A stretch of 64,000 nt of DNA, from positions 182,923 to 246,922 of the forward strand of contig JBAZXR010000001.1 of the NCBI GenBank assembly GCA_041659765.1, written 5' to 3'. Positions 1 to 64,000 of the stretch are shown here, piece by piece. A model generated the notes under the pieces. It had not been told where the DNA came from and ran no database searches. It saw nothing but the letters and a program-made list of their open reading frames with translations. Source of the stretch: Patescibacteria group bacterium. Lineage in GTDB: Bacteria; Patescibacteriota; Patescibacteriia; UBA9934. The translations under genes and the position numbers were made by a program. How positions within the stretch are numbered: position 1 is the first letter of the stretch; each line of letters opens with the position of its first letter.

Positions 1-617
1 GAGCCAACCAGAAGCTGACAGCTCTGGCCCTTGATTGGTATAACCCGTCTATTGTCTGGCTCGGCTCAACCGCCGGTGACGTCTACAAGTCAGCTGATGC
101 TGGAGCAACTTGGGCTAGCGCTACTAAACTTAAGGATGACATCAGCGCCATTGAAGTTAGCCGATCTGACAGCCGGGTGGTGCTCGTGGCTTCGCTTAGA
201 CGAGGAGCTTCTCGCTCTACGGACAGCGGAGCTACTTGGGTAGACCAGGAAAAAGATTTGAAATCATTTGCTAAGGCTTCAAACATTCATGGTTTTGCGG
301 AGACGACAGATGGAAAAACCTTGGTCATGAATACTGACTACGGAATTTTTACTTCTGCTGATGCCGGGGCTACTTGGACACCGTTAACTCTTGTCACCGC
401 CCATGGCGAAGTGAAGATTACGGCCGTGGGTGTAGCTCCAAAGAATGGCAAGGTGATTGTTTACGGTACGAGCTCAACTTTGTATCGATCAGTTAACGGC
501 GGACAGGCTTGGACCACGACCGATCTGCCAACCTCACGCATGGCCTCAGCCTTCCTATTTTCGACCGACAATGACGCGTCCATGCTCTTAGGTGTTCAGG
601 CACCAGTGAAGAAGTAG
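1..617 (+). CDS. BNR/Asp-box repeat protein (sialidase/Ycf48-like beta-propeller), 5'-truncated at window edge
   Basis: Frame open from nt 3. Repeated S-x-D-x-G-x-T-W motifs (SADAGATW, STDSGATW, SADAGATWT, SVNGGQAWT). Confidence 0.55.
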   Translation, partial: ANQKLTALALDWYNPSIVWLGSTAGDVYKSADAGATWASATKLKDDISAIEVSRSDSRVVLVASLRRGASRSTDSGATWVDQEKDLKSFAKASNIHGFAETTDGKTLVMNTDYGIFTSADAGATWTPLTLVTAHGEVKITAVGVAPKNGKVIVYGTSSTLYRSVNGGQAWTTTDLPTSRMASAFLFSTDNDASMLLGVQAPVKK

Positions 618-677
618 TTGGATGCCCGTTTTGCCCGACTTGCCCGTTTTGCCCTCTTCACATAAACTCAGCTCACT

Positions 678-1217
678 ATGTCCCTACTCGACGAATACAA
701 GCCAGAGTTTGAGAAAATTGTTGATCATTTGATTGATGAATTATCGGTTATCCGTACTGGTCGAGCCAGCCCGGCACTCGTTGAGAACATTCAGGTTGAA
801 GCATACGGCACTTTCCAGCCCGTGAAAGCGGTTGCTTCGATGTCCACACCCGACGCGAAGACGCTTGAGATCACGCCGTGGGACACTTCTGTTTTGAAGG
901 CTATTGAAACCGCGATTATCAAGTCCGACATCGGCATCAATCCGGTCGTGGACGGAAAAATGGTACGTTTGAACATGCCGATGATGACGGAAGAAACGCG
1001 CAAGAAAATGGTGAAGGTGATGAACGAAAAACTTGAAGACTCCCGCGTACACATTCGCAAGGTTCGCGAAGAAGCCAAAAAGAAAGTTTCCGCCATGGAA
1101 GGCGGGCAGGACGTGGTTCGCAAAGAACTCGAAGCCCTGGAAAAGATGGTGAAAGGATACGTTGAAAAGATTGACGCCGTGGGGGAGAAGAAGGAGAAAG
1201 AAGTAATGTCGATCTAG
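678..1217 (+). CDS. frr: ribosome recycling factor
   Basis: 179 aa. IRTGRASPALVENIQVEAYG and C-terminal coiled coil are typical of RRF. Confidence 0.9.
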   Translation: MSLLDEYKPEFEKIVDHLIDELSVIRTGRASPALVENIQVEAYGTFQPVKAVASMSTPDAKTLEITPWDTSVLKAIETAIIKSDIGINPVVDGKMVRLNMPMMTEETRKKMVKVMNEKLEDSRVHIRKVREEAKKKVSAMEGGQDVVRKELEALEKMVKGYVEKIDAVGEKKEKEVMSI

Positions 1218-1228
1218 CCAAACAATTT

Positions 1229-2536
1229 ATGTCTGTTTCCATGGATACACTGGTTACGCTGTGTAAGACTCGTGGTTTTATTTTTCCTGGCTCTGACATT
1301 TACGGTGGTCTAGCCAACTCCTGGGACTACGGTCCACTTGGCGTTGAACTGAAGAACAACATAAAGCAGGCCTGGTGGAAGAAGTTTGTTACGGGTCGTC
1401 TCGATATGGTCGGACTCGATGCTGCGCTTTTGATGAATCCCAAAGTTTGGGAAGCGTCTGGCCACGTCGCGACATTCACCGACCCGCTTGTTGAGTGTAA
1501 AGAATGTCACGAACGGTATCGCGCCGATAAAATTGACCTCGCCGCTCCCTGCGCGAAGTGTGGAAAAAAGGGCACGTTTACGGAGCCAGCCACCTTTAAC
1601 CTAATGATGAAAACGTGGCTTGGTCCAAAAGAGGATGCAACAGCTACGGTGTATTTCCGTCCGGAAACTGCTCAGGCTATCTTTGTCGATTTTCCGCTCG
1701 TTCTTACTGCTTCGAGAAAGCGCGTTCCATTTGGCATCGGCCAGATCGGAAAAGCCTTCCGCAACGAGATTACGCCGGGAAACTTTATTTTTCGCCAGCG
1801 CGAGTTTGAACAGATGGAGATTGAGTATTTTGTGCACCCTGATAATTGGGAGAAGGCGTTTGAGATGTGGCTTGGGCTCATGCACGAGTGGGTAACTGAG
1901 TGTGGTATCGCTCCTGCGAGTGTTGTTGATCATGAGATCGACAAGGCTGATCTGGCGCACTATTCAAAGAGAACGGTGGATATTGAATATCACTATCCGT
2001 TCGGCCTTGAGGAGCTTTACGGTTTGGCGTATCGCACGGATTTCGATCTGACGAATCACGCGAAGGCATCTGGCAAAGAGATCATTTACACGGATCCAAT
2101 GACGAACGAAAAATACGTTCCGCATGTCATTGAGCCGTCGTTTGGCGTGGACCGTACATTGCTCGCGGTGCTTCTTTCGGCGTATTCAGAAGAAGAAGTA
2201 GAAGGCGAGAAGCGTGTAGTTCTAAAGTTCCCGAAGCATTTGGCGCCAATTAAAGTTGCGGTGTTGCCCCTTTCAAAGAAGGACGAGCTGTCGAGCATCG
2301 CTGAGCCCCTGGCTGAAAAACTCGCCAAGAAATTCCGGACCGAATACGACGAAACGCAGTCCATTGGTAAGCGGTATCGCCGCCAAGACGAAATCGGCAC
2401 GCCATTCTGTGTGACGGTTGACTTTGAAACACTCAACGACCAGGCCGTGACTGTGCGTGAAAGAGATTCCATGAAACAGGAACGTGTGAAACTTGATGAA
2501 CTTGAGGCCTACCTCGATAATGCCCTGAAGAGCTAA
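1229..2536 (+). CDS. glyQS: glycine--tRNA ligase (dimeric class II type)
   Basis: 435 aa. N-terminus CKTRGFIFPGSDIYGGLANSWDYGPLG and class II motifs; Zn-ribbon insert CKECHERYRAD...CAKCGKKG. Confidence 0.85.
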   Translation: MSVSMDTLVTLCKTRGFIFPGSDIYGGLANSWDYGPLGVELKNNIKQAWWKKFVTGRLDMVGLDAALLMNPKVWEASGHVATFTDPLVECKECHERYRADKIDLAAPCAKCGKKGTFTEPATFNLMMKTWLGPKEDATATVYFRPETAQAIFVDFPLVLTASRKRVPFGIGQIGKAFRNEITPGNFIFRQREFEQMEIEYFVHPDNWEKAFEMWLGLMHEWVTECGIAPASVVDHEIDKADLAHYSKRTVDIEYHYPFGLEELYGLAYRTDFDLTNHAKASGKEIIYTDPMTNEKYVPHVIEPSFGVDRTLLAVLLSAYSEEEVEGEKRVVLKFPKHLAPIKVAVLPLSKKDELSSIAEPLAEKLAKKFRTEYDETQSIGKRYRRQDEIGTPFCVTVDFETLNDQAVTVRERDSMKQERVKLDELEAYLDNALKS

Positions 2537-2538
2537 TT

Positions 2539-3810
2539 ATGTTCACCACCCACAAACTCAAAAACGGAGCGCGCGTAGTGCTTTCGCCTTACGGCGGCAC
2601 GGAAGCGGCGACAATTCTCGTCATGTTTAAAGTTGGTTCCCGAGATGAAGATTTGAAAGTGTGGGGCGGAAGCCACTTCATTGAGCACTTGATGTTCAAG
2701 GGCACAAAGAAGCGTCCAGAGACCATGGATATTACGCGGGAGCTTGACCAATACGGCGCCGAGTTTAATGCGTATACAGGCAAGGACCTGACGGCCTATT
2801 ATGTAAAAATTACGGCTGAGCGTTTGCCGGTAGCAGTTGATCTCTTGGAAGATATGCTGTTTCATTCAAAATTCGACGGCAAAGAAATGGCCAAAGAGAA
2901 GAAGGTGATTCAGGAAGAGATTAAGATGTATGAGGAAAACCCAATCATGCACCTTGAGGACATGCTTGAGGAAGCCATGTTTGACGGTCATGTGCTAGGG
3001 CGAAACATTGCTGGCACTGGCGAGACCATGACTAAGATGAAGCGTGATGACGTGATTAAATATCGCGATCAGTTTTACGTGCCGGAGAATATGGTCGTGA
3101 TTGTTTCCGGAAAAGTACCAAAAGATATTTTGAAGTTGCTCGAATCAGGTTTTGGCAAAATACCTCATGCCAAGCGGGCAATGTTTGAAAACGTATACCT
3201 GCCAGGCAAGCATCAGGCGAGTGTGCTTCGCCGTCAGGAGAAGCCGCTGGAGCAGATTCAGGTAGCGCTTGGGTTCCCCATTCCGGGCCGAGCTCATGAT
3301 GACTCTTATGCTATTAAAGTACTAGCTACTATTCTGGGCGGTACAATGAGTTCACGTTTGTTTATCCAGGTGCGCGAGAAGCGCGGGCTCTGTTACACGG
3401 TGCGAGCGAACGCCGAACAGTATGATGACGTAGGCTTGCTCTCGGTGCGCGCCGGATTGGATGCTAAGCGTCTGCCTTTGGCCGCTAAGACAATCATTGC
3501 CGAGCTCAAGAAGATGGCTAAAGACGGAGTCACTTCTAAAGAGCTGTCAGATGCCAAAGAGCACTGGCGCGGAGCTTTGACACTGCAGCTTGAAGATTCT
3601 TCCGCCCGGGCTGAATTCTTCGGCCGCCAGGAGTTGTTTGAGGGGAAGGTTGAGACGCTCGATGCTCGTATGAATAGGGTGAACGCAGTTAAGGCTGGCG
3701 ATATTAAGCGCGTGGCTCGGGAGTATTTGAATCCCGCGAAGATGTCACTGGCGGTCATTGGTCCATACAAGACGGATGCGGAAGTATTAAAGATGTTTGG
3801 AATCAAGTAG
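2539..3810 (+). CDS. M16 family zinc peptidase (pitrilysin/insulinase-like)
   Basis: 423 aa. Inverted zinc motif HFIEH...E (GGSHFIEHLMFKGT). Start codon 3 nt after glyQS stop. Confidence 0.75.
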   Translation: MFTTHKLKNGARVVLSPYGGTEAATILVMFKVGSRDEDLKVWGGSHFIEHLMFKGTKKRPETMDITRELDQYGAEFNAYTGKDLTAYYVKITAERLPVAVDLLEDMLFHSKFDGKEMAKEKKVIQEEIKMYEENPIMHLEDMLEEAMFDGHVLGRNIAGTGETMTKMKRDDVIKYRDQFYVPENMVVIVSGKVPKDILKLLESGFGKIPHAKRAMFENVYLPGKHQASVLRRQEKPLEQIQVALGFPIPGRAHDDSYAIKVLATILGGTMSSRLFIQVREKRGLCYTVRANAEQYDDVGLLSVRAGLDAKRLPLAAKTIIAELKKMAKDGVTSKELSDAKEHWRGALTLQLEDSSARAEFFGRQELFEGKVETLDARMNRVNAVKAGDIKRVAREYLNPAKMSLAVIGPYKTDAEVLKMFGIK

Positions 3811-3836
3811 GGGCGGGGCTAGCCCCGTCCGTACAT

Positions 3837-4574
3837 ATGAAATACATTGTAGCGAATTGGAAAATGAATCTCGGAATCAGGGAATCCGTAGCACTGGCAC
3901 GCGGAACACTTTTGGCGCTCCAGGGAAAGGAGATAGTGCCCGAGGTGATTTTGTGTCCGTCCGCCACGGCGCTGGCGGAGGTGCATAAGACGCTCGCGCG
4001 CACGCGGATGCATCTTGGCGCGCAGAACGTGGGTCCAGGGCGTTCTGGCGCCTTTACGGGGGAGGAGGGCGTGGCCCAGCTTGAGGATGTAGGATGTAAG
4101 TATGTCATTCTTGGCCATTCGGAGAGCAGAGCTTTGGGTGAAGGGCCGGAGACGATTGCGAAAAAAATGGCCGCAGTGTGGGAATCAGCGTCTTTGACGC
4201 CGATTCTTTGTGTGAGCGAGATGGGGGAGTTGAAATCATCGTTGAGTTTGGTTAAGCCGTCACGGAGCAAAAAATTGTTTTTAGCCTATGAGCCAACTTG
4301 GGCAATCGGCACCGGGAACCCGGCTACCCCCGCCGACGCCGTGCGCGAACTGACCGCGCTTAAAACAGAGTTGACGGCGATAGGCTTTTCAGCTGATGCA
4401 CTTGTAATGCTGTATGGCGGTTCAACTAATGCCGAGAACGCGTATTCGTACCTGCGCGAACCTGTTATTGATGGACTGCTTGTAGGCGGAGCAAGTCTGA
4501 AGGTTCAGGAGATTACCGGTATTATTAACGCTGCGCATGAGGTCATAACCGCCTCGCCTGAAATATGGTCTTAA
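3837..4574 (+). CDS. tpiA: triosephosphate isomerase
   Basis: 245 aa. IVANWKMN start, GHSESR, AYEPTWAIGTG and LYGGS signature segments. Confidence 0.9.
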   Translation: MKYIVANWKMNLGIRESVALARGTLLALQGKEIVPEVILCPSATALAEVHKTLARTRMHLGAQNVGPGRSGAFTGEEGVAQLEDVGCKYVILGHSESRALGEGPETIAKKMAAVWESASLTPILCVSEMGELKSSLSLVKPSRSKKLFLAYEPTWAIGTGNPATPADAVRELTALKTELTAIGFSADALVMLYGGSTNAENAYSYLREPVIDGLLVGGASLKVQEITGIINAAHEVITASPEIWS

Positions 4575-5335
4575 CCATTATTCTCATCTCGGTGTTCGTG
4601 CTGTCTGTGGGCGTTCTCGGCGTCCTTTTAGTGCGCAAGGCACCGAGTGTTTTAGTGATTGATCCTTCCGCCTCGAAAGATGCTAAAGCTAAGGAGTTGA
4701 AGCGTGATATTTTAAAGAAACGCCTTGAACGAGCTACGGCAGTTCCTATTAGTAGCGCGCGCGATGTGTTGGTTGCGCCTTTTGTATTTATGCAACGAGC
4801 TGTGCGGTCAGTGGCCGGCCAGCTTAAGGCGCTTGAGGATTCTTATGCCAAGCTCCAGAAAGGCGGGAAACCGGTTAATGAAGATGCTGTTCGCCAACTG
4901 TTTGAAGAATCTGAAGCTGCTTTTCGTGCCGGGAGAACAGATGACGCAGAAAAGAGGTTGATTGAGCTCATCAGCTTGAACCCAAAGTATGCTGAGGCGT
5001 ATGAGCTTTTGGGGCGTGTATATATGCAGACAAAGGACTATGCGCTCGCTCGCGAAACGTTATTGCATGTACTGAAGCTCTCGCCCAAGAACGCGAGTGT
5101 CTATGCTAGCTTAGGCGAGGTGTCGGAACTGGAGGGCAAGGTTGAGGCCGCGTACGAGGCTTATAAGAGGGCGATGGAGTTGAGCCCGAATAACCCTAAG
5201 TATTTAGATTTCTTTATTTCAGCTGCTATTACGGCGGACAATTTTGAAGAGGCTAAGGAAGCGTTGGAACGTCTGAAGGAGGTTAATCCACAAAATCAAA
5301 AGATCGCGGAATTTTCCGCGATCCTTCTCAAGTAA
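4565..5335 (+). CDS. membrane-anchored tetratricopeptide (TPR) repeat protein
   Basis: N-terminal TM helix then TPR-like repeats (AEAYELLGRVYMQTKDYALA..., ASVYASLGEV..., AYEAYKRAMELSPNN). Confidence 0.55.
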   Translation: MVLTIILISVFVLSVGVLGVLLVRKAPSVLVIDPSASKDAKAKELKRDILKKRLERATAVPISSARDVLVAPFVFMQRAVRSVAGQLKALEDSYAKLQKGGKPVNEDAVRQLFEESEAAFRAGRTDDAEKRLIELISLNPKYAEAYELLGRVYMQTKDYALARETLLHVLKLSPKNASVYASLGEVSELEGKVEAAYEAYKRAMELSPNNPKYLDFFISAAITADNFEEAKEALERLKEVNPQNQKIAEFSAILLK

Positions 5336-5343
5336 CGCGTTCG

Positions 5344-5499
5344 TTACTTTGTTTCTTTGTGCGGCGTGTGCTTCTTACACGGCTTGCAGTGCTTCAAAAG
5401 CTCAAGGCGATCCTTCAGCGTTTTCTTGTTCTTCTTGGAGCGGTAGTTCAAGGACTTACAGACCGTGCACTCCAGCTTAATGAGGTTGTCTTGGGACAT
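5344..5499 (-). CDS. rpmG: 50S ribosomal protein L33
   Basis: Hand-translated 51-aa ORF, below the track cutoff: [51 protein letters not shown]. Cys-x2-Cys...Cys-x2-Cys zinc ribbon typical of L33. Confidence 0.75.
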
Positions 5500-5556
5500 A
5501 AATGGGGTTCAGTGAAATCGGGGGAATAGTAAGGAAATTGTCTAATCTTGTCAATC

Positions 5557-5631
<75 letters not shown>

Positions 5632-5718
5632 GTAAAAAGCAGGGAAATTGTAACAGGGACCCCACAGGTAGTCAATTGCAATGCTTAAAGGGCTGTGATA
5701 CGATTTTGCCACTTTTAG

Positions 5719-5794
5719 GCCGACATAGCTCAGCTGGTAGAGCAACGGTTTTGTAAACCGTAGGTCGTCGGTTCAAGCCCGACTGTCGGCTCCA
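5719..5794 (+). tRNA. tRNA-Thr (anticodon TGT), CCA encoded
   Basis: Acceptor GCCGACA/TGTCGGC, D-arm GCTC-AGCTGGTA-GAGC, anticodon stem ACGGT/ACCGT with loop TTTGTAA, T-arm GTCGG-TTCAAGC-CCGAC. Confidence 0.85.
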
Positions 5795-5824
5795 TAAAGT
5801 TTTGATAGGTAGTATTGCTGATTT

Positions 5825-5910
5825 GGGTAGATACTCAAGTGGTCAACGAGGGGAGACTGTAAATCTCCTGGAGCAATCCTTCGTAGGTTCGAATCCTGCT
5901 CTACCCACCA
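5825..5910 (+). tRNA. tRNA-Tyr (anticodon GTA), long variable arm, CCA encoded
   Basis: Acceptor GGGTAGA/TCTACCC, anticodon stem GGAGA/TCTCC with loop CTGTAAA, long variable arm, T-arm GTAGG-TTCGAAT-CCTGC. Confidence 0.8.
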
Positions 5911-5987
5911 AAGACCTCCTAGCAATAGGAGGTTTTTGTATATAAAGTCCGTGTATACTGTTGATAGTTAATTCTTTTCATTATTCT

Positions 5988-6194
5988 ATGCACGACGGAG
6001 GTATGTGCGGTTGTCCACATCACAAGTTGGTTCCGTTAATCATTGTGATAGTTGGTGTAGCCTTTTTGCTACAAACGCTTGGTGTTTTGACGGCGGCCAC
6101 GGTTAGCATGGTTTGGCCGATTGGCTTGATCATGATCGGACTGATGAAACTAAGCAGTGGCATGTGCGGCTGCTGTTCCATGAAGAAGAAGTAG
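5988..6194 (+). CDS. small Cys-rich two-TM membrane protein (MCGC...MCGCC termini)
   Basis: Track ORF 5961..6194 starts at TTG. In-frame ATG at 5988, or at 6004 with GGAGG just upstream. N-terminal MCGCPHH and C-terminal GMCGCCSMKKK flank two hydrophobic helices. Confidence 0.4.
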   Translation: MHDGGMCGCPHHKLVPLIIVIVGVAFLLQTLGVLTAATVSMVWPIGLIMIGLMKLSSGMCGCCSMKKK

Positions 6195-6195
6195 A

Positions 6196-6288
6196 GTGAG
6201 AAACCAAAAGCACGAAGTCTCGCTAAAATTTGAGTCGGGTTACCTCCTAAAAATTTTATCAAGACTTCGTGCTTTTGGTTTTAGGGAG
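6196..6288. repeat. long hairpin element (about 31-bp stem, 19-nt loop GAGTCGGGTTACCTCCTAA), copy 1
   Basis: Arm AAACCAAAAGCACGAAGTCTCGCTAAAATTT pairs with AAATTTTATCAAGACTTCGTGCTTTTGGTTT (2 mismatches). The loop is shared with the copy at 14461..14520. Sits between convergent genes. Confidence 0.6.
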
Positions 6289-6534
6289 TTACTTAGTCGC
6301 GCGGAAGCCGAACTGTGCACCGAAGATGGCTCCTAAGATGGCGCCGAAGATCATAGCGGCCATGCCCATTTGGCCAAGCCAGTGTTCCCAGAGGTTATTG
6401 TAGGGGACTGGGTCAATTGAGATGATCAAGGTTACAACAAAGGCAATGGCTAGACCCGCTGCCGCACCGATGAGTGAGCAGGTAACGGCGTAGCCAATAA
6501 TTGTGGCCAAATCCCGATTATTTTTTGAAGTCAT
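6289..6534 (-). CDS. small membrane protein, hypothetical
   Basis: 81 aa, two hydrophobic helices, glycine-zipper-like GAILGAIFGAQFG. Confidence 0.4.
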   Translation of the reverse strand: MTSKNNRDLATIIGYAVTCSLIGAAAGLAIAFVVTLIISIDPVPYNNLWEHWLGQMGMAAMIFGAILGAIFGAQFGFRATK

Positions 6535-6618
6535 AATGACTTAAGGATTAATTATTAATGTTATCACGCACCGAGCAGACATCTAAATACAGAGTATCCA
6601 ATTATAGCCAGCAAGTAA

Positions 6619-6653
6619 ATAAAACACGCCCAGGATTTTTCCGGGGCGTGTTT
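6619..6653 (-). terminator. intrinsic terminator downstream of the giant surface-protein gene
   Basis: AAAACACGCCC-cagga-tttttcc-GGGGCGTGTTTT palindrome. On the minus strand the hairpin is followed by TTTTATTT. Confidence 0.55.
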
Positions 6654-6661
6654 TAGATGGA

Positions 6662-16448: not shown

Positions 16449-16458
16449 TCACTCTGGA

Positions 16459-17106
16459 TCACTCGGGCCAGTCTACAAGTTCGCCCATCCGTTTTTCAAT
16501 ATCGTCCGCTTTCCTGAGGCGGGCGATTTGATTTCTGTTCAAAATGGCTGAGTGAGGAATCTCGAGCAGATACTCGGGGATATACCAAATTGATTCCTCG
16601 CTCGTCTCCCAGCCCTGTTTGTCGAAGCGTGAGAGATCTATAGGTTTCGAAAATGCTCGCAGCGTTTTCGCTCTCGTCGATTGCAAAAAGTACTCGTGAA
16701 AATAACTCATCACGAGCTCGCGGATTGTTCTATACACGGGCTCCCGATACCGGAGAACGCCGTGATTTGTTTTGGAAATAGCACCCCAGTGACCATGAAT
16801 CTGATAAACGGCAAGCACGTGATCGTAATCGTTCTTGGTGGACTCGAGATCGACAATGAGCGGTGGAAAACCATTAGCCCTGAGCGCGGCGGCTGCGAAC
16901 ATAGCTCCCTCAATACACTGAGCGTTTCGTTCTTGGAGTACACGGCGTGGCGATAGGCAGGTGTCGTTATCGCCTAATACTCTGTACGTCAGTGTGTTTA
17001 CGAAGTCTTGAATTTTTGCTGGAGTCGTCAATGTTTCTAGAAGACGACGTTCGTCTGCGGTCCACGATGCCATACTCGATCTAGATTTTTTTATCAGTGA
17101 ATACAA
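16459..17106 (-). CDS. transglutaminase-like/papain-fold protein, putative
   Basis: NAQCIEGAMFAAAALRANGFP (Cys nucleophile context) followed by DYDHVLAVYQIHGHWGAI (His/Asp). Confidence 0.35.
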   Translation of the reverse strand: MYSLIKKSRSSMASWTADERRLLETLTTPAKIQDFVNTLTYRVLGDNDTCLSPRRVLQERNAQCIEGAMFAAAALRANGFPPLIVDLESTKNDYDHVLAVYQIHGHWGAISKTNHGVLRYREPVYRTIRELVMSYFHEYFLQSTRAKTLRAFSKPIDLSRFDKQGWETSEESIWYIPEYLLEIPHSAILNRNQIARLRKADDIEKRMGELVDWPE

Positions 17107-17674
17107 CGAGTCTTTCTGAATACTGTTTAGTAATTTTGTTCCAAACCCCGCCGCAAGTGATTAGATTTAAATGGGCTTGGCTGTCACTTGAAGTAAAGAC
17201 AGATGCGGCATCGGTAGCGGGGTCAAACTTTTTTACTTCTCGAACGATGAAAATTACTTTGGCGCCGGTTGCGTCTTCAATGATAACTTCTTGTCCGGGT
17301 TTTACTTTATACAGTCTTTTGAAGACGGCTGAGGATTCATTGAACCAGTTAACATGGCCGTCAATAACAGCGCTACCAATTTCACCCGGACGTGGACCGA
17401 GCTCGTACCAGGCCGCGTTCAAAGGGTTCTTTGGCACGTCCATGGCGCCTTGGGGCGTCAGGGCCACTTTCTCAATAGCCGCATTCACTCCGATGCTCGG
17501 AATGATAATGCGGTCAGATTTTTTGGTATTTTTTTCTGTAGCCACTTCCAAGGCTGGTTCTATCTGTACTGCGAGCGCTGGATCCGTGCTGGTTTTTACA
17601 GCGCGGGGTTCCGGAATTTTTAGAGCGGCAGCGTAAGAGAAAGCACCGTGATAAAGGAGAAGAGAGAAGAGCAC
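17081..17674 (-). CDS. sortase (canonical His-Cys-Arg)
   Basis: IPSIGVNAAIEKV, PGEIGSAVIDGHV (His), LNLITCGG (TLxTC Cys), SERLVVFT (Arg). Confidence 0.75.
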   Translation of the reverse strand: MLFSLLLYHGAFSYAAALKIPEPRAVKTSTDPALAVQIEPALEVATEKNTKKSDRIIIPSIGVNAAIEKVALTPQGAMDVPKNPLNAAWYELGPRPGEIGSAVIDGHVNWFNESSAVFKRLYKVKPGQEVIIEDATGAKVIFIVREVKKFDPATDAASVFTSSDSQAHLNLITCGGVWNKITKQYSERLVVFTDKKI

Positions 17675-17721
17675 TAAGAAACCCGTGAAGCCGATAAGGG
17701 TATGCTTGAGGATCTTTAGTA

Positions 17722-19137
17722 TTAGGCCGTGCGTTTTTTTCGTAGGACGAAGAAGAGTGAGGCTGCAGAAAGGCCGGTAGCTAGGGCGCCCCAGACGAGT
17801 GTGTTTTCAGGAGGGGTGAAGCCGGTGTTTGGGAAGGTTGGAACTGCGCTAGCCACCACAACTGTAGCGACGGCCACGTCTCTCACGGTGTAGCCGTTTC
17901 CAGAGCCTGTAGCTGTAACTGTGTTGGTCGTGGTAGCGGTGAGGTTTGTTCTGCAGGTGTAGGTCCATGTTTCTGATGGATCAAGCAGGTTATCGCTATT
18001 GGTGTCTCCGGAGACAAATACTACCGGGGAGCATTTATCATCAGTTAGGTAGACGTTGCTGAGCGGTACCGTGCCTGGGTTGGTTACTCGTTTTGTGTAA
18101 GTTACCATTCCTCCGCCGAAGGGTAGAGTGAACGGAGCGGGGACTTTTGTGATGTGAATGAGGGGTGGAACTACTGGCGTACCTACTACTACCGTAGCGC
18201 TAGCAATGTCCACGGAGCTCAATCCATTAGCCCAGCCCGTGGCCACGACAGTGTTAGTGTGGGTTTCGGTTAGTGTTGTGGTGCAGGTGTGCACCCAGAC
18301 TTCACCAAGATCAAGCACGGAGTCTCTGTCGGTATCGCCAGACTGGAGAACGATGGGGCTGCAGGTGTCGCCTACGAGCGTGACGTTCGTCATTGGTACC
18401 GTGCCAATGTTTCTGGCTGTATAGGTGTAGGTGACTGAACCGGGGCCTAGTGGCAAAGAGAGTGGGCTTGGGACTTTTACTACATCAATAAGCGGTGGAA
18501 CGGGAGGGATGATGGCCGGTGAGCCGATGTCATTATTCGTAACGATGCAAAATAGATGTTCGGCAGCGTGTAAGTACATTACTCCATCTGCATCACAGTC
18601 GCCGGAAAATGAGGCCGTATAGCCTGCGCCGTTACTCTCGGTTACTTGGTATCGGGAAGAGTTCGCGACGTAGCTGTTGGTGGAGCCGGAGAGTACCTGG
18701 GTGCTGTTTACAAAAAGCGGGAAATCATCAAAGGTAGCAGTTCCGCCGTTATCGTTGATTACGTTTTTAACTACGTTGATAGTTCCGGTGTACTGGGTAG
18801 AGCCTTCGCTAGAGGTGGCGGCGCAGGTTGGTTCAGTGATTTGGTTGTTATCCATGGTCACCTGAGTAGCAGCCCAGGCCCGACCCTGTAGGGCTACGCC
18901 GGAAACGAATGAGATTAATCCGGTGTTTGTGATGATGGTTCCCTTGATGCTCCCAGCTGCGGCAAAGGTCATGGAAGTGGGAATTTGCCAATAAACATTA
19001 CAGGCCGTGGCACCACCGGTTAAAACCATGGTACCGCCGGCGGTCTGGGCAATACTTGAGGTGCTGCGGAATATATAAACGCCGGCACCGTTTAAGGTCA
19101 GGGTAGAGTTAAAAGCGGTGGCTGCTACGTCATACAT
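17722..19137 (-). CDS. cell-surface protein with two DUF11-type repeat domains and a C-terminal sorting signal (FPNTG + TM + KKRTA)
   Basis: Two ~100-aa repeats: VPSPLSLPLGPGSVTYTYTARNIGTVPMTNVTLVGDTCSP..., then VPAPFTLPFGGGMVTYTKRVTNPGTVPLSNVYLTDDKCSP.... C-terminus VPTFPNTGFTPPENTLVWGALATGLSAASLFFVLRKKRTA. Confidence 0.65.
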   Translation of the reverse strand: MYDVAATAFNSTLTLNGAGVYIFRSTSSIAQTAGGTMVLTGGATACNVYWQIPTSMTFAAAGSIKGTIITNTGLISFVSGVALQGRAWAATQVTMDNNQITEPTCAATSSEGSTQYTGTINVVKNVINDNGGTATFDDFPLFVNSTQVLSGSTNSYVANSSRYQVTESNGAGYTASFSGDCDADGVMYLHAAEHLFCIVTNNDIGSPAIIPPVPPLIDVVKVPSPLSLPLGPGSVTYTYTARNIGTVPMTNVTLVGDTCSPIVLQSGDTDRDSVLDLGEVWVHTCTTTLTETHTNTVVATGWANGLSSVDIASATVVVGTPVVPPLIHITKVPAPFTLPFGGGMVTYTKRVTNPGTVPLSNVYLTDDKCSPVVFVSGDTNSDNLLDPSETWTYTCRTNLTATTTNTVTATGSGNGYTVRDVAVATVVVASAVPTFPNTGFTPPENTLVWGALATGLSAASLFFVLRKKRTA

Positions 19138-19261
19138 CGCAACGCGATACAGATTAAGATAATTACTTGAAGGATAGCACGTTTCTTCTATGAATCTTCG
19201 TCCCCACTTTAATGTGGGGATATTCAGCTACGGCCGGCGTACCGGTTAATTTGACGATCGC

Positions 19262-20491
19262 TTATTCCGATGATGATTCTGACGGTAGAGCAGTAAAGAT
19301 GTCTGGATTCTCTGGCCCTGTCACCTCAAGAACTGCCCATGCGCCTTTATTCATACGAGCCAGGGCGTGATCCACTAGGAGGTATTTTCCAGGAACATTG
19401 ACAGTGAACTCAACGATCGTAGCCCCGCCCGGCAGGACAGTTGTTGTCTGAACATTTTTATAGATAGCGGAGCCTTCACCTATAGCCGCTTCGGGATAGA
19501 CGACATCAAAGATTTCTCCGATTAGGTGCAATGAAGAAACTAGGTTGACCCCGCCGTTTCCCACGTACATACGGACACGGTCGCCTACCTGTGCTTTCAT
19601 GCGAGGCGTATTTTCGATTCGTCCGTTCATGGTGACGTAGGTCGGATCGCCATCGATGAGTCCTTTAGAATTGAAGACTACCAGCCCTTTCTTGCCAATT
19701 TCACCGCGCGTATAGAGTTCGCCCTGCATGACATAGAACTCTTTATCAACCGGTGCCAGGCCGCCAGTAGGCTCGACTAGGATTAGTCCGTACTGGCCAT
19801 GGGAGTTATGCGTGCTGACATTCGGCATCGCGCAGTGATATTCGTACAAGCCAGGATTTAAGGCCTGCCAGCGGAAAGTTTTTGTTTCGCCGGGTTCGAC
19901 GTTAGTTACCGCCGCGCCACCGCCCGGTCCGGTTACGGCATGTAGATCAATGTTGTGCGGGTGGAGGCTTGTTTGGTCGTTTGTCAGACTGAGCTCAACC
20001 GTGTCGCCAACTAGCACTCGGTACATGGGTCCTGGAACACTGCCGTCATAGGTCCAGTAATTAAAGAAGATCCCCGGAGCAATTTCCGAGATGACTTCTT
20101 TAGCGGTGACAGAAATTTTGATTGTTGCCGGAGCTCTGTTGCCGATGGGCACTGGTACGTCATTTGGGTCTCGACCGATATCTTGAACGCGCGGAATGTT
20201 GTTCTCATGGAAAAGGAAATTGAGGGCTGAAAAGAAGGGAAGCGAAGCGGGTTTCCCGTCGTGGGTCATGGCGTGCATGGTGGGCGGCATGGCGAAGTTG
20301 ATTGGATATGAGACATCTGCTAGAACAAAAACTAGAACCGCAATCACGAGCGCCACGGCTCCAAGGTCAATATGTTTACGGGTTTGTTTGTCAGATTTTT
20401 TTCTGAGTAGCAGTAGTCCGATGAAAACGAAGATCGTGGCGGCTAATCCAAGGATGACGGCAAACAACTGGATAAACAGAGGGAAGAACAT
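19262..20491 (-). CDS. nirK: copper-containing nitrite reductase / two-domain multicopper oxidase family (NirK-like), membrane-anchored
   Basis: HNIDLHAVTGPGGGAAVTNVEPGETKTFRWQALNPGLYEYHCA closely matches the NirK type-1/type-2 Cu region. Two N-terminal TM helices. C-terminal cupredoxin domain. Confidence 0.6.
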   Translation of the reverse strand: MFFPLFIQLFAVILGLAATIFVFIGLLLLRKKSDKQTRKHIDLGAVALVIAVLVFVLADVSYPINFAMPPTMHAMTHDGKPASLPFFSALNFLFHENNIPRVQDIGRDPNDVPVPIGNRAPATIKISVTAKEVISEIAPGIFFNYWTYDGSVPGPMYRVLVGDTVELSLTNDQTSLHPHNIDLHAVTGPGGGAAVTNVEPGETKTFRWQALNPGLYEYHCAMPNVSTHNSHGQYGLILVEPTGGLAPVDKEFYVMQGELYTRGEIGKKGLVVFNSKGLIDGDPTYVTMNGRIENTPRMKAQVGDRVRMYVGNGGVNLVSSLHLIGEIFDVVYPEAAIGEGSAIYKNVQTTTVLPGGATIVEFTVNVPGKYLLVDHALARMNKGAWAVLEVTGPENPDIFTALPSESSSE

Positions 20492-20516
20492 ACTGGAGTT
20501 AGATATTTATAGTTCA

Positions 20517-21722
20517 CTATTCATACCGCAGGGCCTCTGCCGGTTCAAGGCGCGCTGCGGCGCGAGCAGGGAGAAAACCGGCTACAATACCAACGATAAA
20601 GGTAAAGACGAGTAGGGCCAATGCGCCCAAGTAGTCAACTCCGGCCCAAGAGAACAGCCCAGGAACCCCGGCTTGGGCTGCGAACCGGGAGATGATGTCT
20701 GCAAAAATAAGACCGAAGGCAATGCCAAAGACTCCGCCGACTGTTCCAATGATGCCCGATTCAATTAAGAAAAGCATGAGAATTGCTTCGCGGGTGGCGC
20801 CTATTGCCTTCATGATGCCGATCTGTTTAGTCCGTTCAAAGACGGATGTATACATGGTGTTCATGATACCGATTCCGCCCACCATTAAAGACACCAGCGC
20901 AATGATCATGAGAAAAATTTCAATCATGTTCAATACGTTATCTACGAGTAGATTCGCCTTGTCTGGTGTCAGGATAGTGAAATCCTGGACTACGGATTGT
21001 TTGCCAAGCTGATATTTAACCTCTTGTGCCACATACTTAGGATCGGCCGTTGGCAGTACTTTAATGACCGCCGAGTAAGCTACGCCGGCCGTGCCGGTTA
21101 ACGCCTTAAACGAGTCAAAAGAAATGAAGATAGCGTTGTCGTGGCTTTGTTCGCCTTGAGAGGTAGCGATACCCACGACGCTGAACTTTTTTGCTTTAAT
21201 AATGATTTCACTGCCGAGCGGGATGGCATCTTTAAAGAGCTCTCTCGAAGCCGAGTAACCGATTACTACCTCGTTCACGCTGTCGTTTGCGGGATAGCGT
21301 CCCTGTTCAAGCCGGCCACCTTGAGATTGTTCAAGAATTTCTTTGTAGTTATCCCAATTTTGGGCGTGGAGCATGACCGATTGTTTTTCGCCGTGATATT
21401 CCGCGGTTACGATTCCAGTTTCAACAGGCAGGACAAACTTAACGCCATTAACATTTTCCAGATCCATTAAGTCTGCGGTTCTGAATCTTGCGCCGCCAAG
21501 CAGGCCAAGAATCGGATTTGATTCTTTGCCTGGGAAGACCATGATCAGATCCGGACTAAACATCTGAAGTGTTCCTTGTACTGCTTGTTTAATGCCGTTT
21601 CCGAGGGCAAGGATAACGGCCACCAGCATGATACCGACAACAATCCCGAGAACCGTCAACCAGCTTCGCAGCGGGCGAAAGCGAAGGCCTCTGAAAATAA
21701 GTTGGAAAAAGTTTCCGATCAT
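20517..21722 (-). CDS. ABC transporter permease, MacB/FtsX family
   Basis: 401 aa. N-terminal TM, large periplasmic domain, C-terminal FtsX 3-TM bundle. Confidence 0.75.
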   Translation of the reverse strand: MIGNFFQLIFRGLRFRPLRSWLTVLGIVVGIMLVAVILALGNGIKQAVQGTLQMFSPDLIMVFPGKESNPILGLLGGARFRTADLMDLENVNGVKFVLPVETGIVTAEYHGEKQSVMLHAQNWDNYKEILEQSQGGRLEQGRYPANDSVNEVVIGYSASRELFKDAIPLGSEIIIKAKKFSVVGIATSQGEQSHDNAIFISFDSFKALTGTAGVAYSAVIKVLPTADPKYVAQEVKYQLGKQSVVQDFTILTPDKANLLVDNVLNMIEIFLMIIALVSLMVGGIGIMNTMYTSVFERTKQIGIMKAIGATREAILMLFLIESGIIGTVGGVFGIAFGLIFADIISRFAAQAGVPGLFSWAGVDYLGALALLVFTFIVGIVAGFLPARAAARLEPAEALRYE

Positions 21723-22582
21723 ATTTTTCTGGAAAAAGTTCGGAGTTTGGGCCGGCTTGGCACTGGTAAGCCGTCTTGGATGGTGATGATCTGATCCGCA
21801 CTTTCCGCAATTCTGGCGTCATGGCTTACCACAACGAGAGTTTTTTTCTCTTTACGATGCAGAGTAATGAGTGTTTGAAGAATTTTGGTGCCGGTTTGGG
21901 AATCAAGATTTCCCGTGGGTTCATCTCCGAGCACAATAGCAGGGTTATTTATAAGCGCGCGTACGAGAGCTACGCGTTGTTGTTCTCCTCCGGAGAGTTG
22001 AGTCGGCCTATGGCCGAGCCGGCCGCTGAGCCCGACGTTGTTAAAGAGCAGTTCGGTAGCGGATCTATTTGCGGTCTGACCAGCAAAGATAAGCGGGAGC
22101 ACGGCATTTTCATACGCAGTGAGCCAGGGGATGAGATTGTACTGTTGAAAAATGAATCCAAATGTTCTTGACCGTAACATTGCCCGAGCATCTTCAGAGA
22201 GCGAATCGGCATCTTTGTCTTTGATGAAGACTCGGCCGGTTGAAGGCCGATCAAGGAGGCCGATGAGGTTGAGCAGGGTACTTTTTCCGGAACCGCTCGC
22301 CCCAATAATAACTACGAAATCACCTTCCCAGACGTTTAGGTCGAAGCCTCTGATAACCGTTGTTTCAACCGCCCCGGTACGAAATATCTTTTTAACATTT
22401 TCTAGCCGAATGAGGGGAGTGCCGAGGAATTTTTCTGGATTGGCAACAAATCTTGTTTGGCAGGCAGACCCACAAAACTCAAAGGTTTTCTTTCTATAGC
22501 CATGCGAAATAACTTCTTTAAGTCCTTTGAGCCGCATCCCGCACACGGGATCGTTTCCTTTGCTTGTTCGTCCGGTAGGCAT
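21719..22582 (-). CDS. ABC transporter ATP-binding protein (MacB/LolD type) with N-terminal YHS/TRASH metal-binding domain
   Basis: N-terminus [11 protein letters not shown]...[14 protein letters not shown] (YHS-like). Walker [10 protein letters not shown], signature LSGGEQQR, Walker [11 protein letters not shown]. 4-nt overlap with the permease gene. Confidence 0.75.
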
Positions 22583-22588
22583 AGCGGG

Positions 22589-24259
22589 CTATGTTGCTGA
22601 AGCGACCAGCTCGTCTCCCTCTTGTACCCCGGAAATAATTTCTACGAATTCATCATTTACAATCCCGGTTTGAACTTCTATTTCCGTTAGTTCTTTTCCA
22701 TGTTTTATGAGTACAAACTGTAGCCCGTCTCGATTGCTGACCATGAAAAGAGGAGCGTAAAGAGCGTTCTCTTTTTCGGCGATGCGAATCAATACGTCAG
22801 CGCTCATCCGGCGTCTGAGCTCTTCAGTTGATTCGGCGATGGTCATGTTTACGATGTAGTAGGTGTCTGCGTCGCGCACAACCTCTTTGGGATCAATAGA
22901 GACGATTTCGCCGGTGTACGTTTTATTTGGAAAGGCGTCGAAAATAATGGAAACACGGTTGCCATTTCCGGCGTGGATCTTAGGAATATCTAATTCCGAT
23001 ATCTCCGACTGAATTTTAACGCCGGCCGTGGCTAGGGAGATGGCCGGCATGCCCTCTAGGCTTTGTTGGTACTGTTCATTTTGTTTGACCCATACTTTGG
23101 TAATGACGGCATCGGCTGGGGCAAAAAGGCTGGAATCTTTAATTTTTTTGTTGGCAATGCCGATATTTGCGTCAATGACAGAGATGGCTGACTGTGCTTG
23201 GCTGATGCCGGCGTCCGCGGAGGCCATTTGCGCTTCTGCTTGTCTGACAACTGCTTCTTGAACGGCGATTTCTTCACTGGCGGTTCCGGTCTTAAGCGCG
23301 GAGAGCTGCTGTTCAGCCACAGCTAGAGAGGCAGCGGCCGCCTGTTGTGACGTGTTGGCGTTGGTTACGTTTTTGGTGGCGGTATTTACGGCTGATCTTG
23401 CCAGAGATACGTCTGTTTGCCAGCCGGAAATGGTCAGAGAAGTAACGCTGCCGGTTGAAATGGCGCCATTGAGGGCGAGCGCTAAATCATTAAGGAAAAC
23501 TGAGACGGTTTCTAGGTTTACTTCCGAGGTTGAAGCAATTGCCGTGGACGTTGTTTGAGTTAGCAGGGAAGATTGCCAGGAATCTAACATGGCCTCAATA
23601 GCGACGCGTTGAATTTCAAGAGTGTTCCTGAGTCCGTCGTCTACGATTAGAAAGGCGAGGATAGGATGATCCGTTCGCGGGTTATCAAACATTTGGTCGG
23701 CGGTAGTTCGTATGGCGTCATCAGCGGCAGTGTAAGCAACATTTGCCGCGTCAAAAAGAACTTCATTCGCTCCACTAACTGCCAGCCGCGCAGCAGCTGT
23801 TTGCGCCGTTTGAACCTCTATAGTTTCTGGCAGGGTTCCGCGTTTGAGCGCAGCTAGCCGAGCCAGTGCGGCGTCTACTGCGGCGCGTGCTTCTGCTTTT
23901 TGTGCTAGGGCGTTTGTCAGCATGGCCTTTGCTTGCGTGCGTTCAGCTAGGAGCCTGGAAAGTTCGAGCGTTGCAGTGGTTGTATCAAGTCTCATGAGAA
24001 AGGCGCCCTTCTTCACGGTTTGTCCCTCCTCTACGGCTACTTCTTGTACGTTGCCGAAGCTATTGAAGGCCATGTCATACTCGCGTTCGGCTGCTACTTC
24101 ACCGCGGACGCGGAGCTCGTCTTGAATATTTCCCCGCTTAACTATGTATGTCAAAGGCGCTGAAACGTCTTTTAGAAAATATCGGGAATAGACCCAGTAG
24201 GAAACAAAGGCGCTGCCGAGAGCTACCAGCAAGATGATCAGAAGCGTTATTTTTTTCAT
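22589..24259 (-). CDS. efflux periplasmic adaptor (HlyD/membrane fusion protein) with long coiled coil
   Basis: 556 aa. N-terminal TM, biotinyl/lipoyl-like hairpin ends (VRGEVAAEREYDMAF, AVITKVWVKQNEQYQQ), extended Ala/Gln-rich coiled coil. Confidence 0.7.
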   Translation of the reverse strand: MKKITLLIILLVALGSAFVSYWVYSRYFLKDVSAPLTYIVKRGNIQDELRVRGEVAAEREYDMAFNSFGNVQEVAVEEGQTVKKGAFLMRLDTTTATLELSRLLAERTQAKAMLTNALAQKAEARAAVDAALARLAALKRGTLPETIEVQTAQTAAARLAVSGANEVLFDAANVAYTAADDAIRTTADQMFDNPRTDHPILAFLIVDDGLRNTLEIQRVAIEAMLDSWQSSLLTQTTSTAIASTSEVNLETVSVFLNDLALALNGAISTGSVTSLTISGWQTDVSLARSAVNTATKNVTNANTSQQAAAASLAVAEQQLSALKTGTASEEIAVQEAVVRQAEAQMASADAGISQAQSAISVIDANIGIANKKIKDSSLFAPADAVITKVWVKQNEQYQQSLEGMPAISLATAGVKIQSEISELDIPKIHAGNGNRVSIIFDAFPNKTYTGEIVSIDPKEVVRDADTYYIVNMTIAESTEELRRRMSADVLIRIAEKENALYAPLFMVSNRDGLQFVLIKHGKELTEIEVQTGIVNDEFVEIISGVQEGDELVASAT

Positions 24260-24460
24260 AACGGAGGAGGATTAGCTATCTTGATTCGCCAATCTTAACT
24301 TTGTGAAGATATTCAAAGGCAGCTTTCGCATACAATTGACACAAGAGGAGCCGTACACTCCTGTTCGGCTCCTCTTATTAATCTAATTGTATATAGAATA
24401 GCACATATATTCCGCTAACCCCACGCCCCAGTAATATACGGGTATAATGCGTTCATCTAT

Positions 24461-25651
24461 ATGAACATTCCTTTTTTTCGTATCGCGGCGACAGCTATCT
24501 GTTCACTTGGTTTCTTGTTGATTAGTTCCACTTCAGTCTTCGCGGCGGACTCTGTCCGGCCAACGGTTGGCACGGTTTTGCCAACGTCTGCCGTCGCGGG
24601 GGTACCAGTGAATATCACAGTGTCGTATGCAGACGATGATTCGGGAGTAACATTGTGTGAGTTGTATGTGGAATTTAATAATGAAGGAGTGATGACGCTG
24701 TCGGGCGGGGTAGCGAGCAGGGCATATACTTTTCCCAGCAAAGGCGTCTATACATTGTTCGTCCACTGTAAGGATGCGGCCGGCAATGCACAGAACGGAC
24801 ATAATACGGCGGTCAACGTTTCAGCCGCTCCCAATAACGGCGACGTAATTGTGCCGGTGGTAGGGCAGATCACCCCGGCGGCGGCCCAGATTAATGTGGC
24901 CGTGAACCTGCAGGCGTCTTATTCTGATGCCGGGGGAGTCACGGCGTGCCGTTTGATTGTTGGGGGGTTTGATAATGGAGCGATGACACTTTCTGCCGGA
25001 GTAGCAAGTCGATCATTCGTGTTCGATTCCACCGGCTCATATTCAGTGCATGCTCAGTGCGTGGATGCCGGTGGTAACATTGGCGTCGGGTCGAGTGTGA
25101 CCGTGGTTGTTTCTAGTGCAGCAGTTCCATCTACGGTGATTGTGACTCCGGTGGAAGTAGTGCCACCGACGGCCGCGCCAACTACTACTCCTGGCTTGGT
25201 CAAACTTATCTGTCCCTCGGTGGCGGCCGCTGACCACCCGTGTCATTCCGTCTATTATCGAGCGAGTGATGGTACTCGTCACGCCTTTCCAAACGAACGG
25301 GTTTTCTTGACTTGGTACTCTGATTTTTCGAGCGTGACCGAGATTAGTTCGTCTGATATGGCCGCTCTACAGCTAGGAAAGAACGTGACTTACAGGCCAG
25401 GCGTCCGTATGGTGAAGTTCACCACGGACAATAAAGTGTACGCTGTTGATCAGGGCGGGGTTTTGCGCTGGGTTTCCAGCGAAGCTATGGCTATGAGTCT
25501 CTATGGCAGCGATTGGAATAAAAAAATCGACGATATTGCTGATGTCTTCGTTTCTAACTACGACCGAACCGGTGCCGAGATCATGAACGATTCTGATTAC
25601 TCTCCGTCAATAGTTACCAATGAAGTTGAGAGTATTGAAGAAAATTTCTAG
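24461..25651 (+). CDS. secreted protein with two Ig-like repeats and the shared C-terminal ~125-aa domain
   Basis: Signal peptide. Two ~100-aa repeats (VGTVLPTSAVAGVPVNITVSYADDDSGVTLCELYVEF..., VGQITPAAAQINVAVNLQASYSDAGGVTACRLIVGGF...). C-terminal SVYYRASDGTRHAFPNE...VRMVKF...VYAVDQGGVLRWV...LYGSDW. Confidence 0.55.
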   Translation: MNIPFFRIAATAICSLGFLLISSTSVFAADSVRPTVGTVLPTSAVAGVPVNITVSYADDDSGVTLCELYVEFNNEGVMTLSGGVASRAYTFPSKGVYTLFVHCKDAAGNAQNGHNTAVNVSAAPNNGDVIVPVVGQITPAAAQINVAVNLQASYSDAGGVTACRLIVGGFDNGAMTLSAGVASRSFVFDSTGSYSVHAQCVDAGGNIGVGSSVTVVVSSAAVPSTVIVTPVEVVPPTAAPTTTPGLVKLICPSVAAADHPCHSVYYRASDGTRHAFPNERVFLTWYSDFSSVTEISSSDMAALQLGKNVTYRPGVRMVKFTTDNKVYAVDQGGVLRWVSSEAMAMSLYGSDWNKKIDDIADVFVSNYDRTGAEIMNDSDYSPSIVTNEVESIEENF

Positions 25652-25732
25652 AAATACACAAAAGTCTGTTGCATCTATGGTCGCAGAATAAGCGAATGAG
25701 GGGTATCATGGATAAAATTAAATACGCGTTTT

Positions 25733-26887
25733 ATGAAATCATTACGTATCTTCATGGTAGTTGCTCTTGCGGCGTTTGGCCTGATGGGTCAGGTCCGTCC
25801 TGTCTTCGCCGCCAGTGCGGGCGATGTCGTTGTTTGTCCGGAGTCCAGTTCCGTATATTATCTTGGTGAAGATGGGAAACGGTACGTTTACCAGAATGAG
25901 CAGACCTATTTTAGTTGGTATGACAATTTCGACATGGTGCAGACGGTTAGTTGCCGAGACCTGGCGGCATTTCCGCTCGCCGGGGTTGTTTGGTACCAGG
26001 CAGGAACATCGCTCGTAAAAATCCCAAGCGCCCCGACTGTATATGCGGTTGAACCTAGCGGTGTCTTGCGCCCGCTAGCGAGCGAGGCGGAAGCGATCAC
26101 GCTTTTCGGACCGGACTGGGCCGACCGCGTGGACGATGTTTCGGAAGCTTTCTGGCCGCAGTATTCGGTTGGTAATAAGCTCGAGGCCGGCGAAATTCCG
26201 GAGGGGACTATTTTAAAAGATGATGTTGGCGATTTGTTCCGATACCAAGATTTAGATAACGACACTCAGGACGAAGCTGTAGAGTTTGACGAGCTCGATG
26301 ATGATCACGTGCTGGACAATTTTGCGCTTGACCTTGAAGAAACGGCGGCGGAGCTTGATATTAAGATTGAACGGGTTGAGCTTGAGGGATTGTCTGAGAC
26401 ATTGATTGATCTGCTGCGCTCAGCGCTCGACGAAGATGTCTTTGTACCAGGGGGTGAAGAAGTTGAGGTGATGGATTTGAACGAATTGGATAAAGAGGCA
26501 GACAATGATAACGACGGGCTTTCCAATGAGGAAGACCTTGATGACGATGACGATGGCAAGCTCGACAGAGAGGATGCTGATCCGCTGGACCATGATAACG
26601 ATGGGCTAGATGACGCGGCGGATAGTGACGATGACGAGGACGGAATTCGGGACGTCAACGACAGCGACCTGCTCGATCATGATAACGACGGGTTAGATGA
26701 TGAGGAGGATGCGGATGATGACGGGGATGGTATTAAGGACGTTAGCGACAGTAAGGACGCTGACCACGATAACGACGGGTTGGAGGATGCGGAGGATCTT
26801 GACGATGACGGGGATGGGGTCAAGGATGTGGAAGATGCGGATGACGATGAGAGCGAATCAGCGGAAACTGAAGACAGTATCAACTGA
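25733..26887 (+). CDS. secreted protein: the shared domain at the N-terminus, then a poly-acidic thrombospondin-type-3-like Ca-binding repeat tail
   Basis: Signal peptide, then SVYYLGEDGKRYVYQNEQTYFSWYDNF...LVKIPSAPTVYAVEPSGVLRPL...LFGPDWADRVDDV. C-terminal half DHDNDGLDDxxDxDDDxDGxxDV repeats. Confidence 0.55.
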   Translation: MKSLRIFMVVALAAFGLMGQVRPVFAASAGDVVVCPESSSVYYLGEDGKRYVYQNEQTYFSWYDNFDMVQTVSCRDLAAFPLAGVVWYQAGTSLVKIPSAPTVYAVEPSGVLRPLASEAEAITLFGPDWADRVDDVSEAFWPQYSVGNKLEAGEIPEGTILKDDVGDLFRYQDLDNDTQDEAVEFDELDDDHVLDNFALDLEETAAELDIKIERVELEGLSETLIDLLRSALDEDVFVPGGEEVEVMDLNELDKEADNDNDGLSNEEDLDDDDDGKLDREDADPLDHDNDGLDDAADSDDDEDGIRDVNDSDLLDHDNDGLDDEEDADDDGDGIKDVSDSKDADHDNDGLEDAEDLDDDGDGVKDVEDADDDESESAETEDSIN

Positions 26888-26950
26888 TAGCATGACGGAG
26901 GCGGTTAGGCAGAAAATTCAGGCTACGCCCCTCTGTAGTCACCTGACCAC

Positions 26951-27010
26951 AAAACCATCAGCCGTAAGGCTGATGGTTTTGTGGTAGGGACTAGTGCGTG
27001 TCATTAGAGC
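26951..27010. repeat. island repeat copy A (A-run, GNRA hairpin CCATCAGCC-GTAA-GGCTGATGG, conserved box)
   Basis: ...ttttgtggtagggactagtgcgtgtcattagagc; most diverged copy. Confidence 0.6.
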
Positions 27011-27061
27011 TGTTAACCAGTTTTCTACGCCTTAGGAACGAAGAGCTTCAAAATAAGTAAA

Positions 27062-27778
27062 TTAAGTATTTTCCGAATTAGGCAGGGAGATTTCTTTTAA
27101 CCGCGATTCTTGTGGGCTTGGTGTGTGCTCAGTAAACCAGGCGATTGCCAGCTGAGATACTTGTTCCAGGGCGCCTGGTTCCTCAAAGAGATGAGTCGCT
27201 CCTGGAATAATCGATAATTGTTTTACTCCGGCCAACTGATTATATGAGTCCCGATTTAGGGCGAGGACTTCATCATCAGCTCCGCCAATAATGAAGAGGG
27301 TTGGCACAGTGACTTGTGAAAGACTGTCGCCGGCTAAGTCTGTACGTCCGCCGCGTGAAACAACGGCTGAGACTTCCTGTGGACTTTGGGCGGCTACAAT
27401 GAGCGCCGCGGCCGCACCGGTGCTGGCGCCGAACAGTCCGAATGGTAAATGTTTGGTGTTTTCTTGGGCGCGTAACCAGGTTAGCGTTTGAGCTAGTCGC
27501 CTGACGAGGAGCTCGATATCAAATCTAGTGGCGTACGTTTTGTCCTCAGCCTCGGTGAGTAGATCAAAGAGCAGACTCCCGATACCTGTTTGATATAGAC
27601 TATCAGCCACGAATTCGTTGCGCGGACTGAGCCTACTACTGCCGCTACCATGCACAAATACCACGAGTAGCGTGGCTTTAGGCGGGAGACGAATAATTCC
27701 TTCCAGCGACTGTCCGTCAACGGGAATTGAGATGTTTGATTTAATTGGTCTCGACATATTCTTTGAGCGCTTGTCCAA
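27062..27778 (-). CDS. alpha/beta hydrolase (dienelactone hydrolase-like)
   Basis: VVFVHGSGSS, nucleophile elbow GLFGASTGAAAAL, C-terminal His region. Confidence 0.6.
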   Translation of the reverse strand: MDKRSKNMSRPIKSNISIPVDGQSLEGIIRLPPKATLLVVFVHGSGSSRLSPRNEFVADSLYQTGIGSLLFDLLTEAEDKTYATRFDIELLVRRLAQTLTWLRAQENTKHLPFGLFGASTGAAAALIVAAQSPQEVSAVVSRGGRTDLAGDSLSQVTVPTLFIIGGADDEVLALNRDSYNQLAGVKQLSIIPGATHLFEEPGALEQVSQLAIAWFTEHTPSPQESRLKEISLPNSENT

Positions 27779-28634
27779 GCAGCGGAGCTACGGAAATAAC
27801 CGAAACCCAAGGCATATTTGTTCTCGGCGCGAGCGTATCAGTGACGATAATTTCCTGGACGCCAACATCCTTGAGCTCTTTCCACGCTTCACCCGTAAAT
27901 AGCCCATGCGTTACCATGATAAGGATTTCTTCCACACCCTTGTCTTGCAGCTGACGGCAGGCTTGAAGAAGCGTAGCCCCTGTATCGAGTTGGTCGTCAA
28001 TTAGCACGCAGCGCTTGCCCACCTCGCCCACCAGATCGTGCACGGTAACGCCGTCCGGTGTCCTTTCTTTTTTAAAGTACGCCACGGGATTTGCTGATTG
28101 AAGGGCGCGAGCGACGGCTTCGCATCGAGGAATAGCGCCATTATCTGGAGCAACCAGCGTGGCATCTGTCCAATTTTTTTTCCGTATTTCTTCGCCGAAG
28201 AGAGGAGCAGGGGAGAGGGAGACGAGTTCGACTGGCATTAGCTCACGATCGTGTTCGCTGTGAAGATCTATGGTGATGATCGTATCAATGCCTGACGCCT
28301 TAGCAAGAGAGCCGACCCAGGCTGTGGTCAGACTCAACCCAGACTTCACTTTGTCATGCCGCGTATAAGCAGCGAAAGGGAGAATTGCGAGCACGCTTTT
28401 CGCTCCCTCTTTTTTCAGTGTATGGGCCGCGAGTAACGTGCCGAACAGGGAATCGTCTGGTGGGGTGAATGAACCGAATAAGAGAGCGGCTTCTCCGTTT
28501 ACGGGAGAGCAATTAGTTATGTACATCTCCCGATTATCGTAACGCCGCAACTCGAGCGTTCCAGGCTTATAAAGTGATGACTTACTGAGAACACGTGACA
28601 GCGGGTGCAGTATTTCGGTTGAAAAAAATTTCAT
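27741..28634 (-). CDS. prs: ribose-phosphate pyrophosphokinase (PRPP synthetase)
   Basis: FAAYTRHDK (AYxRQD-like), PRPP-binding VLIDDQLDTGATL, two-domain PRTase fold. Confidence 0.75.
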   Translation of the reverse strand: MKFFSTEILHPLSRVLSKSSLYKPGTLELRRYDNREMYITNCSPVNGEAALLFGSFTPPDDSLFGTLLAAHTLKKEGAKSVLAILPFAAYTRHDKVKSGLSLTTAWVGSLAKASGIDTIITIDLHSEHDRELMPVELVSLSPAPLFGEEIRKKNWTDATLVAPDNGAIPRCEAVARALQSANPVAYFKKERTPDGVTVHDLVGEVGKRCVLIDDQLDTGATLLQACRQLQDKGVEEILIMVTHGLFTGEAWKELKDVGVQEIIVTDTLAPRTNMPWVSVISVAPLLGQALKEYVETN

Positions 28635-29263
28635 AGAGCAAGATCACTCATCATTTCTATCACTTCTTCGTCGGATACCTGGCTGAAGTTTTTATAGTAA
28701 AAACCAATTGATCCTTGAAATTGAAGCGGGCGCTTGAGAACAATGAGGCGATCAACCAGTTTTTCTAGTTCTCTAATAGTATCTCTAGGGGCTACAGGCA
28801 CGGCCAGTACGACGGCTGACGGTTCCTTGGCTCTCGCTTCATCAATTGCCGCTTTCATGGTTAAACCGGTAGCTATTCCATCGTCCACAATGATCGCGGT
28901 TTTGCCTTTGACATCAACTGGCGTTCGGTCAGCCAGGTATTTGACGCGCCTTCTTGCCGCCTCGCCGCGCTGCCGTTCTACCTCGGCCTCAAACCAGGCC
29001 GGATCTATCCGTGAAACTTCTAATTCATTTTTTATGACTTTCCCTTTTTCTGAAACGGACGCAATGGCATATTCCGGGTTATCCGGGTGCCCAATTTTTC
29101 TTGGAATGAGCAGGTCTAGCGGTGCATGGAGATGTTGGGCGACAATTTTGCCGAGCGCTACGCCGCCTCGGGGGAGTGCAAATACAACTACGGGTTTGTC
29201 CTTGTATTCCTCCAGGCTCGTGGCGAGGAGAAACCCCGCCGCGTTTCTATCCGCAAAAGGCAT
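28631..29263 (-). CDS. type I phosphoribosyltransferase family protein
   Basis: PRPP-binding loop TAIIVDDGIATGLTMKAAI. 210 aa. Confidence 0.6.
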   Translation of the reverse strand: MPFADRNAAGFLLATSLEEYKDKPVVVFALPRGGVALGKIVAQHLHAPLDLLIPRKIGHPDNPEYAIASVSEKGKVIKNELEVSRIDPAWFEAEVERQRGEAARRRVKYLADRTPVDVKGKTAIIVDDGIATGLTMKAAIDEARAKEPSAVVLAVPVAPRDTIRELEKLVDRLIVLKRPLQFQGSIGFYYKNFSQVSDEEVIEMMSDLAL

Positions 29264-29271
29264 ATTAATTA

Positions 29272-29661
29272 CTAGGCATTCGTCACTTCACAGTAGCCCG
29301 TGTAGCCACCCTCTAGGTTACGGATATTCTTATAGCCAAGTTTGAGGAGTGCTTGTCCGCAGAGTGCTGAACGGCCACCAGTTGCGCACTGCACAACGAT
29401 TGGGGCATTTTTGTCCGGTACAATTTCTGAAATTTTGAATTCCACTAAGCCGCGGGGGAGGTGAACGGCGCCTTGAATATGCCCCGCATCCCACTCGTTC
29501 CGCTCCCGAACATCCAGCAGTGTGTGAGCCTCTCCTCTCTCGCGAAGTGCTAAATAATCCTGACAAGTGATGGCGGGAACTTCTGCTTTTGCCTGCGCTA
29601 CCAAATCTTGTGCGGTCATTTCCATAGGGATGATAGTTATTATGCCTGAAGTGTACCCCAT
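29272..29661 (-). CDS. rhodanese-domain sulfurtransferase
   Basis: 129 aa. Active-site loop VVQCATGGRSA. ERNEWDAGHIQGA signature. Confidence 0.7.
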   Translation of the reverse strand: MGYTSGIITIIPMEMTAQDLVAQAKAEVPAITCQDYLALRERGEAHTLLDVRERNEWDAGHIQGAVHLPRGLVEFKISEIVPDKNAPIVVQCATGGRSALCGQALLKLGYKNIRNLEGGYTGYCEVTNA

Positions 29662-29680
29662 AGCTTATGTATTCGGTAAA

Positions 29681-29748
29681 ACAAAAACACCAGCCGTGCG
29701 GCTGATGGGTTTGTGGCAGGGGCTAGTACGTGACGTTAGAACTTTAAC
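29681..29748. repeat. island repeat copy B
   Basis: acaaaaacaccagccgtgcggctgatgggtttgtggcaggggctagtacgtgacgttagaactttaac. Confidence 0.65.
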
Positions 29749-29825
29749 TTGGGAATCTTCGCGGGAGCCTCTTCATTTTTCTTGACTATTCTCAATATTT
29801 CTGATACGATATTTCGTTACATGGA

Positions 29826-30134
29826 GTGAAAATGATCAAGAAAATCGGCAAGGTAACGCGCGTGGCGAGCAGCCCCGCAGGCGACAATCGATCGGTATTT
29901 ACCAAGCTCAAACTGACGGGGTTCAGCCACACGGTGTCGGCCTATCACTTGCCCCGGATTAATGTGGGCGAGAACGTGGCCATCTACTCGGAGGGCGATT
30001 CTTGGAAGCAGGAGGAAGATGACGAGGGGAGCGTCCAGCCTTGCCAGATCGAGATTCTCGGCAAGGGGGGAGAGGTGTTGTTCACCTGGTTCCGTACCTT
30101 TGTTGCCGTCAATCGCTACATGGAAGAAAAGTAA
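29826..30134 (+). CDS. hypothetical protein
   Basis: 102-aa ORF with plausible start; no recognisable motif. Confidence 0.3.
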   Translation: MKMIKKIGKVTRVASSPAGDNRSVFTKLKLTGFSHTVSAYHLPRINVGENVAIYSEGDSWKQEEDDEGSVQPCQIEILGKGGEVLFTWFRTFVAVNRYMEEK

Positions 30135-30239
30135 CTACAGCACACGACATCCAGGAGACCGCCAACGAAGCGCGGCGCTCCCCCGGGTGTCGTTCTTTAT
30201 TTAGAGTGTGACGATACGGCATTTTCAGATTAATCGAAG

Positions 30240-30527
30240 TTAGAACTCTTTCCGTACTCGGTTCATGAGCATTTTATACACCACGGAACGATGCTCGATT
30301 AGGTAGATATTGATCTTTTTGCCTTTGATGCGAAAAATGACGCGATAATCCCCGACACGGAGTTTTCGATCACCGCTTTTCGAGTGCCGAAGGGGAATCC
30401 CAAATACCTCCGGCCTCGTCATCAACTTTGTTTCGATCGCGCTTTTGGTTCGTTTCCTGATTGCCGCACCCAACTTCGGAATATCTTCTTTTACAACGAG
30501 CGGATGATAGGAGACGGCAAAACTCAT
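30240..30527 (-). CDS. type II toxin, RelE/ParE family
   Basis: YHPLVVKEDIPKL...RKLRVGDYRVIFRIKGKKINIYLIEHRSVVY matches the RelE/ParE consensus. 4-nt overlap with the upstream antitoxin gene. Confidence 0.65.
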   Translation of the reverse strand: MSFAVSYHPLVVKEDIPKLGAAIRKRTKSAIETKLMTRPEVFGIPLRHSKSGDRKLRVGDYRVIFRIKGKKINIYLIEHRSVVYKMLMNRVRKEF

Positions 30528-30745
30528 ACCCATGCATCATCATGGGAGATAAATTTGCCCTTTACCTTTTCACGTTTATTTACAAGTTCGACGAACACCG
30601 CATCTTCCTCGATTTCGAGCGCGGCGCGAACGAGCTCCAAAGTCTTGGCAGCAACTGACGTCTGATCACGAACCGCGAGCTTTTCAAGAGCTCGACCCAT
30701 GTCCGCCGTGACTGAAAGATTAATTCGCTGTTTGGTAGTGGGCAT
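30524..30745 (-). CDS. ribbon-helix-helix antitoxin (CopG/ParD-like)
   Basis: MPTTKQRINLSVTADMGRALEKLAVRDQTSVAAKTLELVRAAL. Sits directly upstream of the toxin. Confidence 0.55.
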   Translation of the reverse strand: MPTTKQRINLSVTADMGRALEKLAVRDQTSVAAKTLELVRAALEIEEDAVFVELVNKREKVKGKFISHDDAWV

Positions 30746-30800
30746 AGAATAATGAAAGTGTAACACCGCAGTAACACCTGGTCAAACAGTTTATCACAAC

Positions 30801-30868
30801 AAAAAATCCAGCCATTGCTTGCTGAATGTTTTGTGGTAGGGGTTACTCTGCGACGTTAGAACTCTAAC
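30801..30868. repeat. island repeat copy C
   Basis: aaaaaatccagccattgcttgctgaatgttttgtggtaggggttactctgcgacgttagaactctaac. Confidence 0.6.
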
Positions 30869-30888
30869 TCTGGTTATGGCTTCGTAGA

Positions 30889-31890
30889 TTAATAGAATTT
30901 GACCTGTACTGCGGAAGTCGTAGGAGGAATAGAGACAAGCGCCCGACCACCGCCCGGTAAGCTGAAGGAAATTCCTGGGGCAGATGTTTGCAGATCTGTG
31001 GGCCAAGGGGGAGCGGTCCCTCCATCAATGACCGCACAGGGCGCTGTTTGGGGTTTTGGAAGCTGGAACAATGCTGACTGCCCTTCAGAGGTTACGACGA
31101 CTCCCTCTATGGTAGTGGTTTTCTGAATGTCGTATTTTCCGTCTTGTGTAATGGCCTCCTCGTACTGGCAAGCATCAGGAGTTGCTTGAAGCGCGATGGT
31201 GTAGGACGGATATCCAGGCTTGATGAGCGTGAGGTCTTCAACTGCTCCCCAGTCTTCGGCGTACGTGGACCGGATTGTTTCTTTCCCATTCTGGTAAACG
31301 ATGTCGGTATAGTCCGCTCCTTCTGAATAGCCCTCCACCAGTTGTAAAATAAACGCAGACTCACTTTTCGTATATGACCAATCAATAAATGGATACGTAG
31401 TAAGATCGTCTTGCGTGTAGACGACGGATTCTCTGCCGAGCGAGTCTTTTTTGACGAGGATAAATTGTTTATCAGTCACTCGCCCTTCCCATGTGGAGTC
31501 ACCAAAAGACGCGATCTTGACTAGGCTATTAACATAATAGTCATTCGGGTGGGGTTCGGGCGAGGTTTTGGTCGTGGTCTTGGGAGATATTGCCGGCCGG
31601 GAATAAGCCGGGTTCGCGGGAGCGCTAACATGTTTATTATTTGAAGGAAAGACACGAGATATGGATCCAGCAATTGCAATGGTCATCAGAATTACCGACA
31701 GGATAATGATTACAAGATTGCGCTGACGAGACACCTTTGTCTTCATATTATGCGAGGGTAGCAAGAAAAACAAAAACCGGCCAGCAATTATACTGGTCGG
31801 GCTTTGGCAGGGGCTAGTACGCGACGTTAGAACTTTAATCATCCTCTCATCGCATTCCACTGCTGAATATCTTCGTCGCTCTTGCACCAA
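30889..31890 (-). CDS. membrane-anchored/secreted hypothetical protein
   Basis: 333 aa. N-terminal TM (LVIIILSVILMTIAIAG), Ser/Pro-rich linker, beta-rich body. No known motif. Confidence 0.4.
   Translation of the reverse strand: MVQERRRYSAVECDERMIKVLTSRTSPCQSPTSIIAGRFLFFLLPSHNMKTKVSRQRNLVIIILSVILMTIAIAGSISRVFPSNNKHVSAPANPAYSRPAISPKTTTKTSPEPHPNDYYVNSLVKIASFGDSTWEGRVTDKQFILVKKDSLGRESVVYTQDDLTTYPFIDWSYTKSESAFILQLVEGYSEGADYTDIVYQNGKETIRSTYAEDWGAVEDLTLIKPGYPSYTIALQATPDACQYEEAITQDGKYDIQKTTTIEGVVVTSEGQSALFQLPKPQTAPCAVIDGGTAPPWPTDLQTSAPGISFSLPGGGRALVSIPPTTSAVQVKFY
31771..31838. repeat. island repeat copy D (abuts stop codon of 31839..32159)
   Basis: caaaaaccggccagcaattatactggtcgggctttggcaggggctagtacgcgacgttagaactttaa. 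A-run and hairpin identical to the sequence just 3' of tRNA-Trp. Confidence 0.7.
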
Positions 31891-32159
31891 TATCCGCCAA
31901 TTACTTCAGACATCCAGGCGTCGTCGGCTCCTATTCGACGATATTGTTTATCGGGGTGAAATAGCTCGCATTTTAACCGTCGTATTACTGAGTATTGATA
32001 GCGTCCACCTGAGCCGGGGAAGATGGTCATTCTTCCGTCTGCCATGAGCGACCAAAAGAACCCGAGATCAACTAGAATAATGAAAGTTAAAGTAATGAAG
32101 GTCGTAGTAAGGACCGTTGCGCCTATCAGGCCACCGATTAGTTGAAGTCGACTTTTCAT
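31839..32159 (-). CDS. small membrane-anchored protein, paralog 1 (FHPxKxYRxIG-DAW-GxYWC family)
   Basis: 106 aa. TM then GGRYQYSVIRRLKCELFHPDKQYRRIGADDAWMSEVIGGYWCKSDEDIQQW. Paralog of 32565..32846. Confidence 0.5.
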   Translation of the reverse strand: MKSRLQLIGGLIGATVLTTTFITLTFIILVDLGFFWSLMADGRMTIFPGSGGRYQYSVIRRLKCELFHPDKQYRRIGADDAWMSEVIGGYWCKSDEDIQQWNAMRG

Positions 32160-32174
32160 ACTTGATGAATAATA

Positions 32175-32477
32175 TCACTCAAGCGTATACCGCTCGTCCA
32201 AATTTACTTTGAGTTTTGAAAGCACGGGATTTGGTAGGTTCTCTTGAACCCGCTCGATCTGCGCACCCGGCACAACAGAAAGAATGTAGTTTTTCATCGG
32301 CGACGCATCAGATCCGGTCAGTACCGCGAATCGAACGATCACTCCGTCCTCGTCATTTTCTACTAAAAGATTCTCGCCGAGTTGATTGGCAAATTTTCGT
32401 AACCGACCGCGGAGCATCACACCCTGGAGGGAAGTTGATGATGTCATTTCGTAGATATCCCAATGAAGAAGCTCCAT
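32175..32477 (-). CDS. acylphosphatase-like domain protein, putative
   Basis: LQGVMLRGRLRKFANQLGENLLVENDEDGVIVRFAVLTG resembles acylphosphatase VQGVxFR...GxVxNxxDGxV. Confidence 0.35.
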   Translation of the reverse strand: MELLHWDIYEMTSSTSLQGVMLRGRLRKFANQLGENLLVENDEDGVIVRFAVLTGSDASPMKNYILSVVPGAQIERVQENLPNPVLSKLKVNLDERYTLE

Positions 32478-32500
32478 ATTATCGATAAGCCTATCATAAA

Positions 32501-32564
32501 AGAAAAGACCAGCAATTTCTGCTGATCTTGTCTTGGCAGGGGCTAGTGCGTGACGTTAGAACTA
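32501..32564. repeat. island repeat copy E (abuts stop codon of 32565..32846)
   Basis: agaaaagaccagcaatttctgctgatcttgtcttggcaggggctagtgcgtgacgttagaacta. Confidence 0.65.
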
Positions 32565-32846
32565 TCATGGCCCATGCGACGACCTGAATCGCTCTATATC
32601 GTTGTCGCTCATACACCAGTAGCTGCCGTTTATTGTATCGGTTGACCAGGCGTCTTCGCCGATTAATCGGTATTCCTTCCCTGGGTGAAAGACTTTGCAG
32701 GCCAACATATTTCTCAATGAGAATATGTATCTCGGCGGGCCACCAAGTATGACGACTGGGAAGAAAAAATCCAAAAAGAAATACATACCCGCCAGCAATA
32801 TCATGGCAACTATAAGAGCTCGTTTGAGGTTTTTGCTGAATTTCAT
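32565..32846 (-). CDS. small membrane-anchored protein, paralog 2
   Basis: 93 aa. TM then GGPPRYIFSLRNMLACKVFHPGKEYRLIGEDAWSTDTINGSYWCMSDNDIERF. Confidence 0.5.
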   Translation of the reverse strand: MKFSKNLKRALIVAMILLAGMYFFLDFFFPVVILGGPPRYIFSLRNMLACKVFHPGKEYRLIGEDAWSTDTINGSYWCMSDNDIERFRSSHGP

Positions 32847-32904
32847 AGTGTGCCCGTTTATTGATTATAACAAAAACCGGCCAGCTTGACGACTGGTCGG
32901 GCTT

Positions 32905-32979
32905 TGGCAGGGGAACTGGGATTCGAACCCAGAACTTTTCTTTTGGAGAGAAAAATGATAGCCATTTCACTATTCCCCT
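32905..32979 (-). tRNA. tRNA-Trp (anticodon CCA), CCA encoded
   Basis: Reverse complement AGGGGAA-TA-GTGA-AATGGCTA-TCAT-T-TTTCT-CTCCAAA-AGAAA-AGTT-CTGGG-TTCGAAT-CCCAG-TTCCCCT-G-CCA. All stems pair (one G-U in the D stem). Followed on the minus strand by a hairpin and T-run. Confidence 0.8.
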
Positions 32980-33644
32980 TTAGTTTCGTTTGCGAATGCA
33001 TGGTATATGGCGGCGATGGTTTTTGCAACCTTCGCGTCATGATATCTGATGGAAATGCAGCCTTCGTAGTCAGGATGGATTTGAAGGCCGGAGTGTGGTT
33101 TATGGAAAGATTTATTGAATTGACCTTGTGGGATGTTGGTTAATTGAGACCAAAATAGCTTTTGCGTCTTTTCATTGTGATACGAGTGCAGGTGCATGAG
33201 TACTCTGAACTTTCTTTCATCTAGTTCAAATCCGCTTCTCATGGCTTTCAAAAAAGAGACGATTAGTTCCGGGTCAGAGTTTGTAAAGCGAAGCGTAGAA
33301 AAATTAGTTTTTTCTCCCTCGCACCAGTAAAGTAATGCGGTTGTTAATCGCCAAAAATTAGCGGAGGCAGATTTTAATATCCTATTTACATCTTTTTTGG
33401 CAGCTACCTCTCTAGTTCGTTGCTCAAAGGTGCGTCTGGCTTTGCTTGCGGCTCTTCCTTTTTCTCGCCCACTCAGCTGTGCTTGTTCGAGTGTAAGTCT
33501 GATCGATTTTGGGAGTACGATTTTACGTACCCAGAGTGAGACGGTACTTTTTGCAAGACCGGTTTTATGAGCGATGGTTCCAATTGAATCTCCTTTCTTA
33601 CGCAGGGTCGACACAAGGTTCTTTATTTTTTTATCGTATGCCAT
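32970..33644 (-). CDS. HTH-domain protein of unknown function adjacent to tRNA-Trp (possible recombinase/homing-type protein)
   Basis: Probable start MAYDKKIKNLVSTLRKKGDSIGTIAHKTGLAKSTVSLWVRK (HTH). C-terminal 150 aa unassigned. 3' end overlaps the tRNA 5' end by about 10 nt. Confidence 0.4.
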   Translation of the reverse strand: MAYDKKIKNLVSTLRKKGDSIGTIAHKTGLAKSTVSLWVRKIVLPKSIRLTLEQAQLSGREKGRAASKARRTFEQRTREVAAKKDVNRILKSASANFWRLTTALLYWCEGEKTNFSTLRFTNSDPELIVSFLKAMRSGFELDERKFRVLMHLHSYHNEKTQKLFWSQLTNIPQGQFNKSFHKPHSGLQIHPDYEGCISIRYHDAKVAKTIAAIYHAFANETKGE

Positions 33645-33752
33645 AGTGTATATAACCGCTTGTGATGGTTCGATTATATCATGGCGTTGCGATGTCACGT
33701 GAACTTTGTTTGCTTCATCGGCATTGATAGTCTGTGGTATTATTTTGTTGAT

Positions 33753-34283
33753 ATGACTCCAAGGAGGAAAGGTTCGGCCAAAAAAGATACAGCTAAACCC
33801 GAGAGAGCGTCGCTTAGAACAGCGGCGATTTTTGCGCAGAAGATGAATGATCGGCGGAGTTATAGTCAGAAAGCGGCTGACGCGCTTACCCAGTATTTTG
33901 GTCGCATGTGGTTTTTGCTTGCGAATGGCCTATTTTTTCTGGTGTGGGTGTTAGTGAATGTCGGTGCTATACCATTCATCCCAGTCTTTGATCCATTTCC
34001 GTTTTTCCTGCTAACCACCTTTGTTTCTCTCGAGGCGATTTTGTTGGCAGTAACGGTTTTAATTTCTGAGAACCGTGCGGCCCGAGTCGCGGAGCTGCGC
34101 GAAGAAATGGATTTCCAAGTGAATGTTCAATCGGAACGGGAGATTACGAAGATTCTGCACATGGTAGATGAAATCCGAACGGCCATGAAGATGAAGTCAA
34201 AGCATGATCCAGAGCTAGCGGCGATGAAAGAAACGATTGACGTTGACAGGCTGGGCGAAGAAATTGAAGAAGAGATGGGGTAG
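33753..34283 (+). CDS. DUF1003-family membrane protein
   Basis: Two TM helices (WFLLANGLFFLVWVLVNVGAIPF, FPFFLLTTFVSLEAILLAVTVLIS), then RAARVAELREEMDFQVNVQSEREI helical tail, typical of DUF1003. Confidence 0.5.
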   Translation: MTPRRKGSAKKDTAKPERASLRTAAIFAQKMNDRRSYSQKAADALTQYFGRMWFLLANGLFFLVWVLVNVGAIPFIPVFDPFPFFLLTTFVSLEAILLAVTVLISENRAARVAELREEMDFQVNVQSEREITKILHMVDEIRTAMKMKSKHDPELAAMKETIDVDRLGEEIEEEMG

Positions 34284-34299
34284 TGGTAGGCTGTTCCGC

Positions 34300-36054
34300 A
34301 TGAACCGGCCCTTGCTCGAGGTGAAAAATTTGCACAAGACGTACGGCAAGCAGGTTGTCCTTGATGACCTATCTTTTGTGGTATCTGAAGGACAGAAGAT
34401 TGCCCTTATTGGCCGGAACGGGGCGGGGAAGTCGACGCTTTTGAATATCCTTATTGGTAAAGAAGAATCTGATAAGGGCGAAGTAGTCATTTTGCCGTGG
34501 ACGCGCGTTGGCGTGGTTGCTCAGCACGAAGTGCTGCCGGAGGACATGACCACTGAGCAATTCCTTGAGGCTCGCGGCGGGAAGCCACAGTGGGAAATAA
34601 GAAAACTTGCAGCGAAGTTTGGTTTGGGCGAAAGGGAGCTCAATCTTCCGCCATCGAAACTCTCTGGCGGTTATCAAATGCGCGTGAAAATTGTCGCCAT
34701 GTTACTTGCCGAGCCGAATCTCTTGCTCCTCGACGAGCCGGTGAACTATCTCGACTTGTCGACCTTGCTTCTCCTTGAAAGATTCCTCGCTGAGTACGAG
34801 GGAAGTTTTATCGTGACGGCGCACGATCGAGAATTCCTCCAGAATACCTGTACGGATACTTTTGAAATTGAACGCGCCGAGCTGACCACATATCCTGGAG
34901 CTGTTGAAGAATACTTTGCGTGGAAAGAAGAACAAAAAGAATTTCAGTTAAGAACAAATAAAAGGTTGAAGCGGGAAATCGCACATCACCAGGATTTCGT
35001 CGATCGATTCAGATTCAAAGCGAGCCAGGCCTCGAGAGCTCAAAGTAAGATTAAGCACATCGCAAAACTGCGTCATCAAATTGCCGCTGTTCACGGCGCG
35101 TTGGCTACTTCGAGGATTGTCATTCCGACACCGCACGTTGTTCCCGGTACTGCTGTTCGAGCCGATAAACTTTCGGTTGGCTACGGCGACAAAGTGATTG
35201 CGAGTGATATCACTTTCGAGTTCAAGCGCGGTGAGAAGATCGTTATCGCCGGAGAAAATGGAAAGGGTAAGTCGACGTTGCTCAAAACCCTCGCAGGTAA
35301 ACTCGAACCGCTTGCTGGGTCATATAAGTGGTTCTATAAAGCGGACATCGGGTATTACGACCAGAAAACGGATGCCTCGTTGATTCCTCAAGAGACGATT
35401 CTCGCCTATTTGACGAAGATGGCGCCAGTCATGACTTCTGGCGAACGAATCCTGATGATGGCGGGGAACTTCTTATTTAGAAATGATGACCTGGAGAAAA
35501 CTTGCAGCGTTCTGTCCGGTGGCGAACGGGCTCGGCTGTGTTTGGCCGGCATTTTGCTGCGCGAGCATAACGTCCTCATTCTCGACGAGCCGACTAACCA
35601 TTTGGATGTTGAAACCGCCGAAGCTCTGGCCCTCGCCCTTAAGGAGTACGGAGGCACGGTTATCTTTGTGTCCCATGCTCGAACTTTCGTGAATGCGTTG
35701 GCTGATCAAATCTACGAGATTCGAGGAGGCACATTGAGGCATTACATTGGGACGTATGAGGAGTACGTGGATGATCTAGCAGAGCTAGCTGATGCTTCAG
35801 TAGCCGAGGTGACGACGAAGAAAGACAACTCTGCCGCCCGCATTGAAGCCAACGCTTTACAGAAAGAAGAACGCAAGCGTCAGGACAAATTAAAACAAAA
35901 ACTCGCTGGCTTGGAAAAAGAGCGAAGCGAGATTTTGGCGTACTTTTTTGAGAATCCGACGGACTACGCACCGGCCAAAGCTACAAGGCTCAAGGAGATT
36001 GATGAGGAGATCGAGAAAATCATTCGACAGTCCCCGACACCAGGAGGGGCCTAG
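34300..36054 (+). CDS. ABC-F family ATPase (two tandem ABC domains, no TM)
   Basis: Two Walker A motifs (GRNGAGKST, GENGKGKST), two signatures (LSGGYQMR, LSGGERAR), inter-domain linker, C-terminal Lys/Glu-rich coiled coil. Confidence 0.8.
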   Translation: MNRPLLEVKNLHKTYGKQVVLDDLSFVVSEGQKIALIGRNGAGKSTLLNILIGKEESDKGEVVILPWTRVGVVAQHEVLPEDMTTEQFLEARGGKPQWEIRKLAAKFGLGERELNLPPSKLSGGYQMRVKIVAMLLAEPNLLLLDEPVNYLDLSTLLLLERFLAEYEGSFIVTAHDREFLQNTCTDTFEIERAELTTYPGAVEEYFAWKEEQKEFQLRTNKRLKREIAHHQDFVDRFRFKASQASRAQSKIKHIAKLRHQIAAVHGALATSRIVIPTPHVVPGTAVRADKLSVGYGDKVIASDITFEFKRGEKIVIAGENGKGKSTLLKTLAGKLEPLAGSYKWFYKADIGYYDQKTDASLIPQETILAYLTKMAPVMTSGERILMMAGNFLFRNDDLEKTCSVLSGGERARLCLAGILLREHNVLILDEPTNHLDVETAEALALALKEYGGTVIFVSHARTFVNALADQIYEIRGGTLRHYIGTYEEYVDDLAELADASVAEVTTKKDNSAARIEANALQKEERKRQDKLKQKLAGLEKERSEILAYFFENPTDYAPAKATRLKEIDEEIEKIIRQSPTPGGA

Positions 36055-36073
36055 AGGCGGTGCAATTGGGTCG

Positions 36074-36622
36074 CTATTTAAATAGCACCTTCCTGAGTTC
36101 TTCGATATTTCCCTCGGCCTTCATTCGATAGACCAGATTTGAACTCTCTTTTTCAAGGAATGTTGAGGAACGAACCTTTTCGACGAATTCATCAAATGTG
36201 TACTCTTCCGGATAGATTTTCTCTCCGGGGTCGAGTTTTTGTTCGGCGACCTTTTTGCAGTTCCGGGCAATGAACACGCACATCTTCCACTCCATTTTGC
36301 CGAACGAATCATAGGTCCAAAGAAGTTCCCAGTCGTCAGATGCTAAGCCCGTCTCTTCCAGGAGCTCTCGTTTTGCGGTTTCCAGATCCGTTTCTCCTTC
36401 CTCTTGTCGCCCACCAATGAAAGAATATTTTTCCTCGGCAAGTGGCTGCTGTTCGCGTGCGAGAATGATTTTATCTCCCATAACGGGAATGACTTGAATA
36501 GTTGCGGGCCGCTTTAGTCGCTCAAATGTTGCCATTGAGCCATCGAACATTTCTTGCTCCCATTGGTATACGTCAAAAATAACACCTTTAAATACTCGTT
36601 TTGCTGAAGCGGGAATTTTCAT
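36074..36622 (-). CDS. NUDIX hydrolase
   Basis: Nudix box GGRQEEGETDLETAKRELLEETG. Confidence 0.75.
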   Translation of the reverse strand: MKIPASAKRVFKGVIFDVYQWEQEMFDGSMATFERLKRPATIQVIPVMGDKIILAREQQPLAEEKYSFIGGRQEEGETDLETAKRELLEETGLASDDWELLWTYDSFGKMEWKMCVFIARNCKKVAEQKLDPGEKIYPEEYTFDEFVEKVRSSTFLEKESSNLVYRMKAEGNIEELRKVLFK

Positions 36623-36625
36623 AAT

Positions 36626-36967
36626 TTAATTGACCTGCCTATGTTGCTCCGGATACCACGCCGGCGTGCAGGGAAGGAATACCGTAAGCGTTCCTTCCCA
36701 GTGGTACTTTTCTCCAGGCTCAATGACGACGAGGTCGCCTTCGTTAAGCGGAACTTCGACTCCCTCGACGACTACTTTCCCCGAGCCCTTGATGACATAA
36801 CCCATCTCTTTACATTTGAGGTTTGTTACTCTGCCTTGTGACGGGTATCTTCCAGTAATTTCCGCCACCGCGCCGTTCATTTCCTTGTCATCTGAAGGGT
36901 ATCCAAAGACAACGCAGTTTTCGTTGTTGCTATGCTGTTGTACTTGAGATTTTTGAACGATCCGCAT
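36626..36967 (-). CDS. cupin-domain protein
   Basis: 113 aa. GEKYHWEG and GDLVVIEPGEKY typical of cupin_2. Confidence 0.55.
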   Translation of the reverse strand: MRIVQKSQVQQHSNNENCVVFGYPSDDKEMNGAVAEITGRYPSQGRVTNLKCKEMGYVIKGSGKVVVEGVEVPLNEGDLVVIEPGEKYHWEGTLTVFLPCTPAWYPEQHRQVN

Positions 36968-36969
36968 AT

Positions 36970-37323
36970 CTATTTTATGGGCTCGAATTTCAGCATCTTA
37001 ACCATCGTATCCTCCGTTACTTGGTCACCGTAATACTTTTTGTACGCCCGCAGTCGGTCATCAGCGTCTTTGAAGCGTTCGTGTCCTTCGGAGATTTCGT
37101 CTTCGCCCGTAATATCGCCGAGTCTTTTCTCGCGTACGGCCGTGATACGAGCACTGGCGAATTCTTTGCCCGTGTCTTTATCGATGAATATCAATTCATC
37201 GCCTACTTGGAGATTTTTCTCGTCGAACAACCTCCACGTCGACGTCTTCTCGCCGGAAAGGACGAGTGGGACGAGGTTAGGGGCAAATTTGAGAGTTTTC
37301 ATATATGCAATCCAATAGCCCAC
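36970..37323 (-). CDS. ASCH-domain protein (PUA-like)
   Basis: FAPNLVPLVLSGEKTSTWRLFDEKN start typical of ASCH. Confidence 0.6.
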   Translation of the reverse strand: MGYWIAYMKTLKFAPNLVPLVLSGEKTSTWRLFDEKNLQVGDELIFIDKDTGKEFASARITAVREKRLGDITGEDEISEGHERFKDADDRLRAYKKYYGDQVTEDTMVKMLKFEPIK

Positions 37324-37369
37324 CTCTAGATCCTTCGCCTACGCTCAGGATCGAATGCTGTTGGCCAAC

Positions 37370-37717
37370 CTACACACCATGGCACTCTTTAAACTTTTTT
37401 CCGCTGCCGCAGAAGCAGTCAGAAAGTTCCTCTTCCAGTTTACCGATTTCGCTTTTTGAACTCCCTGGATTGAGACGGAGACGGTAAAGGCGCTGGTAGG
37501 GGCCGGTGTGTTGTCTGATTTCTTCGAGGGCTGACTTCCATTCTTCAAATTCGGTGGCAGAGTCGGCCTTTTGCTGCAGTTCTTGTTCGCGGTCGACAAT
37601 TTCTTGTGGAATGACTACGGGATATCTTTCTAGGTAGGTGGCAAACTTCTGGTGATTCTCCACGAAGTGATCCGTACGCTTCATTCGAGCTTCCCGTTCT
37701 TGGTCGCCGGTATCCAT
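37370..37717 (-). CDS. SEC-C motif domain protein (YecA-like)
   Basis: C-terminal CFCGSGKKFKECHG is a SEC-C zinc-binding motif. Confidence 0.6.
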   Translation of the reverse strand: MDTGDQEREARMKRTDHFVENHQKFATYLERYPVVIPQEIVDREQELQQKADSATEFEEWKSALEEIRQHTGPYQRLYRLRLNPGSSKSEIGKLEEELSDCFCGSGKKFKECHGV

Positions 37718-37721
37718 AAGG

Positions 37722-38468
37722 TTATTTCTTAAATCCCGTCATCGCCTGTAAAATCTCGAGCGGCACTGTGAAGACCACTGTGTTTGATGCATCTGAGCTG
37801 ATGTCGTTGATGGCGTTCAGCGTGCGCAGATGGAGAGCTCCTGGAGTTTCGGCGAGTAACTTAGCGGCCTTTGAAAGGTTTTCGGCAGCGGCTAGTTCAC
37901 CTTCGGCGTTAATGATAACGGCGCGGCGCTCGCGTTCGGCTTCAGCTTGTTTTCCAATCGTTCTGACCATGTCACCGAGCAAGTTGATATCTTTTAACTC
38001 GACCGAGGTGACTTCAACGCCCCAGGCGAGGGTGACTTCGTCCACTTGCTTTTCAATCTTTTCGGAAATGGTAGCGCGCTGAGAGAGAAGTTCGTCGAGC
38101 GTGACCTCGCCAATGATGTTGCGCATGGTGGTTTGGGCCAGTTGAAGGACGGCGTAGCTCACATTTTCTACATCAATGATTGCCTTGGCGGGATCAACAA
38201 TCTTGTAGTAAATGACGGCGTTGATTTTAGCGGACACGTTGTCTTTGGTGATTGTTTCTTGCGATGGGACGTCTACGGCTTTTAAGCGGAGGTCAACTTT
38301 ACGCATAAATTGAAAGACGGGAATCACCACGCGCCAGCCCGGTTCCGCCATGCTCGAATATCTACCCATGGTGAATCTGATACCGCGCTCGTACTGGTTG
38401 ACTTGCTTCAACGTGGCGAGAAACAAGACGCCGAGCCCGATGATAACGGGAAACAATAGTTCAAGCAT
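37722..38468 (-). CDS. SPFH/band-7 (stomatin/prohibitin-like) membrane protein
   Basis: N-terminal TM, then band-7 core (QETITKDNVSAKINAVIYYKIVDP...) and a coiled-coil tail. Confidence 0.75.
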   Translation of the reverse strand: MLELLFPVIIGLGVLFLATLKQVNQYERGIRFTMGRYSSMAEPGWRVVIPVFQFMRKVDLRLKAVDVPSQETITKDNVSAKINAVIYYKIVDPAKAIIDVENVSYAVLQLAQTTMRNIIGEVTLDELLSQRATISEKIEKQVDEVTLAWGVEVTSVELKDINLLGDMVRTIGKQAEAERERRAVIINAEGELAAAENLSKAAKLLAETPGALHLRTLNAINDISSDASNTVVFTVPLEILQAMTGFKK

Positions 38469-38477
38469 ATCTATTGA

Positions 38478-39359
38478 TTAAAGAAAACGAGTTATTTTAG
38501 AGGCAGGAACGTTGCCTGCCGTTACGTCTATAAGGTAGTGAAGAAAGGGTAGACGCGCAAGATCATCCGCCAGGAGCTTTTTGAAGCAGGGAATACTCAT
38601 GGTGCCTTCGCTTTTTAGTTCAGCACCGATCACGTTTTTGCCGATAGCTATGCCGACCATGTGATTGCGGGAATTAGTGCTTTCGCCGGTAGTGAATAGA
38701 TCACCTAAGCCAGCCTCAGAGAGCACGGTGCTGGCCTTACCACCTAGCTTACTAATAATTTGTCTCATTTCTTTGACCGCCCGAGACATGAGTACACCTT
38801 TGGCGTTGACGCCGAGCTCGAGTCCGTCGGCGATACCCAGGCCGAGCACGTAGGTATTTTTTAGCACTCCGCATAAAGCAACCCCGCGGACATCAGCCGT
38901 TCCGCGAATATGCAAAACAGTTCCTTTGAAGAGTGAAATGACGAGCTTGCGCACATCCGTATCTGCGCTTCCAATAATTCCGGTGGTATGTTTGCCGGCC
39001 ATTAGTTCTTCTGCAATCATCGGGCCGGCCAGGATGCCGACCGGATGTCCCGGAACCATTTCTTGTAAGAGTATGTCTGTAGTTTTACAGGTTTCGGCTT
39101 CAATGCCTTTTGATAGGGAGATGAGCGGTACCCCCTCCTTTAGATGAAGGTGGACCGAATGTAGAACGCCGCGCAGAGTCCAGGAAGGAATACATAGAAA
39201 AATAAGGTCACTGGCCTCGACTACCGATTCTAAAGTGCCTTGGTTGGGATATTTTTCTGTGTTGACATCCCAGGGTCTTATTACGATATCTGGTTTCCCT
39301 TTGAGTACCGAGTGAATGGCTGAACCAATTTCTCCGTAGCCGATAATGCCAATGTTCAT
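38478..39359 (-). CDS. gpsA: NAD(P)H-dependent glycerol-3-phosphate dehydrogenase
   Basis: MNIGIIGYGEIGSA Rossmann, SKGIE, LAGPMIAEEL, GLGDLFTTGESTNSRNHMVG (GDL...SRNrrxG). Confidence 0.65.
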   Translation of the reverse strand: MNIGIIGYGEIGSAIHSVLKGKPDIVIRPWDVNTEKYPNQGTLESVVEASDLIFLCIPSWTLRGVLHSVHLHLKEGVPLISLSKGIEAETCKTTDILLQEMVPGHPVGILAGPMIAEELMAGKHTTGIIGSADTDVRKLVISLFKGTVLHIRGTADVRGVALCGVLKNTYVLGLGIADGLELGVNAKGVLMSRAVKEMRQIISKLGGKASTVLSEAGLGDLFTTGESTNSRNHMVGIAIGKNVIGAELKSEGTMSIPCFKKLLADDLARLPFLHYLIDVTAGNVPASKITRFL

Positions 39360-39416
39360 ATGAAAGAATTATACCAGTTGACTAGTAATAGAGGATAGGC
39401 AAATAATATTTACACT

Positions 39417-40652
39417 ATGGATAATGAATCTTTAAAGAAATCTTTTTTGTTTGGGTTTCTGGGTGCCTGTGCTTGTAACGCGATGTTGATTTTTGGGGTG
39501 GTGGCTGTCATAAAACATACTGACGTTGGCTCTTGGGTGGCACAAAATCTGAATATTCAGCCGGCGGCGGCCTCGAGTTCGCCAGTGATCCTGACTGACT
39601 CGACGGGTAAAGCCGACAATATTGTCAGCGTGGTAGAAAAGGCGAATCCAGCGGTAGTCGCGATCGTTATTAGTAAGGACGTGCCGGTGATGGAGCAATA
39701 CATGCAGAATTTCAATCCGTTCGGAAACGGCAGGGGAGGATTTCAGATTCCGCAGTACCGCCAGAACGGAACTAAGAAGCAGGAAGTAGGCGGGGGAAGC
39801 GGGTTTTTTGTGAGCGATGACGGTTATCTCGTGTCGAACGCCCACGTGGTGGCTGATGACTCGGCCGAATACACCGTATTTTTGACCGACGGAACAAAGT
39901 ACGAGGCGAAGATGATCGCCAAAGATACCGTGCTCGACATCGCCCTCTTAAAGGTGGAGGCGAAGGGCGTGCCATATCTTTCGTTCGGCGATTCTGAGTC
40001 GCTCAAGGTGGGCCAGTCGGTGATTGCTATTGGGAATGCGCTCGGCGAATACCGCAACACCGTTTCCGCGGGCGTGGTGTCTGGTCTTGCTCGATCCGTC
40101 TCGGCTTCGACAAATTATGGAAATTCGGAAACCTTGCCGAACGTGATTCAGACTGATGCAGCGATTAATCCGGGGAACTCGGGCGGACCGCTCCTTGACC
40201 TCGTTGGCCATGTCATCGGAGTAAACGTGGCGGCGAGTACGGGCGGGGCAGAAAATATTGGTTTCGCGTTGCCAGCGAATGCCGTGAAGAAGGCGGTTGA
40301 TTCGATCAAGGAGAACGGACGGGTCATTCGACCATACATCGGCGTTCGCTACATCCCGATCACCGACGAGGTGAAGAATGCGAATGATCTAACCGTTGAT
40401 TATGGGGTACTTGTGCTGCGCGGGGCGAGGATGGGCGATCTAGCAGTTGTCCCCGGTTCGCCTGCTGACAAGGCGGGACTAGAGGAGAACGATATTATTC
40501 TGGAAATTAATGGTGAGAAGGTGACCTCAAAGACGCCTCTTGAAAATATGATCGCCTCGCACAGTGTGGGCGACAAGATTTCGCTCAAGATTCAACATGA
40601 TGGGAAGGATAAGACGGTGACCGTAACTTTAGAGGAGCGAAAAACCGATTAG
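39417..40652 (+). CDS. HtrA/DegP-family serine protease with C-terminal PDZ domain
   Basis: N-terminal TM, catalytic His (VSNAHVV), Asp (DIALLKV), GNSGGPL serine motif, PDZ (GVLVLRGARMGDLAVVPGSPADKAGLEENDIILEING). Confidence 0.85.
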   Translation: MDNESLKKSFLFGFLGACACNAMLIFGVVAVIKHTDVGSWVAQNLNIQPAAASSSPVILTDSTGKADNIVSVVEKANPAVVAIVISKDVPVMEQYMQNFNPFGNGRGGFQIPQYRQNGTKKQEVGGGSGFFVSDDGYLVSNAHVVADDSAEYTVFLTDGTKYEAKMIAKDTVLDIALLKVEAKGVPYLSFGDSESLKVGQSVIAIGNALGEYRNTVSAGVVSGLARSVSASTNYGNSETLPNVIQTDAAINPGNSGGPLLDLVGHVIGVNVAASTGGAENIGFALPANAVKKAVDSIKENGRVIRPYIGVRYIPITDEVKNANDLTVDYGVLVLRGARMGDLAVVPGSPADKAGLEENDIILEINGEKVTSKTPLENMIASHSVGDKISLKIQHDGKDKTVTVTLEERKTD

Positions 40653-40739
40653 TTGGGCTTGTGGATAGTTTTTCCCAGCATTTTAAGGCCTGTGCTACGC
40701 TTGCCGGCGTAAAAGGTTAATGAATTAAAGAATTTCCAT

Positions 40740-41021
40740 ATGGCACGTCTAACGAAGGCACAGATCATGACCGCACTTTCAGAAACCTGGGGCGTCTCCA
40801 AGAAGGATGCTTCTGACATGTATGACAAGTTCATGGCTGTAGTTTTCTCTGAGATCAAGCGCTCTGGCGAGTTCGTTATGCCAGGCCTCGGCAAGCTCGT
40901 TAAGAAGAACCGTCCAGCACGCATGGGCCGCAACCCAGCCACTGGCGAGACCATCAAGATCCCAGCCAAGACCGTTCTCAAGTTCGGCGTTAGCAAAGCA
41001 GCTAAGGAAGCTCTTCTCTAA
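40740..41021 (+). CDS. hup: HU-family DNA-binding protein
   Basis: 93 aa. GLGKLVKKNRPARMGRNPATGETIKIPAKTVLKFGVSKAAKEAL matches the HU arm. Confidence 0.85.
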   Translation: MARLTKAQIMTALSETWGVSKKDASDMYDKFMAVVFSEIKRSGEFVMPGLGKLVKKNRPARMGRNPATGETIKIPAKTVLKFGVSKAAKEALL

Positions 41022-41049
41022 TTTCAGAGAAGTTAAGCACACGTTAAAA

Positions 41050-41080
41050 CAAAAATCCTCGACAACAGTCGGGGATTTTT
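41050..41080 (+). terminator. intrinsic terminator after hup
   Basis: AAAAATCCTCGAC-AACA-GTCGGGGATTTTTG. Confidence 0.6.
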
Positions 41081-41099
41081 GATAAAAGGGGTACAGACT

Positions 41100-42314
41100 A
41101 TGCGTCGCCTAGTAACCATTATCCCAACCAGCTTTGTTCTAGCCGCGATGGTTTTGTTTGGGGCGTTTGTTAACCAGCCTTCTGCTCCTCATGATTTGGC
41201 TGCGGCCGAACCGGCGGTGAAGGACGCTGTGGCCGTTGTTTTGAAGAGCCGAGAAGCAGAGATTTTGCGCTCTGATGACGCTTCTTTTGGCGACAAGGAC
41301 ACCATTAATATCCTGACCCTCGGGCTGGACTCGCGTAAGGAGGGAGCTTACGCGCATTGCGACGCCATTCACATGGTGAGCCTGAACGTGAAGACGTGGA
41401 CGATGACCATCATCTCGGTGCCTCGCGGAACTTCTACTTCGTTGCCGCCCATTGCTGGCCACACTTATTTGCCGACCGACTATTACCTAGCGAATGCTTG
41501 TTACTTTGGCGGACTCGACTACGGGGTGAAGCGGATAGAGCAGGTGGCCGGCGTGAAAGCTGACTACGTAGCCACCGTTGGTTTTTCTGAGGCGATTGGG
41601 ATTTTTCGAGCGCTCAATCTGCCGACTACTGACACGCTCGAGTTTTTGAGACATCGACGAAGCTACCAAATTGGCGATCCACAAAGAAGCGCCAACCAGG
41701 GCGTGTTCATGAAAGACATTTTGCTCAAGCTCACGAGCGGGGATAAGATTCCCACTCCGTTCCTGTATCTCATGTACAAGTTCGTACATACAGATATGGA
41801 CTTCGCGACGGTGAAAGCACTTTATGATGCGTACTACGCGGCGGGGATTGGCCAGCATCCGGAGTCTGTTGCCTTGGCCATCAAGCCTGAGTATGCAGTG
41901 AAGGAAATGCATTTTGATTCGACGAACGCTGATGAACAGGTGGGCGCACTAATCGACTTTTTAAAGGGCAAGGTTTCCAAAGATGATTTGTCGCTGCGCA
42001 CGATTGATGACGTTCAGACTGAACTTGTTACGTATTTGCGAGCTGGGTTATCGAATGACGAAGTAGTGGCACGAGTGTACGGTGCGCAGTTGTGGCAACA
42101 GGTGGAAGATGATGACGTGCGCGAAGAACTTGAATTTAGATACCTTGATAAATATGTTTTGCAGATCGTCGAGCAAGACCCGCAGGCCGCCGAGCAAACC
42201 ATTAGTGATTACATTTTAGTGAAAGACTATTACGGATTGACGGAGTGGAAAGATAAGGGCGCCAGGTTGCTTGACTCCTTCCTCCGGCTTCATCCAGAAC
42301 TTGCTCCTGAATAG
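41100..42314 (+). CDS. LytR-CpsA-Psr (LCP) family cell-envelope phosphotransferase
   Basis: Track ORF begins at TTG 41079; ATG at 41100 has AAAAGGGG upstream. N-terminal TM, LCP core DSRKEGAYAHCDAIHMVSLNVKTWTMTIISVPRGT. Confidence 0.7.
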   Translation: MRRLVTIIPTSFVLAAMVLFGAFVNQPSAPHDLAAAEPAVKDAVAVVLKSREAEILRSDDASFGDKDTINILTLGLDSRKEGAYAHCDAIHMVSLNVKTWTMTIISVPRGTSTSLPPIAGHTYLPTDYYLANACYFGGLDYGVKRIEQVAGVKADYVATVGFSEAIGIFRALNLPTTDTLEFLRHRRSYQIGDPQRSANQGVFMKDILLKLTSGDKIPTPFLYLMYKFVHTDMDFATVKALYDAYYAAGIGQHPESVALAIKPEYAVKEMHFDSTNADEQVGALIDFLKGKVSKDDLSLRTIDDVQTELVTYLRAGLSNDEVVARVYGAQLWQQVEDDDVREELEFRYLDKYVLQIVEQDPQAAEQTISDYILVKDYYGLTEWKDKGARLLDSFLRLHPELAPE

Positions 42315-42357
42315 CAAAACCCGCCGTCCAGCTTACGCAGGACAGGCGGGTTTTTAG

Positions 42358-42588
42358 TTACGAGGCGAGCTTACGAAGGTCGAACATTTTTCCTTCCTTC
42401 ATCCACTTTCTAAGCGTGCGGAGACCGCGACCAGAAACTGTGATCCGGTGGGCTTTCCCAGTAGCCGGGTTCACGACCGTTCTCGGCTGGAGATTCGGCA
42501 TCTGGCGGCGCTTCGTCTTCACGTTGGAGTGGCTGACGTTGTTACCCGTCAGTGGCCGCTTGCCCGTAATAGCGCAGACTTTGGCCAT
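42358..42588 (-). CDS. rpmB: 50S ribosomal protein L28
   Basis: [34 protein letters not shown] is canonical L28. Confidence 0.85.
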
Positions 42589-42675
42589 ACGAAACGAAAA
42601 TTAAGACTGTAGGAGTTTACTTGAAAGGAGGAATTACGTCAAACGGTAACTCACCTTTGTTATACTTCATTCAAT

Positions 42676-44034
42676 ATGAAAGAGCTTCACGGGGGAGAGG
42701 GCGCGGCGCATGTGGTGGCCGTGAGCATGGGCTATGGGCATGAACGGGCGGCGTCTAGCCTCAAGCCTTTTGCGGTGGACAAGAACATTATTATCGCTAA
42801 TGACTATCCAGGCATTCCGGATAATGACAGAAATACCTGGGCCTTAAGCAGGCGCTGGTATGAACGAATTTCTCGGTTTAAGAAGTTTCCAGTGGTGGGC
42901 GAGGCCGTATTTAGCCTCCTTGATTGGTCACAGCAAATCGAGCCTTTTTATCCCCGCCGTGACCTGTCTGAGCCGACTCTTCAGCTTCGGAGCACCTACG
43001 CGCTTATTCGGCAAAGGGGCTGGTGCAAACATCTCGTGGAGACGCTTGCTAAGCATCCTAAACCGCTGGTCTCAACGTTTATGAGTCCGGCTTTTGCGGC
43101 CGAAGAATATAACTATCCCGAAGATATTTATATTGTGTGTTGTGATGCGGACGTTGCCCGCCCATGGGCGCCACTTAATCCGTACAAGAGTCGCATTAAA
43201 TATCTTGCGCCCACGGGTCGAGTTGCAGAACGGTTGCAGCTTTACGGTGTTAAGAGCGAGAACATCATGCTCACGGGATTTCCGTTGCCGATGGAAGCCG
43301 TTGGCGGTCCGGAAGCAAAACAAGCAATCAGCGACCTGTCCCGTCGCATGTGCCACCTTGACCCGAAGGGTATCTTTTTGTCACAAGCCGCGGTCATGCT
43401 GGAGGCGCAGATGGGCTCTTTGTTTTGCGAGAATGTAAAGAAAAAAAATGGCAACGCAGTCTCCGTGACGTTTGCTATTGGTGGCGCTGGCGCTCAGCGC
43501 GAGATAGGGGCGACGGCAGCGAAGTCTCTCGCGCAAAGTATCCTGGCCGGTAAACTCCAACTCAATCTCATCGCGGGCATCCGGCCAGAAGTCGGCGAAT
43601 ATTTCCGTGGGGAGCTCAAGAAAGCTGGACTAATGGACGCATTGAACGACGGTCGCGTGGTCATTGTTGAGAACAAAGATCGCAACCAGTATTTCTCGAC
43701 GTTTAATAAGCTGATGATGGAGACCGACATTCTTTGGACAAAGCCGTCCGAGCTTTCGTTCTACGCCGGTCTTGGTATTCCTATTTTAATGTCACCAACG
43801 GTGGGAAGCCAAGAAGACTTCAACCGCGACTGGCTCTTCCAGGTAGGCGCCGGAGTCATGGCGCTTGATCCCCGTTACGCTGACGAATGGCTCTGGGACT
43901 GGATTAACGGCGGCGCCTTTGCCCGCATGGCTTGGAACGGGTATATCAACGCTCCCACCCACGGCGCTTATAGAATCGAAGACGTGGTGAGGGGTCGGCC
44001 GTTTACTATGCATGCATTGCCGATTGTGGTTTAA
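42676..44034 (+). CDS. GT-B-fold glycosyltransferase, putative (MGDG-synthase/MurG-like)
   Basis: N-terminal VVAVSMGYGHERAA and central FAIGGAGAQ resemble GT28-type signatures. 452 aa. Confidence 0.3.
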   Translation: MKELHGGEGAAHVVAVSMGYGHERAASSLKPFAVDKNIIIANDYPGIPDNDRNTWALSRRWYERISRFKKFPVVGEAVFSLLDWSQQIEPFYPRRDLSEPTLQLRSTYALIRQRGWCKHLVETLAKHPKPLVSTFMSPAFAAEEYNYPEDIYIVCCDADVARPWAPLNPYKSRIKYLAPTGRVAERLQLYGVKSENIMLTGFPLPMEAVGGPEAKQAISDLSRRMCHLDPKGIFLSQAAVMLEAQMGSLFCENVKKKNGNAVSVTFAIGGAGAQREIGATAAKSLAQSILAGKLQLNLIAGIRPEVGEYFRGELKKAGLMDALNDGRVVIVENKDRNQYFSTFNKLMMETDILWTKPSELSFYAGLGIPILMSPTVGSQEDFNRDWLFQVGAGVMALDPRYADEWLWDWINGGAFARMAWNGYINAPTHGAYRIEDVVRGRPFTMHALPIVV

Positions 44035-44062
44035 TCCGTGCAAATCAATATAAACAATAACT

Positions 44063-44737
44063 GTGTCCCTCGAAATAGCAAAACAGAAGCTAGTTAAGGA
44101 GTTAGTCAGCAACAAAAAAGCGCGCCGGGAGCACGGGATGTTTTTGATTGAAGGAGCAAAGTTCATTAAAGACGCTAAGAAGTACCTGGAGTTTTCGTTT
44201 ACAGACAAGGACGTGGCAAACTTCCGCGAATTGATTTCGACCGAAACGCCCCAGAATGTTGCTGGCGTAGCAAAGATTCCGCAGTTTACCCTCGATAACG
44301 TCAAGAAGTGCAAAGTGATCGTTGTTCTTGATAACGTGCAGGACCCAGGGAATGTGGGAACGATTATGCGCGTGTGTTTGGCTTTCGATGCCGGACTCAT
44401 TCTCGTCGAGTCCGCTGATCCAACCAACCCGAAATCTGTTCGCGCAAGCGCTGCGTCTATGCTGAAAACCCCATGGATTGAGGTTTCCAAATCCGACGCC
44501 CCAGAAGTGATCGCGAGTTTGGGTAGACCTGTCTACAAACTCGAGCTCAGAGGCGATGCAAAGATGATTAGCGAGATTCCGAAGGGGCCACTCGTGATTG
44601 TGGCTGGTAATGAGGGCAGGGGAGTGACGCTCGAACTCCCAGATGCATCAAGCGTGTATATTCCGCAGAATGTGGAACTGGAGTCCTTGAACGTGGCGAT
44701 TGCCACCAGCATCGCACTCTATGAGCTCACCGTTTAA
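44063..44737 (+). CDS. SpoU/TrmH-family RNA 2'-O-methyltransferase
   Basis: VLDNVQDPGNVGTIMRVCLAFDAGLILVE and C-terminal LNVAIATSIALYE (SPOUT knot motifs). Confidence 0.75.
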   Translation: MSLEIAKQKLVKELVSNKKARREHGMFLIEGAKFIKDAKKYLEFSFTDKDVANFRELISTETPQNVAGVAKIPQFTLDNVKKCKVIVVLDNVQDPGNVGTIMRVCLAFDAGLILVESADPTNPKSVRASAASMLKTPWIEVSKSDAPEVIASLGRPVYKLELRGDAKMISEIPKGPLVIVAGNEGRGVTLELPDASSVYIPQNVELESLNVAIATSIALYELTV

Positions 44738-45881
44738 GGTTTCGAATACCAAGGGTCTGGCGCGTGCGGGGGAATTAACGACCGCTCATGGAGTTATAAA
44801 GACTCCAGTATTTATGCCGATCGCCACTTCTGGCGCGATCAAGACAATGACCGCAGAAGAAACGAAGGCTCTCGGCGCACAGATCATCCTCGGCAACACC
44901 TATCATTTGCTTTTGCGTACTGGGGAGGCGGACATGAAGACGTTCGGCGGGCTTCACAAATTCATGAACTGGAACGGACCGATTTTGACAGACTCCGGCG
45001 GTTACCAGGTTTTTTCACTCGCCAAGCTGAACAAGACGGATGAAGACGGTGTGACATTCCAATCGCATATCGACGGACACACTATTCGATTAACCGCCGA
45101 AGATTCGATGCGTATTCAGGCTGGGATCGGTTCAGACATTCGCATGCAGTTTGATGATGTTGCTGCGGGACTATCGACGCGCGAGAGATACGAGGAAGCG
45201 ATGGAACGGTCGTTGCGCTGGGCGGAGAGGTCAAAAACGGCGTTTAAAAATTGGTCGACGCATGGGTCGACCCCTACGCCGCTTCTCTTCGGCATCATCC
45301 AGGGTGGAACCTACGAAGACCTGCGTGCCCGTTCACTCGAGGGTCTTGTCCGAACTGATTTCGACGGCTACGCCATTGGTGGTCTTTCTGTCGGCGAGCA
45401 CCGGGAGGACACGTTCCGTATTGTGAAGAATCTAGCTTCGAAAATGCCAGACGACAAGCCTCGGTACTTCATGGGTGGGGGAATGCCTGAAGAAATCATG
45501 TATTACGTCGCCCACGGCGTGGACATGTTCGACTGTGTCATTCCGACCAGACATGCACGCCACGGACAGATTTTCGTTTGGAAGGGCAACCCCGCCGATT
45601 GCGTCGCCGAAGCCTTTACTCGAGCCCAGGATGACTCGGCTGATTTCAGAATTGCTGAAGCCATGTACGAAAAAGTCGCCATTACCAATGAACAGTACAC
45701 GCTCGACCAGTCGCCGATTGATGCGTTCAATGATTGCGAGACCTCGAAGACTTACACGAAAGCCTACTTACGACACTTATTTAAGAATGGGGAAATGCTT
45801 GGGATGAAATTAGCGACGGCACAGAATCTGCGCTTCTATATAAGGATGATGGAGGAGCTGAGGAAAGTGATAGAGTTGTAA
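44700..45881 (+). CDS. tgt: queuine tRNA-ribosyltransferase
   Basis: ARAGELTTAHGVIKTPVFMPIATSGAIK, ILGNTYHL, DSGGYQV, zinc site C-x-C-x2-C...H region (CVIPTRHARHG). Alternative start at 44721. Confidence 0.85.
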   Translation: MPPASHSMSSPFKVSNTKGLARAGELTTAHGVIKTPVFMPIATSGAIKTMTAEETKALGAQIILGNTYHLLLRTGEADMKTFGGLHKFMNWNGPILTDSGGYQVFSLAKLNKTDEDGVTFQSHIDGHTIRLTAEDSMRIQAGIGSDIRMQFDDVAAGLSTRERYEEAMERSLRWAERSKTAFKNWSTHGSTPTPLLFGIIQGGTYEDLRARSLEGLVRTDFDGYAIGGLSVGEHREDTFRIVKNLASKMPDDKPRYFMGGGMPEEIMYYVAHGVDMFDCVIPTRHARHGQIFVWKGNPADCVAEAFTRAQDDSADFRIAEAMYEKVAITNEQYTLDQSPIDAFNDCETSKTYTKAYLRHLFKNGEMLGMKLATAQNLRFYIRMMEELRKVIEL

Positions 45882-45902
45882 AGTTATAAAGTTGTAAAGA
45901 TT
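45876..45902. repeat. tandem 8-mer repeats (TTGTAAAG/TTATAAAG, minus orientation) 5' of the four-helix-bundle gene
   Basis: gagTTGTAAAGTTATAAAGTTGTAAAGattg; reverse complement of the CTTTAYAA units at 46277 and 50421. Confidence 0.5.
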
Positions 45903-46277
45903 GTGGAACCTGAGAAGGTGAAGTCATTTAGAGATTTGAGAACCTGGCAGGAGGCCCAGGCGTTGGCGGTCGAGATTTATCGATTGACCGAGTCATTCCC
46001 GAAGGAAGAAAAGTACGGACTCATCGCCCAACTGCGTTCTGCGGCGGTTTCGGTGCCAAGCAATATTGCAGAAGGAAAGGGGAGAAACACACCGAAGGAT
46101 TTTATTCGTTTTCTCATTATGGCCCGGGGTTCCACTCAAGAGATATTAAGTCAGGTCGATTTTGCGGTCCGAGTTGGATACTGTTCGGTAGTGATCGGAG
46201 AGGTTTTTCGGAATCGTTATCAGGGGCTTTGTGCAGGAATTAATGCTCACATCGGGTCCCTTTCTCTTCAGGGTTAG
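45903..46277 (+). CDS. four-helix-bundle protein (TIGR02436-like; family once called 23S rRNA intervening-sequence protein)
   Basis: FRDLRTWQEAQALAVEIYRLTESFPKEEKYGLIAQLRSAAVSVPSNIAEGKGR. GTG start. Flanked by inverted 8-mer repeat blocks. Confidence 0.7.
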   Translation: MEPEKVKSFRDLRTWQEAQALAVEIYRLTESFPKEEKYGLIAQLRSAAVSVPSNIAEGKGRNTPKDFIRFLIMARGSTQEILSQVDFAVRVGYCSVVIGEVFRNRYQGLCAGINAHIGSLSLQG

Positions 46278-46312
46278 CTTTACAACTTTACAACTCTATA
46301 ACTTTACAACTT
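46277..46312. repeat. tandem 8-mer repeats CTTTACAA x4 3' of the four-helix-bundle gene
   Basis: CTTTACAACTTTACAACTCTATAACTTTACAACTTC. Confidence 0.5.
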
Positions 46313-46332
46313 CTCCTGTATACTTTCCCTGT

Positions 46333-46719
46333 ATGCCCTCGATCGAGGCCTCTTTCCGCATAGTAAGGGATTTAACCCTCGATCTTTTGTATTTCCCGAT
46401 TTGGTGGTATTCGACGGGTTTGATGGAAAGAGTTAACGGGGCGGGGGAGTTGATTACGGGGGCGAGTAGGAGTTTGCAGATTGGACTTTGGATCAGAAAT
46501 ATTTTTGTACCAATGTACGGGGCGTATGACTGGCAGAGTCGGTTGATTAGTGTGTTCATGAGATGCGTGCAGATTGTCGCTCGAGTCATCGCCCTCGTGT
46601 TCTGGGTTCTCGTCGCCTTCGCATTCTTCGCGCTGTACGTCTTTGGACCGATCATGCTCATCCTGCTTTTTGCGTATCACGCGTTCTTGTCCGGACAAGC
46701 TTCCTATTATGGCGCGTAA
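46333..46719 (+). CDS. membrane protein, hypothetical
   Basis: 128 aa from ATG 46333. Three predicted TM helices. Overlaps the ClpC-like start. Confidence 0.35.
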   Translation: MPSIEASFRIVRDLTLDLLYFPIWWYSTGLMERVNGAGELITGASRSLQIGLWIRNIFVPMYGAYDWQSRLISVFMRCVQIVARVIALVFWVLVAFAFFALYVFGPIMLILLFAYHAFLSGQASYYGA

Positions 46720-49303
46720 TCAACTACCACTTCCGGGGATGCGCGCGGGGGATGAGGTTTTTATTTGGCGAAAAGAAATTGATGCAGTGTCTATTGCGCA
46801 CGAGCGAGGATTAAGAAAAGCCCGAAAAGCATTCGCAGCTGTGGCGTTTGTGCTAGGGGCATTGTCGATTGTGATATTCGCTGCGATCGTGAGGACGTGG
46901 CAAGCCACGTCCGTACAACAATTTTTGGATCCGCATCCGGTGATTGTTTTTTTGCCGTTGGGATTTTTGCTCATGTTATTCGCGTACTTTGAGCGGAAGA
47001 TTTCGTCGCCCATCCCCTTATCATTCTCGAAGAATATTTCCGCTGATTTTGAGGAGTCCGTGAGCGAGAAATCGAGTGAGCTCTCGCTGTACGCGGCTGA
47101 TGAGGCGGTGAAGACGGTCGAAGACTCGTATCTTTTAGCGAAGAAAAATGGCGATGCTGACGTTGGTCCGGCGCATTTATTCGCCGGATCCCTTGGTTCG
47201 CGACCGGGGCAGATTTTGTTTGCGCGTCTTGGACTGACGATTGATTCAGTTCGGGATCCGTTGCGTCGAAAGTTATCGGCTGAGCCGAAGGGTGATACAG
47301 CGATTGCCGAGCGTGGCGCACATGTCCTGGCACTCGCAGGTATTACTGCTGTAAAAGGAGGCCGGGCACATCTGACGAGTCTAGACATCTTTGCTGCCGC
47401 CTACCAGTCCGACGAATTTTTCAAACAGTTATTCGACGAGCAGGGGATTCCGCAGACAGAACTCGAAAATGCTTTGCACTGGATGAGAATCTCGGAAGAA
47501 CAGCAGGAGCGGTATAAGGTGTTTCGTCAGGCTGCCGCGTTCAAGCCACAGAACAACATGGACCGCGCCATGACGGCCATTGCGACGCCGTTTCTCGACT
47601 CCGTGAGCGAGGATCTGACCCGTGCGTCGGCTCGGGGATACACGGAGCTGCTGGTAGGACGCGACGAAGAAATTCAGTCAATCTTTAGAGCTATCGAAGG
47701 CGGGGGAACGAGTGTGGTCCTGGTCGGCCCGTCCGGCGTTGGCAAGAGTGCAATCATCGAGGGTATCGCAGACCTCATGGTCGAGGAGCGCGTACCGAGA
47801 GTGCTCGAAGACAAGCGACTTTTGAAACTTTCAGTCCCGCATATTGTGAGCGCGCAGGGAGGGAACGGCGCTGAAGAACGTTTCTTGCACGCCATGAATG
47901 AAGTCGGCCATTCTGGGAACATCGTTCTTGTCATTGAGAATATCGACGAACTAGTGGGAGTCGGAAATTCTATAGATCTTTCGAGCATCCTCGCGAGCGA
48001 ACTCGAAAAGGGTTATACGTTCGTGATCGCGACAACAACTGCCCAAGGATACGCGGATAAAATCGAACGATCGGTGATTGGCAGAAGGCTCGAGCGCGTA
48101 CAGATTGCGGAGCCAGCGCGTGATCTCGCTATCCGTATTGTCGAGTCCAAAGTTGGCCTGATGGAGGCGAAGAATCATGTGGTGTTCACGTATGGCGCCG
48201 TTGCGTCGGCCGTCGACCTCTCGCTTCGATACTTGCACGATAGCGTTTTGCCGGACAATGCAATCTCTCTTTTAAAAGAAGTTGCCCTCACGGTAGGGAA
48301 GCGGAGTCAGAAAATTACATGGGTGGTGAAAGAGGACGTTGCATCAATGGTCGAACTCAAGACGAAGATTCCGGTGAGCGATGTGAAAGAAGGCGAGGGT
48401 GCAAAATTGCTCAACCTCGAAGAGAAGCTCCACGAAAGAATCATCGGCCAGGAACACGCTGTCGCCGCAGTATCTAGTGCTCTCCGTCGAGCAAGAACCG
48501 AGCTTAGAAGCACCGGCAAACCGATTGCCAACTTTTTGTTCCTCGGTCCTACCGGTGTAGGTAAGACCGAACTCGCCAAAGCAACGAGTGAAGTGTTCTT
48601 CGGCAACGAGAACGCTATGGTTCGGTTTGACATGTCGGAATATCAAGCGGCCGAGTCCGTCACTCGACTCATTGGCGGTAACGGACAGACGGGGCTTTTG
48701 ACCGAGGCGATCCGAAGAAACCCTTTCTCATTATTGCTACTCGACGAACTTGAAAAAGCTTCTCCGGATATTTTGAATTTGTTCTTGCAAGTCATGGATG
48801 ATGGCCGACTCACGGACGGCCTTGGTCAAACGGTTGATTTTACGAATGTGATTCTCATCGCAACAAGTAATGCGGGAACGCAATACATTCAAGACGAGGT
48901 AGCGAAGGGTGCGGAACTCTCGACTATTAAAGAAGCGTTGCTCGCCACAGAACTGCGATCACTTTTTAGACCAGAATTCCTGAACCGTTTTAATGACGTG
49001 ATCGTGTTTGCACCGTTGACCGAAGCTGATGTGACCGCGATCGCCTACTTGCTCGTTGAAAAAGTGAAGAAGCAAATTGAGGCCAAGGGCATGACGCTTG
49101 AGGTGACGGACGCTGCTATCCACGAGCTCGGCCGCCAGGGATTTGATCCGAAATTTGGTGCCCGACCTCTCAGACGCACCATTGAGGAGAAACTCGAGAA
49201 TAAACTTGCTGACGAACTGTTAAAGGGAAATATCGCTCGCCGAGACACGGTCGTCTTTGACGAAGGCGGGAAAATTGAGGTAAGAAAAGCCCAGAAACTT
49301 TAG
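46709..49303 (+). CDS. Clp/Hsp100 AAA+ ATPase (ClpC/ClpB-like) with unusual N-terminal membrane-spanning segment
   Basis: Start MARNQLPLPG at 46709. Two hydrophobic helices (AFAAVAFVLGALSIVIFAAIV, VIVFLPLGFLLMLFAYF), Clp_N-like repeats. D1 Walker A GPSGVGKSA; D2 GPTGVGKTELAKA, sensor-2 GARPLRR. Confidence 0.75.
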   Translation: MARNQLPLPGMRAGDEVFIWRKEIDAVSIAHERGLRKARKAFAAVAFVLGALSIVIFAAIVRTWQATSVQQFLDPHPVIVFLPLGFLLMLFAYFERKISSPIPLSFSKNISADFEESVSEKSSELSLYAADEAVKTVEDSYLLAKKNGDADVGPAHLFAGSLGSRPGQILFARLGLTIDSVRDPLRRKLSAEPKGDTAIAERGAHVLALAGITAVKGGRAHLTSLDIFAAAYQSDEFFKQLFDEQGIPQTELENALHWMRISEEQQERYKVFRQAAAFKPQNNMDRAMTAIATPFLDSVSEDLTRASARGYTELLVGRDEEIQSIFRAIEGGGTSVVLVGPSGVGKSAIIEGIADLMVEERVPRVLEDKRLLKLSVPHIVSAQGGNGAEERFLHAMNEVGHSGNIVLVIENIDELVGVGNSIDLSSILASELEKGYTFVIATTTAQGYADKIERSVIGRRLERVQIAEPARDLAIRIVESKVGLMEAKNHVVFTYGAVASAVDLSLRYLHDSVLPDNAISLLKEVALTVGKRSQKITWVVKEDVASMVELKTKIPVSDVKEGEGAKLLNLEEKLHERIIGQEHAVAAVSSALRRARTELRSTGKPIANFLFLGPTGVGKTELAKATSEVFFGNENAMVRFDMSEYQAAESVTRLIGGNGQTGLLTEAIRRNPFSLLLLDELEKASPDILNLFLQVMDDGRLTDGLGQTVDFTNVILIATSNAGTQYIQDEVAKGAELSTIKEALLATELRSLFRPEFLNRFNDVIVFAPLTEADVTAIAYLLVEKVKKQIEAKGMTLEVTDAAIHELGRQGFDPKFGARPLRRTIEEKLENKLADELLKGNIARRDTVVFDEGGKIEVRKAQKL

Positions 49304-49309
49304 CTCTTA

Positions 49310-49382
49310 TCCCATCCTGAGCGAGAGCGAAGGATCCGACTTTCCCCTCTGAGGGTCGGACTCTTCGCAAAGCTCAGAGTGG
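49310..49382. repeat. 73-nt dispersed repeat, copy 1 (inverted relative to the copy at 63325..63397)
   Basis: tcccatcctgagcgagagcgaaggatccgactttcccctctgagggtcggactcttcgcaaagctcagagtgg. Contains internal hairpin GGATCCGAC...GTCGGAC. Sits between the ClpC-like gene and the MraY-like gene. Confidence 0.7.
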
Positions 49383-49392
49383 AGACAATGCT

Positions 49393-50424
49393 ATGCCAGT
49401 GTGGTTTCCACTCCCCATTGCTCTCGCATTTGTTGTATCCGCGAGCGTTACGCCGCTCGTGATTTTGCTTGCGACGAAATTTGGCCTCGTCGACGAGCCA
49501 ACGGGAGGACGGAAGATTCACCGCGTGTCAACGCCACTGCTTGGAGGAGCTGCAGTCTTCCTCGGCTTCTTCGTTCCGACCGTGCTCGTGCTTGGGTTTT
49601 CCAACCATCTCACCTCCGGTGAAATTGATCTTACGCAGTACTTGGGATTTTTTGCTGCTGCGCTCATGCTCATGATCGGCGGAGCACTCGACGACAAGCT
49701 TGGACTCTCGCCTAAATATAGCGTGTGGTTCCCCGTACTCGCGGCACTCATCGCGAGTCTAGTGGGTATTGGCGTGTCGAAGCTGACGAACCCAGTTGGC
49801 GACGCGATCATTGTCAGTTCGATGGCCTCCGCAATCATTACTTTCGTCTGGCTTCTCGTGATGAGCTATGCGACCAAGCTGCTCGACGGAGTTGACGGAC
49901 TTACGACGAGCGTAGCGACGATCGCTTCACTAATGATCGCAGCCCTCGCCTTGACCAAGATGTACTTCCAACCGGACGTCGTTCTCCTCGCTCTCATGTT
50001 TGTCGCAGCGCTCGTTGGTTTCCTGCTCTGGAACCTGCCTGTTGCGCGTATCTTCTTGGGCGAAGGGGGAAGCACCTTCCTTGGGTTTACCCTGGGCGTG
50101 CTTTCCATTATTGCTGGGAGTAAAATGGTGACACTCCTTCTTGTCCTTGGCGTGCCATGTCTCGACGTCATCCAGGTGATGTATCGACGGCTGCGCGAGC
50201 ATCGCTCAATCACGAGCGGGGACAGATACCATTTCCATCACCTCTTGTTCGACGCGGGACTCTCTGAGTGGCAAGTGGTTGCGGTGTATGCGTCATTCTC
50301 GTTATTGTTCGGCCTGACGACGCTCTTCTTTTCCCATTTGATTAAATTGGTTATCCTGGCAGGGTTGGTATTTCTGTTTATGGGTGTCGTTCGGACGCTT
50401 GCTCGACGGTCTCAGGCTTTATAA
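49393..50424 (+). CDS. MraY/WecA-family polyprenyl-phosphate N-acetylhexosamine-1-phosphate transferase
   Basis: 343 aa. About 10 TM helices, DEPTGGRKIH, LLDGVDGL cytoplasmic loop motifs. Confidence 0.65.
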   Translation: MPVWFPLPIALAFVVSASVTPLVILLATKFGLVDEPTGGRKIHRVSTPLLGGAAVFLGFFVPTVLVLGFSNHLTSGEIDLTQYLGFFAAALMLMIGGALDDKLGLSPKYSVWFPVLAALIASLVGIGVSKLTNPVGDAIIVSSMASAIITFVWLLVMSYATKLLDGVDGLTTSVATIASLMIAALALTKMYFQPDVVLLALMFVAALVGFLLWNLPVARIFLGEGGSTFLGFTLGVLSIIAGSKMVTLLLVLGVPCLDVIQVMYRRLREHRSITSGDRYHFHHLLFDAGLSEWQVVAVYASFSLLFGLTTLFFSHLIKLVILAGLVFLFMGVVRTLARRSQAL

Positions 50425-50452
50425 CTTTACAACTTTATTACTTTATAACTTC
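50421..50452. repeat. tandem 8-mer repeats CTTTAYAA x4 upstream of the DUF192 gene
   Basis: CTTTATAACTTTACAACTTTATTACTTTATAACTTC, about 8 nt before the ATG at 50460. Confidence 0.5.
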
Positions 50453-50459
50453 TCAGCTT

Positions 50460-50945
50460 ATGTCAGAACATCACGAAGGCATGCCGGGAGTGGTACGAAC
50501 AAGTTTGTGGATTTTAGGTATTTTTGTGGCACTGATGATTGGTCTCACTGTTTACTCGAAGATCGCTTTACCGGTGATTGCGCAGACGGTCACTATTGGT
50601 GGAAGAAGCCATACGGTGCTGGTGGCTAATACCCCAACTGCGCGGTACCAAGGATTGTCCGGCAGAACGGCAGATAAGCTTGGCGCAGAGGGTATGATGT
50701 TCACCTTCGGTAACAGCGAAGAGAGGACCTTTGAAATGCGCGGGATGTTATTTTCGCTCGATTTTTTGTGGGTACAAAACGGTTCGATCGTGAGAATTGA
50801 TGAAAACATCCAGGCTCCACAAAAAAATGAAAAACCGGCTCAAATTTCTTCTAAACCAGCTTCTGCGGATACTGTTTTTGAATTTCCGGCGGGCTTTGCC
50901 GCTAGAAATGGTTTGAGGATCGGAGACCGCATCTCTGGGCGCTAG
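50460..50945 (+). CDS. DUF192-domain protein
   Basis: N-terminal TM, then LSGRTADKLGAEGMMFTF...RTFEMRGMLFSLDFLWV, typical of DUF192/COG1430. Confidence 0.6.
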   Translation: MSEHHEGMPGVVRTSLWILGIFVALMIGLTVYSKIALPVIAQTVTIGGRSHTVLVANTPTARYQGLSGRTADKLGAEGMMFTFGNSEERTFEMRGMLFSLDFLWVQNGSIVRIDENIQAPQKNEKPAQISSKPASADTVFEFPAGFAARNGLRIGDRISGR

Positions 50946-51040
50946 AGGATAACTGAATATTTGCTGGAGAGGTAAGAGTATAATGTAAAGGATTTTGAAT
51001 CTGATTTTGTTCGGTTACCCGCATTATTTGAAGATATAGT

Positions 51041-54000
51041 ATGAAGAAAATTCTTATCATCTTGGGGGTGGCTGGATCAATGGCTATTTCCTTTTTGTTC
51101 CTCTTTAAGATTCCGTTGACCCACGCCGTTGCCTTCACGTGGGATGGCGGCGGTACAACTGATAACTGGAGTGATTGCGCTAACTGGGTGGGTGACGCTT
51201 GTCCAACGGCGAGCGACACGGTTGTTTTTGACGCTACTTCTGCCGCGGCGCCACATAATAATTCAACGATTGATGCTGGATTTGGCTCGGCTATTGGCGG
51301 GATCACCATCGCTACCGGGTATACTGGCACGATTACTCAGGGCACGGCCCTCACTATTGGTTCCGGCGGGTATACTGAGGCTTCGACAACGGGTACTTGG
51401 ACAGGCGGCTCGTCCGCCCTCACGATAAACGGTGCGTTCTCAATTACGGCCGGTGCCTACACACCAACCTCTGGTACTTGGACCTTGAATGGAAATTTTT
51501 CCATGACCGGCGGAACAATGGCCGGCACGGGTAAGACTTTGATCGTTAGTTCAAGTTTAAGCACGTTTACTTATACTGCCGGGACAGGGAACTTTAACGT
51601 CGGGCCAGGAGATACGGGCGTAGCTGTCACGATTAGTTCTAACAGTTCGGCTAAGACAATTAAAACCGGAACTACGCTTATCGCTACGATCAGCGGAGAC
51701 CCATACATGACTATTGAGGCTGGGGCGTCTCTCACGACTATTGGCGATTCCCTATATTATATCTTTACAAACAACGGTAGTTATACAAACGGAGCCGGTT
51801 ATTTTCGTGCTGAAAGTACAGCTACTTTCAGCGGTACTACAAATAATCTAGACGCAGCTACCGGGGTCCAGGTTGGTCTTGCTTTCTCCCCGAATGGACC
51901 ATTTACGATCGGTTCCGGTGCCACACTTACGCTGAACCCCGCGGTCACCACTCTTTATATTGGAGGTGCATACAATAACCAAGGAACATTTAATGTAAGC
52001 GGACGAACTCTTGAGTTTGATTCGGGTTACGGTGCCGGCCAAATCACCAATTATTACGGAGCGGTGAGTACTGGCGATTATTCGGCTCTTACTGGTGCCA
52101 GCGTTACAATCGGTAAGGCAGCGGGCGCAGCTTTTACTGTGCTTGCCAACCAAAGCATTACCGCTTCTACAGTAACAGGCGCCACTCCAAGTATAGTTGT
52201 AGATGCCTTAGGAACACTGACGACTACTGGTGATTTCAGAGTCCACAGACTAACTAACAACGGAAACTTTGTCATGGGTACTGCCGGTTTTTTTCATGCA
52301 GAACGTGGTGTTACCTTTGACGGCGCCACTAATGATTTGAGCAATGCTACGGACTTTCAGGTTGGTATGGCCTATAATCCACCGGAAAATATGGTTATTG
52401 GATCAGGTGATACGCTCACGCTGAATCCGGCCGTTACCACCCTTTATATTGCTGGTGCATTTGATAATAACGGCACTTTTAACATTTCTGGTCGAGTGCT
52501 TAATTTTGGCGCTAGCTGGGGTTCATCTGAAATCATGCACTATACGGGGGTCACTAATACTGGGGATTTTAATACTATCACTGGAGCGACCGTGGTTCTA
52601 GCTAAAACTGGTGGGTCATCATTTACGGTCCGTAACGGACAAACTATCGCCGCCTCCGATACCGGTTCTGGCTTTAATCTAGTCATTGATTCGGGCGGAA
52701 CGTTGAATACCACGGGGAATATTAACGTGTTTACTTTGACTAATAATGGCGCCTTTACAATGGTCGGTTCCGGAACGTTCGTATCAACTAACGGTTCTAC
52801 TTTAAACGGCACGGTTAATGATTTTACTAATGCGACATCAATGAACATTGCGACTGGCTATAATCCGGCGGGGTTGTTTTCTATCGGTTCAGGTAAGACT
52901 GTTCTCTTTGGCGGATCGGGAATCACTGTCGGCGGAAGTTTTACAAATAGTGGAACGCTTACTTCTACCGCACCGATGACATTTGCTAGCGGGTATGGCA
53001 ATTGCACGCTCACTACTGGCGAGGCTTTTGGTGGGGGCATCATCGTGAATAAGGGTTCTGGTCAGAGTGTTATTCTGGCCCAAAACACCGTAGTCAATGG
53101 CGACGTTACTATCACCGCCGGTGTACTTGATGTTTCTGCTTCTAACTATAGTTTGACCGTGGGCGGGAATTGGTCCAACAGCGCAACGTTTACGCCTCGG
53201 TCTGGAACGGTAACCTTGAACGGGACTGACCAGAGCGTCACCGGAAACACCACTTTCTATAATCTTACAAAAACGGTAACCGTGGCCCGGACTCTAACCT
53301 TTGCCGCTAGCTCAACAACGACTATTTCAAACACCCTCACGCTCCAAGGCGCAGTTGGTCAGAGACTTTCACTTCGGAGCTCGACGCCAGCAACTCAAGC
53401 GAACATCAATCCGCAGGGAACTCGCGTTTTAGCTTCGCTGGACGTGAAGGACAACAATAATACAAACGTTACCCAAATGTCCTGTATAGATGATTGTTTT
53501 GATAGCGGCAACAATACCAATTGGTTCTTGAGCGCCGCTGTGCCTGGTGTAACTCTCGTCGAGAGTGCTAGTTCGACGGATGTTACGGAAGGTGGAGCGA
53601 CGGACACATATTCTGCGGTTTTAGATAAATTGCCGACTGCCAACGTGGTGGTCACGGCTACTGGCAATGCCGATGCTACAGTCAGCGGCCCGCTAACATT
53701 TACCACGGTTAATTGGGCCACACCACAGACTTTTACGGTTACAGCTGTGAACGATTTGATCGATGAAACGAGTCCGGAGAATGCCGCAATTACTCATGCT
53801 GTGACCTCGGCTGATCTGGGTTATGACGGACTTTCAGTGGCGAGCGTTACTGCTCATGTAACTGATAATGACACCGCTGGCGTCACGGTTGGCGCGATCT
53901 CTGGCCACACCACTGAGTTGCTTGGCACGGCGACGTTTACCGTTGTTCTCGACACTCAGCCAACTGCCGATGTTGCTATTGGTGTAACCTCCGACAACAC

Positions 54001-55387
54001 AGCCGAGGGCACTGTATCCGCAGCATCGCTAACCTTTACAAGTGTGAACTGGGCTACTCCGCAGACGATTACGGTTACTGGAGTTAATGATTCTATTGAT
54101 GACGGTAACATTACCTATCACATTGTTCTGGCTACAGCCTCCTCCGCTGACTTAATTTATAACGTTATCAATCCCGCTGACGTAACCGTCATCAATGACG
54201 ATAATGACACTGTAGGAAACTCAGTAGTTGAATCTGCCGGGACAACGGACGTAACGGAGGGCGGAGCAACGGATTCCTACACGATCGTTCTGCTCACTGA
54301 GCCAGTGACAAATGTAACGGTTACGGTATTTCCCGACGTCCAGGTAGAGGTTGATTCGTCCAGTGTTATTTTTACTACGCTCAACTGGAACGTTCCGCAG
54401 ACAATAACTGTGACTGCAGCTAATGACGCCGTCGTTGAGGGTAATCACACGGGTACCATTACGCATACAGCATCTTCTGCCGATCCTCTCTATAACGGTA
54501 TCGCTATCGCGTCTGTCGTGGCTAATGTCACGGACAATGATAGGGCTGGTTCCTCTGGTTATTCTCCGCCACAGATCGTTATTCGCCCACCAACCATCAA
54601 TGTTATTGCTCCAGTCGAGGCGGATCGTCTTCTGGGTGGCCAGCCTTACCTCATCACTTGGAGTACAGGCGGAGAGTATGTGAATTATGCCGACATCTCT
54701 TATTCAATTGATGGAGGTTGGAACTATACTCTCGTGGAACAGGGCGTTAGAAATTCCGGAAGTTATCAGTGGGCGGTGCCAAATATCAGCACATCGTCAG
54801 CTATAGTAAAAGTTGCTCTAACTGATTTGACAACGCAGGCCGTAACGGGAACTTCCGGGGTATTTACCATTCAGATTCCTCCCGAACCAGTCATTGAGAC
54901 CCCGCCAACTCCAAACGTCGATGTTCCGTCTGTTCCTATATTTCCGGAAGGGGTAACTCCGGTTACGACTGGGGAGTATATTCGGTCTTCGTCCTATACC
55001 ACCGTGTATCTTGTTGAGCCGGGTCTAACTCGTCGTCCGTTTGCTAACCCTCAAATATTCCACACCTATCAATCGACGTTCGACAACGTACGGGTAGTTA
55101 CGGACGCTACATTGTCGTTTCTTGCTTTGGGGTCTCCTATGCCTCCGAAGCCTGGCGTTGTTCTAGTGAAGGTTCAGACATCTCCGAAGGTTTCTTCGGT
55201 GGCGGATGAGGGCGTTATTCACCATATTCCGAATGAAGATATGGCCGCCAGTCTTTTTGGCAGTAGCTGGGCAGATTATGTGATTGATATTCCTTCAACG
55301 CTCATGAACGAGCTTAACGAAGGCACACCGATGACTGGAGATGAGGTTATCGATAGATCGATTCTAAGGCGCCGGATTGAGCTTTGA
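51041..55387 (+). CDS. giant surface protein (1448 aa): beta-helix-like N-terminal repeats, Ig-like middle repeats, shared C-terminal ~125-aa domain
   Basis: Signal peptide. Repeated ~140-aa units (...TLNPAVTTLYIGGAYNNQGTFNVSGRTLEF...). About 5 repeats of the form VTEGGATDxYxxVL...PTAxVxV...LTFTxVNWxxPQTxTVTxVNDxxDE. C-terminus TTVYLVEPGLTRRPF...SSWADYVIDIPST. Confidence 0.75.
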   Translation: MKKILIILGVAGSMAISFLFLFKIPLTHAVAFTWDGGGTTDNWSDCANWVGDACPTASDTVVFDATSAAAPHNNSTIDAGFGSAIGGITIATGYTGTITQGTALTIGSGGYTEASTTGTWTGGSSALTINGAFSITAGAYTPTSGTWTLNGNFSMTGGTMAGTGKTLIVSSSLSTFTYTAGTGNFNVGPGDTGVAVTISSNSSAKTIKTGTTLIATISGDPYMTIEAGASLTTIGDSLYYIFTNNGSYTNGAGYFRAESTATFSGTTNNLDAATGVQVGLAFSPNGPFTIGSGATLTLNPAVTTLYIGGAYNNQGTFNVSGRTLEFDSGYGAGQITNYYGAVSTGDYSALTGASVTIGKAAGAAFTVLANQSITASTVTGATPSIVVDALGTLTTTGDFRVHRLTNNGNFVMGTAGFFHAERGVTFDGATNDLSNATDFQVGMAYNPPENMVIGSGDTLTLNPAVTTLYIAGAFDNNGTFNISGRVLNFGASWGSSEIMHYTGVTNTGDFNTITGATVVLAKTGGSSFTVRNGQTIAASDTGSGFNLVIDSGGTLNTTGNINVFTLTNNGAFTMVGSGTFVSTNGSTLNGTVNDFTNATSMNIATGYNPAGLFSIGSGKTVLFGGSGITVGGSFTNSGTLTSTAPMTFASGYGNCTLTTGEAFGGGIIVNKGSGQSVILAQNTVVNGDVTITAGVLDVSASNYSLTVGGNWSNSATFTPRSGTVTLNGTDQSVTGNTTFYNLTKTVTVARTLTFAASSTTTISNTLTLQGAVGQRLSLRSSTPATQANINPQGTRVLASLDVKDNNNTNVTQMSCIDDCFDSGNNTNWFLSAAVPGVTLVESASSTDVTEGGATDTYSAVLDKLPTANVVVTATGNADATVSGPLTFTTVNWATPQTFTVTAVNDLIDETSPENAAITHAVTSADLGYDGLSVASVTAHVTDNDTAGVTVGAISGHTTELLGTATFTVVLDTQPTADVAIGVTSDNTAEGTVSAASLTFTSVNWATPQTITVTGVNDSIDDGNITYHIVLATASSADLIYNVINPADVTVINDDNDTVGNSVVESAGTTDVTEGGATDSYTIVLLTEPVTNVTVTVFPDVQVEVDSSSVIFTTLNWNVPQTITVTAANDAVVEGNHTGTITHTASSADPLYNGIAIASVVANVTDNDRAGSSGYSPPQIVIRPPTINVIAPVEADRLLGGQPYLITWSTGGEYVNYADISYSIDGGWNYTLVEQGVRNSGSYQWAVPNISTSSAIVKVALTDLTTQAVTGTSGVFTIQIPPEPVIETPPTPNVDVPSVPIFPEGVTPVTTGEYIRSSSYTTVYLVEPGLTRRPFANPQIFHTYQSTFDNVRVVTDATLSFLALGSPMPPKPGVVLVKVQTSPKVSSVADEGVIHHIPNEDMAASLFGSSWADYVIDIPSTLMNELNEGTPMTGDEVIDRSILRRRIEL

Positions 55388-55411
55388 TTAGCTCCCCAAA
55401 AAAAATTCCGG

Positions 55412-55445
55412 GATATATTTCCCGGGATTTTAGTTTCAGTTATTT
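55412..55445 (+). terminator. intrinsic terminator after the 1448-aa gene
   Basis: TTCCGGGAtatatTTCCCGGGATTTTAGTTT. Confidence 0.55.
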
Positions 55446-55670
55446 TGCAACTGCACTGAAAATATCGGTTGTCGTCAGACCCTCGCTTTCGGCTGGATTT
55501 ATTAATAAAAATCATGTTATCATTGGGCACATCGTAATGGTTTGTTAGACAGTTTTGGTGACTTACATTAAGCTATTGCTTTCTATCCTTACTGTTCTAT
55601 GCAATTCATCCAGGGGCTCATTTCAGCTGCACGACGCGCAACAAGAAAATTCAATAAAAAAGGTAGCGGG

Positions 55671-58600
55671 ATGGCCAGGTCATTTTTGGCTCCTACCGCC
55701 TTCATTGTGTTATTTTTATATACTACGTCCATCTTGACGCAGACTATTTCTGTTGACGCTGCGGACTCTAACCTTGATCTCGTTCCGTTCCGGTTGTCGG
55801 GATCAATGACCAATGACGTTACAAGCCAGTCTGGAGCAGGTGCTTTTGCAAACGGAAGTTTGCGGGGCTATTCAGAAGCCGCTTGTATTCCTTTTGTATT
55901 GTCGCTTGAAAATACGAATGACAGTGCAGGAAATATTGTCGCTCAAATTCAGCATGACTATTCAGCAACCGGTGAAGCCTTTACTCAACTGGAGAATATC
56001 ACCTCCCTTTTGCCAAACCCTCTTCTGGCGGATGATTTGAATGACTTTGTGTATGCCGGGACACAGCTTTCTAACGGAACAACCGTTGGTGGCGCGCTGA
56101 CCGTGAGTGTTTCTGGTCCAGTTTCTAATAATAATGATTCGAAGCGTACTTATAGTATTACGGCAAATGGCGTTCCAGCTCAGACAACAGTGCAGGTGGT
56201 CTTTTGTGCCAGATTAGGTGTTGACGCTAGTGCAGCTAACGGTGCCAGCTTGGATGTTCGTTTTTCGAATGGTGGCGCTCAGCCGTCAGGGGTGAATCCT
56301 AATGACGTGGTCCAGCTTCCTTCGCTGACGATCACTAAAATTGTGTCTGGTGGCACCGCTCAGCCATCCGACTGGTCATTTACGGTTACTCCGGGCATTG
56401 ATGGCATTTCAGCATCTAGTGTAGTTAATATTCCGGCCAACCAGTCATCTGTTGTGCTTGATAATGTTCGAGCAAATGGCACGCAGGCCTTCACGGTGAC
56501 TGAAGGTGCCGGACCTTCTGGATATGCCTTTTCAAGCGGATCGGGAACGAACTGCGTCTTTAGTGGTGCGACCGCCACCGCAACGGTGACGGCTGATTTT
56601 ACGGGCGTCAATGCCTCTTGTGCCTTCACTAACGCTCAATTGACGCAGCCTCAGCTGACTATCATTAAACAGGTGGTGAACGATAACGGTGGCACCGCGG
56701 TGGCTGCGAATTTCTCCTTTGAGGTTACTGCTAATAATCCTTCATCAGCGTTTGTGTCTGGTTCGGAGACCGGCATTACTATTACTCTTGATCCAGGTGC
56801 TTATTCAGTGGCTGAAATAGCCAATATTGGTTACTCTGATTCACCTAGCGCTGATTGTTCGGGCACTATTGCTTACGGGGAAGCCAAGACCTGTACTATC
56901 ACGAACAACGATATCCCTGGCACCCTGACGGTCATTAAACAGGTAGATAACACGGCTGGCGGGACCATGAGTTCAAAAGATTTTTTAATGACCGTGACCG
57001 GATCATTCCCAAACTCAGTTCAGTCAACTCAATCATTTGAGGGGTCATTGTTTGGTACTTTGGTGCAGATGAATGCTGGTGCGTATTCGGTTGACGAGAG
57101 CTTGGCGGTGAATTATTCCGGTCAGAAGAGCGCTGATTGTTCAGGCACTATTTCTAACGGTGAAGCTAAGACCTGTACTATCACTAACACCTACGCGGTT
57201 CCTTCGCCAACTCAGGGTACGATCATCGTGCAGAAGCATGTGGTCAACGACAGCGGATTCGGCACTAAGGTAGCAGCGGATTTCATGCTGGAAGTTCGTG
57301 ATACGCATGGCGCCGTAATTCCGGTCACTGGTGATGAGGCCGGGGTATCTGTCTTGGTTGATCCGGGTCAGTACGCGGTTTCTGAAGCTATAGATCCAGC
57401 CTATGCTCAATCATTCGGCGCAGGTTGTGCTGGTAGCATTGCGGTTGGCGAAACCCGAATTTGTGTAGTGACGAATGACGATCGCCCGGCTCTTTTGCCA
57501 ACCCAGGACATCTTGCCTTCTGTACAATGCGTCGCTCCAACCAACCACAATACTTACATTGCTTACTTCGGCTTCAACAACACAAACCAGACCGCTGTCT
57601 ATCTGCCCATTGGTGCAGATAACTCAGTGACCGGGGGAGGATTGCAGGGCAATAGCTATGGTCAGCCAGAGATCTTTGCCGCTGGTGCTTCAGCCGCCTA
57701 CCCTGATGCTGCATTTTCAGTTGAGTTTGATGGCACGCCAGTAACCTGGGCATTAACTGTGGCTAACGACATGACCCCAGCTACCGCGTCATCTTCTAGC
57801 GAGGCCTGTCCAACGATTGAGCCTGCGCGGCTGCACGTTTTCGGTATCATCACTAACGATAATGGCGGTCCAACCCTAAACGTTTATGAGACGGCATCGA
57901 CCTTGCAGAGTGCAGGCCCGAACCAAACATTTGAGAACGATAATGATGGGGTGTGGCTAACTGTTAATCCTGGAACCTACAGCTTAACTTCTTCTGATGA
58001 AGCTGGATACGTAGTTTCATACAGCCCAGACTGTGTGGGTAGTATTGTTCAGGGTGAGACTAAGATTTGTACTGTCACGTATGACGATCTGCCAGGCGAA
58101 AATGAAGATGGCTTTATTCGCGTCACTAAAGTCATCACCAACTATACTTCTGAGGAAGTTCTAGTGACTGATTTCGTGCTCAATGTTCGCACCTCCAGAA
58201 TTAGACGAACCTCGATTCGTGGTACAGATGTAGACTCTGGAGTTGAGAATGCTTTTGCACCTGAGACTTATCAGATCAGCGAAACACCGGCTGAAAGTCA
58301 GACTTTCACCGCTGAGGATTACACAGCAGTATTCTCTGGCGACTGTTCAGACGCTGGCGTCATTGTGGTAGAAAGCGGTCAACACTATTCCTGTACCATC
58401 ACAAACACTTTCGGTACTGCGCCAACTAGCGGTGGCGGGGGAGGTGGAAATGGTGGTGGGGGCGGCGGTGGAGGAGGAGGTATGACTCGGACTACTGGCG
58501 TCACTGTGATCACCAATGTGATCAATAACAACGGTGGCAGCTTGTTAGCTCCGTCCTTTGAGGCCCACGTTAATGGTGAAGATCCTGCACTGACCTCAAC

Positions 58601-59015
58601 GTTTAACATGTCAGCCATTTCCACGATCAGCTTTGCTGGCAACACTGGCGGGGTAAACGTGGCTTTATCAGCTGGTTCATATACGGTCACACAGACCAAC
58701 TCATCCGGGTATGCAGTTACTATGAGCGCTGGTTGTTCCGGTACGCTTATCACGGGCCAAGTTGCTACTTGTATCATCACCAATGATGATCTAGCGGCCG
58801 CAGCTGTAACTCCTGTTCCAATTCCGGCGCCAACTCCGCTTGTGCTTGGCGATACTGATACGGCTGATAACGCGGTAGTTTTGCCTACGCCCACCCCAGA
58901 GGTTTTGGGCGCTACTGACGAAGAATTGCCACGCACTGGATTCCCAGTAGGCATGTTGGTAGTCTGGATTGGCGGTGCGGCATATGTCGCTTCAAGAGCT
59001 AGTAAAAAACAATAA
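55671..59015 (+). CDS. giant LPxTG-anchored surface protein with about 8 tandem ~105-aa beta-sandwich repeats and a poly-Gly linker
   Basis: Track ORF from 55599; ATG 55671 gives signal peptide MARSFLAPTAFIVLFLYTTSILTQTISVDAA. Repeats end ...DCSGTIxxGExKTCTITNxDxPGxLxVxKxVxND. C-terminus EELPRTGFPVGMLVVWIGGAAYVASRASKKQ. Confidence 0.75.
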   Translation: MARSFLAPTAFIVLFLYTTSILTQTISVDAADSNLDLVPFRLSGSMTNDVTSQSGAGAFANGSLRGYSEAACIPFVLSLENTNDSAGNIVAQIQHDYSATGEAFTQLENITSLLPNPLLADDLNDFVYAGTQLSNGTTVGGALTVSVSGPVSNNNDSKRTYSITANGVPAQTTVQVVFCARLGVDASAANGASLDVRFSNGGAQPSGVNPNDVVQLPSLTITKIVSGGTAQPSDWSFTVTPGIDGISASSVVNIPANQSSVVLDNVRANGTQAFTVTEGAGPSGYAFSSGSGTNCVFSGATATATVTADFTGVNASCAFTNAQLTQPQLTIIKQVVNDNGGTAVAANFSFEVTANNPSSAFVSGSETGITITLDPGAYSVAEIANIGYSDSPSADCSGTIAYGEAKTCTITNNDIPGTLTVIKQVDNTAGGTMSSKDFLMTVTGSFPNSVQSTQSFEGSLFGTLVQMNAGAYSVDESLAVNYSGQKSADCSGTISNGEAKTCTITNTYAVPSPTQGTIIVQKHVVNDSGFGTKVAADFMLEVRDTHGAVIPVTGDEAGVSVLVDPGQYAVSEAIDPAYAQSFGAGCAGSIAVGETRICVVTNDDRPALLPTQDILPSVQCVAPTNHNTYIAYFGFNNTNQTAVYLPIGADNSVTGGGLQGNSYGQPEIFAAGASAAYPDAAFSVEFDGTPVTWALTVANDMTPATASSSSEACPTIEPARLHVFGIITNDNGGPTLNVYETASTLQSAGPNQTFENDNDGVWLTVNPGTYSLTSSDEAGYVVSYSPDCVGSIVQGETKICTVTYDDLPGENEDGFIRVTKVITNYTSEEVLVTDFVLNVRTSRIRRTSIRGTDVDSGVENAFAPETYQISETPAESQTFTAEDYTAVFSGDCSDAGVIVVESGQHYSCTITNTFGTAPTSGGGGGGNGGGGGGGGGGMTRTTGVTVITNVINNNGGSLLAPSFEAHVNGEDPALTSTFNMSAISTISFAGNTGGVNVALSAGSYTVTQTNSSGYAVTMSAGCSGTLITGQVATCIITNDDLAAAAVTPVPIPAPTPLVLGDTDTADNAVVLPTPTPEVLGATDEELPRTGFPVGMLVVWIGGAAYVASRASKKQ

Positions 59016-59604
59016 GCATTGGGGAAGAAGCATCCTGATTTTCTTCGGGGTGCTTTTTCTTTCGCTGTTCATCGCGGAAGTGGATTATGCCTTTAAGAAT
59101 TTGAAGGTCTTTTTTATCCGAGAAATGGCCAATGAAGTGTCGGTCGAGGACTCGCTCCAAGTTTTATACGTCCCCGATACGCTTAGCATTCCGTCGCTGC
59201 AGATTTCTGCACCGATTATCTACATCACTAAAAAGGGCGAGGGTGCTTATTCCGAAGCCCTGGCCAGAGGCGTAGTCCATTATCCGGGTACGGCCATGCC
59301 GGGTGAGTTTGGCAACGTCTACATTTTCGGTCACTCTAGTGACTTGCCGTGGTCAATCGGCCAATACAAAACCATCTTTGCTCCTTTGCCGCAAATTCAG
59401 AACGGCGAAAAAATTACCTTGACCGATCACGCTGGCCGGCAGTTTGTCTATGAAGTTTTTGAGACTAAGGTAGTCATGCCCAATGATCTGTCAGTGTTAA
59501 GCCAATACGAATTTAAAGAAAAGCTACTCTCCGTTCAGACTTCTTACCCGCTTGGAACCGCTCTTAAACGGTTTATAGTGCTAGCCAGACTGCTTGAAGA
59601 CTAG
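58984..59604 (+). CDS. sortase-family homolog with Ser in place of the catalytic Cys (TLxTC becomes VQTSYP)
   Basis: Aligns with the canonical sortase at 17081: IPSLQISAPIIYI, ALARGVVHYPGTAMPGEFGNVYIFGHS (His kept), LLSVQTSYPLG (Cys to Ser, codon TCT), ALKRFIV (Arg kept). Overlaps the 3' end of the LPRTG gene. Confidence 0.6.
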   Translation: MSLQELVKNNKHWGRSILIFFGVLFLSLFIAEVDYAFKNLKVFFIREMANEVSVEDSLQVLYVPDTLSIPSLQISAPIIYITKKGEGAYSEALARGVVHYPGTAMPGEFGNVYIFGHSSDLPWSIGQYKTIFAPLPQIQNGEKITLTDHAGRQFVYEVFETKVVMPNDLSVLSQYEFKEKLLSVQTSYPLGTALKRFIVLARLLED

Positions 59605-60722
59605 ATAGCCATGAGAATGATAGCAATGCCGATGACTCCAAGCACGTGAGCGGCGAGCGGCAGACGACGCCAGTGCATTTTGGCAATAAGAGTAATGAGG
59701 AGCAGAGAAGAAAGAAAGATGATGGCGATTAAATAGACTTTGGTCACGGAATCATTCAGGCCGCCAAGTTTTATTCCGAAAACCTTTGCTTCTGGCTGGC
59801 TGCTGCCAAAGGCGTATAGGTCTTGCGTAGTTGAGGTTGGGGCAATGATGGCTGCTGACTCTACTTTTTGTTCATTGTTGTCTGAGGCGATCACCATTAA
59901 TTCCTGTCCAGAATTTGGGATCGTCTTGGTGTTGACCGGAACCGAACCAGTCCATTCGCCGGCGACTGATTTTTTCAGCGGGACAGAGACAGTACCCAGC
60001 TGGGCCGAGACCGCAGTAGCTTCGGTATTTTTTACGGAGATGTGATACGAAGCTTTGGCGGGGGTTACAACTGTTGTTTCGATTGGAAGAGGCTCCTCGG
60101 TTGGCTTGTTTAGTCGCGTCTGGTCCGAGAGTACTGCGGCCACAACTACCGGCTCACCAAAGTGTTGAACCACAAAAATAGCTGGATACCCGTTGTATTC
60201 TCCCTGCGCAACTCCTACGCCGATATCCGTGTAGCGGGTGTCTACTATGTTCGCGCGGTGGGTGGGACTGGCCATCCAGCCGGCGGTTACGTCTTCAGCT
60301 TGGGTGAAGTAAACGGCCAGGTTTTCGCCGGCGTTCTGATAGTAATAGCCCTGTCCCTTGATCCATGACCATGGCGTTACTCCGTCCGGCGAAGTATGGG
60401 CAAAGTACTGATGGGCGAGCATGTCTTCTGCTTTTGCTTGGGCAGATGCGTCGAGCCTGTAATTTTCGACGAGTTGGGTGAGGCTGAGGCTCGTTCTCGA
60501 TGAGTTAGTCAACGAGATGATGTTATTTGGAGTGATCGCCGACGAATATAGACTTGCGGCCGGTAGGGCGATAGCGGTTGCTAAAACAACAAATTTGAGT
60601 CCCACCATTCCCACAGAATACCCAAAAAGCGCCCCATGGCTCAAGACATGCGGGGTGTGCTTGTTCCCGTGGTGCGGGACAAAGTGGTTTTTCAAAAACC
60701 CTTTTATTCCTTTGCTTTTCAC
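59601..60722 (-). CDS. CAP/SCP/PR-1 domain membrane protein
   Basis: CAP motifs AHQYFAHTSPDG, YQNAGENLA, MASPTHRANIVD...IGVGVA. N- and C-terminal TM helices. Confidence 0.6.
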   Translation of the reverse strand: MKSKGIKGFLKNHFVPHHGNKHTPHVLSHGALFGYSVGMVGLKFVVLATAIALPAASLYSSAITPNNIISLTNSSRTSLSLTQLVENYRLDASAQAKAEDMLAHQYFAHTSPDGVTPWSWIKGQGYYYQNAGENLAVYFTQAEDVTAGWMASPTHRANIVDTRYTDIGVGVAQGEYNGYPAIFVVQHFGEPVVVAAVLSDQTRLNKPTEEPLPIETTVVTPAKASYHISVKNTEATAVSAQLGTVSVPLKKSVAGEWTGSVPVNTKTIPNSGQELMVIASDNNEQKVESAAIIAPTSTTQDLYAFGSSQPEAKVFGIKLGGLNDSVTKVYLIAIIFLSSLLLITLIAKMHWRRLPLAAHVLGVIGIAIILMAI

Positions 60723-60751
60723 AGTTATGCCTCCATTGTACCATGCAGAGG

Positions 60752-60780
60752 TTGACTAATCCTCCCGTGTCCGTTACACT
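60752..60780 (+). promoter_or_regulatory. candidate sigma-70 promoter for rplU (TTGACT-17-TACACT)
   Basis: TTGACTaatcctcccgtgtccgtTACACT, about 70 nt upstream of the rplU ATG. Implies a structured leader. Confidence 0.35.
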
Positions 60781-60853
60781 TTTGCCGTTAATCATTGGCT
60801 TGCGTAGGGCTTAAGTTCAGGGAAACCTGACGCCTGGGCAGCACTAAATTATT

Positions 60854-61165
60854 ATGTACGCAGTAATTACCACTGGCGGTAAGCAGTACCTTGTAAAAGA
60901 GGGACTCAAACTCCAGGTAGAAAAAATTGACCTTGAAGTGGGTAAGACTATTTCTTTCCCGGCCATGCTCGTGTCTAACGAGGACGGAACGGACGTGAAG
61001 GTCGGCAACCCAGAAGTAAAGGGTGTGTCCGTCTCGGCAAAAATCGCCGAACAGGGCCGCGATACTAAGATCTCTGTGATCAAGTATAAGCGCAAGGTCC
61101 GCTATCGCCGCAACGTCGGCCATCGCCAGCCCTTCACCATCATCGAAATCGAAAAGATTTCCTAA
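60854..61165 (+). CDS. rplU: 50S ribosomal protein L21
   Basis: MYAVITTGGKQYLVKEGLKLQVEKI...VKVGNPEV...IKYKRKVRYRRNVGHRQPFTIIEIEKI. Confidence 0.9.
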   Translation: MYAVITTGGKQYLVKEGLKLQVEKIDLEVGKTISFPAMLVSNEDGTDVKVGNPEVKGVSVSAKIAEQGRDTKISVIKYKRKVRYRRNVGHRQPFTIIEIEKIS

Positions 61166-61171
61166 ACAAGA

Positions 61172-61200
61172 ATGAGGCCCCCGGGCCTCGTTTTTGTTTG
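61172..61200 (+). terminator. intrinsic terminator after rplU (no rpmA follows)
   Basis: GAGGCCCCCGGGCCTCGTTTTTGTTTG. A second GC hairpin (CCCCTCCGC...GCGGGGAGGGG) serves the convergent minus gene. Confidence 0.6.
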
Positions 61201-61247
61201 AAAAAGAAACCCCCTCCGCGCGCCACGTTGGCGGGGAGGGGCAGAGA

Positions 61248-61916
61248 CTAGGGCGCCTTCGGCGGTTCCCAGTCAGGAGGGATGATCGCGGCGGCGTGGA
61301 GATTGCCGGTAGCGATTTGTTTTTGGAGAGTTTCCATGGCCGGATTGTACCGATTCCGTCCGTCGCAGTATGACGGCGAATGTGGTCGGTTACGGCTTTG
61401 TCGGCACCTGATGAGGAACTCGCCCATGGTGGTTCCTTTGAACCAATGGTAGCGTTTTCCGTCCTTCCAGATTGGCACCTCACCGTACGTTTCGGGCGCT
61501 CCGTTGAGTGCTTTGATAAACGTTGGCTCCTCCCAGTAGGGAGGCCGCCAGCCTGCAGTGAGCGATCGAGTACTTTGTGGCAGTCTCAGCTTCTCTTCCA
61601 GCTCTCCAAAGACGTCGGGGCGCATTGGATAACCCTTGCCGGACTTACCCTCGATGCGGAGCATGTATGCTTCGCCTACGAAGACGACACCACGGTTGTG
61701 CAGGTATTTGAATACCTTTTGCGATAGGCCCACTTCAGAAATCCGCGTGGACATCTTGCTGAATAGCTCTGTATGTTCCTCGGTTTTACCGCTCAGCGGT
61801 CTCTGGATGAAGTTTTGGAGGGCAGTTTTTAGCACCTCGTTTTCCTCATTGGAACGGGCGCCTGCATGTGCCAGGCGGCGAGCTTCGTCGAGTAGGCCAA
61901 CGAGCGGATAGGACAT
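61248..61916 (-). CDS. hypothetical protein (222 aa), no recognisable domain
   Basis: Long ORF, own terminator downstream. Trp-rich C-terminal half (GWRPPYWEEPT, PIWKDGKRYHWFKG). Confidence 0.35.
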   Translation of the reverse strand: MSYPLVGLLDEARRLAHAGARSNEENEVLKTALQNFIQRPLSGKTEEHTELFSKMSTRISEVGLSQKVFKYLHNRGVVFVGEAYMLRIEGKSGKGYPMRPDVFGELEEKLRLPQSTRSLTAGWRPPYWEEPTFIKALNGAPETYGEVPIWKDGKRYHWFKGTTMGEFLIRCRQSRNRPHSPSYCDGRNRYNPAMETLQKQIATGNLHAAAIIPPDWEPPKAP

Positions 61917-61971
61917 CTGATCCTCCAGTCAGTGTTGTGCGGTCGATGATAGTCGACAAGAAAGCGTAGCA

Positions 61972-62000
61972 GTTTGCAAGGATTTTTGCAAGTTTTATAG
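61972..62000 (+). promoter_or_regulatory. candidate sigma-70 promoter (TTTGCA-17-TATAGT) for the Cys-rich protein gene
   Basis: gTTTGCAaggatttttgcaagtttTATAGT, with direct repeat TTTGCAAG x2. AAGGAGG SD 7 nt before the ATG at 62073. Confidence 0.4.
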
Positions 62001-62072
62001 TTAATATTGGCTACATTGTTTGACAATTATTCAAAAGGTTGGTCTACTCCAGCTCGCATTAAGGAGGTAGGG

Positions 62073-62615
62073 ATGCCGTTTAATCCGTTTGAGGATGTTC
62101 GGCAGCCCTGCAAAACAGAGGGTTGCCCGCGCAAAGCGTTTAGTGGTGATGGGCTGTGCACGGTTTGTGTCTCCAGAGCGACTGTGGCGAAGCATTTCGG
62201 CATAGAGCCTGCGTCTGTTTCTGTCGCTCCCGACACGCCTGTTGCTGAACGATGCGCTATTCCTGGTTGTGGCAGTCGCCGGGTGTATCGCGAGTGGTGT
62301 ATGCCGCATTTGGTGGTATTCGCTAATCTGTTTCGGCTGACGAAGCTGAAGAAGGGTCATGGGAGAGAAATCCTGTGCATTGAGCCGGGCTGTGGGAAAA
62401 CCGCTGACTCCCGTCACCGATGCGGATCCCATCTTCATCGTTGGCGGAAGGCGTTCAAGGCGGTGGGGCAGCCGTTTCCAAAAGTTAAGAAACCACCGCC
62501 GACACCGTGCCCGGTTCCTGGGTGTGGTGATACGGTCAGGGTTAGAGGATTTTGCTTGAAACACTTCGGTGATGTGAATTATGCCGTTCGGGCTAACATC
62601 GTTAAAGCCGCGTGA
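62073..62615 (+). CDS. protein with four tandem Cys-rich zinc-ribbon-like repeats (C-x3-GC...G-x-C-x2-C/H)
   Basis: CKTEGCPRKAFSGDGLCTVCVSR; CAIPGCGSRRVYREWCMPH; CIEPGCGKTADSRHRCGSHLHRW; CPVPGCGDTVRVRGFCLKHFG. Confidence 0.5.
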   Translation: MPFNPFEDVRQPCKTEGCPRKAFSGDGLCTVCVSRATVAKHFGIEPASVSVAPDTPVAERCAIPGCGSRRVYREWCMPHLVVFANLFRLTKLKKGHGREILCIEPGCGKTADSRHRCGSHLHRWRKAFKAVGQPFPKVKKPPPTPCPVPGCGDTVRVRGFCLKHFGDVNYAVRANIVKAA

Positions 62616-62658
62616 GTCGGGTGAGGCTTCGTGCCGGCAGACTAGCTGCCGGTTTTTT

Positions 62659-63258
62659 TTATGTTTCACTTCTTCCATTCAGTGCACTTGCCAGCGTTAC
62701 TTCGTCTGCATACTCAATATCAGCGCCCATGGGGAGGCCGCGGGCAAGCCTCGTAATCTTTTTGTCGACGCCTTTTAAGAGGCGGCTTAAATATAAAATA
62801 GTAGTTTCGCCATGAACGTCCGGAGAGAAGGCTAAAATAATTTCTTTGATTCCGAGGTCTGCCTTGAGCCGGTCGTTCAGCTGGCGGACGTTCAGTGTGT
62901 CTGGCGTATAGCCGTCGATTGGATTTAACACGCCACCGAGCACGAAGTACCGGCCTTTGTACATGCCGGTCGCCTCAATGGTCGAAATATCTCGCGCTTC
63001 AGCCACGACGCAGAGGACATCGGTTGCACGCCGAGCATCCGAGCAGATATCGCAGATGCTACTTTCGGCGTAGGTAAAACACGTGGTACAGGTAGCCACG
63101 CGTTTGAGGTTTTCGATCGCGCGTGCCACGAGATCGAGCTCGTCCTTTCTCAGATGCAGCAGCGCAAAAACATACCGAAGCGCAGTCTTCGGCCCAACTC
63201 CCGGCAATCGACCCATAGCCGCCATTGCGTTGTGAATTGGAGCGGGGAATTTTCTCAT
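62659..63258 (-). CDS. recR: recombination protein RecR
   Basis: GRLPGVGPKTALRY HhH, C4 zinc finger CTTCFTYAESSICDICSD, Toprim domain. Confidence 0.9.
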   Translation of the reverse strand: MRKFPAPIHNAMAAMGRLPGVGPKTALRYVFALLHLRKDELDLVARAIENLKRVATCTTCFTYAESSICDICSDARRATDVLCVVAEARDISTIEATGMYKGRYFVLGGVLNPIDGYTPDTLNVRQLNDRLKADLGIKEIILAFSPDVHGETTILYLSRLLKGVDKKITRLARGLPMGADIEYADEVTLASALNGRSET

Positions 63259-63452
63259 GCAAATGCATCCATCAGGTGTCAGGTTTCAGGTTTTGGAGCC
63301 TGAACAAAGAATCCAATTTCGTCCCCACTCTGAGCCATGCGAAGAGTCCGACCCTCAGAGGGGAAAGTCGGATCCTTCGCTCTCGCTCAGGATGGGATCC
63401 AATTCAGTAATTCTCCTTCCTTAACCTGACACCTGAAACCTGATGGTTCAGG
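63259..63452. mobile_element. MITE-like palindromic insertion between ybaB and recR (outer inverted CAGGTKT x3 arms enclosing the 73-nt repeat, copy 2 at 63325..63397)
   Basis: Left arm atCAGGTGTCAGGTTTCAGGtttt (63271-63294). Right arm CCTGACACCTGAAACCTGat (63420-63439). Core is the reverse complement of the 49310..49382 element, about 70 of 73 identical. The ybaB-recR gap is unusually long at 194 nt. Confidence 0.55.
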
Positions 63453-63758
63453 TTAGCCTCCGATTCCCTTCATCATATCTCCCAGTGCTCCCATTCCGCC
63501 CATGGCCTGCATTTTTTTCATGAGCTCGCCCTGGAGTTTCTTGTTTACGTCCGTAATGGCTTCTTTGACCCCTTGTTCGGTTCGAGATTTATCGAGTCCT
63601 TCCTCGATTGCAACTCCGAGCACTTCATGGCTGCCGTTCATGGTGATCATGACTTTACCGCCAGCACCAGAGCCAACTATTACAACTTCGTCTAACATGG
63701 CTTTCATCTTCTTGCCTTCGTCACGCATTTCTTTGAATTGTTTCAATTTGTTGAACAT
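63453..63758 (-). CDS. ybaB: nucleoid-associated protein YbaB/EbfC
   Basis: 101 aa. MFNKLKQFKEMRDE...VIVGSGAGGKVMITMNGSHEVLGVAIEEGL..., Gly/Met-rich tail. Confidence 0.85.
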   Translation of the reverse strand: MFNKLKQFKEMRDEGKKMKAMLDEVVIVGSGAGGKVMITMNGSHEVLGVAIEEGLDKSRTEQGVKEAITDVNKKLQGELMKKMQAMGGMGALGDMMKGIGG

Positions 63759-63767
63759 AGGTTTTAA

Positions 63768-64000
63768 TTATACTGGCTTGAAGCCTTTAGGGGGAATACC
63801 GGGAGGGAGGTTGCGGTTTTGGAGATTAGGAGCGGGAGGTTGTTGGTGGTCGGAGGTTGGCGGTTGGGGGAACGGATTCGATGCCGTGGTTGGGGTCGAC
63901 CCATGCGTCGACCCGCCAGCCGACCCTCCTGAATACCGCGTATCCATATTTTTGAATGACGCTCGGGCCGCATCCCAGAAGAGTTTCACCATGCCCGTTG
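63768..64000 (-). CDS. dnaX: partial CDS, probably C-terminal end of DNA polymerase III gamma/tau subunit
   Basis: Position immediately upstream of ybaB-recR (the conserved dnaX-ybaB-recR arrangement). Pro-rich low-complexity C-terminus. Continues beyond the window. Confidence 0.35.
   Translation of the reverse strand, partial: TGMVKLFWDAARASFKNMDTRYSGGSAGGSTHGSTPTTASNPFPQPPTSDHQQPPAPNLQNRNLPPGIPPKGFKPV

What the first reader, a model, noticed from the sequence alone, without database searches (positions are those of the whole stretch)
26951..32980. Cassette-like accretion array anchored at tRNA-Trp: five gene modules, each bounded by a 60-nt box plus hairpin that re-uses the tRNA 3' end
Structure of the repeat:
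- Directly 3' of tRNA-Trp (minus strand) lie CCCCTGCCA, AAGC, a GC hairpin (CCGACCAG...CTGGCCGG) and a T-run.
- Those last 12 nt of tRNA plus trailer (CCCCTGCCAAAG) recur downstream at 32501-32564, 31771-31838, 30801-30868, 29681-29748 and 26951-27010. The hairpin and T-run recur with them.
- In the copies the tRNA body is replaced by a conserved 21-nt box (plus strand CTAGTGCGTGACGTTAGAACT).
- Copies D and F share the A-run, hairpin and GCTTTGGCAGGGG exactly.

Module contents. The repeats cut the region into modules of 0.4-2.7 kb:
- A to B: rhodanese, PRTase, prs, alpha/beta hydrolase.
- B to C: hypothetical, RelE/ParE toxin, RHH antitoxin.
- C to D: secreted 333-aa protein.
- D to E: small-membrane-protein paralog plus acylphosphatase-like.
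- E to tRNA: second paralog.
- In D and E the box abuts the stop codon (AGAACT-TTAA|TCA, AGAACTA|TCA).

Interpretation:
- This resembles serial site-specific integration at a tRNA 3' end: duplicated target plus conserved element terminus.
- It also resembles an integron-like cassette array with attC-like sites.
- No tyrosine or serine recombinase is recognisable. The only candidate is the HTH protein whose 3' end overlaps the tRNA.
- The G-U pairs in the hairpins work on the plus strand but become A-C mismatches on the minus strand, so the element may act as plus-strand RNA or DNA.
Basis: seen in the sequence. Interest (0 to 1): 0.75.

Follow-up and report, generated by a model that had tools for sequence, protein, structure and literature searches.

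The report
Serine-recombinase integration scars at tRNA-Trp
The five repeats are scars left by mobile elements that inserted one after another at the end of the tRNA-Trp gene of a Patescibacteria (CPR) bacterium; the conserved "box" is the cut-off last few codons of the elements' own serine recombinase gene.

Summary
Five direct copies of [terminator hairpin + TGGCAGGGG + 21-nt box] lie within 6 kb of tRNA-Trp and nowhere else in the window.

The box is not an attC or an RNA motif. Read on the + strand in frame with TGG-CAG-GGG, it encodes WQGLVRDVRTL. The 15 copies from five sources differ mostly at synonymous or third-codon positions.

That peptide is the native C-terminal tail of a large Patescibacteria family of large serine recombinases (LSRs; more than 3,000 hits). 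Their attP site sits inside the 3' end of their own gene.
- Most family members are integrated, and their ORFs run antisense into a tRNA.
- A circular 10.7-kb relative has the intact tail.
- Two intact integrated relatives at tRNA-Trp carry the orphaned tail at the far end, behind the displaced host terminator.

Each integration therefore gives the tRNA a new terminator and leaves box + 9-nt tRNA end + old terminator distally. Repeated events build the array.

Relatives share the flanks but carry different modules. Some have an empty site.

No recombinase or replication backbone survives in the window, so whether the small modules are decayed remnants or cassettes moved in trans is open.

The neighbouring HTH protein has a LAGLIDADG-like fold and is not the recombinase.

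The parts
32905..32979 (-). tRNA-Trp (anticodon CCA). It is the integration target; its last 9 nt, CCCCTGCCA (32905-32913), are the core repeated in every junction.
   Evidence: ARAGORN; Rfam tRNA model, 62.9 bits.
32871..32913 (-). Junction F (attL-type): tRNA 3' end plus the terminator hairpin that now serves the tRNA. Its stems are identical to those of hairpin D.
   Evidence: (family D3); terminator-like site 32896-32881 on the minus strand.
32500..32566 (.). Junction E: hairpin 32500-32534, core 32534-32542, box 32543-32566. The + strand reads WQGLVRDVRTI.
31771..31837 (.). Junction D: hairpin 31771-31806, core 31805-31813, box 31814-31837 (WQGLVRDVRTL).
30795..30866 (.). Junction C, decayed. 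The core is TGGTAGGGG and the box TTACTCTGCGACGTTAGAACT (W*GLLCDVRTL). Hairpin C travels with the RHH-RelE module in relative L007.
29681..29746 (.). Junction B: hairpin 29681-29714, core 29714-29722, box 29723-29746 (WQGLVRDVRTL). Box, core, hairpin and about 25 nt of leader are 88.5% identical to metagenome contig L003, where a different gene follows.
26942..27014 (.). Junction A, the most distal and most decayed. The core is TGGTAGGGA and the box has 3 of 21 mismatches (6 of 30 with the core). It carries a long perfect hairpin.
30236..30249 (.). Partial box (GAAGTTAGAACTCT on the + strand) overlapping the stop codon of the ParE/RelE toxin gene. Only the outer half of the box survives.
   Evidence: (family D11).
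32565..32846 (-). Module E-F cargo: 93-aa small membrane protein, a paralog of 31839-32159. An extended -10 promoter-like site lies in the leader right after hairpin F.
31839..32477 (-). Module D-E cargo: acylphosphatase-like protein (32175-32477; weak Pfam hit, E 0.0015) and a 106-aa membrane-protein paralog (31839-32159).
30889..31749 (-). Module C-D cargo: 286-aa protein with an N-terminal transmembrane or signal segment and no Pfam family.
29826..30766 (.). Module B-C cargo: RHH-type antitoxin (30524-30766, minus), ParE/RelE toxin (30240-30533, minus) and a convergent 100-102-aa ORF (29826/29833-30134, plus). The toxin-antitoxin part is the only module shared with relative L007 (84% nt identity).
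27062..29661 (-). Module A-B cargo: rhodanese (29272-29661), phosphoribosyltransferase (28631-29263), ribose-phosphate pyrophosphokinase (27741-28634) and alpha/beta hydrolase (27062-27778).
32970..33644 (-). Context only, not part of the mechanism: a 224-aa protein with a resolvase-type HTH and a single LAGLIDADG-like domain. Its 3' end overlaps the tRNA 5' end, and this synteny is conserved in five other genomes.

Best explanation
The array records repeated integration, at the 3' end of tRNA-Trp, of elements from one Patescibacteria family that encode a large serine recombinase (LSR).

How the family is built:
- attP lies inside the last ~25 codons of the LSR gene, which runs antisense to the tRNA.
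- In LSR reading direction the order is: LSR body, a short stretch that is also a hairpin (P' arm), TGG-CAG-GGG (the complement of the tRNA's CCCCTGCCA and the region containing the crossover), then a tail W-x-G-h-x-[DE]-[DE]-[VF]-[RG]-T-h... (h = hydrophobic residue), which is the P arm.

What one integration does:
- The hairpin end of the element joins to the intact tRNA. On the tRNA strand the hairpin acts as the tRNA's new intrinsic terminator.
- The LSR reading frame now runs on into the antisense tRNA.
- The orphaned tail (the box), a 9-nt copy of the tRNA end and the previous terminator are left at the far end of the element.

Each further integration at the tRNA pushes older insertions outward. 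This gives box-core-hairpin junctions in direct orientation between blocks of cargo genes.

Shown: what the box is; the family's attP/attL/attR anatomy in relatives; variable occupancy of the locus.
Inferred: that the window's type-1 junctions were made the same way; that new arrivals enter next to the tRNA; and that the recombinase and replication backbones were later lost, since none remains in the window.
For: (1) The box has codon structure.
- In the frame TGG-CAG-GGG, the 15 copies (window A-E, L001 x2, L002, L003 x2, L004, L007 x4) read WQGLVRDVRTL or conservative variants.
- In the 12 non-degenerate copies, differences fall 3/3/15 on codon positions 1/2/3.
- The next codon is Leu written four ways: TTA, CTT, TTG, CTA.

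(2) The box is joined in frame to a recombinase gene.
- In L004 the box continues an ORF whose preceding 67 codons are 90% identical to the C-terminus of LSR P0171.
- phmmer with that ORF hits the C-termini of ~510-aa LSRs.

(3) The LSR family behaves as the model requires.
- More than 3,149 hits, mostly Patescibacteria, carry Resolvase + Recombinase + Zn_ribbon_recom domains.
- Of 120 tails inspected, 75 are tRNA-antisense peptides (for example SWQGRRESNPRQRFWRP for tRNA-Trp). Another 21 stop within 3 residues of the core.
- About 7 keep native tails, such as WQGLADDFGTFDW..., DWRGCWNEVRTYL... and AWQGIVEDIRTN....

(4) A free form exists. L015 is a 10.7-kb contig with a 30-nt terminal overlap, consistent with a circle. 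It carries an intact LSR with TGGCAGGGG inside the ORF.

(5) Intact integrated elements show the predicted ends. L019 (9.5 kb) and L014 (6.75 kb) sit at tRNA-Trp. The LSR reads into the tRNA at one end; at the other end lie sequence upstream (a clear terminator hairpin in L019) + TGGCAGG(G/A)G + the orphaned tail.

(6) The window's type-1 box and the verified type-2 tail align without gaps at the DNA level.

(7) Occupancy of the locus varies between relatives.
- L007 (flanking protein 74% identical) shares the HTH gene, tRNA-Trp and the distal D-rich gene. It has four different modules and shares only RHH-RelE.
- L008 and L013 have no box.
- L002 has one 1.1-kb insertion, and L001 has more than 5.6 kb of genes before its box, at the locus flanked by the same GIY-YIG gene.
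- L009-L012 have a 5'-truncated LSR reading into tRNA-Trp in the same W-Q-G frame.

(8) The box is far better conserved than its surroundings. Window E and L002 differ at 1 of 30 positions, although the tRNA-Trp genes differ widely (by eye roughly 60% identical) and the flanking protein is only 48% identical between the window and L008, an Uhrbacteria relative with the same GIY-YIG flank as L002.

(9) The same architecture occurs at tRNA-Asp with an LSR in cis. In L021, two copies of that LSR's own tail bracket a 0.8-kb gene.
Against: - No LSR, replication gene or remnant of either is detectable in the window array, L007, L003 or L002 (tblastn; Pfam; L005 gene table).
- No intact LSR with exactly the type-1 tail was found among 5.8 billion proteins. 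The link rests on L004's remnant and on homology to type-2 and other verified tails.
- All five backbones would have to be lost while about 100 nt of junction were kept each time. Simple decay does not predict this.
- The crossover position is not mapped.
- Standard LSRs do not use attL as a target, so repeated integration at an occupied tRNA needs explaining.
- Box decay does not rise steadily with distance from the tRNA (B is intact, C is decayed).
- GC content gives no foreign signal.
- The rest of the 897-kb genome could not be searched.
Confidence: 0.8

Rival explanations
1. The modules are non-autonomous cassettes. Each box-core-hairpin junction is a complete attP-like site, and an LSR encoded elsewhere inserts and excises backbone-free circles at tRNA-Trp. 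That would be an integron-like cassette system run by a serine recombinase. This refines the best explanation rather than contradicting it.
For: - Every junction keeps about 33 nt on the box side and about 60 nt on the hairpin side, and cargo starts immediately outside.
- The same hairpin plus leader is joined to different cargo: window B against L003 (88.5% over 87 nt; sequences), and window D against F (family D3).
- Modules of 0.4-2.7 kb have promoter-like leaders and their own terminators.
- L021 has a 0.8-kb one-gene module bracketed by tail copies between the tRNA and an intact LSR element.
Against: - No circular cassette and no trans-acting LSR was seen in this genome.
- The only module shared by the window and L007 could be vertical inheritance, because its nucleotide identity is similar to that of the flanks.
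- In L021 the second junction has no hairpin arm.
- The codon-structured variation shows the boxes came from coding LSR genes, not from sites evolving on their own.
Confidence: 0.25
2. The array arose by local tandem duplication of the tRNA terminator region and neighbouring genes, followed by divergence. No mobile element was involved.
For: Hairpins D and F are nearly identical, the two small membrane proteins are paralogs, and the leaders of D and F are 75% identical over 72 nt.
Against: - It does not explain a box that replaces the tRNA body.
- It does not explain why the box is near-identical in lineages whose orthologous proteins are 48% identical.
- It does not explain variation concentrated at synonymous sites.
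- It does not explain why the box matches recombinase tails.
- Modules are unrelated in content, and relatives carry different ones.
Confidence: 0.05
3. The box plus hairpin is a generic 3'-UTR or terminator-associated RNA motif, or an integron attC-like site recognised as folded single-stranded DNA.
For: It follows stop codons closely in D and E. The hairpins look like intrinsic terminators. GTTAGAA resembles the integron GTTRRRY core.
Against: - It is absent from the other 58 kb of the window.
- It occurs only twice in 185,579 representative genomes. One hit is about 1 kb from tRNA-Trp; the other has the same GIY-YIG flank, with no tRNA inside the 8 kb retrieved.
- There is no Rfam match.
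- Copy B does not follow a same-strand gene.
- The box is unpaired, with no complementary R' site.
- No tyrosine recombinase is present.
Confidence: 0.02
4. The adjacent HTH/LAGLIDADG-like protein drives the rearrangements, either by double-strand-break homing or as a novel recombinase.
For: Its gene overlaps tRNA-Trp in every relative examined. Its fold resembles homing endonucleases.
Against: - The same gene-tRNA pair occurs with no box or array (L008, L013).
- The family has more than 700 members across Patescibacteria lineages in which no box was found.
- It has no recombinase fold.
- The LSR explanation accounts for the box exactly.
Confidence: 0.03

Closest known systems
Tandem arrays (accretion) of integrative genetic elements at tRNA genes, including tycheposon islands of Prochlorococcus and CIME-type decayed elements
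   Same: An intact tRNA at one end, with direct repeats of its 3' fragment between blocks of cargo. Newer elements push older ones outward, decayed integrase-less remnants persist, and occupancy varies between relatives (tycheposon preprint 10.1101/2020.12.28.424599; Mageeney et al. 2020, PMC7192596). The CIME comparison rests on my own knowledge.
   Different: - Only 9 nt of tRNA are repeated.
- The conserved part of the repeat is recombinase coding sequence, not tRNA.
- The enzyme family is a large serine recombinase. 910 of 937 tycheposons use tyrosine recombinases, and in 2020 serine integrases were described as 'not known for targeting tRNA genes'.
- Modules are very small (0.4-2.7 kb) and all lack backbones.
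- The host is a CPR bacterium.
Large serine integrases of phages and integrative elements (Bxb1, phiC31, A118 type)
   Same: Relatives carry Resolvase + Recombinase + Zn-ribbon proteins of about 510 aa. The int gene lies next to attP, the att sites are short, and HTH_17 genes that could be directionality factors are present.
   Different: - attP is inside the integrase reading frame, so integration swaps the enzyme's C-terminal tail for a peptide encoded by antisense tRNA.
- The P' arm is at once coding sequence and the replacement terminator of the tRNA.
- The target is the extreme 3' end of a tRNA.
- Repeated integration at an occupied site is implied, which canonical LSRs do not perform.
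SSV-type archaeal integrases whose gene is split by integration into a tRNA (my own knowledge; an archaeal tyrosine-recombinase review, PMC8371274, was listed but not read)
   Same: attP lies within the integrase gene, so integration into a tRNA gene separates part of the integrase coding sequence onto the far end of the element.
   Different: Those are tyrosine recombinases split near the middle, which inactivates the gene. Here a serine recombinase loses only about 12-35 C-terminal codons, and the ORF stays open into the tRNA.
Integron cassette arrays
   Same: A directional array of small modules of one or a few genes, each ending in a conserved recombination-site-like repeat, anchored at one fixed site.
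   Different: There is no IntI, no attI and no attC fold. The repeat is half recombinase tail and half terminator, and the anchor is a tRNA gene.

Membership tests
Tandem integrative-element array at a tRNA gene | Intact tRNA at one end and direct-repeat copies of its displaced 3' fragment at element boundaries | tested here: met
   CCCCTGCCA (variants in A and C) recurs five times in direct orientation downstream of tRNA-Trp.
Tandem integrative-element array at a tRNA gene | An integrase gene inside each element | tested here: not met
   No recombinase domain in any window ORF tested and no tblastn remnant. The feature is met only in relatives L014, L019, L016 and L021, with remnants in L009 and L004.
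Tandem integrative-element array at a tRNA gene | Presence/absence polymorphism of elements between related genomes with conserved flanks | tested here: met
   Window versus L007; L008 and L013 empty, L002 single, L001 large.
Tandem integrative-element array at a tRNA gene | A free circular form carrying attP | tested here: inconclusive
   Found for a type-2 relative (L015, 30-nt terminal overlap, intact LSR). Not found for the window's type-1 elements or for any window module.
Large serine recombinase att system | Recombinase with Resolvase + Recombinase + zinc-ribbon domains associated with the sites | tested here: inconclusive
   Absent from the window. Present in cis at homologous junctions in L014, L019, L016 and L021, and the box equals the C-terminal coding tail of this family.
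Large serine recombinase att system | Short (about 40-50 bp) attP/attB with a central 2-bp crossover and recombination by the enzyme alone | not testable with these tools
   Conserved sequence spans about 33 nt on the box side. Core differences (TGGCAGGAG at attR against TGGCAGGGG at attL in L014) suggest the crossover lies at or before TGGCAGG. No biochemical test was possible.
Integron | IntI tyrosine recombinase and attI next to the array | tested here: not met
   No tyrosine recombinase domain in the window ORFs tested.
Integron | attC: imperfect palindrome with paired R''/R' (RYYYAAC...GTTRRRY) core sites | tested here: not met
   Only the terminator hairpin folds. The box has no complementary partner downstream.
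Generic terminator or REP-like intergenic repeat | Dispersed copies after many unrelated genes across the genome | tested here: not met
   Zero copies outside 26.9-32.6 kb in the 64-kb window. Two hits in 185,579 genomes: one about 1 kb from tRNA-Trp, the other at a locus with the same GIY-YIG flank. The rest of the source genome was not available.
Tycheposons | tRNA-anchored islands built by integrase-carrying elements with replication modules, leaving partial tRNAs and decayed remnants | tested here: inconclusive
   The architecture is analogous, and relatives carry a Phage_CRI replication gene plus an LSR. Homology to tycheposon proteins was not tested. The recombinase class differs from most tycheposons.
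LAGLIDADG homing endonuclease (for the neighbouring HTH protein only) | LAGLIDADG alpha-beta-beta-alpha-beta-beta-alpha fold with catalytic acidic residues | tested here: inconclusive

The most novel reading that the evidence does not exclude
Patescibacteria may possess a cassette-capture system run by a large serine recombinase. In this reading the 3' end of tRNA-Trp (and of other tRNAs, such as tRNA-Asp in L021) plays the role of an integron attI. Backbone-free modules of one to four genes, each carrying a full attP made of a recombinase-tail box and a terminator hairpin, would be inserted, excised and shuffled in trans. Every insertion would automatically supply a terminator for the tRNA and a promoter-bearing leader for the cargo.
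Probability: 0.25. Interest if true: 0.85.

Novelty: new variant of a known kind. Interest (0 to 1): 0.66.

Why it matters
- It explains an odd repeat exactly and turns it into a marker. A 30-nt scar (recombinase tail plus tRNA end) records past integrations even after the element has gone.
- It exposes a very large family of tRNA-targeting serine integrases in CPR bacteria. In four literature searches I found no description of it. These organisms have tiny genomes and their routes of gene exchange are poorly known.
- The family has unusual design features. attP is embedded in the integrase's own 3' coding end. One att arm doubles as protein sequence and as the replacement terminator of the target tRNA. 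The C-terminal tail is exchanged on integration, which could itself affect directionality.
- Short, natural attP/attB pairs with a universally conserved tRNA target could interest genome engineers.
- The backbone-free mini-modules raise a testable possibility: a cassette system driven by a serine recombinase.

Tried and rejected
- **Rfam search of the window**: only tRNAs.
- **tRNA-like minihelix or split-tRNA reading of box + CCA.** No complementary 5' acceptor strand and no T-loop; rejected by inspection.
- **Group II intron 5' end (GTGCG) or domain VI.** The copies are only 21 nt and GTACG variants are common; rejected.
- **dif/Xer or tyrosine-recombinase core.** I saw no inverted-repeat arms.
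- **IS200/IS605 or IS91-type ends.** No HUH gene, and only one end carries a hairpin.
- **attC fold.** Not present.
- **L004 ORF fragment as a query in the word-indexed protein search**: found only itself. BLASTP against the L009 recombinase remnant found nothing. Only the exhaustive phmmer search made the link.
- **IMG/VR scans** for the box and for LSR P0142: no close match, so there is no evidence that the elements are recognised viruses.
- **GC profile**: flat and uninformative.
- **tblastn of LSR and backbone proteins against the window and L007**: no remnants.
- **Weak similarity between hairpin-encoded peptides and LSR C-termini**: not convincing and not used.
- **RelE-stop partial box as evidence for a crossover inside the box.** Noted but not resolved.

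Full report
**1. Observation**

The window holds tRNA-Trp(CCA) at 32905-32979 on the minus strand. Five direct copies of a ~63-nt unit lie to its left: A 26949-27011, B 29681-29743, C 30801-30863, D 31772-31834 and E 32501-32563.

On the + strand each unit reads: A-run, hairpin, T-run, TGGCAGGGG (the complement of the tRNA's last 9 nt), then CTAGTRCGYGACGTTAGAACT.

- The 21-mer box has 4 matches at up to 3 mismatches, against 0.00 expected.
- A 12-mer from it has 5 matches at up to 1 mismatch, against 0.25 expected.
- All matches lie inside the array. The fifth is a partial box on the RelE stop codon (30236-30249).
- Nothing similar occurs in the other 58 kb.

Hairpins B-F are independently flagged as minus-strand terminator-like sites.

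Most hairpins are as stable or more stable on the tRNA-sense strand. Only D and F (A marginally) favour the + strand. The "plus-strand only" remark therefore does not generalise.

**2. Source and relatives**

The window comes from a Patescibacteria MAG with an 897-kb contig. A Logan contig from SRR18595301 is identical to it.

The box pattern was scanned against one genome for each of 185,579 species and hit only twice.
- L002: the box lies about 1 kb downstream of tRNA-Trp, in the same relative orientation.
- L001: a Candidatus Uhrbacteria contig, where the box follows more than 5.6 kb of genes.
- Both have the same downstream flank, a GIY-YIG gene.

JGI metagenomes gave L003 (two full copies and one core-plus-hairpin copy) and L004. 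In every case the box is preceded by a hairpin and TGGCAGGGG.

**3. The locus varies between relatives**

The gene upstream of the tRNA encodes a 224-aa HTH protein with more than 700 homologs. Its neighbourhoods in other genomes were fetched.

| Locus | Relation to window | State of the tRNA-Trp site |
|---|---|---|
| L007 | HTH protein 74% identical | Shares HTH gene + tRNA-Trp (73% nt), the D-rich protein gene bounding the array (85.5%) and genes beyond. Four other modules with four recognisable box-core copies plus one degenerate core + hairpin. Only RHH-RelE shared (84%) |
| L008 | Uhrbacteria | tRNA-Trp followed directly by the GIY-YIG gene; no box |
| L013 | Uhrbacteria | No box |

In L007, hairpin C accompanies the RHH-RelE module, while the adjoining box differs from the window's.

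The site is therefore a hot spot with variable occupancy.

**4. What the box is**

Read on the anti-tRNA strand in frame with TGG-CAG-GGG, the box translates to W-Q-G-L-V-R-D-V-R-T-L. The 15 copies (alignment A2) vary as follows:

| Codon | Variants seen |
|---|---|
| Val | GTA, GTG, GTC |
| Arg or Asn | CGT, CGC (Arg); AAT, AAC (Asn) |
| Asp | GAC, GAT |
| Val or Ile | GTT, GTG (Val); ATT (Ile) |
| Thr | ACT, ACC |
| Leu | CTA, TTA, CTG |
| Following codon (Leu) | TTA, CTT, TTG, CTA |

- In the 12 non-degenerate copies, differences fall 3/3/15 on codon positions 1/2/3.
- In L004 the frame is continuous with an upstream ORF. Its 67 preceding codons are 90% identical to the C-terminus of a 508-aa large serine recombinase, P0171.
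- An exhaustive phmmer search with that ORF hit the C-termini of ~510-aa proteins. These have Resolvase, Recombinase and Zn_ribbon_recom domains.

**5. The recombinase family**

P0128 retrieves more than 3,149 relatives at E ≤ 1e-20. Those that carry names are mostly Patescibacteria. I inspected 120 C-terminal tails.
- 75 are peptides obtained by translating a tRNA antisense. Examples are ...SWQGRRESNPRQRFWRP for tRNA-Trp, and others such as ...AWGGQRESNP and ...DWRGRRDSNPRPSA.
- 21 stop within three residues of the W-x-G core.
- About seven keep a non-tRNA tail: WQGLADDFGTFDWVSLYKEL..., DWRGCWNEVRTYLRQVSVPL, DWRGLRDDFRTFNW... and AWQGIKELVRNF... Fragments P0124 (AWQGIVEDIRTN...) and P0123 (AWGAVVEEVRTV...) show the same pattern.

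The window's WQGLVRDVRTL belongs to this tail family. Most members are therefore seen integrated, with their ORFs running into a tRNA. The native tail is what lies beyond the crossover in attP.

**6. Anatomy confirmed in complete elements**

- **L015** is a 10,695-bp contig with a 30-nt terminal overlap, which is consistent with a circle. It carries XRE and M78 regulators, a Phage_CRI replication gene, Bro-N, HTH_17, a methyltransferase and LSR P0142. TGGCAGGGG lies inside the ORF, followed by the intact tail.
- **L019** holds a 9.5-kb element at tRNA-Trp. At one end the LSR reads through a hairpin-encoding stretch into the tRNA. At the other end lie the host terminator hairpin + TGGCAGGGG + CTAGCGGACGAGTTCGGAACTTTTGACTGG (WQGLADEFGTFDW).
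- **L014** shows the same for a 6.75-kb element. Its distal tail is identical in protein to the second, variant copy in L001.
- **L009-L012** carry a 5'-truncated LSR reading ...VILS-WQG-GRGSNP... into tRNA-Trp.
- Type-1 (window) and type-2 (verified) tails align without gaps at the DNA level. Both resemble the antisense T-arm of the tRNA, as expected for related att arms.
- On the tRNA strand, the LSR's hairpin-encoding stretch is a stem followed by a T-run (L014: GACGGTCA...TGACCGTTTTTCG). It therefore supplies the tRNA's terminator after integration.

**7. Mechanism proposed for the window**

Each junction consists of a terminator hairpin, the 9-nt tRNA end and an orphaned recombinase tail.

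Serial integrations next to the tRNA would produce exactly the observed direct array. Each element contributes the hairpin on its tRNA-proximal side and the box on its distal side.

The linkage of hairpin C with RHH-RelE in two genomes fits this, because the adjoining boxes differ.

The codon-structured differences between boxes imply that the copies descend from diverged, functional recombinase genes rather than from one local duplication.

Inferred, not shown:
- the crossover position (core differences in L014 place it at or before TGGCAGG);
- the order of arrival;
- how an occupied site is re-used.

**8. What is unexplained**

No recombinase, replication gene or remnant exists in the window array, L007, L003 or L002.

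All junctions nevertheless keep about 100 nt of att-like sequence, with cargo beginning immediately outside.
- The same hairpin plus leader is joined to different cargo: B versus L003 and D versus F.
- The leaders contain promoter-like sites.
- At tRNA-Asp in L021, two copies of the resident LSR's own tail bracket a 0.8-kb gene. This lies between the tRNA and an intact LSR element.

These facts leave open that the small modules are cassettes mobilised in trans. I put this at about 25%. The plainer reading is decayed elements.

No intact LSR with exactly the type-1 tail was found.

**9. The neighbouring HTH protein**

A confident model (pLDDT 95) shows an N-terminal three-helix HTH, a long helix and an alpha/beta domain.
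- The HTH matches resolvase and Tc3 HTHs.
- Its gene abuts tRNA-Trp in six genomes, including those without any box.

It is therefore a conserved neighbour and not the array's recombinase.

**10. Comparison with what is known**

Tandem arrays of integrative elements at tRNA genes are well described. So are islands built by successive integrations that leave partial tRNAs and decayed elements (tycheposons).

What differs here:
- a large serine recombinase, a class stated in 2020 not to be known for tRNA targets;
- attP embedded in the recombinase's own 3' coding end, so that integration swaps its tail;
- an att arm that serves as both coding sequence and terminator;
- uniformly backbone-free mini-modules;
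- the CPR host.

Four literature searches found no description of this family.

I classify the finding as a new variant of a known kind.

Noticed in passing
window 32970-33644 (-); L007 568-1242; L008 10001-10669; L009 10001-10633; L013 6593-7210: A 205-225-aa protein family (more than 700 members in Patescibacteria) with a resolvase-type HTH and a single LAGLIDADG-like domain (invariant WCEGxK, FTNSD, HxYH). In all six genomes examined it is encoded immediately upstream of tRNA-Trp, with its stop codon at or inside the tRNA 5' end. Its function is unknown.
   Followed up: partly
Proteins P0128-P0258; L016 5302, L019 11495, L014 11495: Gene callers routinely extend these recombinase ORFs 3-25 codons into the antisense strand of tRNA genes. 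The annotated C-termini (…DSNPR…, …ESNPRQRFWRP…) are integration artefacts, or genuinely swapped tails. They reveal the target tRNA of each element.
   Followed up: partly
L021 10001-14470: The same family forms an array at tRNA-Asp. LSR P0134 carries an R-M system (C5 methylase + NgoFVII-type endonuclease). It is followed by a 0.8-kb metallophosphatase gene bracketed by two copies of the LSR tail, then an M23 peptidase module, then tRNA-Asp and tRNA-Met.
   Followed up: partly
L015 1-10695: Apparently circular 10.7-kb element (30-nt terminal overlap). It carries an LSR, XRE/M78 regulators, a Phage_CRI rolling-circle-type replication gene, Bro-N, HTH_17, an N6/N4 methyltransferase and a gene of about 900 aa spanning the contig ends. 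It may be an integrative plasmid or satellite of CPR bacteria.
   Followed up: partly
L004 1194-2021: A visibly G+C-rich 275-aa ORF sits inside an otherwise moderate-GC Patescibacteria-type contig, just inside a type-1 tail. It looks like cargo acquired from a high-GC donor.
   Followed up: no
window 25733-26887 (+), repeats 26501-26829: The gene bounding the array encodes a 384-aa secreted protein with four 87-nt tandem repeats. These encode Asp-rich DxDNDG-type (calcium-binding-like) units. Its ortholog in L007 (85.5% nt) lies inside that genome's array, between two box copies.
   Followed up: partly
L001 5676-5760; L002 5785-5870; L013 7290-7330; L008 11590-11612: Uhrbacteria-type loci share extra conserved pieces downstream of tRNA-Trp. 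These are the hairpin ACGTCGGTCGCGACCGACGT, a second partial core CCTGCCA followed by another hairpin, and the motif GGYACCAGAGACGTGACCTGT. They may be older, nested scars or the native attB arm.
   Followed up: no
window 32494-32970 (-): The public gene call on the identical Logan contig includes a 158-aa ORF that runs through junction E, the real 93-aa gene (in another frame), hairpin F and the tRNA. It is almost certainly spurious.
   Followed up: no
window 177-5910 versus L008 16.3-20.7 kb, L016 7.6-14 kb, L019 13.9-20.3 kb: The block Sortilin-like/RRF/class II aminoacyl-tRNA synthetase (tRNA-synt_2b)/M16 peptidase/TIM/TPR plus tRNA-Thr/Tyr/Thr is syntenic in several relatives. There it lies within a few kb of tRNA-Trp, whereas in the window it is 27 kb away. 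This indicates further rearrangement around the tRNA-Trp hot spot.
   Followed up: no
window 27741-28634 (-): A ribose-phosphate pyrophosphokinase gene, normally housekeeping, lies inside module A-B between two junctions. Whether it is the genome's only copy could not be checked.
   Followed up: no

What the first reader, a model, noticed from the sequence alone, without database searches (positions are those of the whole stretch)
31839..32846. Duplicated small membrane-anchored protein family (FHPxKxYRxIG...DAW...GxYWC...D-I) riding on the repeat modules
The 106-aa and 93-aa proteins share TM, GG..RY, L.C..FHP.K.YR.IG.DDAW....I.G.YWC.SD.DI. Each is immediately followed by a repeat box that abuts its stop codon. 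No family assignment could be made by eye. The conserved Cys/Trp/His pattern suggests a small extracytoplasmic domain. They may be the cargo that defines this cassette type, for example immunity or small effector-like proteins.
Basis: seen in the sequence. Interest (0 to 1): 0.5.

Follow-up and report, generated by a model that had tools for sequence, protein, structure and literature searches.

The report
Orphan membrane protein on tRNA-Trp cassettes
Two diverged copies of a very rare, uncharacterised small membrane-anchored protein sit in separate mini gene cassettes stacked behind the tRNA-Trp gene of a Patescibacteria genome; relatives in other metagenomes sit in the same kind of cassette, so they look like mobile accessory cargo, not housekeeping genes.

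Summary
The 106-aa gene (31839-32159, -) and the 93-aa gene (32565-32846, -) are real paralogues (46% identity over 59 aa, E=4e-18). Each stop codon lies 1-4 nt before a 30-nt box, AGTTCTAACGTCRCGYACTAGCCCCTGCCA, followed by a terminator hairpin.

The family matches nothing in Pfam, NCBIfam, PHROGs, PADLOC or PDB sequences. An exhaustive HMMER scan of 1.84 billion representatives gave about 10 true members; a second search added two, making 13 (79-106 aa). Cys64, Cys92, Ser57 and Trp91 are invariant. AlphaFold2 gives a confident small alpha-beta-beta-alpha domain behind one TM helix (block-mean pLDDT 85-95 over residues 61-106), with no significant structural match.

The box mimics the tRNA-Trp 3' end. 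Five boxes follow tRNA-Trp in the window. Across contigs, flanking sequence changes exactly at box edges, which points to site-specific recombination. Eight of ten family members with known context sit in such cassettes. All four where upstream sequence can be read lie behind tRNA-Trp.

No recombinase was found, and the protein's function is unresolved.

The parts
31839..32159 (-). 106-aa family member (NCBI WC813_01180): N-terminal TM helix with an FDLG-type Asp, a variable linker, and a ~50-aa Cys64/Cys92 alpha-beta-beta-alpha domain. It is the second gene of cassette B.
   Evidence: ORF; identical to P0001; alignment; AF2 mean pLDDT 82, block means 93/94/90/95/85 over residues 61-106; omega ~0.13
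32565..32846 (-). 93-aa family member (WC813_01190). It is the only gene of cassette A, the first cassette after tRNA-Trp.
   Evidence: ORF; 46% identity, E=4e-18 to the 106-aa protein; P0002
32534..32563 (-). 30-nt box A (AGTTCTAACGTCACGCACTAGCCCCTGCCA), a tRNA-Trp 3'-end mimic and inferred recombination site, 1 nt after the 93-aa stop codon.
31805..31834 (-). 30-nt box B (AGTTCTAACGTCGCGTACTAGCCCCTGCCA), 4 nt after the 106-aa stop codon.
32905..32979 (-). tRNA-Trp(CCA), anchor of the array. Its 3' end ...AGTTCT[T-arm]TTCCCCTGCCA is what the boxes imitate.
   Evidence: ARAGORN; Rfam tRNA 62.9 bits; alignment A3
32864..32904 (-). 'Head' of cassette A: a terminator hairpin directly after the tRNA, overlapped by a promoter-like site (TCGTCA-17-TATAAT). 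It is 75% identical over 72 nt to the head after box B.
   Evidence: (D3)
32501..32533 (-). Terminator hairpin after box A (head of cassette B).
32175..32477 (-). 100-aa protein, first gene of cassette B, 15 nt upstream of the 106-aa gene. It has a weak acylphosphatase-like match below the curated cutoff.
   Evidence: Pfam PF00708 E=1.5e-3, 19.2 bits against a cutoff of 22.5; NCBIfam E=4.5e-4
31742..31804 (-). Terminator hairpin and head after box B (start of cassette C). It is related to the heads that precede family genes in L007 and L012.
   Evidence: (D3)
30834..30863 (-). Box C, which ends the cassette carrying a 285-aa membrane-anchored protein (30889-31746).
29714..29743 (-). Box D, which ends the cassette carrying the ParE-like toxin and antitoxin (30240-30766) and a convergent 102-aa ORF.
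26982..27011 (-). Box E, the last and most diverged. It ends the rhodanese/PRTase/PRPP-synthetase-like/hydrolase cassette (27062-29661) and is followed by a perfect 18-bp hairpin.

Best explanation
The two ORFs are separately diverged members of a very rare orphan family of small proteins, probably specific to Patescibacteria. Each has one N-terminal transmembrane helix carrying a conserved Asp, a variable linker, and a compact ~50-aa alpha-beta-beta-alpha domain with two invariant cysteines. They are cargo genes of two adjacent mini-cassettes in an array anchored at the 3' end of tRNA-Trp.

Each cassette has three parts: a 'head' (terminator hairpin plus short 5' region), one to four genes, and a 'tail' (AGTTCTAACGTCRCGYACTAG). 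These join at a 9-nt core, CCCCTGCCA, identical to the tRNA-Trp acceptor end.

Inferred mechanism: a circular cassette recombines site-specifically through this core with the tRNA 3' end or with an existing box. This regenerates the tRNA and pushes older cassettes distally. The recombinase acts in trans and is unidentified.

Inferred protein function (low confidence, about 0.2): the domain is displayed outside the membrane, is disulfide-stabilised, and acts as a binding or blocking module at the cell surface, for example in exclusion or immunity. In some relatives it works together with a co-translated 105-aa two-TM partner.

Shown: paralogy, purifying selection, absence from known families, the predicted fold, the cassette context, and box-edge breakpoints. 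Inferred: the recombination mechanism, the topology, the disulfide and the function.
For: Paralogy and selection.

Rarity and orphan status: 13 hits at E<=1e-3 among 1.84e9 representatives, 3 of them spurious repetitive proteins. There were no hits in Pfam, NCBIfam, PHROGs, PADLOC or PDB sequences, and no significant fold match.

Fold: AF2 with 13 sequences gives mean pLDDT 82 and block means of 85-95 over residues 61-106.

Box resembles the tRNA 3' end: alignment A3. The core matches the local tRNA-Trp in the window, L003 and L011, and a shorter core matches in L001 and L007.

Array: there are 5 boxes, all downstream of tRNA-Trp and in the same orientation, each followed by a terminator.

Breakpoints at box edges: L002/L006 similarity ends 2 nt after the box. 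L002/L003 similarity starts at box nucleotide 1 and runs 473 nt downstream. The L004/window match starts 2 nt before the box.

Recurrent association: family members in L001, L007, L009, L011, L012 and L013 are all box-flanked, and tRNA-Trp is directly upstream in L001, L007 and L011. Flanking synteny is otherwise unrelated.

Not a recent duplication: w106 is 62% identical to the L001 protein against 46% to w93.

Toxin-antitoxin cassettes sit in the window and L001 arrays, as in other mobile arrays.

Precedent for stacked integrations separated by partial tRNA copies: bioRxiv 10.1101/2020.12.28.424599.
Against: No tyrosine or serine recombinase was detected in the 64-kb window or in any fetched locus.

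No box or family member was found on viral contigs. No excised circle or empty site has been observed, so mobility is inferred only from comparative breakpoints.

Identity between box and tRNA covers only AGTTCT plus the 9-nt core, and the T-arm part of the box is unrelated.

Two family members (L008; L010, between an inferred ychF-like fragment and ddl) lack boxes.

Charge distribution around the TM helix is ambiguous, so topology is uncertain (read from the sequences). The Cys-Cys distance could not be measured because no model coordinates were available.
Confidence: 0.68

Rival explanations
1. This is an ordinary chromosomal tandem duplication of a lineage-specific small membrane protein. 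On this view the boxes are just locally duplicated tRNA-end/terminator sequence copied along with the genes and have no mobility function.
For: The two genes are neighbours on the same strand. No recombinase lies nearby. GC content differs only slightly from the surroundings, 0.44-0.46 against ~0.49.
Against: w106 is closer to proteins from other metagenomes than to w93, and dS is saturated. The same box ends cassettes with unrelated cargo in six further contigs. Sequence similarity between contigs starts or stops at box edges. Family members recur behind tRNA-Trp in contigs with otherwise unrelated synteny.
Confidence: 0.08
2. The box works at the RNA level, as a tRNA-3'-end mimic plus terminator that serves as a processing or stabilising signal for RNase P/Z or the CCA-adding enzyme. 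On this view the genes are simply expressed downstream of tRNA-Trp, and modular reassortment results from homologous recombination between boxes.
For: The box aligns position for position with the tRNA from the variable loop to CCA. Every box is followed by an intrinsic terminator. The box always lies on the sense strand just after a stop codon.
Against: The 30-nt box is predicted unpaired, or folded inconsistently, in all five copies, with no acceptor or T-arm minihelix partner. There is no Rfam match. The T-arm equivalent is scrambled. The box is conserved as linear sequence across cassettes while the adjacent hairpins vary freely, which is typical of a protein-recognised DNA site.
Confidence: 0.14
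3. The protein is a small membrane toxin or holin-like effector, depolarising or lytic, kept in check by a partner. The partner would be the 105-aa two-TM protein in L011/L012 or the 100-aa protein in the window. On this view it is an addiction or abortive-infection module and not a surface binding protein.
For: It is a small single-pass protein with a conserved membrane-embedded Asp. It is translationally coupled (ATGA overlap) to a second small membrane protein in L011/L012. It lies in arrays that also hold classical TA modules.
Against: It stands alone in its cassette in the window (93 aa), L001, L007 and L009. The strongest conservation and the confident fold lie in the soluble domain, not the TM helix. 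There is no PADLOC hit.
Confidence: 0.1

Closest known systems
Tandem integrative elements at tRNA genes separated by partial tRNA copies (e.g. Prochlorococcus tycheposons, bioRxiv 10.1101/2020.12.28.424599; Dehalococcoides ssrA islands, PMC3146451)
   Same: A tRNA 3' end acts as the attachment site. Direct repeats that mimic the tRNA end separate successive insertions, and newer elements are thought to push older ones distally. Cargo is accessory. tRNA function is preserved.
   Different: The units here are only 0.7-2.7 kb with 1-4 genes, and none carries an integrase or replication module. The repeat shares only AGTTCT and a 9-nt core with the tRNA; its conserved 21-nt 'tail' is not tRNA sequence. 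No mobilising element was found.
Integron gene cassettes, including sedentary chromosomal integrons and CALINs
   Same: Arrays of very short, mostly single-ORF cassettes, each ending in a recombination site directly after or overlapping the stop codon. Most cargo is of unknown function and often small membrane or secreted proteins. Toxin-antitoxin cassettes are interspersed. There is no recombinase inside the cassettes.
   Different: There is no attC-type imperfect palindrome (R''/L''/L'/R'). There is no intI or attI, and the array is anchored at tRNA-Trp. The box is a conserved linear 30-mer, whereas attC sites are structurally conserved but variable in sequence. Each cassette seems to bring its own terminator and possibly its own promoter.
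CIMEs (cis-mobilizable elements) formed by site-specific accretion (reviewed in PMC5704250)
   Same: att-flanked DNA segments without their own integrase, stacked by accretion at a chromosomal site and dependent on a recombinase supplied in trans.
   Different: CIMEs are derived from ICEs or IMEs of Firmicutes and are normally found next to an element that carries the integrase. No such element is seen here, and the lineage (Patescibacteria) and cassette size are different.
Small phage- or plasmid-encoded membrane-anchored exclusion or immunity proteins (functional analogy only)
   Same: Under 110 aa, a single N-terminal anchor, a small folded domain, and carriage on mobile DNA.
   Different: No sequence or structural similarity was detected. 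The analogy rests on architecture and context alone.

Membership tests
Any curated protein family (Pfam-A, NCBIfam, PHROGs, PADLOC, PDB sequences) | Profile match above the curated or significance threshold | tested here: not met
   There were 0 Pfam, PHROG or PADLOC families for both window proteins. The only NCBIfam hits cover the TM segment: SecE E=0.06 (13 bits against a cutoff of 27.6) and RC1041 E=0.75. PDB sequence hits match the TM segment only.
SecE (considered because tRNA-Trp often precedes secE-nusG and because of the weak NCBIfam hit) | SecE profile match and a downstream nusG-rplK context | tested here: not met
   13.3 bits against a cutoff of 27.55, over 23 TM residues only. The downstream genes are cassettes, not nusG/rplK.
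Integron gene cassette | attC site: an imperfect inverted repeat with RYYYAAC ... GTTRRRY core sites that folds as a hairpin | tested here: not met
   The box begins with a TTCTAAC-like heptamer, but no inverse core site follows. The 30-mer is unpaired in the folds, and the adjacent hairpin is a plain terminator.
Integron gene cassette | Adjacent intI integrase and attI | tested here: not met
   No tyrosine recombinase was detected in the window or loci by phmmer or motif scan (a limited test). The array starts at tRNA-Trp.
tRNA-targeted integrative element array (tycheposon-like or genomic-island accretion) | Direct repeats identical to the 3' part of the target tRNA at each element boundary | tested here: met
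   The 9-nt core CCCCTGCCA plus AGTTCT is shared with tRNA-Trp in register. The core tracks the local tRNA-Trp in L001, L003, L007 and L011. Five copies lie in tandem orientation.
tRNA-targeted integrative element array (tycheposon-like or genomic-island accretion) | Element-encoded integrase next to the att site | tested here: not met
   None was found in any cassette of the window or of L001-L013.
tRNA-targeted integrative element array (tycheposon-like or genomic-island accretion) | Demonstrated excision or integration (circular junctions, empty sites) | not testable with these tools
   This needs raw reads or closely related strains. Only comparative breakpoints at box edges are available.
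Type IV pilin-like proteins (N-terminal hydrophobic helix plus a C-terminal disulfide) | Class III signal peptide, G/(F,M)TLxE, with Glu at position +5 | tested here: not met
   No such motif occurs in any of the 13 sequences; the N-termini read MKxxxxLIGA... (read directly).
HNH / beta-beta-alpha-Me nucleases (several non-significant BFVD hits) | Catalytic His and a metal-binding Asn/His on a beta-beta-alpha core, with a significant fold match | tested here: not met
   Foldseek E-values are 1.9-4 with probability <=0.1. The family has no invariant His or Asn.

The most novel reading that the evidence does not exclude
Patescibacteria may carry a previously undescribed, integron-like gene-cassette system. 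In it the 3' end of tRNA-Trp would play the role of attI, and a conserved 30-nt tRNA-end mimic followed by a terminator would play the role of attC. Sub-kilobase to ~2.7-kb cassettes would be shuffled by a recombinase encoded elsewhere. On this reading the small Cys-Cys membrane-anchored family is among its recurrent cargoes and encodes a new extracellular fold used at the cell surface of these episymbionts.
Probability: 0.35. Interest if true: 0.7.

Novelty: new variant of a known kind. Interest (0 to 1): 0.5.

Why it matters
Patescibacteria (CPR) have tiny genomes, and how they gain and exchange accessory genes is poorly understood. An array of integrase-less mini-cassettes behind tRNA-Trp, bounded by a conserved tRNA-end mimic and seen in several unrelated contigs, would be a compact route for gene exchange. 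It would be comparable in logic to integrons but built on a tRNA attachment site.

The small protein family is a concrete, testable cargo. It is under purifying selection, has a confidently predicted small fold with no detectable relatives, and is likely displayed at the membrane of organisms that live attached to host cells.

If the cassettes prove immobile, the result is simply a new orphan family of modest interest.

Tried and rejected
- Pfam, NCBIfam, PHROGs, PADLOC and PDB-sequence searches of both proteins and the family profile found nothing beyond TM-segment noise.
- The first AF2 run, with 3 sequences, was too weak to use (pLDDT 64.5). The 13-sequence run was good.
- Back-translated searches for the family in JGI metagenome contigs and IMG/VR found nothing.
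- Box searches in viral contigs, with two patterns, found nothing.
- An ORF at 62034-62678 has a tyrosine-recombinase-like HQMRHT motif but no Pfam match, so it was rejected as an integrase. phmmer with XerD and Hin found no recombinase in the window or loci.
- The 242-aa HTH protein abutting the tRNA 5' end was considered as a recombinase. It has only sub-threshold HTH matches, lies on the wrong side of the tRNA, and is absent from the equivalent position in L001 and L003, so it was not pursued.
- RNA-structure reading of the box: no consistent fold and no Rfam family.
- The integron attC reading was rejected because there is no inverse core site or palindrome.
- P0005, P0013 and P0014 from the HMMER search were judged spurious repetitive or low-complexity matches.
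- Looking up the window's own contig by protein P0001 failed because it is not on record.
- Literature searches found no description of such arrays in CPR.
Full report
**1. What is at the coordinates**

On the minus strand there are two ORFs, 31839-32159 (106 aa) and 32565-32846 (93 aa).
- They align with 27/59 identities (46%), E=4e-18, over the C-terminal part.
- Both begin with a Lys/Arg-rich N-terminus followed by a strongly hydrophobic stretch.
- The 64-kb window comes from an 897-kb contig of a Patescibacteria (CPR) MAG. The proteins are annotated there as hypothetical WC813_01180 and WC813_01190.
- The 93-aa stop codon is 1 nt from a 30-nt box at 32534-32563. The 106-aa stop codon is 4 nt from a box at 31805-31834.

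**2. The protein family**

No curated library recognises these proteins.
- Pfam, PHROGs and PADLOC give nothing. NCBIfam gives only sub-threshold matches to the TM segment (SecE E=0.06). A profile search of PDB sequences matches only the TM segment.
- A word-indexed search of 5.8 billion proteins found one further relative, P0003.
- An exhaustive HMMER search of 1.84 billion 50%-identity representatives found 13 hits at E<=1e-3. Three of them (P0005, P0013, P0014) are repetitive, unrelated proteins.
- A second search with the enlarged profile added P0015 and P0016. The family now has 13 known sequences of 79-106 aa.

Conservation in the 13-sequence alignment, numbered on the 106-aa protein:
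- Invariant: S57, C64, W91, C92.
- Nearly invariant: D31 (an Asp at the end of the TM helix, in the motif FDLG), P69, K71, Y73, Y90.

Selection and structure:
- Against its nearest relative, the C-domain of the 106-aa protein has dN 0.26 with saturated dS, omega about 0.13. These are functional genes.
- AlphaFold2 with three sequences was unreliable (pLDDT 64.5).
- With 13 sequences it gave mean pLDDT 82, with block means of 93/94/90/95/85 over residues 61-106. The model has a long TM helix (2-40), a disordered linker (43-49), then helix 58-67, strand 72-75, strand 90-93 and helix 95-105.
- Topology (N-in, C-out) and a Cys64-Cys92 disulfide are inferences.

**3. The box and the array**

tRNA-Trp(CCA) lies at 32905-32979 on the minus strand. 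Downstream of it, in the same orientation, are five copies of AGTTCTAACGTCRCGYACTAGCCCCTGCCA. They are at 32534-32563, 31805-31834, 30834-30863, 29714-29743 and 26982-27011.
- Each copy is followed by an intrinsic-terminator hairpin.
- Aligned with the tRNA, the box matches in register from the variable loop (AGTTCT) to the 3' end (CCCCTGCCA). The T-arm segment is replaced by unrelated sequence and is 2 nt shorter.
- The 30-mer has no consistent predicted RNA structure and no Rfam match.

The boxes divide the 6 kb after the tRNA into five cassettes:
- A: the 93-aa gene.
- B: a 100-aa weakly acylphosphatase-like gene plus the 106-aa gene.
- C: a 285-aa membrane-anchored protein.
- D: a ParE-like toxin with its antitoxin, plus a convergent 102-aa ORF.
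- E: rhodanese, two phosphoribosyltransferase-family proteins and an alpha/beta hydrolase.

**4. Evidence that the box is a recombination site**

A degenerate box pattern found copies in a Candidatus Uhrbacteria contig (L002), a contig labelled Gammaproteobacteria that also carries tRNA-Trp 1.1 kb upstream (L003), and three metagenome contigs (L004-L006; L005 again has tRNA-Trp).

The 30-mer is nearly identical everywhere while the flanks differ. blastn places the similarity boundaries at the box edges:
- L002 and L006 share the cargo 3' end and the box, then diverge 2 nt after it.
- L002 and L003 are unrelated upstream but similar from box nucleotide 1 for 473 nt downstream.
- L004 matches the window from 2 nt before box D, through its terminator, to the rhodanese start codon.

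A second module, the 'head', also recurs. It consists of the core, the hairpin AAGCCCGACCAG...CTGGCCGGTTTTTGTT and a short leader.
- It occurs after the window tRNA (before the 93-aa gene) and after box B (before the 285-aa gene).
- It occurs after the L007 tRNA (before the family gene P0004) and before the family gene in L012 (D3, 87, 92, 108).

The simplest reading is a cassette made of head, gene(s) and tail that recombines through the 9-nt core shared with the tRNA acceptor end. In L001 the tRNA-Trp acceptor end is different (TGGCTCTGCCA), and the boxes there carry a matching variant (TGGCCTGCCA). L013 carries a third box variant.

**5. Does the family ride on these cassettes?**

Context could be retrieved for ten family members.
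- Window (two genes): described above.
- L001 (P0003): tRNA-Trp, then a YafQ-like toxin/antitoxin cassette, a box, the gene, a box, and two more cassettes.
- L007 (P0004): the gene is the first cassette directly after tRNA-Trp and is followed by a degenerate box plus terminator.
- L009 (P0015): a box-like element upstream and a box 8 nt after the stop codon.
- L011 (P0016): tRNA-Trp, one cassette, then the gene with an overlapping 105-aa two-TM gene, then a box.
- L012 (P0007): the same two-gene cassette between box remnants.
- L013 (P0010): flanked by the variant box.
- L008 (P0012) and L010 (P0011, which sits between what I read as a ychF-like fragment and ddl): no box within 8 mismatches.

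Outside the array, flanking genes are unrelated between the window, L001 and L007. The association is therefore with tRNA-Trp and the box, not with conserved synteny.

**6. Duplication or independent cassettes?**

The 106-aa protein is 62%, 56% and 49% identical to the L001, L007 and L009 proteins, but only 46% identical to its 93-aa neighbour over 59 aa. The best matches of the 93-aa protein are 41-48% to the L012, L009 and L011 proteins. The two window genes belong to different branches and have different heads. They are two old cassettes, not a recent tandem duplication.

**7. What is missing**

- Nothing was found on viral contigs.
- GC content is only slightly lower than the surroundings.
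- Mobility is inferred from comparative breakpoints, not observed directly.
- The function of the protein is unknown. My preferred guess is a surface-exposed, disulfide-stabilised binding or blocking module. It rests on architecture, selection on the soluble domain and the mobile context, and I give it about 0.2. A toxin or holin-like role with a partner is the main functional rival.

**8. Comparison with known systems**

The logic matches stacked integrations at tRNA genes separated by partial tRNA copies, as in tycheposons and Dehalococcoides ssrA islands (title and abstract). It also matches integrase-less CIMEs. In cassette size, ORF-then-site layout, unknown small cargo and interspersed TA modules it resembles chromosomal integrons. 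It fails the defining tests for integrons (no attC palindrome, no intI or attI) and for self-contained integrative elements (no integrase in the unit). Literature searches found no description of this arrangement in CPR.

I therefore rate it as a new variant of a known kind. The protein itself is an orphan family with a small predicted fold that has no detectable relatives.

**9. Verdict**

- Interest 0.5.

Noticed in passing
window 26500-26830 (+), inside ORF 25733-26887: Four tandem 87-nt repeats encode acidic DxDNDGLxDxxDxDDDxDG units, which look like calcium-binding thrombospondin type-3 repeats. They lie at the C-terminus of a 384-aa secreted protein that converges on the end of the cassette array.
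   Followed up: no
window 32970-33698 (-): A 242-aa protein whose stop codon overlaps the 5' end of tRNA-Trp. It has a sub-threshold resolvase-type HTH at the N-terminus (Pfam HTH_7 E=7e-4; PHROG 'transposase' 1.6e-4) and a C-terminal 'LYWCEGEK...NSD' region that may be LAGLIDADG-like. It is not present next to tRNA-Trp in L001 or L003.
   Followed up: partly
window 30235-30249 and 30240-30766 (-): A ParE-like toxin with an upstream overlapping antitoxin forms one cassette. The toxin's stop codon lies inside a partial box (AGAGTTCTAACTTCG) that lacks the rest of the 30-mer. The L001 array also starts with a YafQ-like toxin/antitoxin cassette, which recalls TA-stabilised integron arrays.
   Followed up: partly
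L002 5677-5740 and L003 5786-5850: Directly after the box comes a hairpin and then a second acceptor-end remnant, TGGCCTGCCA, which matches the L001-type tRNA-Trp end. A second hairpin follows. This looks like nested remnants of older recombination events from a lineage with a different tRNA-Trp.
   Followed up: no
L011 1322-1639 and L012 481-798: A 105-aa two-TM protein, 71% identical between the two loci and without any Pfam match, is translationally coupled (ATGA) to the family gene. Its ORF reads into the box and stops at the box's TAG. It is a possible functional partner.
   Followed up: partly
L013 311-341, ~672-708, 1033-1063: A third box variant, AAGTTCCAACYGTGTCCAC.ACGCCCCGCCA, flanks the family member P0010 three times within 1 kb. 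This suggests that the tail and core co-evolve with the host tRNA.
   Followed up: partly
L003 (CAYROW010000018.1): This contig is labelled 'uncultured Gammaproteobacteria'. It shares a 97%-identical tRNA-Trp with L007 and 473 nt of box-downstream sequence with a Candidatus Uhrbacteria contig, so it is probably a mis-binned Patescibacteria contig.
   Followed up: no
window 31500-34000: GC content dips to 0.43-0.46 against about 0.49-0.50 in the flanks. The dip covers the two tRNA-proximal cassettes, the tRNA and the 242-aa HTH gene.
   Followed up: no
box sequence, all copies: The box offers stop codons in two reading frames (TAA in GTTCTAAC, TAG in ACTAGCC). Several cargo ORFs end inside it (L003 334-aa protein, L011/L012 105-aa protein, window ParE-like toxin in the partial box). 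This parallels ORFs that end inside integron attC sites.
   Followed up: partly

Follow-up and report, generated by a model that had tools for sequence, protein, structure and literature searches.

By definition and in classification (MEROPS C60), sortases are cysteine transpeptidases, and to our knowledge the mechanistic work, inhibitor design and protein engineering ("sortagging") devoted to them all rest on the thiol. A locus in a Patescibacteria genome, lying in a window of 64,000 nucleotides (the whole stretch of DNA analysed here; contig JBAZXR010000001.1 of assembly GCA_041659765.1), raises the question of whether the sortase fold might also work with a hydroxyl: a gene for a large surface protein ending in an LPRTG sorting signal is followed by one for a sortase homologue with Ser at the nucleophile position (Table 1). 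The earlier note had offered two options, namely a serine-based variant or a catalytically dead pseudo-sortase kept next to a genuine substrate. That pair of alternatives holds up, and the new evidence leans to the first. Judged from sequence comparison, the protein is probably an active Ser-His-Arg sortase dedicated to the LPRTG cargo; this reading is favored because Ser, His and Arg are invariant, conservation is unrelaxed, no alternative Cys exists, the gene is paired with a cargo gene and one subgroup lies in the dcw cluster.

Table 1. Features of the two sortase loci in the window (positions counted from its first nucleotide)
Feature	Position	Strand	Remarks
Cys sortase (LNLITCGG), class-F-like	17081..17674	-	41 kb from the Ser-bearing homologue
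Cargo of the Cys sortase, FPNTG sorting signal	17722..19137	-	Cys sortase gene comes after this gene
Terminator-like hairpin, 12 bp stem	55402..55431	+	Follows the 1448-aa gene that precedes the cargo-sortase unit; marks the upstream limit of that unit
Cargo gene, secreted SpaA-like surface protein	55671..59015	+	1114 aa; N-terminal signal-like hydrophobic segment
Extended sorting motif PEVLGATDEE-LPRTG	58896..58940	+	LPRTG itself at 58926-58940
Hydrophobic helix FPVGMLVVWIGGAAYVA, positive tail SRASKKQ, stop codon	58941..59015	+	C-terminus of cargo
Alternative TTG start of the Ser-bearing homologue	58969	+	Gives 211 aa
Ser-bearing sortase homologue	58984..59604	+	ATG at 58984; 206 aa
N-terminal membrane anchor SILIFFGVLFLSLFIA	59029..59076	+	Residues ~16-31; hydrophobic segment read from sequence
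H117-S118-S119-D120 (GHSSD; FGHSSD in gene)	59332..59343	+	Catalytic His at end of beta4; codon CAC, 59332-59334
Q185-T186-S187-Y188 (in LLSVQTSYP)	59536..59547	+	Ser187 at nucleophile position; codon TCT, 59542-59544
Arg196 (ALKRFIV), conserved sortase Arg	59569..59571	+	Codon CGG; start of beta8
CAP/SCP-domain membrane protein	59601..60722	-	Convergent; near the Ser-bearing homologue in 21/80 loci

The open reading frame described earlier exists, but its length needs correction: the 211 residues then counted from the ATG are reached only from the upstream TTG, and the 206-residue form is the one used by the database copy (P0001) and by an independent gene call. The protein matches the Pfam Sortase family PF04203 at 82.2 bits (E 3.4e-23; cut-off 26.6) and TIGR01076 at 45.1 bits against a cut-off of 39.35, while lying far under all the NCBIfam class cut-offs (classes A-F and GN models); class D is the best of these (61.5/140 and 59.3/165, score/cut-off), with E at 44.2/160, C at 42/160, F at 31.2/166 and GN at 29.6/158. 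An AF2 model (pLDDT 89.8) retrieves only sortases of class C, D, A or E as its top Foldseek PDB matches (E ~1e-11), and its long helix 11-49 includes the hydrophobic segment, from which we infer an N-terminal anchor followed by an extracytoplasmic catalytic domain.

The FGHS His, the LLSVQTSYP stretch with its TCT codon and the ALKRFIV Arg read exactly as the earlier note had them. In the model H117 closes beta4, S187 closes beta7 and R196 opens beta8, as in sortases, and HMMER alignments set Ser187 beneath the catalytic Cys of solved enzymes, with LLSVQTSYPLGTALKRFIV of the query facing LLTLVTCTPLGINTHRILL of 8t28 and the 4d70 alignment giving the same placement. Of the features that mark the sortase superfamily (PF04203 / MEROPS C60), the His at the end of beta4 and the Arg at the start of beta8 are thus present, and the Cys of the TLxTC motif is replaced by Ser at the aligned site. 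The block-by-block correspondence between the two sortases of the window, claimed previously, emerges from the profile alignments; a direct BLASTP comparison (residues 47-166, 26% identity, E 9e-7) stops short of the Cys and Arg blocks and, covering only the N-terminal two thirds, cannot by itself place the Ser, hence the use of profile and PDB alignments.

As one base separates Cys from Ser codons, TCT might stand for a misread or misassembled TGT or TGC, or the gene might be a decaying pseudogene; the probability of this is close to nil, and both are rejected. The same DNA, the TCT included, is found over 4999 bases in an independent Logan assembly of run SRR18595301; the open reading frame is intact, and Ser occupies the nucleophile column in 121/121 close homologues and, with profile searches, in 230/230 members of a clade drawn from many samples. 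The site is encoded by five codons (TCT 29, TCC 21, TCG 18, TCA 14, AGC 2), which implies that Ser has persisted despite synonymous changes and in both of its codon families. The clade carries the signature LQTSYPxGTAxxR and was found only in metagenome-assembled genomes named as, or resembling, Patescibacteria (CPR). On these sequences the Ser-for-Cys state is that of a Patescibacteria-wide clade, larger in scale than the earlier note assumed. Neither a curated family nor a description of this clade was found, the literature search having covered open-access papers and preprints, and these held nothing relevant on serine sortases, Cys-replaced sortases or sortases in CPR/Patescibacteria/Parcubacteria.

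The same invariance bears on the possibility that the protein is dead and retained as a binder of the LPRTG signal (e.g., a holdase, a retention or positioning factor, or a regulator), with cleavage left to a Cys sortase elsewhere, in this genome the one in the window. Pseudoenzymes usually let their catalytic residues drift. Here neither drift nor relaxed constraint is seen, the sole change being that of Cys to an invariant Ser: the catalytic His is present in 263/263 sequences and the Arg in 256/257, and Thr precedes the nucleophile position in 97%. A binder would also conserve substrate-binding features, and tight gene pairing would suit a dedicated partner of any kind, but a binder would need no invariant hydroxyl beside an invariant His and Arg, and Ala, Thr or Gly should be tolerated at the Ser187 column, where none of the three was seen among the 230 members. 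Members of the Ser clade share a mean pairwise identity of 0.478 and those of its Cys sister clade one of 0.471, so that constraint on the former is not relaxed relative to the latter. Nor does the domain offer a substitute Cys, as 199 of the 230 catalytic domains have none at all and no column has Cys in more than 10%. The presence of a Cys sortase in the same genome speaks for the binder; however, that sortase has its own, different cargo with an FPNTG signal, a pairing the earlier note had already recognized, and none of 80 loci has a Cys sortase gene at a distance of up to 6 kb from the Ser-clade gene. Taken with the mutant data below, a dead binder appears unlikely, though it is an alternative of some weight. 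The Cys sortase of the window could in principle do the chemistry, which counts against an active Ser enzyme.

A chemical argument for a dead protein comes from Staphylococcus aureus sortase A, whose C184S mutant is nearly inactive, its activity being described as dramatically reduced in a statement of PMC4827206 that cites its ref. 26. A bare swap is therefore insufficient, and for an active Ser enzyme compensation must be assumed. Among transpeptidases in general, the Ser-based DD- and the Cys-based LD-enzymes achieve one reaction type with either nucleophile, on unrelated folds that are not those of sortases. Closer to a change within one fold are the papain-like peptidase families, themselves unrelated in fold to sortases, for which natural conserved Cys-to-Ser replacements are on record (PMC10318531); one fold there works on either nucleophile, which makes a Ser sortase chemically plausible.

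Where such compensation might reside is suggested by the nearest Cys relatives, 28 sequences that form one pure, separate clade in the tree. The Ser state has a single origin on this tree, which one Cys/Ser change suffices to explain and which fits one switch in the direction from Cys to Ser. The Cys sister clade, likewise of Patescibacteria (e.g., P0220, P0228, P0237), has the motifs GHSS[DNGY] and L[MI]TC[WTV]P.GT..R and shares ~41% identity with the Ser clade over the catalytic domain. Common to both are the N-terminal anchor architecture, GHSS, the P-x-G-T turn that follows the nucleophile, the Arg, the Thr at -1, N111 and Y156. They differ in the nucleophile and at -2, where Gln185 is found in 229/230 Ser-clade members as against a hydrophobic residue (Met, Ile, Val or Phe) in the Cys clade; Y113, P136, Y188 and A193 are further clade-specific residues that accompany the switch. 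A Ser-clade-specific acidic residue that would complete a Ser-His-Asp triad was searched for and none was found, which counts against an active Ser enzyme; D120 of GHSSD was considered as a Ser-specific compensation and rejected, since some sequences of the Cys sister clade have it too. The sister clade further differs in its neighborhoods, with no adjacent LPxTG cargo at five sampled loci.

The cargo at the present locus, given earlier as about 1100 residues long, has 1114, and its gene does overlap that of the sortase homologue, by 32 nt (58984-59015); the LPRTG motif, hydrophobic helix and RASKKQ end are present as first reported. The protein carries SpaA_2 prealbumin-like domains, with at least five prealbumin/SpaA-like repeats that each close with C-x-G-x-[IL]-x-x-G-[EQ]-x-x-x-C-x-[IV]-[TV]-[NY]. 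A pilus-polymerase (class C) reading was rejected, given a single upstream cargo gene and a cargo lacking the pilin motif YPK or YP[KR]. At 60 of 81 loci of the clade, the gene lies directly behind a same-strand gene whose product has LPxTG, helix and K/R tail at its end, and LPRTG is the motif in 52 of the 60. The other 21 loci lack an adjacent cargo, a point against the active, dedicated enzyme proposed here. The cargo bodies vary (SpaA, SdrD-B, DUF11 and InlB-B repeats); the sorting signal is conserved, with the consensus P-x-V-L-G-A-x-T-E-LPRTG-x-P over the 60 proteins. No sortase column was found to discriminate LPRTG from LPVTG, LPKTG or LPTTG cargo, in a comparison with a non-Arg sample of only 8 loci. 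One subgroup of the Ser clade lies in the dcw cluster, flanked by murG and murC and downstream of ftsW, which fits a cell-wall-linked housekeeping role.

An active enzyme might thus be pictured as follows. With its N-terminal helix as membrane anchor, it would bind the surface protein whose gene lies immediately upstream, through that protein's VLGAxTE-LPRTG motif, helix and K/R tail. Ser187, activated by His117, would attack what is presumably the Thr-Gly bond to give an acyl-(oxy)ester intermediate, with Arg196, and probably the clade-specific Gln185, stabilizing the substrate or the oxyanion. An amine, most likely that of a peptidoglycan precursor, would then resolve the intermediate, and the SpaA-like adhesin would thereby become covalently fixed to the cell wall. 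The same evidence for a catalytic Ser would also suit a serine endopeptidase in which water resolves the ester, such that the surface protein is released or matured by a sheddase rather than anchored to the wall. Sortases do hydrolyse when an amine nucleophile is unavailable, as known for SrtA. Against this, all three parts of the anchoring signal are retained in the cargo, whose Ig-like adhesin repeats are of a kind typically seen in proteins anchored to the wall, and the subgroup in the ftsW-murG-murC cluster points to a peptidoglycan acceptor; release by hydrolysis is accordingly a quite improbable outcome.

Among known systems, the best solved matches in sequence and fold to this probable transpeptidase are Clostridium perfringens SrtD (4d70), Actinomyces oris SrtC2 (8t28) and Streptomyces SrtE (5go5). 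Class D, C and E sortases resemble it in their beta-barrel, in the His and Arg positions and in the LPxTG-type substrate encoded nearby, but all of them are Cys enzymes. S. aureus sortase A (His120-Cys184-Arg197, LPXTG) shares the triad positions, the Thr before the nucleophile, the signal of LPxTG, helix and charged tail, and the nature of a membrane-anchored type II protein; in contrast, it uses a thiol and is a general housekeeping enzyme without a single paired cargo. On balance, and by a somewhat narrower judgment than that on activity, we lean to regarding these proteins as the first natural Ser-nucleophile sortases, a distinct Patescibacteria-wide class with Ser-His-Arg and a co-evolved Gln at -2, which would recognize an extended VLGAxTE-LPRTG motif and covalently anchor the large adhesin-like proteins with which these ultrasmall, probably host-attached bacteria present their surface.

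If so, a natural and conserved Ser version would mean that oxy-ester chemistry is within the reach of the sortase fold, with Gln185, Tyr188 and Tyr113 as pointers to the compensation that the engineered C184S enzyme lacks, and it could give LPRTG-specific ligases insensitive to oxidation and thiol reagents. The surface biology of Patescibacteria is almost unexplored, and the cargo-sortase module, sometimes placed in the dcw cluster or accompanied by a CAP-domain partner, would be one means by which they display large surface proteins; the convergent CAP/SCP-domain protein at the present locus may belong to the same module. Automatic annotation of the Ser-clade genes as "sortase" would then conceal their altered catalytic type.

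The 206-aa protein encoded directly downstream of the LPRTG surface protein (hereafter the Ser-sortase and its cargo, respectively) represents a whole conserved clade of sortase homologues with Ser in place of the nucleophilic Cys, and the finding is thus wider than the single gene described in the earlier note. The Ser-sortase scores 82.2 bits against the Pfam Sortase model (cut-off 26.6) and 45.1 bits against the general sortase model TIGR01076 (cut-off 39.35), while the cut-offs of the NCBIfam class models all lie far above its scores, the best being class D with 61.5 and 59.3 bits versus 140 and 165. In HMMER alignments, its segment LLSVQTSYPLGTALKRFIV lies under LLTLVTCTPLGINTHRILL of Actinomyces oris SrtC2 (8t28), with an equivalent match in Clostridium perfringens SrtD (4d70), which places Ser187 in the Cys column and Arg196 in the Arg column. 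In the AlphaFold2 model (57-sequence alignment; mean pLDDT 89.8, pTM 0.80), a long N-terminal helix holds the hydrophobic anchor, whereas His117 ends strand 110–116, Ser187 ends strand 180–186 and Arg196 starts strand 196–203—a predicted placement that is the beta4, beta7, beta8 layout of the sortase triad. The top Foldseek matches in the PDB are all sortases, of classes C, D, A and E (E about 1e-11). Pfam, the alignments and the model hence agree with the earlier note on a sortase homologue with Ser at the nucleophile position; its length of 211 aa for the gene at 58984..59604 does not hold, as translation from that ATG gives 206 aa and only the TTG at 58969 gives 211. Public databases carry the ATG form, as P0001 (100% identical; entry name 'MAG: sortase [Patescibacteria group bacterium]').

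A word-indexed homologue search returned 626 matches, of which the best 120 (at least 44% identity) all carry Ser, with the motif LQTSYP[LVI]GTA.[KQR]R, and an exhaustive profile search over 1.84 billion cluster representatives yielded 13,388 sortase-like sequences at E <= 1e-3 and 880 at E <= 1e-30. When both sets are pooled, the nucleophile column holds Ser in 230 sequences and Cys in 28, with the His present in 263/263 and the Arg in 256/257. The Cys sequences are confined to scores below about 186 bits in the profile search and form one pure clade in a neighbour-joining tree of the catalytic domain; this Cys sister clade comprises the closest ordinary sortases, since it shares the family features GHSS[DNGY] and L[MI]TC[WTV]P.GT..R. 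One change is enough to explain how Ser and Cys are distributed in this tree, so that the Ser state arose once. Conservation of the Ser in homologues was among the points that the earlier note had raised, as was a possible misreading of a Cys codon. The Ser187 codon is indeed TCT (59542-59544), and over 4999 bases, this codon among them, the window is matched without a difference by the Logan assembly of run SRR18595301. Among 84 genes of the clade, TCT serves as the Ser codon in 29, TCC in 21, TCG in 18, TCA in 14 and AGC in 2; the residue therefore has been kept despite synonymous turnover, even between both Ser codon families. With Ser clade-wide, five codons in use and a second assembly identical, a sequencing error is excluded as its source.

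When 50%-identity representatives are compared pairwise over the catalytic domain, identity averages 0.478 for the Ser clade (110 sequences) and 0.471 for its Cys sister clade (28 sequences); thus, constraint on the Ser clade is not relaxed. A non-catalytic pseudo-sortase that binds LPRTG, set against this, appears rather unlikely; on its side are a Cys sortase encoded elsewhere in the same genome and the poor activity of the engineered SrtA C184S (PMC4827206). There is also no displaced thiol nucleophile, since 199 of the 230 Ser-clade catalytic domains are Cys-free and Cys does not exceed 10% in any column across them. Both clades have in common, among many positions, N111, G116-H117-S118-S119, Y156, T186, P189, G191 and R196, and within the Ser clade the Ser, His, Arg and Thr-1 are all invariant or nearly so (Thr-1 in 97%). 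Tyr113, Pro136, Gln185, Tyr188 and Ala193, by contrast, reach at least 90% conservation in the Ser clade but are seldom found in the Cys clade. Gln185, found in 229/230 Ser-clade members, against Met, Ile, Val or Phe in the Cys clade, stands two residues ahead of Ser187 on the same strand, and from beta-strand alternation we infer that it faces the same side. It may be a co-evolved helper that acts on the oxyanion or orients the hydroxyl. Asp120 of the GHSSD motif is not a Ser-specific compensation, as part of the Cys clade also has it.

The cargo and Ser-sortase genes overlap by 32 nt on the + strand, confirming the overlap noticed earlier (see the table below). The cargo start at 55671 matches the 1114-aa product of an independent gene call on the identical contig. 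Pfam recognizes three SpaA_2 prealbumin-like domains (103.9 bits) and a weak DUF7601 match in the cargo, and its five repeats each have a terminal C-x-G-x-[IL]-x-x-G-[EQ]-x-x-x-C-x-[IV]-[TV]-[NY]; a YPK pilin motif is absent from the 1114-aa protein. It ends in a complete tripartite sorting signal, PEVLGATDEE-LPRTG-FPVGMLVVWIGGAAYVA-SRASKKQ. An antisense ORF of 189 aa that contains a poly-Pro stretch (58385..58954, -) is not a gene but a reading-frame artefact mirroring the Gly run of the cargo (GGGGGGNGGGGGGGGGG). The preceding gene (51041..55387, +), which is followed by a strong hairpin terminator, codes for a protein of 1448 aa that begins with a signal-like segment; it has neither a Pfam match nor a sorting signal, and its relatives were detected at only 2/80 Ser-sortase loci.

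Features of the Ser-sortase locus and of the second sortase pair in the window
Feature	Position	Strand	Basis or remark
Cys sortase	17081..17674	-	closest class F, 121 bits, under 166-bit cut-off
FPNTG cargo of Cys sortase, 471 aa	17722..19137	-	ice-binding-like domain and DUF7507/DUF11 repeats
Terminator-like hairpin, 12-bp stem	55402-55431		between 1448-aa gene and cargo/Ser-sortase pair
Cargo gene	55599 (ATG) or 55671 (ATG) to 59015	+	six-frame ORF list
LPRTG of cargo	58926-58940	+	sequence
Ser-sortase gene	58969 (TTG) or 58984 (ATG) to 59604	+	six-frame ORF list
CAP/SCP/PR-1 domain (PF00188) membrane protein, 373 aa	59601..60722	-	convergent, abuts 3' end of Ser-sortase gene

Gene context was surveyed by scanning one genome per GTDB species with two clade motifs, a scan biased to the Ser motif by construction and used for context only. 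Relatives were found in 157 genomes, all Patescibacteria-type MAGs by title or gene content, with named groups including Doudnabacteria, Uhrbacteria, Kerfeldbacteria, Veblenbacteria, Yanofskybacteria and Paceibacter, and many labelled Saccharibacteria; with at least 230 sequence clusters seen and these 157 species genomes matched by the scan, a whole clade is concerned. At 60 of 81 loci (80 kept from the scan plus the window), the same-strand ORF directly upstream has a C-terminus made up of LPxTG, a hydrophobic stretch and a K/R tail. Of these 60, 52 have LPRTG and 5 have LPVTG, while LPKTG, LPTTG and LPDTG occur in 1 each, i.e., Arg occupies the x in 87% of cargo signals, a position that is variable in canonical LPXTG signals. 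The extended consensus of the 60 C-termini is P-x-V-L-G-A-x-T-E-LPRTG-x-P (window 58896..58940), with [VIL][LAK]G lying 5–8 residues upstream of the motif in 54/60; to our knowledge, no VLGA box has been described upstream of LPXTG. The cargo bodies, 200 to 1680 aa long, carry varied Ig-like modules (SpaA_2/4, SdrD-B, DUF11, InlB-B repeats, DUF642), and the conserved part of the cargo is hence the signal and not the passenger. No Cys sortase was found within 6 kb of the Ser-sortase at any of the 80 loci, and no adjacent LPxTG cargo at five loci sampled from the Cys sister clade. For several contigs with the module, the deposited name is 'uncultured Gammaproteobacteria', 'Candidatus Binatia' or 'Verrucomicrobiae' (loci L001, L004, L013, L025, L026, L031, L048, L051, L066 and L079; protein P0076); these are probably mislabelled or mis-binned MAGs, since the genes around the module look like those of Patescibacteria loci.

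The two readings offered earlier, a Ser transpeptidase variant or a dead pseudo-sortase, both find support, with the former favoured: the Ser-sortase is probably an active serine sortase. Anchored in the membrane outside the cell, it would dock the LPRTG signal while the helix and charged tail retain the cargo; His117 would activate Ser187 to attack the Thr-Gly bond, and the resulting acyl-ester enzyme would be resolved by the amine of a peptidoglycan precursor, leaving the adhesin covalently on the wall. A further rival is a hydrolytic serine peptidase that releases the cargo, which we consider unlikely.

The active serine sortase so proposed resembles dedicated sortases in anatomy and gene context, but differs from them in being without the defining Cys nucleophile. 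None of the curated classes A to F and GN accommodates it, its closest relatives being the unnamed Cys-containing Patescibacteria clade, followed by classes D, C and E, and neither Pfam nor NCBIfam has a clade-specific model for it. The open-access literature yielded no report of a Cys-to-Ser replacement in sortases, though a description in a subscription journal is possible, and such a clade would surprise sortase specialists. Papain-like peptidase families offer a documented case of natural, conserved replacement of Cys by Ser, which is called rare and poorly explored there (PMC10318531).

One Ser-sortase subgroup lacks adjacent cargo and instead lies within the cell-division/cell-wall cluster in the order ftsW - murG - Ser-sortase - murC, a setting verified by Pfam at locus L007 (918-5088) and repeated at L008, L022, L043, L046, L062 and L070. 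This position suggests a housekeeping, peptidoglycan-linked role. The CAP protein is a candidate third component of the module: tblastn places it near the Ser-sortase at 21/80 loci, with the gene immediately downstream and convergent at 11, 3.7-4.7 kb upstream on the same strand just past the cargo gene at 6, and directly upstream at 1 (CAP-gene loci include the window, L001, L010, L011, L016, L018, L020, L026, L027, L049, L051 and L056, among others). Ser-sortase genes are tandemly duplicated at L008 (5815-7063) and L059, giving each of these loci a second copy. The other sortase of the window is, as reported earlier, a Cys enzyme with a different cargo, which ends in FPNTG, a helix and RKKRTA, and the two constitute a second, independent sortase-cargo pair. 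Some homologues are longer polypeptides that carry the Ser-sortase domain as their C-terminal part, e.g., P0128 (517 aa), P0131 (673 aa), P0139 (919 aa) and P0077 (355 aa, PF04203+PF18884).

Follow-up and report, generated by a model that had tools for sequence, protein, structure and literature searches.

A probable mosaic of palindromic repeats in the ybaB-recR junction of a Candidatus Uhrbacteria-like genome

The genes ybaB and recR normally form a tight pair. What, then, is the 194-nt sequence (63259-63452) that separates them in the DNA analysed here, and how did it come to lie there? The window, as the whole stretch of 64,000 nucleotides is called below, had been described from its letters alone, and the original prediction took the spacer for a MITE-like palindromic insertion whose core recurs, inverted, elsewhere in the window. 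The length of the spacer was given correctly, both ends being set by genes confirmed with Pfam. The coordinates of the features are collected in Table 1.

Table 1. Repeat copies, repeat units and flanking genes in the window
Feature	Position	Strand	Description
ybaB	63453..63758	-	gene upstream of the spacer; Pfam YbaB_DNA_bd
recR	62659..63258	-	gene downstream of the spacer; RecR domains by Pfam
Whole insertion	63262..63452	-	191 nt, relative to the empty site TAA/tgcATG of relative L013
Outer inverted arm at ybaB stop	63418..63446	-	array 63423-63443: AACCTGA CACCTGA AACCTGA on +, TCAGGTK units on -
Outer inverted arm at recR start	63269..63297	-	array 63272-63292: TCAGGTG TCAGGTT TCAGGTT on +
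Core copy 2	63321..63398	-	REPIN-like doublet at the apex of the outer palindrome; covariance model match, 100.6 bits
Left REP-like unit, copy 2	63370..63396	-	CCC ATCCT GAGC GAGA GCGA AGGAT CC
Right REP-like unit, copy 2	63324..63349	+	CCC ACTCT GAGC CAT GCGA AGAGT CC; stem compensated relative to the left unit
Apical hairpin between copy 2 units	63350..63369	.	GACCCTCAGAGGGGAAAGTC on +; flipped or variable across the family
Core copy 1	49309..49386	+	doublet without arms between the ClpC-like gene and GT4; sequence match, fold and covariance model
Copy 1 unit	49311..49337	+	
Copy 1 unit	49358..49383	-	
Solo REP-like unit	37328..37354	-	TCG ATCCT GAGCGTAGGCGA AGGAT CT; in the 46-nt spacer between a SEC-C-motif gene and an ASCH gene

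Filled and empty junctions

The relatives used for comparison were represented by loci L013-L017 and L019-L024 and the P0021 contig; homologues of RecR and GT4 put the window itself among Ca. Uhrbacteria-like Patescibacteria. At the ybaB-recR junction the spacer measured 3 nt (tgc) in L013, 1 nt in L015-17, 13 nt in L022 and 2 nt in L023, and the two genes overlapped in the P0021 contig. The L013 junction reads GGAGGTTAA-TGC-ATGAGAAAG, and that of the window GGAGGCTAA-(191 nt)-TGC-ATGAGAAAA. A long spacer is therefore not general in these genomes, the distance being 0-13 nt in the empty-site relatives, and the predicted insertion into a normally tight pair is borne out.

A similar picture was obtained at the junction that holds core copy 1, where the ClpC-like gene ends with its stop codon at 49301-49303 and the ATG of GT4 stands at 49393. 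The corresponding sequence in L019 is TAG-ttgaat-ATG, and the ClpC-GT4 spacer was 2 nt in L022, 41 nt in L023 and 9 nt in the P0021 contig; that of L024 was 36 nt and held no hairpin element. Three members of the same clade as the window (L013, L019 and L024) thus have a short spacer without a hairpin element at the single junction readable in each. From these empty junctions it follows that the window carries a 191-nt insert between ybaB and recR and a 78-nt insert between ClpC and GT4, and the comparison of filled and empty sites shows the ybaB-recR spacer to be an insertion. Locus L014/L024, with a RecR 90% identical to that of the window, was considered as a further filled ybaB-recR site and set aside: a run of 100 N falls exactly there and another inside GT4, and such gaps are uninformative.

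An assembly artefact was ruled out as the source of the spacer element by an independent Logan contig (L001, SRR18595301), which is 100% identical to positions 60953-63353 of the window and ends in the hairpin loop.

The insertion alters the setting of the recR start. In the empty-site relatives, a GGAGG motif lies within the last ybaB codons, 7 nt 5' of the recR ATG. In the window, the insert places 191 nt between this motif and the recR start, and no clear substitute for the Shine-Dalgarno sequence of recR was found there. The hairpin begins 6 nt past the ybaB stop codon, and TGCAT is doubled beside recR.

Architecture of the core and the outer palindrome

The core at 63325-63397 had been described as the reverse complement of 49310-49382 with about three mismatches. 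The match is genuine, with two mismatches over that stretch, and none of 100 shuffles gave any. The similarity extends over 78 nt (63321-63398 against 49309-49386), where three mismatches leave the copies 97% identical; the two differences between the window copies are both triloop changes in the right unit (CAT versus TTT). The predicted inner hairpin, GGATCCGAC...GTCGGAC, was found within the core, and copy 1 indeed lacks the heptamer arms. Folding gave the core -42 to -46 kcal/mol (z about -5); over the entire spacer one nested hairpin formed, at -97.9 kcal/mol (z -8.2). Both full copies and the solo unit share the same orientation relative to local transcription.

Each unit of 26-27 nt follows one plan: three bases lead into a 5-bp stem, whose two strands enclose GAGC, a loop of three or four nucleotides and GCGA. 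The stems of the left and right units (ATCCT/AGGAT and ACTCT/AGAGT) differ at two positions, and both differences are compensated inside each unit at the cost of pairs in the long arm-to-arm hairpin, where they leave a C.A mismatch and a wobble pair. In 558 kb scanned, 81 of the 249 matches to GAGC-N2-5-GCGA were flanked by pentamers complementary throughout, where chance would give about 0.25, and the distribution was bimodal. About 10 compensated stems were recovered: ATCCT/AGGAT, ACTCT/AGAGT, ACCCT/AGGGT, ATCCC/GGGAT, ATTCT/AGAAT, ATGCT/AGCAT, ATTCC/GGAAT, ACCCC/GGGGT, ATTGC/GCAAT and GTCCT/AGGAC. These variants point to two inverted REP-like units in each core, and their comparison shows that the units keep their own predicted stems through compensated changes. 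According to nearest-neighbour folding, isolated units adopt the expected stem-loop but do so weakly, at -2.5 to -5.3 kcal/mol and no better than shuffles; support for the units is consequently comparative and not thermodynamic. In the long hairpin, the A-type copies are too alike for covariation to inform, with 1 of 26 pairs compensated. On this evidence the core reads best as a REPIN-like doublet of two inverted REP-like stem-loops.

The inverted outer arms of tandem heptamers proved to be as described, each 29 nt long with three TCAGGTK / MACCTGA heptamers and 86% complementary to the other. The same module was met at an unrelated locus in the Patescibacteria metagenome-assembled genome (MAG) JBAZWW01 (L002, identical to metagenome locus L018), where six TCAGGTK heptamers and the linker TAAGGAAGGrGAATyACTGAATT, as in the window, precede a core, upstream of a long ORF at 4042-5079 (-). 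At the L005/L007 junction, a four-unit array stands directly against a core, 13 nt from the start of a Clp gene. In all three cases (3/3) the array borders on the CCCATCC end of the core. A second array, inverted, exists in the window alone and completes a palindrome of 178 nt. A metagenome scan for the arm-plus-linker junction returned L018 alone, the same locus as L002. The core may have entered an older outer palindrome, or the composite may move as one unit. A further heptamer match at 9999-10012 lies inside a coding region and was taken as chance.

A dispersed family and its class

An exact 24-mer seed from the core retrieved at least 10 copies on six contigs of JBAZWW01 and one copy in the Ca. 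Uhrbacteria MAG CAWGHH01. These share only the element with the window, at 86-94% identity, and their flanks differ. With seven simple copies as its basis, a covariance model detected about 20 loci across 80 kb of JBAZWW01, five of them within one 8-kb stretch; in the 64-kb window it found only the two copies, and it had no match in relatives L013-L017 and L019-L021. The search for more copies proposed with the original prediction has thus yielded those in JBAZWW01 and CAWGHH01 and the solo unit in the window itself.

The copies vary in build: an additional hairpin module, CCTCGGGCGTAGCCCTACGGGCGAG, is nested in some, others are truncated, and in some the apical hairpin is flipped. Among 13 copies, orientation relative to the flanking genes was mixed (about 7 sense, 5-6 antisense). 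Two copies in JBAZWW01 lie inside long ORFs, in frame and free of stop codons, one in RadA and the other in a SufS-like aminotransferase. The RadA copy forms a 27-aa insert just past the Walker A helix, which is missing from S. pneumoniae RadA (PDB 5lkm). The compared copies show a dispersed, multi-genome family that tolerates both orientations and in-frame sites inside genes. The window itself is sparsely occupied; with only two full copies and one solo unit in 64 kb, activity of the element in this genome is probably low or past.

A canonical 23-mer form of the unit, CATCCTGAGCGAAGCGAAGGATC, was searched in IMG/VR, where it gave 28 exact matches in unrelated viral contigs from many samples. 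Several were perfect doublets (L032, L042, L049, L041, L033/L052), and others were solo units; A-type and B-type seeds had no match in viral contigs. Given the exact matches of the canonical unit in unrelated contigs, the window core is a lineage-specific member of a much wider set of units. A unit nearly unchanged in unrelated metagenomic contigs raises the question of a conserved partner that recognises it.

As a description, the term MITE-like fits the spacer. Both the insert (191 nt) and the core (78 nt) are non-coding and, as in MITEs, shorter than about 500 bp, the outer arms are terminal inverted repeats around a core that is itself palindromic, and dispersed copies occur both in the window and, in greater number, in JBAZWW01. 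As a classification, a REP/REPIN- or BIME-like mosaic suits the anatomy better, with its two inverted REP-like stem-loops and accessory motifs. Neither a target-site duplication nor, within the 64 kb of the window, a parent insertion sequence was found. No consistent direct repeat accompanied the 13 copies, and none emerged from the filled-versus-empty comparison; AATTGGAT, which flanks core copy 2, and the doubled TGCAT were both rejected as target duplications, as neither recurs at other copies. Likewise, Pfam revealed no transposase or Y1_Tnp domain among the approximately 54 ORFs of the window.

The closest likeness in build is to the REP/REPIN/BIME elements of Proteobacteria, which are served by RAYT Y1 transposases. 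Like these, the element consists of imperfect palindromes of about 26 nt that occur singly or as inverted doublets forming a long hairpin, as the singlet and the two doublets of the window illustrate. Both are mostly extragenic, between co-directional genes and near stop codons, and both form populations of near-identical copies within a genome. BIMEs of E. coli are mosaics of REPs with other short motifs, much like the array-linker-core habit of the present element. The unit logic of the core can be likened to that of REP singlets and REPIN doublets (PMC3116915, PMC3337134). However, the units begin with CCCAT or GTCAT (CCC-A or GTC-A) and lack a 5' tetranucleotide of the GTAG type, the host belongs to Patescibacteria, and no RAYT was found among the approximately 54 window ORFs. 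The family also departs from a strictly extragenic habit through its in-frame copies in RadA and the SufS-like gene of JBAZWW01, and a nearly identical unit is spread over many unrelated metagenomic contigs, while REPs as a rule keep to one lineage.

Rickettsia palindromic elements (RPEs) are found between genes and also inside conserved genes, where they keep the reading frame (PMC10969869). The present family resembles them by behaviour only: both are palindromes of about 100 nt in small genomes, lying between genes and in frame inside conserved ones. It differs in host phylum, in its mostly intergenic copies, in the location of the in-frame cases (JBAZWW01, outside the window genome) and in its modular build from units and nested hairpins, and no kinship by sequence is expected. 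With the Correia/NEMIS and ERIC/IRU MITEs the insert shares a length of 100-200 nt, terminal inverted repeats, a place within operons and co-transcription into a long hairpin; unlike them, it has no target-site duplication, no detected internal promoter or IHF-like site, and no known parent insertion sequence. Cyanobacterial STRR heptamer arrays and small dispersed repeats, reportedly treated by Mazel in 1990 and Elhai in 2008, offer a parallel in their tandem intergenic heptanucleotide arrays and in tiny palindromes that insert into one another, but sequences and hosts are different, and the arrays described here are attached only to one end of the core.

Searches against known elements and signals gave little. 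In Rfam, at both gathering and permissive thresholds (window, spacer, L011 and L020), tRNAs alone reached gathering; nothing fell below E = 0.5 at the spacer, and the A and B elements in L011/L020 were unmatched. Neither element contained an intrinsic terminator, defined as a GC-rich hairpin with a U-tract, and simple scans of both copies placed no promoter and no IHF-like site inside them. Literature searches by sequence and on palindromic elements or MITEs in Patescibacteria/CPR returned nothing relevant. The ORFs annotated over the two copies are, as had been proposed, mere translations of the repeat and depend on the frame: SHAKSPTLRGESRILRSRSGWD is carried by the ORF at 63225-63410 (+), but the ORF at 49170-49370 (-), said to share it, uses a different frame (LRRVRPSEGKVGSFALAQDG...) and lacks it. 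A protein-space search with three open core translations gave one candidate and no match, and the 61-aa spacer ORF had three matches among representative proteins, all on the heptamer-encoded part and not on the core. The element is best filed as a new family among REP/REPIN-like palindromic mobile repeats, forming a nested mosaic in a CPR operon.

Origin of the spacer and competing explanations

We consider it likely that a junction of 3 nt between ybaB and recR, in a Ca. Uhrbacteria-like genome, received a mosaic of non-autonomous palindromic repeat DNA, which now makes up the spacer. Its doublet core of about 78 nt, built around the apical hairpin, would sit atop an outer palindrome of TCAGGTK arrays and partly complementary linkers. 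Copies would spread as DNA that forms hairpins when single-stranded, and an enzyme whose gene lies elsewhere would mobilise them in trans, a Y1 HUH transposase of the RAYT or IS200-IS605 type being the best guess. The element is presumably co-transcribed with ybaB and recR. Because GGAGG now lies 191 nt away and a stable hairpin starts 6 nt past the ybaB stop, recR translation would be uncoupled and probably lower. The hairpin might also act as a 3' stabiliser or an RNase processing site. Any effect on recR would be a side effect and not a designed function.

In the genomes of Patescibacteria (CPR), which are tiny and densely packed, selfish repeats are not expected to be common. Here, a REP/REPIN-like family appears to have split the translationally coupled housekeeping genes ybaB-recR and ClpC-GT4, and in a related genome it lies in frame in RadA and a SufS-like gene. 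The family may thereby offer a handle on the dynamics of mobile DNA in CPR bacteria. Hairpins of this kind also break assemblies, as at the end of Logan contig L001, create spurious ORFs and can mimic regulatory RNAs. The insertion itself is ordinary; the points of note are a unit shared across lineages, copies that lie in frame and the recurrent occupancy of the same junctions.

This recurrence was seen in two further members of the clade, L020 and L021, whose RecR is 94% and whose ClpC and GT4 are 83-87% identical to those of the window. Both carry inserts of about 100 nt at the ClpC-GT4 and the ybaB-recR junction. These inserts are of the B type, GTCATTGCGAG-(hairpin)-CGAAGCAACC...GATTGCTTCG-(hairpin)-CTCGCAAAGAC, with a cloverleaf fold. 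The two B copies of L020 are 97.6% alike and inverted, as in the window, and the ClpC-GT4 copy of L021 has the same backbone with different side hairpins. No further B copies were found in the 21-kb loci of L020 and L021; one is present in L012 (917-1012), about 950 nt upstream of an A-type copy.

Occupation of the same two junctions by a different subfamily is not what plain random insertion predicts. Random independent insertion at these junctions is unlikely, as it would require, by a rough estimate, a coincidence at two out of about 60 spacers. Either the junctions were occupied ancestrally, with later replacement or loss, or they are preferred sites of landing or retention. The two subfamilies accordingly hint at rules of targeting or replacement for hairpin repeats.

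Tentatively, modular hairpin repeats could form an undescribed superfamily that crosses phyla, with the present element as its local member, a reading to which we give limited credence. The features it would draw together are the plan N3/5-bp stem/GAGC/loop or nested hairpin/GCGA/stem; the existence of singlets, doublets and cloverleaf-like forms; nesting; the swapping of side hairpins between orthologous copies; the reoccupation of the same operon junctions; and the in-frame copies in essential genes. If it were true, a conserved mode of targeting or recognition other than the known GTAG-REP/RAYT system would be implied, and such elements might home to existing hairpins or to junctions near stop codons.

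It is unlikely that the hairpins are selected cis-acting RNAs (attenuators, RNase III/E sites or 3'-end stabilisers) that set the ClpC:GT4 and ybaB:recR ratios, the repeat families supplying raw material only. The position of the hairpins, which begin 6-7 nt past stop codons, accords with such a role; an E. coli REP located no more than about 15 nt from a stop codon reportedly lowers translation of the upstream gene, a finding attributed to Liang, Rudd and Deutscher in 2015. The same two junctions are, moreover, filled in three genomes by two subfamilies, and the window copies, the solo unit and both L020 copies have one orientation relative to local transcription. ERIC and Correia elements do change mRNA stability and processing (PMC10969869). 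However, close relatives manage without any element at either junction, and in JBAZWW01 orientation is mixed and copies lie inside ORFs. No U-tract terminator, promoter or Rfam match was found, and the subfamilies share little sequence and have no evident protein or RNA partner in common.

The original prediction also held that the two inverted cores could mediate inversion of the 14-kb segment between them (49.4-63.3 kb). As crossover sites, they would swap ClpC and ybaB as the upstream neighbours of GT4 and recR and re-orient the surface-protein genes. The described content of the segment was confirmed; it comprises GT4, DUF192, two giant proteins (one with SpaA_2), a sortase, a CAP protein, rplU and recR. 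The copies are suitably inverted and 97% identical over 78 nt, all four junction genes would stay co-directional according to the map, L020 and L021 share the geometry, and Correia elements have been reported to invert (PMC10969869). Nevertheless, the order ClpC+, GT4+ ... recR-, ybaB-, DnaB- is the same in the window, L015, L019-L024 and the P0021 contig (nine assemblies, with one or both junctions), and L020 and L021 keep it despite their own inverted element pairs. No recombinase or invertase is encoded near either copy or among the approximately 54 window ORFs, and the segment holds the housekeeping genes rplU and recR. The sole independent assembly, L001, breaks inside the hairpin and so offers no alternative junction. 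On the compared gene orders, a fixed inversion can be regarded as excluded, and an invertible segment is highly improbable.

Least credible of all is an ancestral origin of the long spacer, as a structured region native to the ybaB-recR operon: L020 and L021 do have strongly structured spacers of about 100 nt at this junction, but the element in these is another one, which does not align with that of the window and has a further copy in L012, five other relatives inside the clade and in the outgroup have 0-13 nt, and, against the outcome that the original prediction had named as telling for such a region (long spacers in relatives and no more copies), spacers are short and the window core recurs at unrelated loci of other genomes.

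Copies and states of the core element

Besides the doublet core of the ybaB-recR insert, the window carries a solo REP-like unit of the same family, located where a SEC-C-motif gene and an ASCH-domain gene are separated by a 46-nt spacer. This solo unit was not listed in the original prediction. In another Patescibacteria MAG, JBAZWW01, the genes for RadA and a SufS-like aminotransferase each harbor a core element in frame, an arrangement reminiscent of the Rickettsia palindromic elements. The RadA protein of locus L005 contains a 27-aa insert directly after Walker A, which is absent from PDB 5lkm.

The apical hairpin of the core occurs in two states that are reverse complements of each other, GACTTTCACCGGTGAGGGTC versus GACCCTCACCGGTGAAAGTC, according to a comparison of loci L004, L011, L007 and L008 with L009 and L002. 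The stretch enclosed by the inner inverted repeats thus appears to have flipped.

Coordinates of repeat elements, assembly gaps and neighboring features
Feature	Location	Strand	Details
Solo REP-like unit, family of the ybaB-recR core	window 37328-37354	-	TCG ATCCT GAGCGTAGGCGA AGGAT CT
In-frame core element inside RadA	L005 ~895-980		MAG JBAZWW01
In-frame core element inside SufS-like aminotransferase	L003 ~1149-1244		MAG JBAZWW01
B-type copies	L020 9896-9995, 15626-15726
B-type copies	L021 9894-9995, 15103-15195
B-type copy	L012 917-1012
100-N runs	L024 5077-5176, 12572-12671		GCA_964348985.1; exactly 100 N each
GTTGGNG-like units	window 63842-63867		upstream of ybaB
AACATTA units	L013 1570-1595		upstream of ybaB
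GGGTTGC units	L009 5596-5621
Large hairpin	window 6201-6281		31-nt arms, 94% complementary, 19-nt loop
'23S rRNA-intervening sequence protein' gene (PF05635)	window 45903-46277	+	between TGT and ClpC-like genes
ClpC-like ORF	window 46574-49303	+	909 aa by first-start rule

B-type element at the shared junctions

Both the ClpC|GT4 and ybaB|recR junctions of two relatives (L020 and L021) are filled by a different hairpin element, termed B-type, with a cloverleaf fold and the sequence pattern GTCATTGCGAG...CTCGCAAAGAC. L020 and L021 have different B-type side hairpins at the orthologous ClpC|GT4 site. In the closest RecR relative (L024), the content of the ybaB|recR junction is hidden because one of its 100-N runs lies exactly over it; the other falls within GT4.

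Period-7 arrays and the spacer ORF

Further short period-7 arrays were found closely upstream of genes in the window, L013 and L009. The ClpC|GT4 spacer of L024 (~12735-12770) contains an irregular TAGAGGGT-like repeat, seen by eye, with its period unconfirmed by TRF. Heptamer-encoded residues ~4-32 of the translated spacer ORF (window 63225-63407, plus strand), a spurious reading frame, matched eight repeated stretches in each of two giant proteins, P0241 and P0243 (2229 and 2632 aa); these are probably low-complexity matches.

Other features of the window

The ClpC-like protein is 864 aa long in three close relatives versus 909 aa in the window, where the true start probably lies ~45 codons downstream of the first. 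The area between the TGT and ClpC-like genes varies among genomes, since relatives carry other small genes there, among them a GIY-YIG-domain gene in L021. The large hairpin, which has the tRNA cluster (5560-5907) on one side and the end of a 949-aa gene on the other, shows no sequence relationship to the ybaB-recR element.
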